The notes beneath the pieces are model-generated. The model ran no database searches and was not told the DNA's origin. It saw only the letters and a program-made list of their open reading frames with translations. The position numbers and the translations under genes are program-made. This document shows positions 1 to 64,000 of a stretch of 64,000 nt of DNA, piece by piece. This stretch comes from Cyanophora paradoxa CCMP329 (Eukaryota; Plantae; Glaucophyta). How positions within the stretch are numbered: position 1 is the stretch's first letter; the number at the start of each line of letters is the position of its first letter. Location of the stretch: NCBI GenBank assembly GCA_004431415.1, contig QPMI01000249.1, positions 25,079 through 89,078 on the forward strand, in the 5' to 3' direction.

Positions 1-1270
1 GGCGGCGGGTACGTTGAGCACTGCACATCGTCCCGCCCCTGCATCTGCCGCCGAGGGTGAGGGAGGGAGGCGGGGACGAAAGGACGGCGCCCGCCCGAGC
101 TCGAACCTTGGGTGCGACGGACGCGGCGGCGGGCACCGGGGCGGCGTCGAAGCGGCGGGCGACGTTGAGTATGGCGAACTTGCGGAGCTGGAGGCCGATG
201 TCGGGCGCCGACCCGAAAGCCCGCACCGCGTGCCGCAGCGGCGCGCGCGGCTGCACCGCCCTCTGCGCCCGCGGCTCTTCCGCCGCCGGGAGGACCGCGG
301 CCTCCGGAACGGTTCCCTTGAGCGCCGCCGTAAGGGCGGAGCGGCGGGGCGCAGCGGCCGTGGCGCGGCTCTTCGGTTTCGGGGGGGTCGGCAGGCCCAG
401 CCAGCGGATTCCCGCCGCCGGCTCGATGTCTGAGAGCGAAGCAGTCAGAGAGCGGCTCGAGGAGCGACCCAAAAGGAGCTCACATTGCCAGGGCTTGATC
501 GAGACGCCCGAGTGAGGAGGCCGCGCGGGGGCGACGATGGCCTGCTTCAAGTTCTGCAAGAACATCGCGCATCTGCGGTTGGCGGGATGCACGGTCAGGA
601 GGGGCGGGTCTGCCAGGGGGCGGGGCCCCGAAAGGGCAGCGGGCGGGTGAATTCGAAGGGGAACGCACGCCGGCCCGTCGGAGCTCTCGCTCGTCGTCCA
701 GCCTTTCGCCAGGCTGCGCAGCATGTCCTCGAAACGCTGCGGCGAGACGACGCTGCCGCCGCACGCGTCGGCCGCGAAATCCGTCTGCGTGACTCCGGTC
801 AATCACAACGAGGGACGGCGCCGGCCAGCGGGGCCCACCATAGCCACCGTCTGCGCATCCTCCGCGTTGAATTCAAACCTCAGGGCGCGGAAGAGGGCGC
901 TGCGGCAGCGGCGGTCAGGGCGGGCGAGGAGCGCTAGCGGGGGCGCGTGGGCTCGCACTTGTGCAGCGTGAGATAGCGGGACAAATCGAGAACATCGGTT
1001 CCGTTTGTCGCAGCAATCCACATCTGCGGGGAACGTGAGGCGCGCTCCCGATAGCGCAATATTTAATCCGCCCCTTCGTCTCGTACCTCAGCGATGAGGA
1101 AACTACAAGACGGCGAGCCGCACGCCTCGTCGGCGCCCCCGAGGTCCATCGGTGCAAGCTCATCGATGGGCTCGACGTGAACCGGCTTGCGCCTGGGAGA
1201 CCGCTGGACCTGTCCAGGGCCGCGCGCGACGAGCACCGTGCCGTCGAAGACCGCCAAAGGCGCCATGCTG
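1..1270 (-). CDS. Probable multi-exon gene of unknown function, running off the window start
   Basis: Minus-strand coding-like segments (MAPLAVFDGTVLVAR, MDLGGADEACGSPSCSFLIAE, RCRSALFRALRFEFNAEDAQ) separated by short intron-like spacers; no recognised domain. Confidence 0.3.
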
Positions 1271-3038
1271 GACGCTCCTCGTCGCTCTGGCTCTAGACTG
1301 CAGCGCGCTGTACGCGTAGGGGAGCTGCCTCGTCCGCTGCTGCTGCTGCGCAGCTGCGCTGGTCTGCGCGCGAGGCGCGCGGCTCCTCGAACAAGCACGA
1401 CCTTGGAATCAACTTTGTACCCGCCACGCGCTGGCTAGCGCCGTTTCGATGCATCTTTGAATCGGTCCCGTGGTCACGCCGTCAATAGAGGCTCGACTCA
1501 CGCAGCAGTCACGCAGACTCACGCGACTCACGCTCGCGGATAAGGCAGTTAGCCGCTCGAGTCTCGAGTTTGAAACGTCAAAAAAAGTTTAAAAAACGTT
1601 ACCCTAAACGCTTCAGACCCGGCAACTTACGGCGGCAAGCCAAATTATTGAGCCGAATGGCTAAGATGCACTCTACCCCCGCGCCGCCTTTTCCCCCTGG
1701 CCTTCTTGGGGTACGGATACGTACGATGGGTTGGCCGAACGCGAGCCGCAGCGCCGCGCTCGCGCTGCGGCGTCTGCCTTCGGACCTGCATTTCCCGATC
1801 AGGTTCGCTTCCCCGCACGCGCACCCTCGATCACGCGGTTGAGCGCTCGATTAGCGGCGGCGGCCGAGTTGAAGCGAGCCTCGGAGTGCGTTAGTAATAT
1901 TTCAGCTATCGATGTTGCGATTGCGATGTTGATCGCCGATGTTGCGATTACGATGTTGCGATTAGACTTGGTCGCCTCCCGCAGCGATTGCGATTTCAGG
2001 GCTTGTGCCGATTACGCTGCGGCGCTGCGATTACGATCGCGCCTAATATTTCAAGCTTAAGGTTTAGCCTGCAGCTGCGATTACAAATTCATCGGGGGGG
2101 GGCGGCCGGGGTGACCCCCGAGGTCGCCCCGCAACCCGGCGAGCCCGGCGGCGGCCGCCGTCGGAACTCCCGCTCCCTGCAGTGCGCGCCGGCCTGCCTG
2201 CGCGCCATCTCGGGGGCGGGCGGTGCGCTTCGCGGCCCGGGCCTTCTAATCTGACTGCCGCCCTCTGCAGGCGCCAGGAGGGTGAGGCCGCCGCTGGCGT
2301 GGGCCCGGGCGCCGCCCCGCGCACAGACGTCGCCGTGCGGGACCTCGCGGAGAGCCTCGCAGCCGTCGGCATCAGCGGCGGGCAGCCGTGCGCCGTTCCC
2401 GCCCCTTCCTCCCCCCTCTCCGTCTCACCCTCTCCCGGGGGGCCACCGTACCCAGGCGCGGGCCCGGCGGGGCGGACGACGATTCTAAATGTAAAACTGA
2501 GTCAAGGGGGCGGCAATGGGCCGCAAATAATCGTCCGTCTCCGGCCCAGGGGGCCAATTTAAGGTCAAGCTTCGAGCCGGCGGCTCATGATCAGGGAGAT
2601 GAGGAATTGGTTTGTTCATTGGATGTCTTTCCACAGCGGGCTCTCGCCCAGGTGCCATGCAAGCCCCGCGAGAGCACGCCGCAGATGCGAACGCGAAAGA
2701 GCAGCGCGGGGCGACGTGGCGCGCAGGCATGCGCAGCGCACGCGTACGGCCCCCTCCGGTGTGCCCCCCGGCCAACCGCGACGCGGTCGCGATCGAGTGA
2801 CCCAGCCAATTGCAAGTGCGAGCCGCGCAGAGCTCCACCCAGGCGAGCACCCCTTAGGCTCTCGCAGTGGTGAAGTACAGGCAATCGGATCCCCAAGCTG
2901 CGGCGCAGGCCGCCGGCCTCGTCGTCGTAGTTTGGGCAGGATAGGGGGACCGCGTACCCCCCTTCAGCGGGCCCTGCCTGCGTTGCCCGCAGGCTTGTCG
3001 CCCCCGTAGGTAGCACAGACCCAGCTCAAGCTCCTGCG

Positions 3039-4845
3039 ATGTCCGCAGCTAGCATGCCTGTGTTATCAATGCGCTCATGGAGGCTCTGGGTGCAGCGCCG
3101 CCCACGCGGCCGCGGAGGGCCTGATCGTGCTGTGCGCGACGCAGTGGGCCCAAGATGCGCGCTCCAGGCTGCGCAACGATCCGTTCCTTTGACGTGCGTC
3201 GCTTGGGCGCGAACGCCTGAACATGCCTCAACGGGCTCAGGTCGCCGCTGCTCGAGGCGCTCGCAGCCGCCCGGTCGGCGGCTGCGAACGCGCTGAGACG
3301 TAGCTACAGCTCATCGGCAGCCGTCCCGGCTGCCCCTGCTCCCTTAGAAGCGCAGTGCGCGTCCGGCCGCGGGTGTTTGCGTCCTCCGCCCCGCCTGATC
3401 GACACCCGCGCGGGCGTCCCGCCCAGGGACGTGGCGGAGCGGCTGTCGAAGCTGCCGGTGGCGGTGCTGCGGGGCGAGGACGAGGCGGAAGGGAGCGTGA
3501 CGGAGTACCTCATCCTCGGGGTCGAGCACGGCGACCGAGGGCGCGCATGCGCTCGCGCTTGGCCTTCTCCTCCCGCGCGCCCAAACGCGACCGCGCAGCT
3601 CGATGGACGGCGTGCGAAGCGCCGTGCGGCTCTTCCAGCCGGACGCGGTGGGGGCCCCTTCCGCAGCGAGCCCGGCTGAGGCTGAGGCGGGGGCGCCTTC
3701 AGGTGGTTCTGGAGCACTGCCCCTTCTCGCTGAAGTCGGAGCTTCCGGACGCCCTCAAGGAAATCCCCGACTTCGAGGCCGCCGCCGCCGTCCAGGCCCG
3801 CCCCGCCCCGCCCCGCCCCGCCCCGCCCCGCCCCGCCCCGCGCCTTCTGAGGGGATGTCAACAGGAGGCCGCGCTGCTCCCCGGGGAGTGCCGCTTCGTC
3901 CTCGCAGACCGGCTCTGCGTCCTGACCGAGTGGCGCATCCTCGCCGCCCTCGGATTCGACCCCGCGCCGGCCGCCCGCGAGCACCTCGCCGCCGTCCCCT
4001 GGGCCGGCGTGCACACCCTGTGCGCAGCCTTTCCCCCCTGGCCGCTCTCCTCTGCATCCGTCTTCTCGCTGAGGGCGGGGGCAGGGTGTTCGACATGGAG
4101 GACGATCCCTTCCAGGAGCTGCGGGCGGACCTCGAGGAGGGGCCCGCCGCCGACGCCTTCGACCGCGCCCTCATCCACGCGCGCCCGCCCCGCGCCCCCG
4201 CCCCGCCCCGCGCGGCCCTGACGCGGCGCACAGGAGCGGGACGACGTGCTGGCGTGGTCGCTGCTCTCGCACCCGCGCCTGCGGGGCGCCCGCCGCGTCC
4301 TCGCCCTCTTCGGCGACGGCCACCTCGCCGCGCGCCCCGCCCCCGCCCCCCGCGGCCCTCCCCCGCCTCACGCGGCCTCCGCAGGGCGTCAACGAGCGGA
4401 TGCAGGCGGGGGAGGTGGTGCTGACGGACCACCTGGCGCCCCCGCCCTCGCTGTACGGCCCGGCGGCGCGAGCGCTCTTCGTGGAGCACGGGGCGGACCC
4501 GCCGGACGCGACCCCGGCCTTCCAGCCGGCCGCCGTCGCCGCCTGGCTCGCCGAGGCCGAGACCGCCTCCTACACCCTCCTCGACCGCCTCCGCGGCGAG
4601 ATCCTGGCGCGCGCGCCCTCCCGCCCGAGCCCATGCGACGCCGCCCCTCCCGTCTGACTCGCCCGCGCGCGCCGGGCAGAGGCGGGTGCTCGAGGGCCGC
4701 CTCGTGCCCCCGCGACCCGCGAGGCCCCTCCCCCGCCCTCCGCCTCGCCCACGCCCCCGCCGCCGCCGCCGCCCGCCGCCCTCGCCGGCCCCTCTTCCTC
4801 CCCCGCTCCCAGGGCCCCGCCCCCCGCGCCCCGCCCCCCGCGTAG
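3039..4845 (+). CDS. TraB/PrgY-family (TRABD-like) protein, multi-exon
   Basis: Spliced exons give YLILGVEHG...VVLEHC...ERDDVLAWSLL...RVLALFGDGHLA|GV, matching the TraB motifs (GTxH, VxVELC, ERD, VVGxGH); ends approximate. Confidence 0.6.
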
Positions 4846-4930
4846 CCTCCCTGTGCCGTCTCTCCAGTTCTCAACCTGCCCATAGCTTCTCGCCGTCTAC
4901 CTCTTCCTCCCCTAAGAGCCGCCGCCGCGG

Positions 4931-7900
4931 CTAGGGGCCCGCCAGGAGGTCTCTTCCTCCCCGGGGCCCGGCTGAGGGCTCGCTGTGGCGGGGCCCCCGG
5001 AGCGCCCCGAGCGGGCGGAGCGGCCCGAGGGGTTCGCGCCCCCGCCCTTGAGCTCCTCCAGCTCCGACCTCGCCTGCTCCATGATCTGCACAAGGCAAAG
5101 CGTCAGGCTTGAGCTTGACTGCGTCGAGCGGCGACGAGGACGCACGCGGACGGACTCGGTGGCGACGCGCTCGGCGACCTGCCGCTGCGTGGCCTCGTCC
5201 CTCAGGCGCTGCTCGAGGTGGAGGCGGTGCGCGGCCTCCTCGCGGAGGCGCTGCTCGAGGTCGAGGGCCCGCGCCTCCACCGACGTCCGCTCCAGCGCCG
5301 CCCCCTGCAGCCTGCGCCGCCTGAGCCAGCGAGGCCGAGCTCCCCACGCATCCCCGCGCACTGCTCCAGGAGCTGCTTGCGCTGCAGCTCCGTGCTCCGC
5401 GCCGCCATGTCCGCCCGCGCGTTCGCCTCCGCCACCCGCGCCAGCAGCTCGTCCCGCTCCGACCGCACGCCCCCGACCTGAACGCGGGGCGTCCGTCGCG
5501 CACGGCCCCCGGGCCCAGAGAGGCGCTGGGCGCACGCTCTGGGCGACGGCGGCGGCGCTCTCCTCGAGGGCGGAGCGGGCGCGGCGCTCGGCCTCCCACT
5601 GCTCGCGGGCCGCCGCCAGCGCCGCCTGCAGCTGCTCCGCCTGCTCCTGCGCCGCCGCCGCGCGCTTCGCCCCCGCGATGCGCTCCTGCGAGAGGCTCGC
5701 CTCCGCGACCCGCAGCGCCTCCTCCAGCCCCGCCGCCCGCTCCGCCGCCTCGCGCTGGGCGGCGCGCGCCTCCGCCAGCGCCCCCCGCTCCCCCTCCAGC
5801 TGCTCCCGCGCCGCGTACAGCTGCCGCCCCGCCCCGTCAGAGAAAGACAGAAAGAGAGGGAGGGGAGGAGGGGGGGGGGGGGGGAGGGGGGAGGGGGCGG
5901 AGCCGGCGCACGGCGGCGGACTCCTGCTCGGCGGCGGCGGCGGCGAGGTCGCGCTCGGCGGCGACGGCCTCGAGCTCGCGCTGCAGCTCCGCGCGCTCGC
6001 GCTGCAGCGCCCGCTCGCGCTCCTCGGCCTCGGCGAGCCGCTGCTGGCGCCGGCGACGCGCCCCTTCTCCCGCTCCGTCTGCGCCGCCACCTGCAGCGCC
6101 TCGCCCGCGCCGCCGCCAGCGCCGCCTCCCGCTCCGACGCCGCCTCCGCCAGCTGCTGCTCCAGCGCGCGGCACTGCGGCGAGGTTCAGGCGGGGGCGGG
6201 GCGCTCGGGCGGGCGCCCCGCGCGCCTTCTCCTCCCAGGCCGAGACGGCGGAGCGGAGGTCGTCCCGGGCCCGCCCCGCCTCCTCGAGCCGCCCCCGGCC
6301 CGCGCCAGCTCGCCCTCGAGCGCCTCGAGCTCGGCGAGGCGCTCGCGCAGCGCGGCCGCCTCGTCGGCGCGGCGCTGCGCGTCGGCGCGGGCGGCGCGCA
6401 GCTCGCCCCGCACGACGGCGACGGCGTCCTCGACGCGCTTGTCGGCCGTCTCCGCCGCCCGCCGCGCCCGCACCTCCATGCGCCGGCACGCCTCCAGCTG
6501 CCCGCGAGCTCGAGCGCCTCCCGCCGGGCCGCCTCGACCTGCCCCGCCGCCGCCTCCGCCCGCCGCGCCTCCGCGTACTTCTCCCGCTCCAGCGTCTCCA
6601 GGCGCCGCCGCAGCTGCCCCGCCGCCGCCTCGGCCTCCGCGGCGCGGGCCTCGGCCTCGGCGGCGCGCGCCTCGGCGGCCTCGCGGCGGGCCGCCTCCTC
6701 GGCCGCCTGCTCCCGCACGGTCGCCAGGTACCGGTTCTCCATCTCCCGCACCGCGAGCTGCCGGCCCCGTCGGGCGGCGTCGGGCAAGGCGGGGGGCACC
6801 AGGCACCAGCTCGCGCGTCTGCGCGTCCGAGGCCGTCGCCAGGCGCTCGATCACCGCCTGCTTCGCCATCGAGTCGTACCCCGCCTCCTGCCCGCCCCCG
6901 GCCCCCGCTCAGGCGCGGCGCGCGGGCGCACGGAGCGGGGCGCGGGCGCGCGCACCCGCTGCTGCCGCTCCAGCGCAGCCTCGAGGGAGCGCACCCGCGC
7001 CGCCAGCCTGCCGCACAGTGAGGGGCAAGGAGCGAAGAGGGAGGGACCCGCGAGCACCGGTTCTGGGCGCCCTTGACGAGAAGCACGCCGCCGTCGTAGG
7101 CGGCGCGCATCCGCCGCAGCGCCCCCGTCGCCGCCTGCACCACTGCACCCAGAGAGGAGCTGAGCAGAGGAGGAGAGGAAGAAGGGGAGGGGGGCGGGCC
7201 CTTGGTGAAGTCGGCGCCGAGGCGGGCCTTGAGGGTGTGCTCCGCGAGCTGCACGACGAGGCCCCAGGCGCGCAGCAGGGCCTCCAGGCGGGCGCCCTCG
7301 GGCCCCGAGGCCGCCCCCGCCCCCGCCCCGGGCTCGAGGACGCTGGTGAGGACGCCGTGGACGCCGGCGCCGTAGAGGTAGAGGGTCCGGTAGAGGCGGT
7401 CGGCCCCCGCGGCGGGCACGCCGATCGCCCGCAGTGCCTCGCGGGAGAGGCCCTCCCGCGCCAGCGACGTCCCCAGCGCCGAGGCGAGGGCCCCCTCCAG
7501 CCACGCCTCCACCCGCTCCCCCTCCTCCCGGCCCCCGCCCCCCCGCCCCGCCCCCTGCGGACCCACCGGCGGCAGCCCGTCCGCGCTGCGGTTGAGGCGC
7601 CCGGCCGGGGTGGCGGCCTCGATGTGGGGGGCGGAGGCGGAGGCGCGGAGGAGGGCGGGGGCGGCGGCGGGGCCCGAGGCGGGGCGGAGGTCGGGGAGGG
7701 AAGAGCGCAGGGAGCCGTGGAGAGAGCCGGGGACGGGGTACGCGGGGCCCGTGTCCTCGCCCTCCCCTTCCCAGCCCGCCTCGCCTTCGTCGGGGCCGGG
7801 GAAGGGCAGGGGCGAGGGAGCGCCGGGGCCGTGGGGGTGGGCGGGGCCGAGGGCGGGGCCTGGAGGGCGGCCACGGCGCCCTCGAGCTCGGCGACGGCGT

Positions 7901-8118
7901 CCCCGAGCTCAGCCAGGACCGCCTGCGCCGCCGCAGCGTCCCGCGGCGCCTTCACCCCCGCCGGCACCTTCTTCTTCCGCTGCCCCGGCGAGCGCGCGAC
8001 CTGGGACCTGCCGCCGGCGGCGCGGCGCGGCGCGGCGCGCCGGCGTCGGTGGCAGATTGGGCAGCGGCGTCAGATTGTACCCACCGCTCGAGGGCGCTGA
8101 TGGAGCTGTGGAGGACAT
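4931..8118 (-). CDS. Large coiled-coil protein of unknown function, multi-exon
   Basis: Long E/R/A/L heptad-rich exons (QLYAAREQLEGERGALAEARAAQRE; LDLEQRLREEAAHRLHLEQRLRDE) and a globular segment LSREALRAIGVPAAGADRLYRTLYLYG; short GY-AG introns. Confidence 0.55.
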
Positions 8119-8652
8119 CGCTGTACCGAAGGATGCTCGACTCGAGCTCCGGGTTCCCGGTGTAGCGCTGGCGCACAGTTAAAGTTAGCTACGACGCAGA
8201 AAGAGGCCCATTGTGGGCTAGCGCCGATGAGGCCGAGCTGGCTCCGATGAGCCAGCGCCGGCGGTCCAGGACTGACCTGTGGCGTAGCTACCAGGGACGC
8301 TCTGTACATCGCAAACTACCACGGGTGCATGGGGCTCGCAGGCGAGCGTCGCCAGGCGGCGGTTTGGGGCTGCCGACTCTAGATATGCTGCTTACGCTTG
8401 CTGCCGGCTCTAGATATGCTGCTGGGGGTCTAGAGAGTGTGCTCGAGGCGGCCTGCGTTGTCTTGGATCTGTTGGGCCAACTTGGTCTAGACGGGTACGC
8501 GAACTCAGAGCGCATCCCTTCTTTTCGCAGCGCAGGCAGAGGCAGAGCACATCCCGGTGTCATACGTAAGCTCCCAATGCACAGGCGAGGCAGAGCACCG
8601 GAGCGCTAAGGCCCCCGTGCAGGACTCGCGTTGTTCCTGCAGGAGCGTCGAG

Positions 8653-9549
8653 ATGGATACGCTTAGCTCCGAGATATGGCGCGAGACACTCAAGAAAGAG
8701 ATGAAGGCCAAAGAAGGTGGGTGCCAAGGTCGCAGGCGCTGGCGGCTGTTTAGCGCGGAGCGAGGAGTTCTGGGACTGCAGCTGTCTCTGGGGGGCTTCT
8801 AGGTTAGGCGGCGGCGCCCGCGCCAGGCGGCAACCGAACAACCGCAGAAGCGCTTCGCGTGCGAGGATGACCGCTGACGCTGGGTCGCCGCAGCGTGGGT
8901 GCAGAAGTATAAGCCGGGGCTTGCGAGTGCGGAGCAAACAGCGCTGCACCCGGAGATGATGCAGAAGGCCTTGGTGCGTTAGCCGCACACCCCCACGCGC
9001 CACGCCACGCCACGCCGCCGCGCGCCTCCCTCACGGCCCGCCCGCCCCGCAGGCCCCCGGAACCCCAGGCTCTAGAGTTGACCGGTACGCTTTCGTAGCC
9101 GCCCAGGGACCCGGGCCTTCGGGGCGCCGGATCACCGACCCCACCGGGCCGCGCTGCAGGTTGCTCGAGCTGAAAGAGCAGCTGAAGAAGATCGAGAAGG
9201 TGCCGCCGCGCCCCGCCATCCCCGCCCAATCGCCGCTCGGCGCCTGACGCCCGCCCGCCCCGCAGCTGGTGGAGGAGGAGGTGCCCCGTAGACCCCGCGG
9301 GCCTGCCCCGCCCCTCGCCGGCCCGCCTGACGCCCGCGGCAGCTCGGCGAGTCCCAGAAGGGCCTCAAGCCCCCTGGCACCTCCGGCGTGCGTCGTGACC
9401 CTCCCCGTTACCCCTCAGCCCCCTCCCCGCCGACGGGGGGGGCGCGGCAGTCTGTGCGCTCGCAGAAGAGCAACGCGAGCGCGCTCAGCAAGGCGAGCAG
9501 CACCGCGAAGCTGCACGGCTCGTCCAGCCTCGCGAAGCTCCACAAGTGA
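8653..9549 (+). CDS. Small multi-exon hypothetical protein
   Basis: Exons MDTLSSEIWRETLKKEMKAKE / AWVQKYKPG...MMQKAL / LLELKEQLKKIEK / ...SSLAKLHK* joined by GY-AG introns. Confidence 0.45.
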
Positions 9550-9907
9550 AGGCCCGATCAGCTCCGTTTGACGAAATTTCTTCTTAGAATAGGCGCGTAT
9601 AGGCTACAGCGCTAGCGTGAAGTTGTAGGGCCTCGGGAGACCGTACGCGTCGACGCCCCTCTCGCCGGCGCGTCCCGCATTAATATTGTCAGGTCCAATG
9701 CATCATTGTACTTTTAGAACGGTTCTGCGTCTGCGCCATTGCTGTCGGGTGGCTGCGTGGCGGCCGCTAAGCAATAAGCACGTGCGCCCGCCGGCCGCGC
9801 GTAGCTAGGGGGGAGGGGGATCCGGAGGGGAGGGGGTAGACCGGCTGATTGCTGCCGCTCAGCGCGCGGCTCATTCAAGCGCACAGAGCTGCGCGCTTGC
9901 GCTTGGC

Positions 9908-12900
9908 ATGCAGAGCCGCGCGAACGGGGGAGACCGGCAGGAGCGCAGGCTCTCCGTGCGGAGGCAGTCGCTCGGGGACGACGCGCAGCAGCAAGCGCTC
10001 TCCTCCCTCGAGGCCGCGATCGTTAACTCGCAGGTCGCTGCGCATTCCTTTGCGCACACGAGACCGAGACCGACGCGGGCGTTGCGTCCGCGCAGAGGCC
10101 GCTGCCGTCCGATTTCCTCGTCTCCGTAGTGAGCTAATCCGTTAAAAACAGAAATTATAAAGGCAGCGACTTACGTGCCCTAGTACAGACGACGCTGGGG
10201 CACGAGCCACTCGTCAGGATGGCTCTCGATGCCGGCACCAACCCCGACGCGCGGGACGCCGGCGGCCGCTCGGCGCTGGAAATGGCGATCCGGACGCGGC
10301 GAGCGGACCTCTGCGAGCTACTCCTCTCGCGCGGGGCCGACGCGCGCGCGCTCCTGCACGACGGCAGCGCGCCGCTCGCCGCCGCCTGCCTCCTCCTCTC
10401 GAACTCCGCGGCGGACGGGCCCGCGCACCGCTGCTTTCAGGCGCTCTTGGCGCACGGGGCGGACGCGGCGGCGCAGGGGACGGACGGGACGGCGGCGGTG
10501 CACGCGGCGGCGCTGCGGGGGCACGCCGGCGCGCTGCGGGAGCTGCTCCGGCGCGGGGCGCCCGCGGAGGCGCGGGACGGCCACGGCTGGACCGCGCTCA
10601 AGATCGCCGCCCGCCGCCTCCACGCCGACTGCCTCCGGCGCGCTGGCCCCGCCCCCCGCCGCGCCTCTCTCCTCTCATCCGCCGGTCGCCGCGGCGCGCA
10701 GGGCGCTGATTGAGGCGGGGGCGGACGCGGCGGCGCAGGACGACGAGGGATTCGTCGCCCTCCACAACGTCGCCGCCGAGCTCCCCGCCTGCGCCGCCGA
10801 TTCCGACCCCTCCCGTGCCCCGGCCCCGCACGCCCGCCCGCCCGCCCGCCCGCCGGCCCCGGCGACGCCGCCGGGGCCCCTCCGCAGCGGCCTTCGAGTG
10901 CCTGCGGCTGCTGGTGGAGCTCGGGCGCTCGCCTCTCGACGAGGCGACGCCGCCGGCGGCGCGGCGGCCCCGCCCCGGCGCCTCTGCCTCGCGCTCACTG
11001 CGCGGCGCATGCAGGGGACGACGGCGCTGATGAGCGCGGCGAGGCAGGGGAGCGTGCCCGGCGTGCGGCTGCTGCTGCGCGCCGGCGCCGACCCCGAGCG
11101 CCGGGACGCCGGCGGGTGGACCGCCCTCAAGATCGCCGCCGCCCGTGGCTCCCTCCCCGTCGTCCGGTCCGGCCCGCCCCTCCCCGCACCGCCCCGCCGG
11201 CCCCGCCGCCGGTCCCCGCCCGACGCGGGCGCGCATGCGCAGGGCGCTGCTGGATGCCGGGGCGACGCCGTGCGGAGAGGACGGGGAGGGGTTCCGCGCC
11301 CTCCACAACGCCTGCTGCCTGCTCGCGGCGGGGACGCCCCTGCCCGACGGCGGCGCAGGCGGCGCCGGGGCGGGGCCGGGGCCCGGGCGGAGACGGAGAG
11401 CGCGAGGCGGCGCGAGGCGGCGTGGGCGGCGGCGGCGGCGTGCGTGGCGGAGATGGCGATCGAGGACGCCGCCAAGGCCGCCGTGGCCGAGCTCGAGCGC
11501 GCCGCCCCCGCCGCCCCCGCCGCCGCCCCGCCGGCCCCCGCCCCGCACCCGCCCCAGCCGCCGCCCTCGCCCCGGCGGGCCAGCGGGGCGGGAGGCGAGG
11601 ACGCGCCGCTCGCCATCGTCCGCCTGCTCCTCTCGGCGTGCACGTGCCGCCACTGCGCCAACGCCCGCCTGCCCCGCGGGCCCGCCCCTCCGCCCCGCCC
11701 CGCCCCGCCCCGCGCCCCGCCGCTACGATCCGCCCAGCGCGCGCAGGACGACGCCGTTGATGCTGGCGGCGGGGCGGGGCCACGCGCCGGCCGTCTCGCT
11801 CCTGCTCCGCCACCGCGCCGACCCGGCCGCCCGCGACGAGGACGGCGACACGCCCCTCCTCCTTGCCCTCAAGGCCCGCCCCCGCCCCCGCGCCCTCTCG
11901 GCCCGGGCCGAGGTCCAGCTCGAGCAGGCGGGGGCCCCGCGGGACGCGGCGGTGCGCGACATCGCTCGGCTCCTCCTCTCGAGCCCCGTGCGTCCCCCGG
12001 CGCCTCTGCGGGCCTCGCGCTGCCCTCCGAGGGGCGGGGCGGGGGGGGCCAGGCAGGGCAGCGGGCGGGGCGGGGGGCCGGGGTGGACGCGCAGGACGCC
12101 CGCGGCTGGACGCCCCTCAAGCTCGCCGCCAAGAAGAACCTGCCCCTCGCCGCCCGGCCCGCCCCCGCCCCCTCCGCCCCGCCCTCCCGGCCTCGCTGAG
12201 GCGAGGGCGCCGCAGGGAGCTGCTGTGGGGCCACGGGGCGGACCCCGCCCTCGCCGACTGCGAGGGCTTCCTGCCCCTCCACAACGCCGCCGGCAACCTC
12301 CGCCCCTGCGCCCAGCTACTCCCCGCCTCCGGCCCCGCCCTGCAGGCCCGGGCGGCGGCGGCGGGGGCGGAGGGCGAGGGCGGTGAGGCGGCGTGGGCGA
12401 TCGTTCGAGACCTGATCGAGGCGGGGAGTCCCATCGACACTCCGGCGGTCCGCCCGGGCCCGGGGCTCGCCTCCGCGGCCGGCCGAGTCCGACGGGGCGG
12501 GCAGGGCGCGGAGACGGGGAGCTGGCCCCACGCGACGCCCCTCATCATGGCCGCCTCCCGCTGTGCGCCGCCCGCCTCACATCCCGGCACCCACCGCCTC
12601 GCACCCTCCCTGAGTCGCGGGCCGGACTGCAGCGCACGCCCCCGCCGTGGCGCTCCTCCTCGCCCGCGGCGCCAGCGTCCGCGCGGTGCCTGCAGCTTGA
12701 GCTTGAGCTTCCGGGCCCGGCCGGCGCCTCTTGCCTCTGAGGCGGGGGCGCAGGCGGACGCGGACGGGGACACGGCGCTGCACGGGGCGTGCGCGGGGAG
12801 CTCCTCGGCGGCCCTCGCCTCCCCGGCCCAGGCCCGCGCCGCCGAGCTCCTCCTCGCCGCCGGCGCCGACCCCGCCCTCCCCAACACGCAGTGCGCCCCG

Positions 12901-14917
12901 CCCCGCGCCGCCCCGCCCCGCCGTTCCTCTTCTTCCTTGTCCATCCATGTCGCAGGGGCCTCACGCCGCTGCACTTCGCGTGCCACTCGGACGCCGTCGC
13001 CCTCTGCCGGCGCCTCCTCGCCGCGGGGGCGCCCCTCGCCGCCCCCGACCACCACGCCCGCCCCTCCCTCCTCCTCGCCGACCCCTCCGCCTGGCTGCCC
13101 CTCCTGCACGCCGCCCAGGCCGCCGGGCAGGACGTGCGCCCGCTGGCGAACGCGCGGAGCGCGAGCGGGTGGGCGCCGCTCGACGTGGCGGCGCTGCTGC
13201 CGGTCCTCGTCCCCTCCGCCGCCCCCGAGCCCGTCGAGGAGGCCGTCCCCTGGCTCTGCTCCCTCGGCGCCCTCCCCAACGCCGCCGGCGAGGCGCCCCC
13301 GCCCCGCCCCGCCCCGCCCCGCCTCTCGCAGCGGGGGCTTTTCTCAGGCTTCTCCCTCTCAGAGCGGGGAGACGGCGCTGCTGCTGGTGGCGAAGGTGGC
13401 GGCGGCGGCGGAGGGCGCCCCGCCGGCCGCCCTCGTCCGCTCCGCGGGGGCGCTCCTCGCCGTGGGCGCCGACCCCAACGCCCGCCGCCCCGACGGCCTC
13501 ACGTGCGCCCCGCCCCGCCCCCGCTGCGCTCGGCCCCTCCTCCCTGCCCCGCTCCGCTCCGAGATTCCAGCTAGGCTCCGCTGCGCCCCGCCTTGCCCCG
13601 CCCCGCGCAGCCCGGCCCCTTGAAAATTTCCTTAAGCGATCGGGGCAGGGCGCTGCACTGCGCGGCGGCGAACGGGCACGCGGACCTCTGCGCCCTCCTC
13701 ATCTCCGCGGGGGCCGACCCCGCCGCCCCCGACGCCCGCGGCCGGCCCGCCCCGCCCCGCCCCTCGCCCCTCCGGTCCTCCCCTAATCGGACGCTACTCG
13801 GCCGCCGCGCAGGCGCCCCTTCGCCGTCTGCGCCGACGACGCGACGCGGCTCGCGGCGCGCCGGGCTCGCCCCTGCCCCGCCCCGCCGCCTCCGCTGACC
13901 AAGCGAACTCGGACAGATGGTGCGGGCGGCCGGCTCGCAGGGCTCCCTCCCGCTGCCCCCGGAGGACATCGCCCTCGCCGCGTCCGCCCCCCGCCCCGCC
14001 CCGCCCCGCCCCGCCCATCGAAGGTCTAGGCATCGAGGCATCGAGCATCGAGGCTTCACGATTAGATCTTCGCCGTTTCAGCTCCAGCTCTAGCTCCCCT
14101 GCTCTAGCTCTCTGCACCGGCGCCTGTGCCGGGGCGGCCCACAGCGCCTTGCAGGCTGCTGGTCGCCGTGCTGCCCGGGGCCGCCCCGCCGCCCCCCGAG
14201 CCCGAGGCGGACTCCGGCTCCGAGGGCGACTCGGAGGGCCGCGCGGGAGATGCGGGGGCCGTGGAGGCGGCCCCGGCGGGGGCGCGGGAGGGGCGGGGGC
14301 GGGCGGCGCGGGCCCCGCTGGAGGCCCTCCGCGAGGAGCTCACCTGCGAGGTGCGCCGGCCTGCCGGGCCCTCCATCCCAGCGCTAACTGAAGCTGCTCG
14401 CTGACTCCTCGGGCGGGGGCAGGTGTGCCAGGGGCTCTACGAGGCTCCGGCCCTCCTCCCCTGCCTCCACAGGCGCGCCCTCCTGCCCCGCTTTCCTACT
14501 TCTTTCCCGCCCATTTTCATTTGAGCATCTACCGCCTCCTCGCAAGCTCGAGACTGTCTAATTCTCCCCCCTTTGTTTTTCTCCGCCTTTGTTTCCCTCC
14601 TTCCCGCCCACGCGTCCCCGGCGCGCAGCGTCTGCCGGGAGCACGTGGCGGCGCTCTCGCGGTGCCCCGTCTGCCGCCGGCCCTTCGCCCAGGAGCGCGT
14701 GCGCCCGCCCCGCGGCCCGGACCGCCTGCGATCGATGCCCGAACCTCCCTGTCTGGTCTGAAGCCGCGTGTGTTCGCAGGCGCGGTCGAACTTCAAGCTG
14801 CGCGCCGTGGCGGAGGCCTTCCGCGCCCTCGAGCTCGCCGAGCCCCCCGGCGGGGGCGGCGGCGCCCCGGAGGGGAGCGCAAGCCCCGCCCCGCGCGCCC
14901 CGCCCCGCGAAGAGTAG
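9908..14917 (+). CDS. Ankyrin-repeat protein with C-terminal RING finger (putative E3 ligase), multi-exon
   Basis: Many ankyrin repeats (DAGGRSALEMA, DGHGWTALKIAA, GTTALMSAA, TTPLMLAA, DGDTALHGAC, ALHCAAANGH). RING: LREELTCE|VCQGLYEAPALLPCLH|SVCREHV...CPVCR. TAG at 14915-14917, AATAAA at 14933. Confidence 0.85.
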
Positions 14918-15901
14918 CCGCTGCAAGCGCGCAATAAATCGATAATTTTCTGTTCGAGCAGTCGCCGCCGGCCCGCCGGGCCGGCGGGCCTGCAGCAGGA
15001 GGCTAGAAAATAGCTATAGTACGCGCAGACCTAGGGCCTGGGGGCAGTCGGCGGGGGCGCCGGCAGCGAAGGGGTGGAGGAAGCTTTAAGGCGAGGGGCG
15101 AGGGGGGACCCCCGGGCCCCGGCGTGCCGCCTTGTACATGTACAGCTCCATGGCCAGCGCCCGCCGCTCGTCCGCCAGTTCCTCCGGCGCGTACGCGTGG
15201 CCCAGCGCTAGCTCCCCCGCCTCTGGATCTAGCCTAGTTGCGGCGAGCCGGGGATAGGGGGATCCATTGAGCTCGCAGCCTAGACTACCGAATTTACAAC
15301 ACGAGATGCACTCCAATTGCAACACTGTGACACGCGTACGTATACGGCGCTTTAAATTTGTGATTGGGCTCAAGGCGTCAACCACCCGCTCCAGCTCTGC
15401 GAAAAATTGTTTAATCCTCGAGCCCGTGATCGCGATTTCGATCTATCAAGATCAGGCTGACCCCGCGGTCGCGGGCCTCTTCGCGATCGGTTGCGAGGGG
15501 CGGAGGCCGCGGCAGCTTCGAATTCGCTTCGCGGGGGGCCTCCGCGTCCAGCGCCTCCCACGGCCACTCCGCCTCCTCCTCCAGCGCCCGCCCCCGCGGC
15601 CGCTTCAGGTCCCGCGGCGCCTGCCGCTCGCGATCGTCGTCTGGTCCTCGCGATCGGGACGCCGAGGCGGCGGCGCGCATGCGCCCCGGCTCCGAACACC
15701 GATCCCGCGGCTGCGCTCGCACAGGAGCCCCGGCAGCAATATATATATATATATATCAATGGATTGATATTCGAATTCGAATTCGGCGTCGCAGTTCAAT
15801 TTCGGGGAAAATGCCAACATCGAACATCGTACCTTGCTTACAGTAGGAGGAACACTGAGCGGGGGGCCTGAAAATCTGATGAGGAATATTCTTTGTGGAC
15901 G

Positions 15902-16619
15902 TCATGATTGGGCACCGGTACCTTGGGCTCGCGGTCGGGGCGGGGACCAGTTCGGGGGCGTCCCTCCAGCCCAGGGGCCCGACAAATCGCGGAACCGGTC
16001 CGCGTTCAGCACCGACCTGCTCGGCGACGACTCGCGAGGCTCGAATGTGATTTGATTTCTTGTTCACGTTTGCGCATGGCAATATTCAATGCACCCGCAC
16101 TTCTCGACGCGTCCTCGTCCCCGGCCTTTCTGCGGATTCCATTTTCCCGCGCACAGCCTGCGCTTGTGAACAAGGATCTGCTCAGCGATCGCGAGGCATT
16201 TTACACGGCATGTAAGAGAAAGGGCATGAAATTAAACGTGGAAGCGCTCTCACCACTTCCCAGAATTAAAATCGTGGCTCAAATTCCCGCCGCATGAACA
16301 CCTCGGCGGAACGCCGAACTGCGGAAAAGATGCGATATCGACATGCATTCCGCGACTGGCGCGGGCGCGCTGCGCGTGCGCATGCGCACTGTGAGAGCGC
16401 TGGCGACCCTTTCTGCGAGCTCCTGCTTCGTCCCAGTTGTCTTCATTCCATTCTGTCTGCACTCGGAAGCTCGAGCTCGGCTGGCTGCGGAGAAACCGGT
16501 CCCGGCAAGCCGACACGCACGCACCTGAGCATCTCGCTGAGGTCCTTCGCGGATTTCTTCCCGGCCCACTCGCTCGCTTCCCGAAGCTTCGCGTCATCGG
16601 AGACGGCCCGCCCCGCCAT
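15902..16619 (-). CDS. Small standalone PADR1 (PARP1 Zn3)-like zinc-ribbon protein, about 5 exons
   Basis: Manual splicing gives MAGRAVSDDAKLREASEWAGKKSAKDLSEMLR|QNGMKTTGTKQELAERVASALT|FGVPPRCSCGGNLSHDFNSGKW|LCAGKWNPQKGRGRGRVEKCG..., resembling the PADR1 pattern (L..N.....G....L.RVA....FG....C..C.G.L......Y.C.G....W.KC). Confidence 0.6.
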
Positions 16620-16965
16620 GTAATATATATCCTCCAATTCTTCTCCTCGCGACCTCTCCTTCGCGCCTCGCACCGATTTCGCCTTTCGCTCCGATTTCGA
16701 ATTCGCGCCTCCCGCTCCGATTTCTCGCCTCGCTCTGCGGCCGATTTCGCGACTTGCAAAAATTGATTTGGAGAAGAAAAAGAGGAGAAAAGAGAAGGGG
16801 CGAGGAAGGGGATAGAAGAAGGGAAATTCGAAATGGATCGAGGAGAAGATTGAAGGAGAGAAAAATTCGAAGGATCCAGAGGCAGTGGTCTTCGCGATCG
16901 TGCTCCGCCCTTGACATGTACATGTGAGCAAAATTGCAAATTAAAACAATATCAATTGTTCAAGC

Positions 16966-17127
16966 CTCGAACCTATGTGAGCGTCAGCGTAGCATAGGGC
17001 AGTGTATGGCTGCCAAATAAAGGCAGCCTTGCTTACGCACATATGTACAAGGGGCGCACTTACAAGTTATAAGTGCGCCCCTGGGGTACAAGCCTCAGTC
17101 TTGCTTCGCAGCCAAGGCCTCTAAGCT
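16966..17127 (+). repeat. 162-nt structured leader, copy 1 (ends 6 nt before the gag ATG)
   Basis: Identical to 19015-19175 apart from one C in a homopolymer; contains several hairpins. Confidence 0.95.
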
Positions 17128-17133
17128 GAGGTC

Positions 17134-18221
17134 ATGGCTCGCTCGCGGAGGAGCCCATCGTGGGCCCCTCTGTTCGTAGTCGTCTTGACCATCATTCTGC
17201 TCGTCGCCTGTGCCGAGGCGGCGCAGAAACGCAAGTCAACGGCCACTGGTGCGCGCAAGTCGGCCAAACCCAAGACGGCGACGACCCCGCGCCCCAGGCC
17301 CGGAGGTCGTCATCTCGTCTTCAAGCTCCGGCCAACGACAGTGCGGAGGAGGAGCAGCCTGCACCTCCGCCGACGCGATCTCGCAAAGGCAAGGAGAAAG
17401 CCGTGTCGCCGGATCCGGACCAGCAGCAGTCCGACCCAGAAGATGAACCTGAGGACGACGTTGCCGTTAGACTGGCACAGCGTGAGCAGTTCGGTGGCGC
17501 CTACGACGAGGAAGAGCAAGTGGCTGCGCGCAACTTTCCGAACTTGGCGCAAGTGGATCCGGGCGCGGCTGGCCCGTCAACCGGCTTCACCCGTCACCTT
17601 CAAGGCCCTTATGCTGTACCCGCTGGCAACTCGACTGCCCCAACGTCGACCAAACCGGCAGCGGGTGCGCTTCCGCCAGCGTGGGCTGAGCTACTTCAGC
17701 GTGGGATAGATAGCGCGGTCATCAAGCTTCAAGAGCAGCAGCAGCAGCAGCTCGGCGAGCAGCAGAAAGACAACCATGAGGCTATGCAGCTCAAAAACCC
17801 GTGGCTTCGTGAGCTTGCCCTGCAGCTATCGCAGCTTAAGTTTCAGCTCAAGAGATGCTCTTCGTGCACTGCGTGCTACGATCACGTAAAGCAGAGCCTC
17901 AAAATCCTCGACGAGCTCCGGAAGCGGATCGACATTCGCGACAAGGGCGGCGACAAGCTTGCCGAGCGGCTGGCAGGTGTGCCAGAGGAGTATCGGGGCA
18001 CGGCTGCGGCGCTGGCGCACGCGCTCAACATTGCTGGCCCGGAGGCCGCCGGCGGGCGCCCGTATGTGCAGCACGCCAACCCGCGGCCCCAGCACCAGGG
18101 CCGCGATCGCCCGCCGTCGCAGCGCAACAGCGGGATGTGTTTCCGCTGCAACAAGCCCGGGCATGTCGTGAAGGATTGCCCGAACGAGCCGCGCCCCGGC
18201 TGGCGCGACCCCCCCAAGTAG
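17134..18221 (+). CDS. gag: Gag-like protein of the YR retroelement (one apparent frameshift at about 17285-17288)
   Basis: C-terminal CFRCNKPGHVVKDC (CX2CX4HX4C). The ATG-17134 frame joins the 17160 frame if one C is added to the CCCC run. Confidence 0.8.
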
Positions 18222-19014
18222 ACGTGCGCGCCCTTGTGTGGACGCGCAGTTTTCGTTTCGCATTTCGCTAGATACTAGTGTTTCGGTGTGTTCTTGCAAG
18301 CATAAGTATTGCTAGCATATGCAAGTGCAGTCTTCAGAAGATCTAGAGTGTGCGTGTATGCTTCCCTAAACATGCAATACATGTATTATGCTTCAAGGCT
18401 TCCATTTCATGTGATGGTGTGGCCGGGTGCGGCATTGTGGCCGGGTGCGGCATAGTCATTACCAGCCGTGGTGGCGCCGGCGTGCTGTGGCTTTATGCAT
18501 TGGTCCTGTGTGCATTTGCATGTGTTAACACTGTGAAGTGTGACTGTGAGTGTAGTCTACTTTTCTTTTCAATGCTAGTGGCATATATTGCCGTCTGGAT
18601 GACTCCAACCTGGCAGAGCCCCAGCTGACTCCCGGCAACTGACCTGTTTCCAGCACAGGTCAGGAGTGCTGCTGGCTGTCGAGCTCCTGGCCCCTCCGGC
18701 CTTCCCGTGTGTCGCTATCGCATACTGGGCGCTCTGAAATTAACCTAGTGCATTTTGCAGGTGAGGAGTACACAAGGGTACGAAGATTCCATGATGCCAA
18801 CTGTTCCCGCTGATATCGCAGGTTGGCGCATTCATCCAGAAAGTCCATGCCTGTGCAAATGTGTTGTGGCACTGTGGGTGCATTGTGGCACTGTGTGTGC
18901 ATGTGAGCTCAAGACTTGAACCAACAAGCACATTGACACGCTCACTCTTATATTCTTCATGACAAGACATGTTGTGCTTAGCTTGCTGTAAGCAAGGCTG
19001 CCGTGGCAGCCATA

Positions 19015-19175
19015 CTCGAACCTATGTGAGCGTCAGCGTAGCATAGGGCAGTGTATGGCTGCCAAATAAAGGCAGCCTTGCTTACGCACATATGTACAAG
19101 GGGCGCACTTACAAGTTATAAGTGCGCCCTGGGGTACAAGCCTCAGTCTTGCTTCGCAGCCAAGGCCTCTAAGCT
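19015..19175 (+). repeat. 161-nt structured leader, copy 2 (upstream of pol)
   Basis: Direct repeat of 16966-17127. Confidence 0.95.
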
Positions 19176-19243
19176 TCTTCCCGTTCGCGTGTCACCATCT
19201 TCAAGCCAGCGGCTGCATGGACCATCAGCTGTAGCAGTGCTAG

Positions 19244-21208
19244 ATGGGCACCGCGATAATTGGGCATGTCTGCCAATGCAAGGCCTCACCTCACTTTGCA
19301 GGAGGCTTTGTTGCATCCTGCATTCAAGCTGCAGTCCAACAGTGGAGAGCGATTGGAGCCAATGATGTCGTGCTCAACTGGATCTTGCGTGGTTTCCCTT
19401 TGTCAGGAGCGAGGCGGCTGCCAGCAGAGCGCCGGGCCAACCACAAGTCTGCGGCTGTGGACCATCAGGACTTTGTGAGAACCGAAATTCAGAAGCTTTT
19501 GCGCACGGGAGCGATCAGAGAAGTTGAAGAAGCTCAAGTGAACATTGTCTGCTCACTGTCTGTGGTGCCCAAGAAGACTGGATCCAAGTTGCGGCTCATC
19601 TGGGATGGCCGGCCTACCAATAAAGGCCTTCCGGACATCCCCTTCAAGTATGAGACTCTTGAGCATGTTGCAGCCATGCTGCGCCAAGGCTGGTACATGT
19701 TCACTATTGACCTTGAATCTGGATACCACCACGTGCCAGTCTCGCCGCAAGACTGGCGGAACATGGGCTTTGAGTTTGACAGCAAATTCTATGTGTACAC
19801 AGTTTTGCCCTTCGGCCTCAAGCACTCACCGTTTGCATTCGTCAAGATCATGCGACAAGTGGTCAACTACTTCCGCCGCTTTGGCATCTTCGTGGTGAAC
19901 TATGTTGACGACTGGTGGTTTGCTGCTCCAACCTACGAGAAGGCCTGTGAATTGCGGGATTTCGTCCTCAAAACATTTGCTGCCCTCAAGCTTGTGGTCA
20001 ACAGCAAATCTGAGCTCACCCCAGCACAGTCGGTGGCTTTCTTGGGCTTCATAGTGGACTCCGCCCGCATGTTGTTTGAAGTACCCCAAGACAAGCTTGG
20101 TCGTCTGCTTGCTTTGATCAAAGGGCTTCTGAAGAAAAAGAAATCAGCATCTGCACGTGAAATGGCCAAGGTCGCCGGCACCCTTGTGTCCATGGCACGG
20201 GGCTTGGCTCCAGCTCGCATCAAGACCAGGTCCCTCTTTCGATACATCAATGTTGTGGCAAGAGAATGGCATTGGAATCATCCAGTGGAGCTCACCAATG
20301 AGACTCGTCGGGAACTTGAGTGGTGGCTGGCCAACATCCACCGATACAATGGCCGCTGCCCTATTCGGCCTGAAAGGCTCCTTGTGTTGACTACGGATGC
20401 AAGCCATGTTGGTGCAGGAGCCTGGATCACTACCCGAATTGGTGATGCTCAACCTGTGGCTTGGGAGCTTGAGCCTGCCCCATTCCAGTGCCTGTGGAAC
20501 CAAGAAGAAGCTCAGCAAATTTCGTCGTGGCGCGAGTTAATGGCAGTGCTTCGCGCTATGCAGCACTATCAAGGTTTATTGCGCAATCAGAACATCTTAG
20601 TTCGCTCGGACAACACAGTGACTGTGGCCTACATCAACAATGGTGGCGGAAGACATGAATACCTTTGCCGAGTTGCAGCAGCAATTTGGGATATTGCTCT
20701 GCTCAATTGCATCAGCATTGAAGCAGAACACATTCCTGGTGTTGACAATGAGTGGTCCGATGCTTTGAGTCGCTACTTTTACCCCGCCGACTACTCGTTG
20801 AAACCTGGATATTTTGCCATGGTCAGTCGGACATTTGGACCTTTTGATATTGATCGTATGGCCTCATCAGCCAACACTCACCTAAATCGATACTTTTCCA
20901 TTGATTTGAATGATCGACATGCTGAAGGATATGATTGCTTTACAGCAACCTGGCGTGGTGCTCGTAATTACGTCTTTCCGGACCCAAATTTCCTCTTGCA
21001 CCTTGTGTCACATGTCCGCCAGTGTAGGGCCTCGGCAGTTTTTATTGTCCCTCAGTGGCCCTCAGCTCCATGGTGGCCACAGTTGCAGCTTGCCTTGCGT
21101 GCACCTGCAATGGTGCTCGGCCCAGCATATGACGTGTGCTATCGCGGGCCTCGCTCGGCACAGTTACCTTCCTGGATTCTTGTTGCTCTTTATGTGTCGT
21201 GGGAGTAG
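19244..21208 (+). CDS. pol: DIRS-type Pol: reverse transcriptase + RNase H + DNA N6-adenine methyltransferase-like domain (654 aa, intact)
   Basis: RT: IDLESGYHH, LPFGL, YVDD, FLGF. RH: TDAS, RELMAV, SDN, HIPGVDNEWSDALSR. MT: DIDRMAS..N, DCF...W, YVFPDP, VPQWPSAPWW. Confidence 0.95.
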   Translation: MGTAIIGHVCQCKASPHFAGGFVASCIQAAVQQWRAIGANDVVLNWILRGFPLSGARRLPAERRANHKSAAVDHQDFVRTEIQKLLRTGAIREVEEAQVNIVCSLSVVPKKTGSKLRLIWDGRPTNKGLPDIPFKYETLEHVAAMLRQGWYMFTIDLESGYHHVPVSPQDWRNMGFEFDSKFYVYTVLPFGLKHSPFAFVKIMRQVVNYFRRFGIFVVNYVDDWWFAAPTYEKACELRDFVLKTFAALKLVVNSKSELTPAQSVAFLGFIVDSARMLFEVPQDKLGRLLALIKGLLKKKKSASAREMAKVAGTLVSMARGLAPARIKTRSLFRYINVVAREWHWNHPVELTNETRRELEWWLANIHRYNGRCPIRPERLLVLTTDASHVGAGAWITTRIGDAQPVAWELEPAPFQCLWNQEEAQQISSWRELMAVLRAMQHYQGLLRNQNILVRSDNTVTVAYINNGGGRHEYLCRVAAAIWDIALLNCISIEAEHIPGVDNEWSDALSRYFYPADYSLKPGYFAMVSRTFGPFDIDRMASSANTHLNRYFSIDLNDRHAEGYDCFTATWRGARNYVFPDPNFLLHLVSHVRQCRASAVFIVPQWPSAPWWPQLQLALRAPAMVLGPAYDVCYRGPRSAQLPSWILVALYVSWE

Positions 21209-21773
21209 ATTGCAGGCTCTTGCTGCAGAATTCAACTCCTGCTCATCTCTGCTCAGCTTACTTTGTCCAGCAACAGGGATAGAAAGCTTGAGTGGGGGGC
21301 TTTAAAAAGAAGAAGAAGAAATGTAGTCTGACATACCCTTGACTCTGGTGATGCAGGTGCTCGTCTGGGGGTGAGCAAATGCAGTAGTAGGCAACATCCT
21401 CTGCCTTGTCTGATGTAGCAGAGCAGAGTGACACTGGTCAATTGCTGCGCTCGAGGACATCAGCTAGCGCACGCTGCAGAGTGAGTCTTGCGGACATAGA
21501 ATGATTGAACATTAGTGATCAATTGTTGATCAATTATTCATCAAAAGATATCAATGGTTGGCACTAACAATGGCTTAAAGATGACTGAAGGCATAGTAAA
21601 CAATGGGCATTGCTAACACACATTGAAAGCGGCTAAGCAAAGCCGCTCGAGCGGCTAGGGAACAAGCCGCTCAGCAAGTTACACAGCTTGCCCTCGCTTG
21701 TGAGCGAGGGAGACAAGCGCCGACAGCACAGCAAAGGCGCACAACTGCGAAGCAAGACTCTAAGACTAGACAA

Positions 21774-22773
21774 TCAACTACTGCGCCGAGTACGCGCGAC
21801 TTGCTGCCGACATGACTGCAGCGAAGCTGACGGGCCAGCGTAACGAGCACCAGGCCTAGCCATGAGCGCAGCCAAGGGCGGGCGCTCAGCAGAATCGATA
21901 TAGCGTCGGTAGACCGCTGACAACAAAGACCAGCGACCAACCGCTTGAACAAGCTCTTCAGGCACGCCCGCCGCAGCCAGAGCAGTAGCTCCACCGCGAC
22001 GCAAGCCATGAGGTGTGATACCAGTGGCGTCCAAGCCCGCCGCGTCAAATGCGAACCGGAGAACATAGGCCACGGTCTGAGCTGACAGAGAACGAGCTGC
22101 GTCCCGAAGCTGCCCAAAAAGAGGTGCGCCCGGATCCGCGAGCGCTACAGTCCGCAAGTAGGTTCGAAACCAGAACACCGGACAGATGACCGACTCTGGG
22201 ACAGCGCCCAAGACAACTTGCGCGCCTTGGCGACGACGATCGGTCTTGGAACCGGCAATGAAGAGCACGACGCGATCCGCGCGGATGGACACATCTTGCC
22301 GCCGGAGTGCCACGATTTCGCCACGCCGCAACAGGCCAAAGAAACCGGTAAGCAACATCACAAGGGCGCGAAGGAGCTTGTTTGAGGGGGAACGAGCGTA
22401 GGTACGAGCAATCGCCTCCAGGTGGACGGACGTGACCAATGCAGATTGCTTTGCTGGTTTTCCACAAAGTCGGGCGATTCCTTGCAATGTTTGCAGCACA
22501 AGGGGTGAGCAAATGCAGTAGTAGGCAACATCCTCTGCCTTGTCTGATGTAGCAGAGCAGAGTGACACTGGTCAATTGCTGAGAGACCGTACTCTTCATC
22601 AGCAAGAGCACCAGCAGTGTTGCGACGCCAGAAGCTGTTGGTGGCCAGGCTGGAATGCAGTGAACCGCGCAATGGCCTTCATAGAGGACGACCCAGCGGG
22701 CGTAGAGGCTTTGGGTTCGCTCGCTCACAGAGTTTGTTCTGTAGAAAGTGACCCGGTTGAGCAGATCAGCCAT
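21774..22773 (-). CDS. Tyrosine recombinase of the retroelement (two apparent frameshifts, near 22610 and 22502)
   Basis: Catalytic set LRRGE (R), SKTD (K), HGLRRGG (HxxR), GRW, YRRY (Y). The N-terminus is spread over three frames: MADLLNRV.../LADEEYGLSAIDQCHSALL.../PLVLQTLQGIAR. Confidence 0.9.
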
Positions 22774-22929
22774 ACGAGCACCTGCATCACCAGAGTCAAG
22801 GGTATGTCAGACTACATTTCTTCTTCTTCTTTTTAAAGCCCCCACTCAAGCTTTCTATCCCTGTTGCTGGACAAAGTAAGCTGAGCAGAGATGAGCAGGA
22901 GTTGAATTCTGCAGCAAGAGCCTGCAATC

Positions 22930-23798
22930 TACTCCCACGACACATAAAGAGCAACAAGAATCCAGGAAGGTAACTGTGCCGAGCGAGGCCCGCGATAGCA
23001 CACGTCATATGCTGGGCGAGCACCATTGCAGGTGCACGCAAGGCAAGCTGCAACTGTGGCCACCATGGAGCTGAGGGCCACTGAGGGACAATAAAAACTG
23101 CCGAGGCCCTACACTGGCGGACATGTGACACAAGGTGCAAGAGGAAATTTGGGTCCGGAAAGACGTAATTACGAGCACCACGCCAGGTTGCTGTAAAGCA
23201 ATCATATCCTTCAGCATGTCGATCATTCAAATCAATGGAAAAGTATCGATTTAGGTGAGTGTTGGCTGATGAGGCCATACGATCAATATCAAAAGGTCCA
23301 AATGTCCGACTGACCATGGCAAAATATCCAGGTTTCAACGAGTAGTCGGCGGGGTAAAAGTAGCGACTCAAAGCATCGGACCACTCATTGTCAACACCAG
23401 GAATGTGTTCTGCTTCAATGCTGATGCAATTGAGCAGAGCAATATCCCAAATTGCTGCTGCAACTCGGCAAAGGTATTCATGTCTTCCGCCACCATTGTT
23501 GATGTAGGCCACAGTCACTGTGTTGTCCGAGCGAACTAAGATGTTCTGATTGCGCAATAAACCTTGATAGTGCTGCATAGCGCGAAGCACTGCCATTAAC
23601 TCGCGCCACGACGAAATTTGCTGAGCTTCTTCTTGGTTCCACAGGCACTGGAATGGGGCAGGCTCAAGCTCCCAAGCCACAGGTTGAGCATCACCAATTC
23701 GGGTAGTGATCCAGGCTCCTGCACCAACATGGCTTGCATCCGTAGTCAACACAAGGAGCCTTTCAGGCCGAATAGGGCAGCGGCCATTGTATCGGTGG
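22930..23798 (-). pseudogene. 5'-truncated duplicate of pol (RH-MT part only)
   Basis: Same protein sequence as the C-terminal half of 19244-21208; RT missing. Confidence 0.85.
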
Positions 23799-25305
23799 CT
23801 TTCAGCGTGAAGGAGGTTCTGCAGAGTCTGTCGCGCGCGCTCTGTTTCTCGGAGTCTGTCATGCGCGCGCGGCGCGGCGCGGGGGCTAGCGCTGGGGATC
23901 TAGATCTAGAGCTCCCGATCAATGAGCCCCGGCCCGTCGTGCCCGCGCGCAGAGCCTGTGTGACGACAGCCTTGTCCAGTTCGACAATTGCAAGATCGGG
24001 ATCAGTAACTACTACTGGCGAGCTCGAGCTGCTGTTCAGTTTGAATCTAGATGAATTTTTAGAGCGTACTTAATTGTGTAATTGGAAATTGAGCGCCGCA
24101 AGTATATAACGTTAACGCCGCGATTTATCTCAGGGCGTTTCCGAGCACGTGCACGGCGGGCCAGCAGCGCGCCTCGCGGATCAAGCAGCTCCAGGACTGC
24201 GTCGTGGCTGCCGAGGAGCAGAAGAAAACGCTCTCGGACCAGAAGGAGAAATCGCAGCACGGGAAGGAGGACTTGGTGCGTCGGAGGTCTCACAGCTGCA
24301 GCCGTATTTATTTAATTAGCTGCCGCGGCTGCGCCACTTTAATTTCGTGTGAGATTTGTATTAGATCTAAACGGAATTTGACATTTAGGCGGACCGCGCG
24401 GCGCTGCTGGAGCAGCTGGGCGCTAGAGCGCGAGGACGACGCCCTCTCTTCAGAGCTCGCGATCGCCCGGTGATCATGAGTCTCGCAGTTGCAATTGCTC
24501 GCGCGCGGATCCCGGAGCGCCAACGCGTACGGTACCTGTGCATGCGCACTAGACTCAATCAATGATTGCAATTGACTTGAATTTTGAAAAAGAGAAGAGT
24601 TTGAGGGCGCATTGAATTCGCAGGAATTTAAATTAGACGCGCCCGCGGCCGCGTTCGTGCGCGCAGCTACCGCGACTGCGATCCAGAGGTGCGCGATCGC
24701 GGTTTACATGTTTCAAGTTTATAATTACCGTAGTACTTTGAGTTCTTGGATTAATGAACCTGGTGCAGAGACGCAGACGACTGTACATGTCGCAACGGAG
24801 GCTGCAAATCGGTGCACGGGTGCGCATGCTTAAGTAATAATTCTTGGCCGACGCCCATGTACACGCGCACGTGCACGCGAAATCCGTGCGCAAGCACGTG
24901 CACGTGCGCGTGCACGTGCGCGCTGACAACGTTCTAGATCTAGATCTTCCGGCGAAGAAGCACTGCGCGGCGAAGCACAACATGGAGGCAAAGAAATTCA
25001 TGATCAGCCGGGCTTTCGACGTCCCTGAGGCGCGCCCAGAGGATTTGAAATTTCGCGATCGGATTCTATACCTTGTAACATCGATGGCTGATTATGACGC
25101 GTAAAGCGAAAAGGCCCTTTTCTCCTTTTCAAAAGCGAGAAGGCCCTTTTTCTCCTTTTTCCTCCTCTTCAACGTTAACAGGGGCATGCGCAGCGCACTG
25201 CACTGCACTCCATGACAACTCCATTGATGATTGCGAATCCATGCAGACAAATAAAAATGCCTCGATCAGCTGCTGCTGTTTAACAGTTACTACCCCCAAT
25301 TGTTG

Positions 25306-28300
25306 TCACTGAAGCTGGATATTGAACTGAACTGTAAACAAATACTGCCTTCTGTTATCCGCCTTGTCTCCGAGATTGATTTCCTGTCGCAAATTGGAAA
25401 TTCATGATCATAAGCAGTGATCAGACCTTGTATTACAGGCGTACGTACCTTTAGCGCCCATGTACCACCCGGGCTTCCGGCGGGCAGCGCGTGCGTGATG
25501 GTGTAGAGTTTCCACGCCCCGGGGTCGCCGACGAAGAAGCGGGTGTAGTAGTTCTCGTGGTAATGGTACTCGAACACGTCCCCGCCCGTCGGACTTAGCA
25601 GGCGGTACGAAACAGAGCCGAGGCCTGACCCGCCGTGATCCCGGGCCCAGTACCGGATGGTAACGTAAGTGCCTCCATTCGGATTGGTCGGGTCCGTGGG
25701 GGCCGCCTGGAACAACATTCAATACACCATGTAAAATCTTGTGCATTTATGGACACGCATACCGATACGGTGACGTTCGTCGCGTTGAGCTCCGGCTGGA
25801 ACAAATCGGCGACCGGCGTCGTGATGTTGATGTTGTATTGCTTATCTGGAGTGCGATACATCTCCGCCGCAGTGGTTTCCTGGGCGATGTTTGTGACTGT
25901 GTAGTGTTCGATAAAGTACGTCCTGAAAAATAATATTAGAGAGACGTCGACCGGGATTTAGCATTGCAATTGCAAGCTAATGATCACCCGTTGCGCTGGT
26001 AAGGATTGATATCGAAATCGACTGTGCAGTTATACGCGAACGCCTCGGTCAGTTTTACGCAGTACTGCTTTCCAACCTGCGCATGCAAAGCAAGAAAGAA
26101 ATTTTATGTATTAGTTATAGACGCGGACAGGGTCTGTCGCGTGCGAGATTAGTGTGTCTAATCGTGCGCGCGAGAAGCCCGTGCGGAGTGCAAGCTCGGC
26201 AGGGCGGGGTTTGGCGAGTGCTGCTGCTGTTAGCCACCGTGATGGTAGACTGAGGGTGTACCCGTCCAACTACGGCGTACCCCGACACACGCATACAAAT
26301 GACCGCGGCGCTCTAACTAGCCTAGGCGCCGTCGGCCTAGCAGCACGAAGGCTGCATACATCATCTAGAGCCCTAGCGGCTCACAATCGAGCATCCACTG
26401 TAAAGTCGGATGCGACAACTCCTCCTCTCGGATCCCGCGTCCGCGCGGGTCTACGCCCGAAGGCGAACAGAGAGAGGGCCGGGGAAGCCAGGAATTTGAT
26501 CGAGCCTGAGCTCTCTATACAACGCGACCCCGGCCGCTATACACAAACGCTCGGAGCTACCGGCTACTGCCGGGAATCGAAAAAAGGCTCCGAGCCACTC
26601 ACGGTCGGCGTCACCGGCTACTGCCGGGAATCGAAAAGACGCCGAGCCCGTCTACGTCCGGCGACTGCCGGGAATCGAAAAAGGCTGTCGCCCGGCGGGT
26701 GCCGGTACGACTCCAGCGTGTAGTGCCCAGGGGGCAAGGTCCAACTTCGGGCCGGCGGCCCAGGCAAACCCGCACGAGGCGAGCGGTACGGAGACAGAAG
26801 CCGAGGGGGGCCCTGCCCTCATCGCGCAGCACGTTAGCCGCAAGAGCGCACGCTGCAACAGCAACGCGGGGCGTAGCGTCGCGATGGCACTCGATAGCCC
26901 ACAGCAATATGCCCGTCCCAGCGCTTAGGGATATGCAGCCCGTCGTGCGACGCTGCCTAGGCACAAGCCGCGCTCCCACAGCAATTGCACGGCATCGAAT
27001 CGGGGGACCCCGACGGCGGTGGAGCTAGGGATCTCCAGGGCGAGGCTAGGCGCCGCCCACAGGGCTCAAACCACCGTCACTCGTGACGGCAGGTGCCCTG
27101 CCCGACCCGTGCATGCACGTCCATTGCGAGGGGGACGTGACCCTCCCAGGCGAACTGCCACCGAGCGTCCCCGGTGCAGAGCCCTGAATGGGGGAATTTT
27201 TGCGTCCCCAGTCGTCGTACCCGGAGTGGGATCCGGCGTAACGACCGCCTGCGTGTACCCCCACCGGCGCAAGGCGCGCCCTGGTACACCGCCAGGTCTT
27301 ACACGGAGGGGAATGGACATCCCCTGTCGCTGTACCCGAGGCAGAACTCGGCGTCACAGCCGCCTACCGACCCTTCTGCAGACGCGAGGCGCGTCCTAGG
27401 GCTCGGCTAGGTCTTCGGAGGGCCCCAGCCCTGTCACCGTGCCGAGCTGTGCTCAAGGCCACCGGCCGCCCGCGGCTCATCCAATTTGCCCGGGTCTTTA
27501 CAAGGGACTCGCACCCTGTCACCGCGCCGAGCTGTGCTCAAGGCTGACGGCCGCCCGCAGCCTCTTCTCTCGGCTCGGGGCTTTCGCGTTGTGCGCGGGG
27601 CTCTGAGGCCCGTCGATCCAGCCCGCCTCGGGCGATCTCTTGCTCAGCGCTGCCAAGGGGCTAGCGCAGCCGCTCTCCTGTCCTCACCCTCTCGCGGGGT
27701 CGGGACGCAGCTCAGAGCCGGCTTCCTAGATCTCATGATCAAGCCGCTCCCGCCGGAGCCGTTGGCACCGTGGCCGTGGCTTCCGGCCCGGACCACCCGC
27801 CGCCTTAACCGCCTTGGGGCCAGGCCGGCCACATGCGAGACGGAACTCATGGGTGTCCTTCTGGCGCCGCCTCAACAGGCCGGCCACCGGGTCTCCAAGC
27901 TCCTAGCTTGTGAGCAGGGCTCGCGGCCCGCCGCACCGCTCGGCCTGCAGCCGCAGCGTGCCGCCTGGGTGCCAACTTGTCGGGCAGTTCACCAGGTTTT
28001 TGGGCTGGGCACCAGGCCCTTGCCCCGCTAACGTTCGGTCCGGGCCCCGGAACCAACACGTGCGGCCTGGGCGCCAACTTGGCGGGCATCACCAGGACTT
28101 TAAGTTCAAGATAGTGCAAAGCTCTCGATGGAGCTGCTGGTGCCTGAACGCCTAGGGGCGAGCCAGGACTTTATTTCAGGGCTCGAGCTCTCGAGGGCAC
28201 TGTGTGCTCATGATCAAGCTCGCCCTTCATTGGAGCTTGGAAGCTCACGATTTTCGCAGGGGCTCACGGGCCGCCTGTCAAGCTCACGGCATGCCGTCAG

Positions 28301-31300
28301 GCGCTCGCCGGCCGCGGGGCCGGGCATCGTGCCTCTGGCATCGAGCTTCTCTTGAGAGTGCATCCCGAGCTCAAGGCTCCGCGGATTACATCTCATTTTG
28401 CAACGGCAGCTATGCCGCTCTCAGGCCGAGGAGCTCACGATCAGAGCATTAGCTGCCGCGAGGGCCAGCTACAGCGAGGGCCAGCCCTGGCCGCAAGGCC
28501 TGAGGCCACTTTCCTGGATTTCGCAAGGCCCGTGGACGCACTCAGCGACTGCAGTGCGCCGCGCGAAATCGCAGGCTTTCGACGAGAGAGTCTTGGAGGG
28601 ACTCCTCCTCTCGGAAAGACTGGTACCCGCTTGGGGTTTGCGATCTGATCTCGGCCACTGGCCACAGATCTAGATTGAGGCAAGCAGGAGGGCTCGCAAT
28701 TGCGGCGCCGGCCGCGGGCCTCTTTGCAGGCTTCAGCGAAAGAGGTACTCCTCCTCTCGGAAAGAGGGGCACCCCGATTGGGGCCCTCTTTCGCAAGTGC
28801 TATTTGATCTCGGCCAGCGGCCACAGATCCAAGCAAGCCGTGGGGCAGGAGGGCAAGCGGCAGCAATTGCACTGCTCGTGCAGCATGCATATGCCCGTGC
28901 TCACTCCTCCTCTCGGAAGACGTCGTCCCCGACGTCTGAAATCATGTACAAGTGTACAAATATACAGCCTGCTCAGAGGCAGGTATATTGGCCGCTTATT
29001 ACAGCGACACATGGGACTCTCGCAGGGGAGGCCCAGGCTCCGCGAAAAATTGAATCGCGGTTACGAGCAGGGCTGTTCTGGCGGCTGCCCAAGCCAGCCA
29101 GACCCTAGTGCAGCTGGTGCACGTGCTCACTCACGCTCCGCCGCAGGGCGCGCGGTCGGAGCCGCTGAGCTTGAGGGCGCAGGAAGCGCGGGGCGAGCAG
29201 CCCGTGTGGGGGGGTCGGAGCAGGCACTGTGGTGGTGCCCTGCCTCGCCACAGCGACCGCAGACTTCGTCTGGGTCCTGTTTTCCCTCATCGGACCAGTA
29301 CTCTTGCTCGTCGGCAGCATCCTCTTGGGATTGCTTTGGCCGATAGTACTGGCCGCGGCGCACCCAGGGGCGTACTGGGGCGAACGGGGTGCGCTTGGGG
29401 CACACATTTGCCCAATGACGCCGCGCCTCAACGGGGACGCTAGGGTCATCTGAGCACCCATAGCAGTCTGAGGGGGGGTACTCGGGGTACCCGAGCTCAG
29501 ACATGCGGCGCAGCACCTCCGCGACGGCAGCAGGCGAGCGGGACTGCACGGCCCAAGAGGACCCACGTGCTGAGATCGAGGGCTGGGCCCTGGGGTCGGC
29601 GTCCCGAGGCGCAGCAGGGCCAAGGGAGCTCGAGGACTCATCCTCGGCAAACTTTGCCTGCAGGATACGGGTCCGTTTTGCCTCTGGCGGCTGAGCAGCT
29701 GCCGGTGCAGGCGGGAACACGGCACGGCAGCCGTGGCGCGTGCACTGCTCGATGAAAATATCATCAAGCTCGAGCGGCGAGACAGCGCCGTCACGGGCAA
29801 GGAGGCGCTGCTGCAGCGCAGCGAGGAACTCGCGCATCGTGCGCTCGTTCTCTTTCGCGAAGCCGGCCATCCGAACCTCAAGGTTCTGATATTCCGGGTC
29901 CTTGCTCGTCGAGCGGGCCTCGAGCGCGATGCGCAGGCAATCCGCATAGTACGCAGCGAGCCGCTGGCCCGGCGGCAGCGTGTGCCGCACAAGGGGCATG
30001 ACCCAGTCATGCCACGAGCGGGGGTCCTCGCCCGTGTAGGGCTCAGTGAGGGCCCGGCAGGCCGCATGCGGGCGCAGCTTGTGAATCCACGCCGTGATCG
30101 TATCGAGCAGCCCGGGGGCACGCAAGTACGAGTCACGCACGGCCACGATCGTGGCCTCATCACGCACGCAGCTCTGCTGCAGAGCGAGAATATTGGCATC
30201 ATCCTCGGCAGACCGCAGGTTTGCCGGGACAAGCTCGAGACGAGCGAGCGTGGCGCGGTCACGCTCTAGGAGAGCAACCGAGGCCTCATAGAGGTCACGC
30301 TTGCGCTCGATCTCAGCGCGGAGAGCGCCGGGGCGGATTCGCCCAACGATCACTCCGGCTAGTGCCTCCGACTTTGAGTACTCCTGGCCACCGGCAGAAT
30401 CCGGGCCAAACAAGTACTTCGTCGGCAGGGCCGACTGGAAGTTCCGCACATCCTTCCGGAACCGGTCGCCATCGGCGAGGCGCGGATTCGCAGGCAGGAA
30501 CGCGATCCGCACGGGATCATCGTCCGCCGCAGCGGAGGCAGCAAGTTGCTGCACATGCAAAGCAGCACCAGCCTGGGCATGCACAGGCTCGATGTGCGCG
30601 AGGGCAGACAGCCGGCTTCGGACTTCAGAACTGATCAGTTCAGAAGAGTTTGACATGGTGTTCTCTTTGCAACGTAAAGCCGCAAGAACAAGATGCCAGG
30701 GAGAGCACTAGGCGCGGGATTTGATCTGCAGCTCGCTGCAGAATCCGGCGCGGAGATCTCGCGGTCACGCAAGAGCGCGACTCAGGGACACTTAGAGAGC
30801 TGCTCGCAGCAGTCTCCGTGGCACGGTTGCTCGCAACCGGCGATGGGACAGGCAATGATGAGACTCTCGAGAGAGAGCTCGGCGCGTGCGCTTCGGTCTG
30901 GGGATGACCCGAAGCCCGCGATAGGCACTAGAGACGTTTCCGGTGCACTACCGTCCAACCGCAAGCGGTACAGGGCGGCGCACTCAAACGCAAAGCAACC
31001 GTGGGGACGGCGCTCGCGCGGAAAGCAGGTCTCTGGCTCCAATAGACACTGGGCAAGGCGGCGCAGCGATGCGCGCTGCGCGGCGGGGCTGGGGAGAGCG
31101 ATACGGACTCAGACCCTTGAAGGTTCGATTCCGGCAGAATGGCGCCTGTCGCGTGCGAGATTAGTGTGTCTAATCGTGCGCGCGAGAAGCCCGTGCGGAG
31201 TGCAAGCTCGGCAGGGCGGGGTTTGGCGAGTGCTGCTGCTGTTAGCCACCGTGATGGTAGACTGAGGGTGTACCCGTCCAACTACGGCGTACCCCGACAC

Positions 31301-34300
31301 ACGCATACAAATGACCGCGGCGCTCTAACTAGCCTAGGCGCCGTCGGCCTAGCAGCACGAAGGCTGCATACATCATCTAGAGCCCTAGCGGCTCACAATC
31401 GAGCATCCACTGTAAAGTCGGATGCGACAGGGTCGAAGCATGTAATTATAAGGAAATAGTCCTTTGACTCTGGATCGGGGTCCTAAAAAGGGGCAGCAGC
31501 TGCGGACCACCGCGTTGTCATTGATCAGGTTGCCATTCAGGACGTGCCGCAGCCTACTTCTGACGCTTTCGACAGCACTTCCGCTGAGGATCTTAAACGT
31601 CGCATACAGCCGCTGCGCAAACGGGCAGTCATGAACAAAGTCGACGCTCGCATTTTTCAATCTTTGATTTTGCACCTGGATTTCATACACGCGCCCGCTC
31701 TCCGTGACGTTGACCCGCTGGATGACATGGCTCGTTGTGTTGTCAAATATGATTGGGCTCCCGTCTTGCTTCTCGAGGTTGTTAACCCAGAATCTGCGAA
31801 CCGTGGCCAAAGTCAAACGCGGGTCGAGCATTTTCAAATATTCTCGAGCAATCCGAATGCGTCGCGGACCTCCAGCCCGCGTCCTCGCCCTCGAGCTCCC
31901 TCTTCACGCCGTCGGCCGCCACGACATAGAAGAAGTACCCCGTCTTCACGAACCTGCGCTGTTACGGTCGATTTCGACGCTCGAGCTCTTCCCCTGGCGC
32001 TACAGCAGCCACAGGCGCCGTAGTGGGAGGATCGCGCGCCAGAAGCCCCCGCGGACACGCTCGGTGATCTCCATCGTGCCCCGCAGCAGCCCCGGGGTTC
32101 CGGTTGGGCTGAGCCATTGGTCCATGAACGCGGCCTCTTTATCCGTCGGAATACCCCAGTAAGTCCTGCGCGCACACACGTATTCACAACTCTGAACTCG
32201 ACAGGGGAAGCGCACGCATGCGCAGGCTTGGATCCGGGGCGTACCGGAAGAAGGCGTTCTTTGGGGAGGGGAAGAGGGTCGGGTCAATGCGGAAGGTCCA
32301 CTCGAACGTCGCCACCTTCTTGCCCTCGGGGGGCCCTTCCACCTGGGCTGGACTGAGTACATGTTCGAACGAGGACTGCAGCACGGGACGGAACCTTGAT
32401 GTCGACGCCGATGAGCTTGCCCGGGTACGAGGTGTCCGGGTCCAGGTTCAGGACCTGCGCATGCCGCGCTGTCGTACCCCCGAAGCGGGGGCCGGGGCGC
32501 GAAGGGGAATCCGGAGCCTCGGAGGCGCATGCGCAGGGTCGCGGCACCTGGAAGGTGAGGCCGGCGTTGGCGCCCTGCGGGTACCGGTTCCCATGCATCA
32601 CCTGCGGGCGGGGCGGCCAATTCGCATCAGAGTCGTGTATGTGTGTGTGTGGGGGGGGGGGGGGGGGGGGCGAGTGACATCGATCGCGACGTTGACCCCT
32701 GGCCAATATATAATTTTATAAGATTTAGGGTCCGAGCCCTTCGGGTCCGAGCTCGAGCTCGATGGCGAGGATCCGGAGCGGAGATGGAGAGAGCGGGAGT
32801 CTGCAGCTGGCCGCAGAGAACATGATTGTGACGTCGACCCCTGGCAATAATTATATACGATCTAAAAGTCCCAGCCCTTCAATTTCAACTGTCCCCCGAG
32901 CTCGATTGTGAGGCGTGGGACCGCACCCGGCGGGTGACGAACTCGGCGCGCTCGGCGCCGCGCGCGAGCTCGAGGAGCCGCCCGGGGGCCGTCACGTACT
33001 CCGCCAGCGCCAGGCACAGGCTGCGCCGGCGTCAAGCTCAAGCTTCGACTTCCGAGTTCTGTGAAGACTGTGTGAAGCTTAAGGCGCACTCTTCCTCGGG
33101 GGAGGCGGCGGCCGTGCCGTTCGCGACGCCGTGCGGCCACCAGAAGCGGCTCACATTCCCCTGCGCGGCGTCGGCACCCGTGCGGGCGGGGCGGCCGCGG
33201 GCGCGGCCCATCTGGAGGAGTCTGAATTGCTCGCACCGGCTTAGAGGTGGCCCAGGCGCTGGGCCCGCCCGTCCAGCCGCCGAGCGCCGCCCAGTCGCTC
33301 TTGAGGCCTTCCGAGAACAGGCGCGCCCTGCAATTGCAGAGGCGCGCGAGTCAAGATGCGTAAATTGAGAATAAATGCATAAATGAACGCGCGCGCGCGG
33401 ACCACATGAAGCGGGCGCTCTCGAAGAGGAGCGCCTCGTGGGCGCCCGGCGGGGCGAGCGCCGCGGGGTCGGCGCTCCCGTTCCGCGCCCCGTCAGAGAG
33501 CCGCTCGAAGGCCGCGCTGCAGGCGGGCTCAGATGCGCAGGCGCACACGATGGAGAGGGATTGAGGCTTTGAGGGGCCGGGGCGCCAGCCAAAAATAGGC
33601 ACAGGCCATGAGGTTAAAGGCGCATATGCATGCGATTATCCAATTCGAATCTTGAGGTCTTCATAAAAAAAGGCGCATTCAATGATGCGATGGCGGCACG
33701 TGCACGATCAACTTGCTGCGTGCAGTGTGAGGACCCGGGATGATTCGGGGAATCACTAGCCCCTCGCGAGATGGCCTGTTGGTAGAACTGCCGCCTTGAC
33801 ACCCCCTTAGTCGTTGGTTCGACTTCGGCTGGGTCCGGGTCGCAACGCGTCCATAACAAACTCACATCTAAATTTTAGCGGAGCCTAAAGTACGGGTCGG
33901 GCTGGGCGACCGCGATCGCGAGGGCGGCACCTGGAGAGCTCGATGTAGGAGTCGGCGGCCGCGGCCGGCCAGGCGCGGGCGAGGCGCCCCGACGAGGGCG
34001 GCGAGGCGCGCGCCAGGATGTACTTCATGCCCGGGGGCGCGTGGAAGCCCTGCCGCCCGCTCAGTTCAGCCTCAAAGTTCTAGATATATAGATTATGGCC
34101 CAGTGTTTCGGTCTAGGGGCAATGCGATGAAGCGCCATGATCTAGATCTAGAGTCGAGGGCGATGCGGGCGCATTTTGACTTGCAGTTGCATCGAATGTT
34201 GACGTTCCGGGGGTACCGGTGGAGATCTAGAGGCCCAGGGGGCCGGGGCCGGGGCGCACGAGGGGCATGTCCTCGAGGAGGGTGAGGAGGAGCAGCAGCT

Positions 34301-36403
34301 CGGCCTCCGAGAGGCGCCGGAAGGCGGCGGCGCCCTCCCCGGAGCCCCCGGCCGCCAGCGCCGCCCCCGCCTCCCCCGAGGCCGGCTCCGGCGCGCTCAG
34401 CTTGAACCGCTCCGAGAGCACCTGGCGCCATGGTGTTGGAATAAATACTTCCAAACAGAATAATAAATGCCACCGCAGCGGGGGCGGGGCGCATGGGCAT
34501 GGGCACCCGCTCGAGGGCGGCGCGGTCGGCGCCGAAGTTGGAGACGAAGAGGAGGAGGGCGCGGTGGAGGCGGCGCGAGTGGAAGCGGCGGCGGGAGCCG
34601 TCCCCGCGGCGCAGGCGCGGCGCCGCGTCCACGAACGCATCCACGTGCACCTGCGCATGCGCGCCCCGCTCAACAGGATTCGAAAGAGCTCAAATAGAGT
34701 AAGAGACTCAGGCCCAGATGAATTCGGGGCGCGCGCGCCTGGACGCGGACGCCGTCGACGGCGATGTCGCGCCCCCCGAGCGCCGGGGCCGTCCCGTTGA
34801 CGAGGGACCAGAGGGTCCGCCGCGGCGGCCGCGCGTACGGCACCGCCTTAAAGGCCTCTCTGCGCGCCGCCCGGGCTTAAGCTTGAGCCCATGACGAAGG
34901 TTTCAGGTCTTGTGTACGCACAGAAGGCGCCAGGCGAGCTCGCCGTGCCAGGGGACGGTCTGAATGCGCCAGACGGGAAATTCAAGCATTAATTTCAACA
35001 TATGTGAATTTCCCTTTAGAATTTCGCGTCCGGATCGCACCGAGTTGGGCGCGAGGACGACGTTGTGAAGGTGGAGGAGGCGGTCCGTCCCGGGGGCGTC
35101 CGGCAGCGCGACCGCCCCGAAGCCCTCGACCTCCACCGACGGCGGCGCCGAGCTGCGCGCGCGCCCGACGCGTTAGCGGAGTGAGCTCGAATTCGAAGTG
35201 CCTGGGGCCGCATGACCTGTTGCCGGTGAAGAGGTAGGAGGAGGACTGGACGCCGGCGCGGCTGGCGTCCTCGCGCCACGAGAACTGGAAGAGGGAGGAG
35301 GAGCGGGGCAGGGGCGCGGCGGCGGGGGCGGCCGGCACGGGCGCCGGCTTGCGCGTGCGGTTGAAGGCCTCCACGAGGGCGGCCGAGGCGGTCTCGGAGG
35401 CCGTCATCAGGAGCGAGGGTAGGTCCCGCCCCACCTGCGCACGCACCGCCCGCGCGCGGGCGACATGTAAACGAGAAGCCAATGTGCTGGTACCGGTGGA
35501 CGAGGAGGCACCTGGGTCGCCTGGTGCGTCGCGTTGAGCGGAACGGTGGCGTTCGCGCTCGCGCCCGATCCCGAGGCCGCCCCGAGGAGCGAGCGCCGGG
35601 CGGGTCCGCCGTCCTCCGCATCCCCGCGGATCCGAAGGCGGCGACGCGCGGCAGAGGCGGAGCCGGATCCGGAGGCGGAGGCGGAGGCGGAGGCGGAGGC
35701 GGCCCAGGCGAGGAGCTGGGCGTCGGAGGGGCGGGGCACGCGGATGGAGGCGCCGGCGGCCTCGGGGCGCCAGCAGCCGCCGGAGACGGTGACCTCGAGG
35801 GAGGCCGGGAGCGTGTACCCGGAGAGCTGCCCCGGCGGTTCCGGTCGGGGTGATTATAAGGGGGCCGAGGGTCGGGGGCAATTCGCAAGGCCGGGGCCCG
35901 GGGTGACATGACAAGCGGACCTCGAAGCGGAGGAAGTAGGAGCCGTCGGGGACGCCCTCGATGCGGAAGGCGGCGCGCTGCGGGGAGACGCCCGGCAGGC
36001 CGCCGGCCGCCGCCGGCGCCGAGCGCAGGAACGCGTCGCTGCCCAGGGTCACCAGCAGCCGCGGCGCGTCCTCCGCCGTCACCCCCTGCGCATCCGGAGC
36101 TCTCACCGCGCAAAGTCTTACAAGAAGAAGTCTAATAGAACTGCATCTTCATGATCAGATGCATACCTCGACGACGCCGGCGACGACGCCGGCGGGGACG
36201 AAGGCGACGGCGGGGGCGCCCCGGGCGCTCGCCGAGGCCGGGACGAGGACGGGGCAGAGCGAGGGCGGCACCGAGAGCGTCACATCGAACGTGGAGAGCA
36301 CGGCGGCCGCCGGGAGCGAGGCCGCTTCGGCCGGGCCCGGGGCGAGCAGCAGCTGCAGGCTGAGGCCTACGGCGAGTGCGAGAAGGAAGGTGGGCGGCCG
36401 CAT
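25306..36403 (-). CDS. Large secreted protein related to a bacterial zincin-like metallopeptidase family; many exons; one intron holds the LTR element
   Basis: Signal peptide MRPPTFLLALAVGLSLQLLLAPGPAEA (ATG 36403). Exons LLEDMP, GFHAPPGMKYILAR, HEALLFESARFMW, VMHGNRY..LTFQ|VLNLDPDTSYPGKLIGVDIK|VEGPPE, AAPTDPTNPNGGT..FEYHYHENYYTRFFVGDP..LPAGSPGGTWALK|EINLGDKADN..* (stop 25306-25308). Family link is from recall only. Confidence 0.65.
26135..26417 (-). repeat. 3' LTR
   Basis: Direct repeat of 31147-31429 with TG...CA ends. Confidence 0.97.
26418..26432 (-). other. Polypurine tract
   Basis: Minus strand reads TCCGAGAGGAGGAGT immediately before the 3' LTR. Confidence 0.85.
29127..30656 (-). CDS. 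gag: Gag of the LTR element (509 aa)
   Basis: Intronless ORF after the PBS; CGRCGEAGHHHSAC (CX2CX4HX4C) plus a variant knuckle CYGC-X12-HWANVC. Confidence 0.8.
   Translation of the reverse strand: MSNSSELISSEVRSRLSALAHIEPVHAQAGAALHVQQLAASAAADDDPVRIAFLPANPRLADGDRFRKDVRNFQSALPTKYLFGPDSAGGQEYSKSEALAGVIVGRIRPGALRAEIERKRDLYEASVALLERDRATLARLELVPANLRSAEDDANILALQQSCVRDEATIVAVRDSYLRAPGLLDTITAWIHKLRPHAACRALTEPYTGEDPRSWHDWVMPLVRHTLPPGQRLAAYYADCLRIALEARSTSKDPEYQNLEVRMAGFAKENERTMREFLAALQQRLLARDGAVSPLELDDIFIEQCTRHGCRAVFPPAPAAAQPPEAKRTRILQAKFAEDESSSSLGPAAPRDADPRAQPSISARGSSWAVQSRSPAAVAEVLRRMSELGYPEYPPSDCYGCSDDPSVPVEARRHWANVCPKRTPFAPVRPWVRRGQYYRPKQSQEDAADEQEYWSDEGKQDPDEVCGRCGEAGHHHSACSDPPTRAARPALPAPSSSAAPTARPAAERE
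31122..31146 (-). other. Primer-binding site complementary to a tRNA 3' end including the T-loop
   Basis: + strand GG-TTCGATT-CCGG-CAGAATGGC-G-CC abutting the 5' LTR. Confidence 0.8.
31147..31429 (-). repeat. 5' LTR
   Basis: Direct repeat of 26135-26417. Confidence 0.97.
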
Positions 36404-37526
36404 GTATATGCGGAGCCGCCACACGTTTCGCCTTCGGCTTCTTGAGCTGGCCATATGCATCAGGGGCGAGCTCGAAGCCGTCAACATCTGCGTGCCAGCC
36501 TGGCAGTTCTTGCGCGGCGGCGATATCGCTTGCTCGATCGGCTGCTCTAGATCTACGATCTGGAACTTCGGAATGGGCGCCACCTAGGCCTTAAGCTTGA
36601 GCCACTGGAAAACGCGCTGCTGTTCAACGCGCGCGCCTTCTGCTGCTTAGCCTTGCTTGCCAGCAGGCTTGCTGTGGCACATGTAAAGACCTGCGCCGCT
36701 GCGCGGCCGCCGCACTCGCTGCTGCGCTCTCTCTTGCAGGCAAGCCTGAAGTTGCAGGCTTGCAGCTGCGCATGCAGCCGGGATCCTGCGGCAATATTTA
36801 ATATTTCGCCGTCAATGGCCATCTGAGCTGTGAGACCGATGAATGTGAAAGTGTTAATTTGGTTTTTTAAAGGCGTTTATAAATGAATGCGTTTATAAAA
36901 TTAAAGGCGACTTCTAATATTAATATTTGGAGTCCGGAATTTTGGATCGACGAGTACGTGGATTTATCGGTGGATTCACGGCCCGCGGGCGCCGGCTAGC
37001 TGCGGCCCGCCGGCGCGCCGGCCTGCGGGAGGCTGCGGCCCGCGCGCCGCGGCCCGCGGGCTGCGCGGCCCAGCCGGGCGCCGCCCCCCCGCGGCCGCGT
37101 CCGCGGGCCGGGCGGCCCAGCCGAGATGGGACTACCCCCTACGGAAATTAGAAGATCATCCAAAAACTTTTATTACTATAAATTTGCAGCAGCATTACGC
37201 ATACGGGCTCCGCTTTGCAGCAGCAGAAGCAGGAAGAAGGAACTTCAAGGAAGCAGCGCGCTAGTGCTGCAGGGCCGGCCCTGCAGCAGCAGCCTAGTGA
37301 AGCAGAGTCCGCAGAGAGTGCAGAATCACTGCAGAGCCGGCGGTCTGCAACTACAGCACACGCTGATCATGACCTGTGATCATGACTTCCTGTCTGGCCC
37401 CAGCGCTGACGCGGTCCTGCACGCCATGATGACCGAGCGCAACACGGCAAACATAAAAGCGGCACGCCTACGGAATCTACGGATGCGTACGCGCCCGCGG
37501 CCGGCCGCGGTCCCTTGGCCATATGC

Positions 37527-39316
37527 ATGCATATGCGTATATGGGCCCGTCTGGCCCTCTGGGCGCTCGCCCTCGCCTTGTCCATGTTCGCGGCACCGGT
37601 GTTGATGCCAATTGCAACCGCCTCCGCCCAGCCGTGCGACGGCTCTCTGGAAGTCGCCGCCGCGTCCGCCGAGAGCAGCGTGCTCTGGTGCGCTCGATAG
37701 CGCGCGCGCGCCCTTGGCCCCTGTGACCAACAGTAGCGCAAGCTGACCCCGGCCCGACCCAGGCTTCCCCCGGGCGCGACCGTGCAACTGGAGACGGGCG
37801 CCGCGGGCGCACCCGTGCGAGCTCAGTACCGGTTCGAACCGCGGCCGCGAATCGCCCGGCTTGCAATAGGAAATTCGAAGTGCTGCACTGCGGCAGCTGC
37901 AGCTGCAGCTGCACCGATCCGCGCGCCGACGTTTGCGCGCCGGCGCGGGCGCACAGGTACACGACGCTGCGCATGCTGGGCAAGTGTTACGCGGCCATCA
38001 ACCAGACCGTCCTCACTGAGGCCCGCCGCGCCCGGCTCCCAAGCTTGAGCCCCGCGCGCCCCGCCGGCGTCGCCTCACGGATCAGACTGTGCGCGCAGGC
38101 GGCCTGGCTCTCTCCGATCGACGACCCCGACCTCTTCTTCAGGAGCGAGGTCACCCTCATCAACTCGGACGGCGGCTCCGGTGTGCGGCGCCGGCGCTCA
38201 GCGGCTCGCATTTGTCTCGGCCTCGCGGGTGCATGCGCAAGCGCGCGCCGGTTGACGGGAGGGCGCTGTGCCGCGGCAGGCGGCGCCGGCGGGCAAGGGA
38301 GCGCCAACTCGAGCTCGAGCCCCGGCACGAATTCGAACTCGACGCGGGGCCAGGGCCTCCCCGTCCCGGCGTTGGACGGCTCGGCTCCGGCCCTCGAGCA
38401 GGCCCGCCGCCTCGCCGCCGCCACCTCGGCGGTCCTCCAGGCAGGCCCCCGCCGGCGCCCCGCCCCGGCCCGGGCCCCGTGCCGCCCGCTGGAACGCCTC
38501 GCAGCTGAAGCTGGACTTGGACTTGGCGGCGTTCAACAGCTCGGAGGGGGTGCGGGGGGAGCTGCTCTCGGCCCTCGCCGCCGCGCTGCGCGCCGCCGTC
38601 GCCCAGCTGCGCCTCCTCTCCTACGCCCCCGGCAGCGTCCTCGCCACCGTGCGGCCCGGGCCCTCCCGAGACCGACGTCGACAGGTTGGGTTCCACATGT
38701 GACCCGCCGAGGCGGCGCGGGCCGGGGGCAGGTGGAGATCATGCACGGGAGCGCGGCCGGGCAGCGGCCGGCCGCCGAGATCCTGCGCGACCTTCAGGTG
38801 CCCGCGGCCCCGGGACCCCGGGGCTCTCCTGGCCCGCAGCCTCTTCCAACGGGTACCCCCCTCCGCAGGCCTCGCTCGCCGCCGGGAACTTCACCCTCGG
38901 CTCCCGCTTCCCCGTCCTCGCCGCCGCCGCCTACGCGCCCCTCGGTCCGCCCGCTCGCGATCGGCCGCCGCGCCCACTAGTAGAATTATCGCCTCGTGAT
39001 CGAGCCTAACGTTGAACATTCGCAGCCTCGACCAGTGGTAACGGTCCAGTCTCCCCCACGTCGTCCTCCTCCTCGTCGGACGCGGCGCTGATCGGGGGCC
39101 TGGTCGGCGGCCTCGGGGGCGCGGCCCTGATCGCCGCCGTCGTCGCTGGCGCGGTGCTCTGGCGCCGCCGCCGCGCAAAGGTGCCGCCCCCGCGGCCGCG
39201 TCGGCTCCTTTGCCGACCGATCCCTTGATCCGCAGACGGCGCAGAGCTTGAGCTCGAGGCCCAAGACCGTCGACGTCGCGGCCGCCGCCCCCTCGAGCTC
39301 TCCGCCAAACATATAG
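37527..39316 (+). CDS. Type I membrane / cell-surface protein, multi-exon
   Basis: Signal peptide MRIWARLALWALALALSMFAAP; ectodomain with a (Y)APGSV motif; TM helix ALIGGLVGGLGGAALIAAVVAGAVLW followed by RRRRAK. Confidence 0.7.
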
Positions 39317-39898
39317 GAGAGAGCGCATGTACAGAAGGAGAGTTGAGCTGCGCTTCGTTTTCGTTAGCATTCATTGAATCGCACGCGATTGCCTGGGGCC
39401 GCAGGACTGGCCGCGGCGCGTGGGGACTCGCCGGGGGGGTACCGGTGGGGGGGGGGGGCCGGGGGGGGGGGGGGGGGGGCGGTGCGGGGGGCCGAGGCCG
39501 CGCCGGGAGCCTCGGAGCGCCGGCGCCAATTGCAACTGCCGCGCCGCAGTGCACGTGCGAAGGCCTAGAGCTCGAGCGATGTCGACGTCGGACGTCGACG
39601 GGCTACGTATCCGTACTATATACGCATACCGCGCGCGGCGCCTAGGGCCTGATCATGACAGCGGAGTCGACGTCGACGTCTCGATCGATGTCAACAACAT
39701 GCATATGCATATGATCATGAAGGGGTTAATTCGTCCAGTGGCCACGTGCACATGCACTCTGGCCCGCGGCCGAACCGACGTCGACCTGCGCAGCTGGTTC
39801 AACGGTTCGACCTGGAATCGACCACGGGCGGGGGGTACGACAAGCGCACTTGAACCAAGGGCGGCGCCGCCGGGGCGCGAGACGCGAACCAGAGCAGC

Positions 39899-42756
39899 GA
39901 TGCACCTGCCAGCGGAACCGCGCAGGGATGAAGAGGCTGGCGCTGGACCGACCGCACCTGGCGGCCCCGGTGCGTCCTACGCTCGCCGGCCGTTTCCCTG
40001 AGCTGTTAGAACAGCAGCCCGAAGCCCTGTGACTATCCTTATGATGCGAACGCCCTCAGGCGTCGTGCTCACCGCGCCGCTCGGCATCGAGAGCCCGGAG
40101 GAGCGTCCGCCGCCGCGCGTCGAGTCCGCGTCGAGCGCTCGCACGTCGCTGGACACCGACCGCGAGAAGGAGGTGCGTCCAGTGCCGAGCGGCCCGCTTC
40201 GACCCGCCTCCCTTAACAGACTGCGCCGCAGCTCGTCGACGGCGTGCCCGTGCCGCCCGAGCAGCAGCACTCGAACCCGACGTCCACGTACCACATCTTC
40301 CTCATCGGCGTGGTCCGTGCTGGGGCCCCCTCCCCACGCGCTGCGTCCGTCGCCGACCTCTGTGCAGGTCTATTTTGTGCAAGGCGCGCTGGTCGTGGCT
40401 AATCTTTCAATGCAGTACTTCCTCAAAGGCGCGCCCCGCGCCCCGCCCCGCAGCGCCCCGCCCCGCCCCGCACCGCCCCCACCGCCCACCCGCCCTGACC
40501 GCATGCCCCGCAGACGACCTGAACCTTTCTCCCGTGGAGGCGACCGCGGTGATCGCAGCGGGTGGGCAGCCGCTCCGGGCGCGCCGGCGCTGGGCGGAAG
40601 CGAGGCTGACGGGGCGGGGCAGCGGCCTTCCCGTGGGCGATCAAGCCCCTCTGGGGCTTCGCGTCCGACAGCTTCCCCATCTGCGGCTACCGCCGCCGGC
40701 CCTACCTCTTCTTCTCCGGCCTCCTCACCATGTTCGGCTGGCACGGTGCTCGCCTAGCTTGACGACGTTGACTCGAGCCAGCTCGTCCGTCTGGCTTGAC
40801 TCTGCGGGCTCAGCGATGGCCGCGCTGGTGTACAACCCGGCGGGGGCGACGGCGTGCCTCATCGCCGCGTCCATGGGCATCGCCATCGGCGACGTCCTCG
40901 TCGACTCCATCGGTGAGCGCACCCTGCGCCGCCCGCCCGCCCCGTCCCCGCCGGCGACTCCAGCTTCGCGCGACGCGTCCACGTCCCCGGCGACCGCCGC
41001 GCCCCTTCGAATCTCCACCCTCGTCTCCTTCCGCCGCCCGCTCCGCCCCGCTCAGCCCCGCACCATTCTGCTTAGATCTTTGAGCCGGCCGCGCGCAGTG
41101 GTGGAGTGGATCCAGGGGGGCACGGCGGCCTACGCGGCGCACCTCCAGTCCGTCTGCTACATCGCCAAGGCCTGCGGCGAGATCCTCTCGGGGTGCGCCC
41201 CGCGCGGCCCTCCCCCGCCCGCCCCCCCACGAGCCGAGCGGGGGCAGCTTCTTCGGCGGCTTCGCCCTCGAGTTCGTGCCGAAGCGGGTCATCTTCGCGG
41301 CGGCCGGCGCCTGCGCCATCCTCGTCTCCGCCGTCGCCATCCTCCTCGGCGAACAGCCCGTCCACCGCCGCCGCCCCGCCCCGGGGGCACCCGCTCCGCC
41401 CCGCTCCGCCGCCGCCCACTTCAAGCAGCAGGCGCCCCCGCCCCGCCCGCCCTCCGTGCGCCCCCACCGCCCTCGGCTCAAACGCTTTGCCCCCCCGCAG
41501 GTGGCGCTTCTGAAGGAGGCGGTTCTCCGGAAGGAGTTCCTGTACCCCGTCGGCGCCATCTTCCTCCTCGGCGCCATGCCCTCCTGCGGTACCCCCCCCC
41601 CCCCCCCCCCTTCTCGTCCTCGCACCCCTCCCGAGCGTGGCCCCGCAGGCTCGTCCATGTTCTACTATCTCACCAACGAGCTCAAGTTCCCGCCCCGCGT
41701 CCGTATCCCCTCCCTCCCGCCCCCCCCCCCCCCCCCCGCCGTGTACCCCTGAATCCCCCTTCTGAAAAACAGGTGCTGGGGTACGTGAACCTGAGCCGAA
41801 GCATCGCGCACCTGGTGCGCGCCGCGCCTCGCGCCCCGTGCCCCGCGCCCCATGCCCCGCGCCCCGCGCCCTGCGCCCCGCGCCCCGCGGCGGGCCGACG
41901 GCCTCACCCGGGGGCGCGCAGGCGGGGGTGGCGCTGTACCGGCGCTTCTTCTACCGCCACAGCTTCGTCCGCATCGTCGTCGGCGGCGTCGTCGTCGGCG
42001 CGCCTCCTCCTCCTCCTCCTCCCCCTCCCTGCGCCGCTCAGGCGGGGCGGCAGGGACGGCTATGCGGCTGACGCAGCTGCTGCTGGTGACGCGGGCGAAC
42101 CTGGCGCTGGGCATCCCCGACGAGGTCTTCGTCGTCGGCGACTCCGCCATCCTCGCCGCCGTCATGCAGGTGCCCCCGCCTGCCCCCTCGCCGCGCTCCA
42201 GAGTCTTTGCATCGAGCCCGTGTGGCGGGCGGCAGTTCTGCGCCCTGCCGCTGATGGCGGCCTGCGCGCTGCTGTGCCCCCCGGGCGTCGAGGGAAGCGT
42301 GTTTGCGCTCATCATGTCCTGCAACAAGCTCGCCCACATGCTCTCCGACTACCTCGGCGCCGGTGCCTCGTCCACCTCGCGCCTCGACCCTGGCTTCGAC
42401 CCGACGCTCTTCCTAACGATGCAACTCCGGGGCGGCGCGTCTCGCAGGGCTGACGTGGGCGCTGGGGATCACGCGGACGGACTTCACGCACCTCTGGGCG
42501 CTGCTGCTCATCTGCCACCTCTCGCACCTGCTGCCCCTGCCCCTCTTCTTCTTCGCCGGCTTCCCCGACGTGTCCGCCTCCATTGCCGCCGAGAAGGCGC
42601 CCCCCAACACCCCCCTCGGCGCTCGCAAGGTCGGTGCCAGCACCCCGCTCCGCCTCCCGAGCGAGTTCTGACGCGCGCCGGGGCACGCAGGGCCAGGAGA
42701 TGGTCCAGAACGCGGCGGTGCCCGAATTCGAGCGCGGCGGCCAGCAGCCCGTGTAG
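39899..42756 (+). CDS. Folate-biopterin transporter (BT1/FBT family, MFS), multi-exon
   Basis: VYFVQG, DDLNLSP, LPWAIKPLWGFASDSFPICGYRRRPY, DVLVDS, NLALGIPDEVFVVGD, LCPPGVEGSVFALIMS; start uncertain (39899 or 40041). Confidence 0.92.
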
Positions 42757-42931
42757 CCCCGCCGCCAGGCGTCGCGTGACTCGCGTCCACCGCCCCGTCG
42801 TTGTTTTGTAATACATAGCTAGATATGAACATATGTGCGTTTACCTATGTATGGATTCATTTCACGTTCAGCTACGTATCTTCCCTCGCACTGCACCCGG
42901 TCTGCTTCTAGGGCGCCCAATCTAACACGAT

Positions 42932-44936
42932 CTACATCGAAGCGCTTCGACCGCGCTTCTCGAGCTCAGGCAGCCGCCCGGCCGGCGGCTGAGCGGAGGC
43001 TACGCCCTCCAGACATGCACTGAGCCGCCCAGGTCCCCAGCCGCCAGCGTGCTCCCTGAACGCGGCGCGGTGCGGCGTCAACGCGCGGCGCTCGGCGTCG
43101 GCGGGCCAATCGAGAGCGTGAGGGGGAGGCGGCCGTGGGCGCATGCGCACCGTCGGCGGAGATGGCGACGCACGTGACGGGCTCCGGCAAGTCCCCGATC
43201 GAACGGAAGACGTTCCCCTCCGCCTGTCCCCCGCTCAGAAGGCGGGCCGGGGCGAGGCGGGGCGGGGCGGGGCGGGGCGGGGCGCACGCCGCGGGGCTCG
43301 GGCCCGCCGCGGGCGCGCCAGAAGGCGAGGGAGTGGCGCTTGCCGAGCGGGTCGCTGCCGGCGCAGAGGACGAGGCGGGCGGCGAAGGCGAAGCGGGGCC
43401 GGCAGCGCTGGGCGAGGCAGAGGCCCTCGAGGGACTCGAGCCCGCGCCGCGAGGCGAGCTCCCACAGCTTGACCGTCCCGTCCTCGCTCCCCGTCATCAC
43501 CACGGGGCCCCCGGGCCCCCCCGCGCCCGCCGCCACGCTGTACACCCGCACCTCCTTCCGCCGCCGCTTGCCCCCGGGCCCGCGCTCCTGCACCTGCGCC
43601 CGCCCTCAGCGCGCGGCCTCTCTTCGCCACAGGGCGCGTGCCGCCGCGCGCCTCGCTAAGGTGGCCGGCGAAGGGCCGGCGGTAGGCCTTGAGGGCCTTG
43701 TCGAAGACGGGGGCCGTGGAGACGGCCGCGCACTCGAGCCGCGCCGCCGGCTCCCGCAGCTCGTCCTGCGGGCCGGTGAGGCGGGCCGAGCGGCGGAGCG
43801 GGGGCGGGGAGGACCTCGGGGGGCCCGAGGGCGGCGGACCAGCCCCAGGACTCGAAGGAGGCGGCTGTCGAGGCGGCGCCGCTCGACGCGCTCTCTCCGC
43901 CGCTGCTCCGCCGCTCCTGCCGCGGGCTCTCCCCCGCCGCCTTCGCCTGCCCGCGGCCCTCTGCGTGCCTCGGCGTGCACGGGCCCTCCTCGGGGGGCGC
44001 CGCGGTCGCGCTCCCCGGCGGGGAGGGCGCCGGCTGGTTCAAATCCTCGTCCGCCGCGTCCCAAATCGTCCGCGTGCGCTCTGCGACCCAGATGAGACGA
44101 GCGGCGGGGTCGAAAAGAGGGGCGCGCGCACCGGCCTCGGCGCGCGCGTTCAGGACGGTGAGGCGTTCGGCCGCCTTCCTCAGGTCCCACACGTAGGCCC
44201 CGAGGGGCGAGTCGGTGACGAGCGTGTGGAGACCCTCGCCCGGGACGAACGTCGCAGTCGTCGCCCGCGGCGCCTGCTGGATGCGGAAGACCGGGTTTCT
44301 GCAGGAGCGATGCCACACCGCGACGCTCCCATCCATGGCCGCCGTCGCCGCGACGTCGCCGGTGCCGTCCAAGCAGCATCCTGTCACGTATGAGGTGTGG
44401 TGGTCGAATCTGTTGGACCTTTAAGATGCGCCGTTGGGAAAGGATGCGCCGCGACGCGCCTGCGAACGGCGGTCGGCTCGCAGGCGCGTCGCACGTCGTG
44501 CAGCCGAACAGAGCAGTCGTCTCCGCAAGATAGAAGGGAGTCGCCCACCGCATCAAGGCTGCGCAGAGGCTAGGGCGTCAGAGCCGGCTAGGCCACGCGG
44601 CGAAGTAGTGCATCACCAGTTGATCGCGGATTGATGCGCGTGCGCAGAGACGATGTTGCTGATTGTCGTCCCTGATATTCGCCAGAGTTTGATAGCTCCG
44701 TCCGCATCCGCCGTTGCGAGAACATCTGAGATCAAATTTTACGCGTTTGAATCGCTTCGCTCAGCGAGAGGCGCAGGCCACCCACCATACGGATCAAGCA
44801 TCTTCGCGTCGTATACGGCGGCGAGATGCGAGTGCGGCGTGCCCGGAGTGACCGAGAGCCGAGCGGCCCGGACGAGCCGCTCCAGAATGAGCGCCTCGGC
44901 CGCCGCGCGTCCGCGGAAGCGCGTCGGCAGGTCCAT
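42932..44936 (-). CDS. WD40-repeat protein, multi-exon
   Basis: VAATAAMDGSVAVWH, AYVWDLR, MTGSEDGTVKLWE, PVTCVAISADG; 3' end approximate; head-to-head with UBA2. Confidence 0.7.
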
Positions 44937-45138
44937 TACTCCGTTTTCGCGCCGCCGCGCCGTTGCCGCCGCCGCCGCACTCGAAGCGCGCTCGGTGGCC
45001 CGCCGCCGCTCGCTGGTCGTTGCCAATCGCCGATCCCAACAGCAAATGATCGCCGCGGCCGCCGAGAGTTGTCGCCGAGTCGCCTCGCCTAGGCCTGTGG
45101 CAGCGAGTTGAATGTCGACTCGATACCCCCCTAGCGCG

Positions 45139-56292: not shown

Positions 56293-59200
56293 CTACGCGA
56301 CGGGGGCGGGGGCGGGGGCGGGGGCGGAGGCGATCGCGACGGCCTCGTCGGCGAGGGCGGAGAGGAAGGCGGCGAGGGCCGGCCGCCGCGCCCGCACCGC
56401 CCCCGCCCCGCCTCCAGCGCCTCCGCCGCCGCCGAGCCGGCGGGCGCCGCCGCCGCGAGCTCCGGCACGGCGCGCGCGGCGGCCGCGAGGAGGGCCCGCC
56501 CAGGGCGCTCGCCGGCGCGCCGGGGCCGGGGCGCGACGGGCGAGGGCGGCGGCGAGGGCGGCGGCGGCGGGGCGTCGGGGCCGCCGGGCCGGTCGCAGGC
56601 GGCGCAGGCGACCTCGACGGCGGCGAGGGCCGCCGCAGGCTCCGCGGGGCCCTGGACGCCGCCTCCGCCAGGCTCGCCCCCGGAAGCGTCTCATCCCCGC
56701 CTGCACGCGCTTCACGCGTCAACAAGGCCAGGCGCGGCGAGGCGCGGCGCGGCGCAGCTGCGCACGGCGGGGCCCCAGGCGGGGAGGCGGAGCATTCCGG
56801 CGAGGGCGCGAAGGCCGAACTTGGGACGCCGCTCTTGGCGGACGCGGCGGCGGCGAGGGCGGCGCGGGCGAGGGCGGCGGCGGCGGCGGGGTCGGCGGGG
56901 GCGAGGGCGGCGGCGCAGGCGGGGTCGGCGGCGAGCTCGGCGAGGAGGTACACGGCGAGGGTGCCGCCGGGCCGCTCTTGGCCTCGGCGGCCCCCACGAG
57001 GCGGGCCAGGCCGGCGGCGACGCCCGGCTGCGCGAGGCGGAGGCGCAGGGCGGCGAGGGGCGCGCAGGCCGGCCGGAACTCGACCGAGGGGCACGTCTCC
57101 GCGTCGCAGGTCAGCAGCGCCGCCGCGCGCGCCGCCGCCTCCGCCAGCGCCGCCGCCTCGGGCCCGTCGCCCCGGCGAGGGCACAAGCGAGGGCCGCCCC
57201 GCACGCCGGCATCGCCGACAGCGCCGCGAAGCTCGGGAGGCGCGACGCCGGCGACCCCGCCGGCAGCGGCCGCAGCTCCCACGCCGCGTCGAATCTGCCG
57301 CGCGCTCAGCGCAAGGGGCGCGGGGGACGGAGAGAGCGCGATGGAGGCGCACCCGACGGCGGCGTCGATGGCGGTGAGGGTGTGGTTCAGCAGGCGGAGC
57401 GCCCCGAGGCGCACGCGGGCCTCCAGGGGCCCCGGGCGCGCCAGCAGGGAGAGGAGGAGGGCGGGCAGGGCGGCGGGGAGGGCCCCGAGGGGCGGCTTCG
57501 CGCGGAACGCTTCCAGTAGGCGGCCCTCGAGGGAGGCGGGGGCCTCCCCGGCCTCCGCGCACGCCCCGAGGTCGGCCTCGAGCGCGCCCAGCAGCGCCGC
57601 CAGCTCGGGCGACGCCGGCGCCTCGGCCGGCGCCGCCGGAGCCGGGAGCCCGAGCCGGAGGCGACGCAGGGCGCCAGGCGGACGACGGGCGCGGGGCAGG
57701 CTTGAACCAGCGCTCGAGGGCCGCCGCCTGCGGGCCCGGCGCCGGCGCCGCCTCGCCCGACGCCGGCTGCGAGGGGGCTGCGGCTGGGAGCCCTGCGATC
57801 CGGAGCCCGAGACGGGGCCGCAGGCGTCCTTCGGCGGCTGCGGGGCCCGTCAGAGCGGGGCGAGCAAGGCGGGATGCGAGGGGCCCAGCACGCCTCGGCG
57901 ATCGTCGCGCGGGGCTCCTTAGGCTTCTTGGCGCCCGAGGCGCCGGGCGCGTCCTTCGGCGGCTGCGGGGCCCGTCAGAGCGGGGCGGGCGAGGCGGGAT
58001 GCGAGGGGCCCAGCGCGCCTCGGCGATCGTCGCGCGGGGCTCCTTAGGCTTCTTGGCGGCCGGGGCGCCGGGCGCCGGCTCGGCCCCGGCGGGGCGCTTT
58101 GCCTTCTTGGGCTTCTTGAGGGCCTCGGGGCCCTCGGCGCCCCCCTCGGCGCCCCCCTCCGCCTTCGGCTTCTTGACCTTTGGCTTCTTGGGGGCGGGCG
58201 CAGCCTGGGAGGCCCCCGCGGGGTCCGCCGCCGCCGCCGCCGCCGCCGACGCGTCGCCGGGGGCGGGCGCGGGGGCGGCCCCCTCCTGGCCCTCCCCAGC
58301 CTTCTTCTTCTTCTTGGGCTTGGGCTTCGGCGCCGCCGCCGCCGCCGGGTCCGGGAACGGGCTCACGGGCGTCACTGCTCCGGCGCGCGCGCGCGCGCGC
58401 GCGTGAGGCGGCGCGGCGGGCGTGAAGACAGCGGGCCGGGGGCGCACGGGTGAAGGCGCGGACGCGGTACGTGTTGAGGACCCGGACAGGGTCCTTGGGG
58501 TCTGCCGCCCCGCCTCAGCGAGAAAGCCGAGCGGCGGGGCGCGGTGGGCGGGCGGGGGGGGCGGACCGAGGGTGGCGCGCTCGATGGCAGCGGCGTCGAA
58601 GAGGCAGCCGAGGAGGAAGTTGCCGAGCTCGGCGTCCTTCTTGCGCGCGACGCCGCCCAGCTGGCTCGCGATTTTCGCCGTCGCCACGCACTCCAGCGTC
58701 TCCAGCCGCCGGCCCCGCGACCCCCGCTCTGCCCCCCGCCGCTCAGCCGGCGCCTTTGCGGGGAGGAGGCAGAGGAGTGGGCGCGCACCGCTCTCGGGCC
58801 CGCCGTCGGCCTCGGCGGCGTACCCGGCCTCCTCGCGGGCCTCCTCGTCCACGTAGTCGATGACGTCGTCCGGCACGAGGAACTCCTGCGGGGTCGTCAG
58901 CCCCGCCCCCCCGCCCCCGCCGCCCCGCCCCGCCCCCAGCGGCGCACGTCGCCGTAGTAGCCCTGCTCGGTCGTCTTCTGGTGGGCGCCCTCCTCGTCGT
59001 CCGCCCCCGCCGCGTCCTTGTCGTCTGCCGCCGGCCGCAGGCTCCGGGTCAGAGCCAGCGCGGGGACGGGAGGGCGGGGAGCGCACCCTCGCCCTCGGAG
59101 TTGGAGATGTCCTCGCAGGGCCCGGCCTCCTCGTCGCCGTCCTCGAACTCGTCGTCGCTGTCCACCTCGTACTCCAGCTCGGGGTCGCGCCCCGCCCACC

Positions 59201-61725
59201 GCCGCGCCCGCACCTCCCGGCTCTTCCGCTTGTACGTGCCCCAGTATGCCGGCCGCTTGTACGGGTAGTTCCCCGGGCACTGGCACTCGATCCGGATCAG
59301 CTTGCAGCGGCTCCGCAGCGCGCTCTGGCCGGGCGTCAAGAGGGGAGAGCAGAGGGCGGCGGCGCGGAAGGGGACGGACCGCGCGGGAGATGTTGTGCGC
59401 CTCGCAGATCTCGCGGATGCGCTCGTTCTGCAGCGCGAGGCGGCGCCGCTCAGCCGCCGCCGCCGCCGCCCACTCCCGCAGCGAGGCCCCCAGGACCTCC
59501 GCGCTCGGCTCGGGGTCGCCGATGGCGGGGGCCGGCACAGGCCGCGCGGCCGGCAGCGCCGGGGCGATGACGGAGCCGGCCGGGCACTCGAAGGGCTGGA
59601 ACAGCAGGTCCTCCATCTGCCGTGTCGCGTCAACGGCTGATTCGAGCGGGGCGGGGCGGGGCGGGGCGGGGCGGCCCGCGCGACGCACCCCGCGGCGGTT
59701 CTTCTTCTTCGTCGGCTCCCCTCCGGCGCCGCGCCGCCCGCTGCCGCGCGTCAGGCGGGCTGGGGCGGGCGGCCCGGGCCGGGGCAGGCGGCACCGTCGC
59801 TGGCGGGAGCGACGGCGGGCTTGGCGGATGCCTTGACGAAGGAGAGGAGGAGCTCACTCTGCCGCTTCGTCGTCTGCTCCCGCGCGGCCTTCTCCTCCGC
59901 CTTCTTCCGCGCCTGCGCGACGCCGGCGCCGCTCAGCAGCGTCCAGCGGGGCGGGAAGGGCGCTAGAGACGCGCACCGCCTCGGCCTTCTCGGCCTTCTT
60001 CCGCTCCCGCTCCAGCTTGCCCGGCGACACCGGCGCCGCCGCGGCGCCAGTGGCGGCCTTGGACGGCGACGCGGGCGCCGCCACGGCCGCCGGCTGGTCG
60101 GACGGCGGCGAGGCCGTCGGCTGGCTGGACGGCGTGTTTTGGGGCTCCTGAGACTCCTGAGCCTTCGCCGGGGAGTCGGAGGGCGCCGCCGCCGATCCCG
60201 CCTCGGCCGGCGCCAAGCCGTCGGCCATGGGCGCCGCTGGGAGTCGGGGGCGGGGGCCGCGGGGGCCGCGGGGGCCGCCGCAGGGGCCGCAGCGGCGGGC
60301 TTCGGGCCGCGCCGCTTCTCGCCGAAGCTGACGCGGAGGGCGAGGGCGACGGCGAGGTCGAGGCGGTCGCCCAGGGCGGCGAAGGCGGCGCCGACGGCGG
60401 CGGCGTCCTCGTCGGTGTGGCCCCTCGGCACGAGGCCCGCCTCGGCCGCCACGAACGAGAGCGCCGCGTCCACCGCCGAGCGGCTCGTCCCCTTGTAGTG
60501 CTTGTCCAGCTGCGCCCCCCCACCTCGGCGGAGGTAGGTGCGGGGCCCCCGCGCCCCAACGCCGCGCACCTGGATCAGGAGCTGCCCCAGCGTGTAGCGC
60601 ATCTTCTCCTCGGGGCTCTGGCCGGCCACGTGAGAGGCAGGACGAAGGCGGGCGCCGGCGGGCGCCGCACCTTGTCCTTCTTCGGCTGCTGCGTGGCGGC
60701 GCCCTCGGCGCCCTCGCCGTCGGCCTGCGCCCCCGCCTCGCCGCCGTCCGGCGCAGCACCGCCCTCGGCCGCCTTGCTCTTCCGCTTGCGCGGCTCCGTC
60801 GCTTTCGGGGTGGCGGCCGCGGGGTCCGATGGGGGTCCCTCGGCGCCGTCTGCCGGAGCAGGGGATGGCCCGTCCTGCGCCGCCGGCTTCCGTTTCCGTT
60901 GCTTCTTAGGGCCCGCCGCAGCGGGAGTCGCCGTCCCGTCCGCTGCTGCTGCCGCCGCTGCTGCCGCCGCGTCCTTCTTCGGCCGACCGCGCTTCTTCGC
61001 CGTCGGGGCAGGCGCTGCGGGCGTGGCTGGCGTGACCGTCGCCGGTGCCGCTGGCTTCGCTGGCGTGGGCGCTGGCTGCTGCTGCGGCCTGGCTGGTGCG
61101 TCCTGCTCCGCGGGCTTGCCGGCTGGCGTTGGCGCGGGCTCACACTCATTCGAGGAGCGCAGTGCCACGAGCTCCGGCGCGAGAGGAACGCTGACGCTAT
61201 CCTTGACCGCGTCGGACGGCACGTCCCGCTCGGGCGGGCTGCGCGAGCGCTCTTCGTCTTCGTCCAGCTCGATCACTCCTCCCGGCGTTTGCTTCCCGGC
61301 GATCGAAGAGCGGTGGGGTGGGCTGAAAAATGACTCGGCTCCCTCGTTGTCTGCGAGTTTGGCCGCGTTAGAGGTCGGAGGATCAATTGAGCAGAGTGCC
61401 ACGAACCCTTCGCCTTCCCGCCGGCCATCTTCACCTTCTTCGCTGTAGGAGATTCGTCCTCCTCTCCAGTCGTGCGCTTTGCCGCCGCCTTCTCCTCGGC
61501 CGCTGCAAGAAGGTTGGCGCCAGTTTCGAATTTCAACTCTTGACGGAGCGGGGCGGGCGCGATGCAGAGGAAGAGCGCACCAGGCATGTACTTCTCTGAC
61601 GTTGAGACGGCACTCGCAGCCGGCTTCTTGACCCACCGGTCAAGCGTGGCTGCTTTGGCTGCCTTCGGCGCGGGCGGCGCCGCGGCGGGCGCTGCCGGCG
61701 CCTGCGAGTGCGTTGGAGCATCCAT
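56293..61725 (-). CDS. CHAF1A: Chromatin assembly factor 1 large subunit (p150/Cac1/FAS1)-like, multi-exon
   Basis: CAF1A motif KRPAYWGTYKRKS..V..R...GRDPELEYEVDSDDEFE, FLVPDD acidic box, short KER-like segment ending QSELLLSF (PIP-like). Confidence 0.8.
57824..58075. repeat. About 125-bp tandem duplication inside the CAF-1 gene
   Basis: GCGTCCTTCGGCGGCTGCGGGGCCCGTCAGAGCGGGGCG...GGCTCCTTAGGCTTCTTGGCG at 57824 and again at 57949. Confidence 0.9.
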
Positions 61726-62058
61726 CAGCGCACGGAAGGCAGGAGAGGCGGGGCGGGCTCACCTCCATTCAAACCTGCTCGACCTGCCTGTACCCCACCG
61801 CAAGCCTGTACCCCGCGAGCCGCTGCCTCAACTTGCACGCGGGCCGCTCTCCAGTTCAAACGAGACCCGTACGGCACAGCAAGAACTCCAGAAGCGAACA
61901 GCGCAGCTCCTCCGCCGGTCCGACGTGGCGGCCACGGCCGGCCGGCGCAGGCTGGACGCGGTAGCGCGTCCGGTTGGCTCAGGAGTTCGTCAGAACCGAT
62001 TTAGAGCAGCCCCGGGCCTGTTAAGCTTAGCTGGCGAGCCAGCCCGGCAGCGCTAGCC

Positions 62059-63770
62059 ATGATAGAACCGCACCACAGGGACGTCTACCTCGAGGATCTG
62101 GAGTGGAGGATCAACCGCAGGGGCGGCCTGTCGGAGGAGGAGAAGCGGCGACGCAAGGAGGAGTCCGAGCGCAAAGCTCGGCAGGCGCAGCTCGACCGTG
62201 CGCACCGCATGGAGCGGAAGGCGAGGGAGCTGTTTCAAGTACGCGATTCGCCACGCCCCCCGCCCCGCCGCCGCCGCCGCTGCGCTGAGCCGCCCCGCAG
62301 GTCACGGGTGCGAGCCGGCGGCTGCCTCCTCCCGCCCCGCCGCGTGCGCCGCCTAGCTGAGCGGTGGGGCGGGGCGGGAGCAGACCTGTCGCGGGACGGG
62401 TGGGTGGACTACCACGAGATGGCGCTGGCGCTGCGGTCGCGGAACATCCTGATCAAGCAGGAGGAGGTGCAGAGCGCCTTCAAGATGGTCGACAAGGACG
62501 GCAACTGCATGGTCGACGTCAAGGAGTTCGTCCACGGTCCGTCCGCCGCCGCCCCGCCCCGCCCCTCCCCGGTCCGTGCATGTCCCTGACTCACCGCTCT
62601 CTGCAAGGGATGACGCGCGGGATGATCGACATCTACATGCTGCGGAACCCGTCGCTCCCCGGCGCCTCCATCGCAGACTCCGTCAAAGTGCGTCCGTCCG
62701 CCCCGCGCCGCACCGCGCCCCGCCCAGCCCGTGATCCTCCACCTCGCCGCCAGATCCTCTTCGCGGAGTTCGGGGAGGGGGGCCCGCTGAAGCTCCCCGA
62801 GTTCGAGCGGCTCATGCGGCGCATCAAGCCCGGCATCACCACCCACGAGATCCTCGTCCGCCCCCCCAGAAGCCTCCCCCTGGGCGCGGGGCGTCTGAGC
62901 GCCGCGCGCCGCCCCGCCCCGCCCCCCCCCCCCAGGTGCTGTTCCTGAAGATCGCGCCGGGGAAGGACGGGGCGATCACGCTGGAGATGCTCCTCAAGGC
63001 CACCGCCAAGGGCGTCCTCGACCTCCGCGGCGTCGTCGTCCGCCCCGGCCCCGCCCGCCCCGGCCCCCGCCCGCCCCGCGCTGAGCGCCCCGGCGGCAGC
63101 TCGAGGAGGACGAGGGCCCCCGCGACCGCGCCCGCTGGCTCCCCGTCGCCACCGACCGCCCCACCCCCTCCCGCCGCCCCTCCGACGCCGCCGTCGCCGC
63201 CATGACCTGGCGGTCCGCCCCCGCTCGCCCTCTTAGCAAAGGTGGCCGCTTCCTTCCACGCCGCCCCGCTGAGCCTCGGCGGGCGGGCGTGGCGTGCAGG
63301 CCGGAGGGGAGCCCGCCGGCGCCGGATCCGAACCCCCTCGGCTACTTCTTCTCCGACTACGAGCCTGACCCCGAGCCGCCCACGTGCGCCCGCGCCCGCT
63401 CCTCCGCCGCCGGCGCGCCGCTCACGGCGCGCAGGCTGGGCATCTACGACCCGTTCCCGCCGACGGTGTCGCTGCACCCGGAGCACCCGGAGGTGCAGGC
63501 GATCCAGCGGCAGCAGCGCTCGCGCGCCGGCTCCCACGCCCTCGCCACTCGCGAGGAGCGCTCCGCCGCCCTCCGGCCCCCCTCCTCCCGCTCCCCGCCC
63601 CCGGCCCCCGCCCTCACCCTCGGCCCCGCCTCCCCCTCCGGATCCGCCTCCCCGCGCCCGCCGACCTCGCCGCGCCCGCCGGCCTCGCCCCGGGCCTCCC
63701 TCTCCCCGGCCGCCTCCTCCCGCCCCGGCGTCGCCGGCGCCCGCCGCCCGAGCGGCGCGATCCTCGAGTG
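62059..63770 (+). CDS. EF-hand calcium-binding protein with Pro/Ser-rich tail, multi-exon
   Basis: EF loops DLSRDGWVDYHE and DKDGNCMVDVKE, plus a degenerate second pair (GEGGPLKLPEF, PGKDGAITLE). Confidence 0.8.
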
Positions 63771-64000
63771 AGGCGCCCTCGCGCGACGTCGACGCCGCCT
63801 GTCCCCCGCGCCTCTTTCGAGTCGAGCAAGCGATGGAGCAGAGGGCGATTGCTCGTGCTGCTATTTACATGCACATGCACGCGCTCACAAGGATCCGAAC
63901 ACCACCTCCGAGAGAGCGCGCAGCGCTAGCGCTTCTGACTGTTTTGAAGCTTTGCGACTTGCCGCGCGCAGGGGACTGGGCCTACTGTCGAACTCTTGCC

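Follow-up and report, generated by a model that had tools for sequence, protein, structure and literature searches.

The DNA analysed here is a 64-kb stretch from Cyanophora paradoxa, hereafter the window, and it carries the genes of a retroelement with a tyrosine recombinase (YR). On the + strand, the locus opens with a 162-nt leader, A1 (16966-17127), which is followed by gag (17134-18221). A non-coding spacer with stops in all frames (18222-18983) leads to a segment of 31 nt (18984-19014), which abuts A2 (19015-19175), an internal copy of the leader. The pol gene (19244-21208) comes next, and it is followed by the pol-YR intergenic region (21209-21364), after which the ATG of the YR gene would be expected. 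The remaining features lie on the minus strand and consist of R2 (21368-21447), an 80-nt exact duplicate of a conserved YR coding stretch (R1, 22502-22581), a 3′UTR (21448-21773), the YR gene (21774-22773), and the RNase H and putative methyltransferase (MT) part of a 5′-truncated pol (22774-23798). An earlier note, made from the sequence alone, had called this locus a YR retroelement, and the domains agree with it: a gag with a CCHC knuckle, a pol with RT and RNase H, and a match to Phage_integrase. No integrase or protease domain was matched by any ORF of the window. With RT and RNase H present and a YR in place of a DDE integrase, the element belongs to the DIRS order.

The two leader copies form a direct repeat of 162 and 161 nt, 2,049 nt from start to start, and their sole difference is one C in the C-run at 17078. 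Such a repeat cannot be chance, and the 64-kb window holds no third copy. A1 ends at 17127, 6 nt before the gag ATG at 17134, while A2 ends at 19175, 68 nt before the pol ATG at 19244; these 68 nt contain one upstream ORF of 5 codons (ATG at 19217). Inside A1 are an AATAAA (17016), a TATAA motif (17068), and a palindrome (17052-17082) made of two perfectly matching 12-bp arms on either side of 7 nt. The leader is structured, having an RNA fold with z = -4.9 that was equalled by 0 of 200 shuffles. The earlier note's central observation, that an identical structured leader stands immediately 5′ of both gag and pol, with the repeat and spacings given above, is therefore upheld.

The N-terminus of the gag product is hydrophobic and resembles a signal anchor, and a CCHC zinc knuckle (Pfam zf-CCHC, E = 8.5e-6) lies at the C-terminus. 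The intact protein has 362 aa, as seen in gene models P0063 and P0070, and the copy in the window carries a 1-nt homopolymer frameshift near 17290-17300. The C. paradoxa gag cluster comprises 11 distinct sequences under about 19 EukProt accessions, and the window gag is 95% identical to the cluster's representative over 91% of its length. This is a young, multicopy DIRS-order family in Cyanophora paradoxa, and the near-identity of its copies suggests recent activity. On two other Cyanophora contigs, gene-model numbering places a pol-fragment model directly after a gag model (tig00020961 g16766/g16767, and the consecutive accessions P010053/P010054), so that gag lies next to pol at all three loci with any information. 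The A1-gag-A2-pol stretch was read at the DNA level at one of them, this window.

The pol gene is an intact ORF of 654 aa, composed of RT (RVT_1, E = 1.3e-18), RNase H and a putative methyltransferase-like region at the C-terminus. The RT_RNaseH matches are weak and fall just under the Pfam cut-offs. Past RNase H, pol extends for about 190 aa that are conserved with homologues carrying PF05869; a precomputed PF05869 hit is found in the more distant homologues P0008, P0012 and P0013, and among its closest relatives pol is conserved in its C-terminal third. In the window, the methyltransferase signal is a weak Dam match only, on the minus-copy ORF (E = 0.0032, 17.6 bits against a cut-off of 28.1). 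At E<=1e-30 there are 2,495 relatives.

The YR gene lies outside the range considered in the earlier note (16966-21208) and on the minus strand. Its domain was identified by Phage_integrase (E = 1.5e-12 on 21774-22568, minus strand); the gene reads in three frames, which implies two frameshifts within about 120 nt. Its own pol remnant lies immediately upstream in the same orientation, and the recombinase shares 43% identity with its counterpart downstream of pol in the related locus L005. The pol remnant is the inverted twin of segment 20338-21364, which recurs at 23798-22774 over about 1,030 nt with two homopolymer indels as the sole differences, one of which shifts the frame in the minus-copy pol. 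The + copy is interrupted at 21364|21365, exactly at the expected start of the YR ATG, and the second copy (23798 to 21448) is inverted, truncated at both its 5′ and 3′ ends, and carries the only YR of the locus. Given the inverted duplicate and the minus-strand YR, the locus is made of two partial copies placed tail to tail and is not one intact element. The 'pol-YR segment' of the earlier note, which had overlooked the inverted partial copy, is not one contiguous unit here. R2, at the junction of the two copies, is rearrangement filler and not a terminal repeat. Since the + copy was cut at 21364 and fused through this 80-nt YR fragment to a truncated copy, no terminal repeat B2 is present here; likewise, the 3′UTR of the minus copy ends before any B2. 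A 15-nt motif of A also occurs in this 3′UTR (21745-21759).

An arrangement of this kind could be the product of assembly, in which the joining of reads from near-identical copies created the inverted repeat, the A1/A2 pair, or the two together. The window probably belongs to the published C. paradoxa assembly, which was made from PacBio RSII reads with Canu and corrected with Quiver and Illumina data (PMC6704402). The duplicated segments are 100% identical apart from 1-nt homopolymer indels, and gag, YR and the minus-copy pol all have frameshifts of the homopolymer type. However, the inverted repeat has an asymmetric loop of 1.4 kb, unlike the palindromes left by missed adapters, and the reads are so much longer than a 162-nt repeat that it cannot mislead an overlap assembler. 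Furthermore, independent short-read assemblies of relatives, described below, point to a repeat upstream of pol. We regard an artefact as very unlikely.

Between the gag stop at 18221 and the pol ATG there are 1,022 nt, an unusually large separation in agreement with the distance of about 1 kb given in the earlier note, and each of the frames contains 9-14 stop codons. The borders of the module are clean: gag ends with its own stop, and an in-frame TAG closely precedes pol's own ATG. The spacer holds two short tandem duplications of 18-19 nt, and no remnants of pol or YR were found in it. The 31-nt segment that abuts A2 is the inverted complement of the interior of A (19049-19090), and the two form a hairpin that spans the junction (z = -6.9). 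The same kind of fold is found at the B1|A2 junctions of two related elements (z = -4.8 in L001 and -3.6 in L010), whereas the junction of A1 with its flank lacks a comparable fold (z = -1.8). To judge by this pairing, the 31-nt segment is B1-like. A second copy, either of 18984-19014 or of the spacer end, is not found in the 64-kb window; the defining B pair is putative, since both copies of the element lack the 3′ end.

Elements of the PAT group are defined by split direct repeats of the form A1...B1A2...B2, in which the position of B1A2 varies (PMC4157794). The pair 16966-17127 and 19015-19175, with A1 5′-terminal and A2 internal, corresponds to the A1/A2 direct pair of this type, and its size and position just before gag agree with relatives L001 and L010; in relatives, repeat A measures 147-160 nt and lies just 5′ of gag. 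The 162-nt repeat is most likely the 'A' unit of PAT-like split direct repeats. In L001, A1 (6964-7119) accompanies a gag with its ATG at 7067, and the internal module, B1 (11633-11674) with A2 (11673-11826), lies after YR and is followed by B2 (12047-12088). In L010, A1 (5054-5200) precedes gag (5258) and pol (to 8208), and B1 (8799-8950) and A2 (8949-9095) lie between pol and YR (9362 onward), with B2 at 10716-10867, so that one leader precedes both gag and YR. L011 has the canonical split-repeat layout. These differing sites of B1A2 indicate that the internal module moves within the group.

The closest relatives of this pol were found on contigs that start a short distance upstream of the gene: 62 nt in L003 (79% identity), 165 nt in L004 (50%), 107 nt in L012, and about 270 nt in L005 (47%, assembled at k = 141). 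No gag or CCHC knuckle is present on these four contigs. The L004 and L012 contigs begin at the same homologous base, and that of L012 spans pol and YR and then 496 nt more; in L004, L005 and L012, pol and then YR lie on one strand. More distant relatives in which gag abuts pol (L002, L011) have contigs that continue through gag-pol. A repeat ending shortly before pol in this clade would produce such a pattern of breakpoints, which is indirect evidence for it. L005 also has a 19-7-19 palindrome at a similar place upstream of pol.

We propose, with a probability of about 0.6, that the locus derives from one PAT-like element in which B1A2 has moved to a position between gag and pol, and that A2 may double as an internal promoter. 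The native layout would be A1-gag-spacer-B1A2-68 nt-pol (RT/RNaseH/MT)-YR-3′UTR-B2. In B1|A2 the element would keep a copy of the junction B2|A1 of the circle, in the role of the internal complementary region of DIRS-1. Transcripts that run from inside A1 to inside B2 would lack the extremities of the element; the internal junction would allow reverse transcription to rebuild the ends, and the recombinase would then insert the circular DNA. Because a full leader copy and 1 kb of all-frame stops lie between gag and pol, A2 is probably also the internal promoter and 5′UTR of a pol-YR mRNA, and its AATAAA may terminate the gag mRNA. Both of these roles, raised in the earlier note as an internal promoter/terminator that gives separate gag and pol mRNAs, are plausible from the position of A2 and from its TATAA and AATAAA motifs.

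The locus is demonstrably rearranged, joined to an inverted partial copy by an 80-nt templated fragment, and a further rearrangement could have made the A1/A2 pair. A gag-only deletion derivative ending in B could stand head to tail with a gag-less copy starting with A, or unequal recombination or templated repair could have duplicated A at this locus only; normal members of the family would then contain just one leader, with their internal B1A2 at another site. A head-to-tail B2|A1 junction of two elements would look identical to an internal B1|A2 and would yield the same hairpin. A title cited in PMC4157794 (reference 17) reports a preference of DIRS-1 for insertion into DIRS-1 sequence, and gag abuts or overlaps pol in the more distant relatives L001 and L002. 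However, both ORFs are complete, with clean borders and a spacer without coding remnants, an outcome that random deletions seldom leave. The four closest relatives also lack gag directly 5′ of pol, with contigs that break there, and a gag model adjoins a pol model on the two other Cyanophora contigs. Moreover, each of the two supposed elements would miss the internal junction copy that split-repeat elements require. A one-off origin of this kind is in our judgement unlikely.

A different account, related to the separately mobilised gag and pol-YR segments of the earlier note, treats an A-gag-spacer cassette and an A-pol-YR unit as mobile separately while sharing a leader. The cassette would move at A by site-specific recombination through YR, with the 12-7-12 palindrome as a lox/FRT-like site, leaving A on both flanks of gag. 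Indeed, A is identical on either side of gag, like att or lox sites after integration of a circle, and the perfect inverted repeat in A has a similarly placed counterpart in L005. GC3 is 0.71-0.79 in gag, compared with 0.55 in pol and 0.57 in YR; in relatives, gag and pol are nearly alike in L001 and L010, and the gap is much smaller in L002. This contrast hints at a separate history for the gag module. The published annotation also has about 19 gag models and only two short pol fragments, but the simplest explanation of this imbalance is that gene prediction is biased against ORFs of low GC such as pol and YR. We know of no recombination site for any DIRS-order recombinase. No isolated A-gag-spacer unit or gag-less unit was seen, gag adjoins pol at all three informative loci, including a pol fragment on each of the two further contigs, and the B1-A hairpin agrees with the split-repeat logic of relatives. 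Separate mobility thus has no direct support, and we consider it improbable. In a broader form, that of a modular or two-component retroelement, A would be an LTR-like cassette border, each copy having its own mRNA, with the gag cassette exchangeable by the recombinase at the palindrome; A1 would drive gag, whose message would terminate at the AATAAA of A2, and A2 would drive pol-YR. Two mRNAs would then replace the frameshift or overlap that sets the gag:pol ratio in other YR retroelements. This form is doubtful.

To our knowledge, the replication of split-repeat YR retrotransposons is known from models only, and the sole experimental system is DIRS-1, which has inverted repeats. If B1A2 does lie between gag and pol, the internal junction module can occupy any ORF boundary, as among related pols it either follows YR or separates pol from YR, and here it would separate gag from pol. 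With 1 kb of stops in between, pol is untranslatable from a joint gag-pol RNA, which makes the element a natural test of an internal A as a promoter. The host is a culturable glaucophyte with a published genome and RNA-seq, and our searches of the Cyanophora literature brought up no account of YR retroelements in glaucophytes. For annotation, about 19 'genes' of the C. paradoxa proteome can be flagged as retroelement gag.

Comparison with known systems shows that the element shares features with several of them. As in LTR retrotransposons and retroviruses, a repeat with a TATA-like motif and an AATAAA lies upstream of coding sequence, and the downstream gene needs a second mRNA. Unlike in LTR elements, the repeats flank gag only, neither a protease nor a DDE integrase is present, and integration would be by a tyrosine recombinase; on these grounds an LTR retrotransposon was rejected. 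The 64-kb window contains no tRNA gene. In DIRS-1 of Dictyostelium, the internal complementary region (ICR) has been shown experimentally to be essential for retrotransposition (PMC7192593). The likeness proposed here is that ends absent from the transcript are rebuilt from a copy of the joined termini kept inside the element. However, the terminal repeats of DIRS-1 are inverted, with an 88-nt ICR beside the right one, while the repeats here are direct. Membership of the DIRS1-like group was rejected, the only long inverted repeat (20338-21364 / 22774-23798) being duplicated RNaseH/MT coding sequence. Ngaro and VIPER elements have no MT-like domain and have internal repeats after YR; here about 190 aa follow RNase H, conserved with PF05869 homologues, and the repeat lies 5′ of pol, so membership of that group was also rejected.

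By layout and domains, the element is most likely PAT-like, with PAT, Kangaroo and Toc3 known here from published descriptions. It resembles the canonical layout of PAT-like, Toc3, echinoderm Pat1 and Ngaro elements (A1-ORFs-B1A2B2) in having an A of similar size (147-162 nt) immediately 5′ of gag and, as in L001, a 3′ end of the putative B that pairs with the interior of A across the junction. In that layout, by contrast, gag is adjacent to pol or overlaps it, and all ORFs precede the internal repeat. Nematode Pat1 and Kangaroo carry B1A2 between MT and YR, and in Toc3 and echinoderm Pat1 the module follows YR (PMC4157794); 'other configurations exist' among split-repeat layouts (PMC8969392). 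The earlier note's statement that the locus fits neither known layout was too strong, since the published positions of B1A2 vary, both kinds are also seen in L001 and L010, and a B1-like segment abuts A2. The closest likeness in layout is to nematode Pat1 and Kangaroo (A1-gag-pol-B1A2-YR-B2), which share gag, a pol with RT, RNase H and a region that in the window is putatively MT-like, YR, an A1 just before gag, and a B1A2 inside the coding part, so that, as in L010, a leader precedes a second ORF. The window gag has a CCHC knuckle, whereas Kangaroo and Toc are reported without one (PMC4157794). The YR of Kangaroo is natively inverted relative to pol, whereas here, as in L004, L005 and L012, it is collinear with pol, and Kangaroo-type membership was rejected because YR is collinear with its own pol remnant. 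Unlike in nematode Pat1 and Kangaroo, the module in the window lies one ORF further upstream, with pol and YR between A2 and the predicted B2. This family would thus represent a new layout variant, departing from known layouts in the site of the internal module, which would be at the gag/pol boundary and not at the pol/YR boundary or after YR.

The element in this stretch of the Cyanophora paradoxa genome is most likely a PAT-like tyrosine recombinase (YR) retrotransposon. The leader found before both of its first two genes is best read as the known internal module of the split direct repeats, in a new position and in a damaged copy. The first open reading frame, gag (17134-18221, plus strand), has a CCHC zinc knuckle at its end, and the second, pol (19244-21208, plus strand), gave RVT_1 and RNase H-like matches. 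Self-comparison of the window agrees with the earlier note, which had placed the same leader (A) before gag and pol. Segment 16966-17127 (A1) recurs as a direct repeat at 19015-19175 (A2), and the only difference between the two copies is one C in the C-run at 17078. A1 ends 6 nt before the ATG at 17134 and A2 ends 68 nt before the ATG at 19244; a third copy of A is absent from the 64-kb window. The distance of about 1 kb noted between the two genes is also correct, with 1,022 nt from the gag stop to the pol ATG.

RNA folding of leader A gave a z of -4.9 versus shuffled sequence. At 17052-17082 the leader has an inverted repeat whose 12-bp arms match perfectly and are separated by 7 nt (12-7-12), and it also includes an AATAAA at 17016 and a TATAA at 17068. 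Rfam returned sub-threshold hairpin matches and nothing more, and no tRNA genes were found in the window. GC-rich palindromes with a 7-nt spacer, about 110-190 nt 5' of pol, can be seen in the window (12-7-12 at 19099-19129, as at 17052-17082 in A1) and in L005, the contig of a relative with a 47%-identical pol (19-7-19 at 87-131). Their sequences are unrelated; as a candidate function, the palindrome upstream of pol may bind a protein or serve in priming. A 15-mer of A, AGTCTTGCTTCGCAG (17097-17111 and 19145-19159, close to the 3' end of the leader), occurs again at 21745-21759 on the minus strand, in sense orientation and 15 nt past the YR stop described below (blast E 0.008 within the window). 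This may be a coincidence, or the transcript may be terminally redundant over a short length.

Both gag and pol are complete and their ends are clean. From the gag stop to the pol ATG, each frame has 9-14 stops, and no hidden coding remnants were found in the spacer (18222-18983), which is without coding debris. Since 1 kb of stops is unbridgeable by frameshifting or read-through, pol must be read from a separate message or by internal initiation. A2, a full leader copy including the TATAA, would be the obvious candidate promoter for pol, and its AATAAA could end the gag mRNA. The intact Gag protein has 362 amino acids, and the copy in the window is shifted in frame by 1 nt near 17290; frameshifted genes were searched solely as separate pieces. 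The N-terminus of Gag (17134-17230; also in the gene models P0063 and P0070) begins with a basic stretch, after which come about 18 hydrophobic residues (MARSRRSPSWAPLFVVVLTIILLVACAEAAQ...), and it is kept in every full-length gene model of the Cyanophora gag cluster. It looks like a signal peptide or a membrane anchor, which is an unusual start for a retroelement Gag.

The third-position GC content (GC3) of gag is 0.71-0.79, far above that of pol (0.55) and of YR (0.57, over 21774-22490); the gag module looks nearer in composition to the GC-rich host than pol and YR do. In more distant relatives, gag and pol have about the same GC3 (L001 and L010, difference of at most 0.03) or a much smaller gap (L002, 0.06). 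This difference, together with the position of A, which lies on both sides of gag, as recombination sites do around an integrated circle, favors a bipartite or cassette system. It is the most interesting alternative, but an improbable one: no free-standing unit was seen, and gag adjoins pol wherever this can be judged.

The number of gene models was also considered in this respect. The window gag, across 91% of its length, has 95% identity to the representative of a cluster of 11 distinct C. paradoxa gag sequences, which sit under about 19 EukProt accessions on at least 10 contigs. In EukProt EP00741 (gene models P0062-P0072, P0161 and P0238, for gag and pol fragments together), about 19 annotated C. 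paradoxa 'genes' are the gag of this element, and in about half of these the same homopolymer frameshift is bypassed by an artificial intron. Cyanophora pol is represented by only two gene models, fragments of 125 amino acids that are 99% identical to the window pol, and no full-length pol or YR model was found among those of EP00741, probably because the GC of pol and YR is far below that of host genes and they were skipped by gene prediction. Moreover, both pol fragments are annotated on other contigs, each directly after a gag model (tig00020961 g16766/g16767; accessions P010053/P010054). The excess of gag over pol models is accordingly weakened as support for a bipartite system.

The element was called a YR retroelement in the earlier note, and a YR domain was indeed found, though not within 16966-21208. 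It is located at 21774-22773 on the minus strand (Phage_integrase, E 1.5e-12) and belongs to a second, 5'-truncated copy. Segment 20338-21364, about 1,030 nt of RNase H and methyltransferase-like (MT) coding sequence, recurs inverted at 23798-22774, and the inverted pair encloses an asymmetric 1.4-kb loop that contains YR. The YR start codon comes directly after the RNase H/MT remnant on the minus strand, as in the contigs L004, L005 and L012 of relatives, where pol and YR are collinear; therefore YR is not natively inverted, and a Kangaroo-like inversion was rejected. The plus-strand copy ends at 21364|21365, where the YR ATG is expected. This junction is followed by two unassigned bases, by R2 (21368-21447, a reversed YR copy) and then by the 3'UTR of the minus-strand copy (21448-21773). 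R2 is an exact 80-nt copy of R1 (22502-22581). Because R1 encodes a part of YR that is also conserved in L004 and L005, R2 is coding sequence out of place, and readings of the 80-nt repeat as the 'B' repeat, as an insertion into YR or as a YR intron were rejected. The YR of the minus-strand copy is spread over three reading frames. Among fold-back, inversion and nested insertion, no single-step origin of the inverted junction was derived, and its appearance suggests a rearrangement through replication or repair, with templated insertion.

The duplicated segments in the window differ solely by 1-nt homopolymer indels; therefore the copies are essentially identical, and errors in the consensus may account for some of the frameshifts. 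PacBio RSII reads and Canu were used for the published C. paradoxa assembly (PMC6704402), and a misassembly as the source of the second leader is very unlikely for a repeat of 162 nt.

The element lies within an island of 52-58% GC (about 15.75-26.2 kb), with surroundings of 70-80% GC. The flanks of the composite, 15751-16965 and 23799-26133, have a GC of 0.44-0.63 versus 0.7-0.8 in the host background, and they contain simple repeats such as (AT)9 (15739) and an array of the GCACGT type (24851-24922); therefore the island around the element may be rich in repeats. Just right of the island there is a perfect 284-nt direct repeat (26134-26417 and 31146-31429, 5,012 nt apart), which could stem from a local duplication or bound another element as its terminal repeats. 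Pfam gave no match for the flanking ORFs, including the protein-like ORF 25290-25718 (minus strand), or for those between the 284-nt repeats, which reach 509 amino acids.

The window pol has 2,495 relatives at E<=1e-30, the closest being P0001, P0002, P0003 and P0004 with identities of 79%, 50%, 47% and 39%, respectively. A database look-up found no record of the exact window pol, and no match was obtained by a metagenome scan with the pol alignment, with an exact 27-mer from A, or by a viral-contig scan for further copies, all in collections other than the Cyanophora genome. Short peptides that clustered with gag were rejected as further copies, being from unrelated bacterial contigs.

PAT-group elements are defined by split direct repeats, A1...B1A2...B2, with the internal B1A2 after YR or between MT and YR (PMC4157794), and 'other configurations exist' (PMC8969392). 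Layouts were read from relatives of the window pol with contigs that are long enough. In L001 (pol identity 33%), A1 (6964-7119) lies around the gag ATG, gag overlaps pol, and YR is followed by B1 (11633-11674), A2 (11673-11826) and B2 (12047-12088); L011 (34%) has the same type of layout. In L010 (32%), A1 (5054-5200), gag and pol are followed by B1 (8799-8950), A2 (8949-9095), YR from 9362, and B2 (10716-10867), so one leader sequence stands before both gag and YR. The YR of L010 is 37% identical to that of L011. It is therefore usual in this group that an A repeat of about 150-160 nt stands just before gag and recurs internally, 5' of a later ORF.

Directly 5' of A2, 31 nt (18984-19014) match the interior of A (19049-19090) as its inverted complement, and the two form a long hairpin across the junction. 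The fold z-score of this B1|A2 junction is -6.9, compared with -4.8 in L001, -3.6 in L010 and -1.8 for the flank|A1 junction of the window. The 3' end of B pairs with A in L001 and L010 in the same way, hence the sequence before A2 behaves like B1. A search for B2 with the spacer, the 165 nt 5' of A2 and the minus-strand 3'UTR (blastn and blastn-short against the element and the whole window) gave only chance 8-12-mers and the complement internal to A. A B2|A1 junction would be indistinguishable from an internal B1|A2, and the locus is already rearranged, which leaves some room for a one-off head-to-tail pair of defective copies; this explanation is unlikely, though less so than a bipartite system.

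Evidence for gag-A2-pol as a family trait is provided by the clean ORF ends, by the two Cyanophora gag/pol model pairs and by the contig starts of relatives. The short-read contigs of the four closest relatives start 62 nt (L003), 165 nt (L004), 107 nt (L012) and about 270 nt (L005, k=141 assembly) 5' of pol, and no gag or zinc knuckle was found upstream of pol on them. L004 and L012 have the same homologous first base; L005 extends 141 nt beyond it, and these nucleotides hold the 19-7-19 palindrome in about the same place as the 12-7-12 of A. L012 continues through pol, YR and 496 nt more, and the contigs of L002 and L011, where gag abuts pol, traverse both genes. De Bruijn assemblies break at repeat borders, so these starts are the pattern predicted by a repeat that ends shortly before pol.

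The locus thus most likely derives from one split-repeat element with the order A1 - gag - spacer - B1A2 - pol - YR - 3'UTR - B2, in which B2 is predicted and absent from the window. By analogy with the PAT/Ngaro replication model (PMC6681497) and with DIRS-1, the ICR of which is experimentally essential (PMC7192593), the transcript would be incomplete at its ends, and the B2|A1 junction of the circle would be restored with the internal B1|A2 as template, before the recombinase inserts the circle. The A1/A2 pair of the window matches the pattern of the group, with its internal copy one ORF further upstream than in L010.

Follow-up and report, generated by a model that had tools for sequence, protein, structure and literature searches.

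The window analysed here, a 64,000-nucleotide stretch of the genome of the glaucophyte Cyanophora paradoxa, holds an LTR retrotransposon at 26135–31429 on the minus strand. Its two long terminal repeats, each of 283 bp with TG..CA ends, are 100% identical (3′ LTR, 26135–26417; 5′ LTR, 31147–31429). The same five bases, GGGTC, flank both repeats as a target-site duplication (TSD; 26130–26134 and 31430–31434). A primer-binding site (PBS) adjoins the 5′ LTR at 31122–31146 on the minus strand; its plus-strand complement reads as the last 25 bases of a tRNA-like 3′ end lacking A76. Within it, a core of 16 bases (31131–31146) has stayed the same in a sister family that has otherwise diverged in leader and LTR. 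A polypurine tract (PPT), GAGAGGAGGAGT in the minus-strand reading, lies immediately upstream of the 3′ LTR (26418–26429). Three exact sense-strand copies of the 15-mer TTCGATTCCCGGCAG are found close by (26567–26581, 26621–26635 and 26665–26679, minus strand). Direct LTRs, a TSD, a PBS at the 5′ LTR, a PPT at the 3′ LTR and a zinc-knuckle gag are the features that identify LTR retrotransposons, and all are present.

The gag ORF encodes 509 amino acids (29127–30656, minus strand) and has relatives of 73–98% identity. A CCHC zinc knuckle of the form CX2CX4HX4C occupies Gag residues 466–479 (29220–29261, minus strand). The protein matches no Pfam family, even at an E-value of 10. Its relatives, ranging from 36 to 98% identity, were found in EukProt only, under names such as tig00000405_g472, and three of them (P0006–P0008) are matched by the Pfam family zf-CCHC. 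Contigs are numbered in the same style in an expression study of Cyanophora paradoxa (10.1101/674762). Exact-protein look-ups of Gag and of a second protein, P0002, returned no record. Downstream of gag, the 4.7-kb interior contains neither a long ORF nor a Pfam match that would represent pol (reverse transcriptase (RT), RNase H or integrase), and the element is therefore non-autonomous. Contigs from four public runs of the same organism (three of DNA, one possibly of RNA) were compared over 30900–31500. Contig depth across the leader and PBS is about 21–25 times that of unique flanking sequence, corresponding to some 20–25 copies, with zero differing letters; the family is therefore multi-copy and young. 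The locus is thus a young, multi-copy, gag-only LTR retrotransposon of non-autonomous type. In the possible RNA run, contig depths over the LTR (31147–31429) are 230–900 on the U3 side (31317–31429) and 27 over 31147–31303. This can be read as no more than a hint of transcription of the family, as the RNA nature of the run is itself a guess and contig depth is no measure of RNA level.

Another retroelement lies at 16966–23798, with an RT/RNase H ORF (19244–21208) and a CCHC Gag-like ORF (17160–18221). Its long inverted arms (20338–21122 and 23014–23798) are 100% complementary and suggest a DIRS-like element. The region that holds retroelements, 16000–26000, has a G+C content of 52–58%, compared with 65–81% in the rest of the window, which is rich in GGGGC/CCCCG runs and long G tracts. 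At 53409–53514 on the minus strand lies a complete U6 snRNA gene (96 bits, E 1.4e-23).

The tRNA-like block that forms the PBS complement was the subject of an earlier note, which described it as a tRNA 3′ end with the geometry of selenocysteine tRNA (tRNA-Sec). The descriptive part of that account holds. On the plus strand, 31122–31146 reads GG, TTCGATT, CCGGCAGAATGGCG and CC, and counting bases gives 14 nt between the T-loop-like TTCGATT and the CC in this copy. The caveat attached to it, that the terminal A of the tRNA lacks a partner, is likewise borne out: the last LTR base on the element strand, at 31147, is A. The PBS begins directly after the LTR's CA; A76 is therefore unpaired, and priming must start at C75. 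By position and orientation beside the 283-bp LTR, the block is a genuine PBS. A 23-mer drawn from it occurs once in the window and had 0 matches in 100 shuffles with three mismatches allowed. A degenerate T-arm motif has two sites in the 64 kb against 0.19 expected; the second, at 44036, was examined and is not a tRNA. The G at 31144 takes the place of discriminator G73, a base found in several canonical tRNAs too. An oligonucleotide for a canonical plant tRNA-Tyr contains bases 1–16 of the block (PMC7544208), so the T-arm part of the block is not specific to tRNA-Sec.

In tRNA-Sec, acceptor and T-stem together form a 13-bp domain, which places 14 bases between T-loop and CCA, against 13 in canonical tRNAs; a UCA anticodon, a long variable arm and a 6-bp D-stem are its other marks. 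The proposed geometry was examined by running cmscan on 31122–31170, the stretch being cut at the first base of the block. Among members of the tRNA clan, the tRNA-Sec model RF01852 ranks best, ahead of the general tRNA model. It aligns at model positions 70–91 of 91 with zero indels, scoring 11.3 bits (E 3.6), far under the gathering score of 47 bits and from a fragment of 22 bases only. The register comprises two bases of the 5′ T-stem strand, a T-loop of seven bases, four bases of the 3′ T-stem strand, nine of the acceptor, G73 and CC, followed by the LTR. The block thus resembles eukaryotic tRNA-Sec in fitting, with no indel, a 4-bp T-stem and a 9-bp acceptor that G73 follows, and differs in being a fragment: the parts specific to tRNA-Sec (anticodon, long variable arm and D-arm) are absent from it.

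Variation within the family bears directly on this geometry. Spacing of 14 bases is the majority state and occurs in two leader lineages, that of the window copy and that of a variant (form f) in which a different leader adjoins the same LTR end, with identity to the window from 31112 onward. It does not extend to the other two forms. In the sister family (form b), the LTR diverges after 31169 and 31131–31146 is kept exactly, yet CCC replaces the window's CC, which brings the spacing to 15; there are also four substitutions in the T-loop-like part just upstream of the core. This form is present in the possible RNA run as well. Form c reads ATTCCCGGCAG, then TGGCGCC, then the LTR; it has CCC and lacks AA. 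Its spacing is thus 13, as in canonical tRNAs; the window copy shows that value only if one surplus base is assumed. Two independent runs show form c attached to this LTR end, and its only differences from the window form are one C and AA. The two are too alike to stem from unrelated tRNAs, so that no more than one can be an exact image of a real tRNA. Across the family, conservation is limited to the 16-base core, and PBS spacing is labile (13, 14 or 15). Since single bases come and go in the PBS flank within one family, a primer cannot be identified by spacing alone.

A tRNA with the corresponding 3′ end was sought in several collections. In the 64-kb window, neither ARAGORN nor Rfam at gathering thresholds reports a tRNA, the sole Rfam match being U6. 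A metagenome scan with a T-stem-constrained pattern gave 0 matches; with a 21-mer it gave one, at 7860–7880 of contig L001, where there is no tRNA and no Rfam match and the surroundings read as coding sequence. A GTDB scan with a 23-mer likewise gave one match, at 2753–2775 of L002, from a Sphingobacteriales MAG; its sequence context is that of L001, reads as a bacterial ORF and contains no tRNA. The identity of both contigs to the PBS complement is a chance match, of a kind that does occur for exact 21- to 23-mers in very large collections. Viral scans with the 23-mer and with its canonical-register version gave 0 matches, and neither of the PBS forms nor a Cyanophora tRNA-Sec sequence was found in the papers and supplements searched.

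The anatomy of the element, the sequence of the block and its variation in the family are observed directly, and the identity of the priming tRNA is inferred. The primer is probably (at roughly 0.55) an ordinary G73 tRNA, with one surplus T in the PBS at the border of positions 58 and 59. With positions numbered as in canonical tRNAs, pairing of the window form is perfect over C75–U59. These 17 bases comprise CC and G73, the acceptor strand GAATGGC, the T-stem strand CGGCA, and then C60 and U59. The following course of priming can be proposed. (i) A host tRNA ending GGCG-CC(A) would anneal to the PBS; it would be a canonical G73 tRNA ending CGGCAGAATGGCG, with a T-loop ending in TC. (ii) Minus-strand cDNA would be primed from C75, and copying would begin with the A of the CA that ends the LTR. 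(iii) The 17 paired bases would represent the classical PBS length minus A76. (iv) The surplus T at the 58/59 border and the TTCGA-like, T-loop-like bases beyond it would be dispensable for priming. On this view, a one-base indel in a rapidly changing flank would account for the 14-base spacing; form b would be a perfect 16-base PBS, and form c would have decayed. A canonical tRNA plus a single inserted base is the case that the earlier note named as contradicting its tRNA-Sec proposal. Conservation of the core alone among the forms, with labile spacing, argues for this reading, as do the T-arm part shared with tRNA-Tyr and the predicted annealing of a canonical form-c tRNA to the window PBS. 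A study of Ty1 reportedly weakens the argument that the PBS of an active element must copy its primer; if that case applies, an imperfect PBS could persist in the Cyanophora element. Against it stand the flawless 25-base match in the Sec register, which needs no indel and is simpler, the lead of RF01852 over the general tRNA model within the clan, and the status of the 14-base form as the majority in two leader lineages. A canonical reading with no indel at all (T-stem CCGGC, acceptor AGAATGG, C73) was rejected: the next bases would be GCC, not CCA.

Priming by tRNA-Sec is possible, yet an ordinary tRNA is the likelier primer. The proposal, made because of the 14-base spacing as its one basis, would have the host tRNA-Sec serve a glaucophyte LTR family and its gag-only derivative through a PBS of 25 bases. 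CCGG would be the strand of a 4-bp T-stem and CAGAATGGC that of a 9-bp acceptor, followed by G73 and CC, a perfect complement throughout; the 13- and 15-base forms would be decayed or mis-primed copies. Several observations agree with this account, which we nevertheless consider unlikely: the spacing in the window copy, the indel-free alignment at the very end of RF01852, the dominance of the 14-base form together with retention of the core in the diverged sister family, and the G73 and GGC acceptor end of the block, both of which known tRNA-Sec carry. Most of the Sec machinery has been reported from Cyanophora, SBP2 not having been found, and glaucophytes are reported to keep tRNA-Sec (PMC6627142, PMC3531208, PMC13578239), which is also in favour. 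The score of 11.3 bits (E 3.6), however, comes from 22 bases that include no Sec-specific part, and form c, differing by one C and AA, is too near the window form for two unrelated tRNAs. The literature search gave no paper tying tRNA-Sec to a PBS, and the molecule is rare and usually single-copy (PMC13578239), which also weighs against it.

If form c instead mirrors the primer, this would be a canonical tRNA with the T-stem strand CCCGG, the acceptor strand CAGTGGC and G73, ending CCCGGCAGTGGCG; it may resemble plant tRNA-Asp. The window PBS would be derived, with a 2-base bulge (AA) and one C lost, and seven terminal pairs plus further pairing would prime. Consistent with this are the presence of form c beside this LTR end in two runs independent of each other and the three internal repeats, which have the same CCC and the same GGCAG-T junction. 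The predicted duplex of such a tRNA with the window PBS has a free energy of −28.6 kcal/mol, compared with −38.7 for a perfect partner, so the tRNA could still anneal. This primer is nonetheless quite improbable, in that the perfect form would be rare and the bulged form dominant, AA would have to persist in two diverged families, and just seven contiguous terminal pairs would be left. A tRNA-like host RNA of another kind with the exact 3′ end, such as the transcript of a variant tRNA gene or of a tRNA-derived repeat, would account at once for the perfect match and for the likeness to a canonical tRNA. None was observed, and we know of no precedent for priming by such an RNA; both points count against it, and we regard it as highly improbable. 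Among these candidates, the ordinary G73 tRNA with a surplus T in its binding site is the preferred primer.

The internal 15-mer repeats occur three times against 0.23 expected, each within a local hairpin near the 3′ LTR. They are of tRNA sense and are complementary to the PBS region save for one extra C, having the CCC of the sister PBS forms, not the CC of the window. Duplexes between the repeats and the PBS leader are predicted at −30 to −34 kcal/mol. The repeats might circularize the RNA or mask the PBS. Self-priming by the repeats was considered and discarded, as they leave the seven PBS bases nearest the LTR unpaired.

As it stands, the locus shows a non-autonomous element of recent activity, with a well-formed PBS, from a poorly studied algal lineage. 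Were tRNA-Sec the primer, no earlier case of its use would be on record, as far as the literature search showed. A low-abundance tRNA of odd shape would join the known primer repertoire, and transposition could be coupled to selenium-pathway status.

Several retroelements offer points of comparison. The barley element BARE-2 is likewise gag-only and non-autonomous, with intact LTRs, PBS, PPT and gag and without pol. Being multi-copy and young, the Cyanophora element is presumably mobilized by a partner. It differs from BARE-2 in that no autonomous partner is seen in the window and its Gag falls in no Pfam family. PBSs that start with (T)GGCGCC are used by HIV-1 with tRNA-Lys3 and by the plant element Athila with tRNA-Asp. 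Both resemble the Cyanophora PBS in lying right after U5, in complementarity to the G73-bearing tRNA 3′ end GGCG-CCA and in the length of the conserved core (16–17 bases). The Cyanophora PBS differs from theirs in having no T opposite A76, starting directly after the LTR's CA, and its tRNA-like match extends through the T-loop to 25 bases, with a spacing of 14. Ty3 and Ty1 have an extended or bipartite PBS (PMC5371799). As in those systems, the element RNA would contact both the T arm and the acceptor end of the primer, and regions close to the genomic 3′ end would be involved. In contrast to Ty3 and Ty1, the T-arm complement of the Cyanophora element is contiguous with the PBS, and its 3′ repeats, being of tRNA sense, would pair with the PBS and not with the tRNA.
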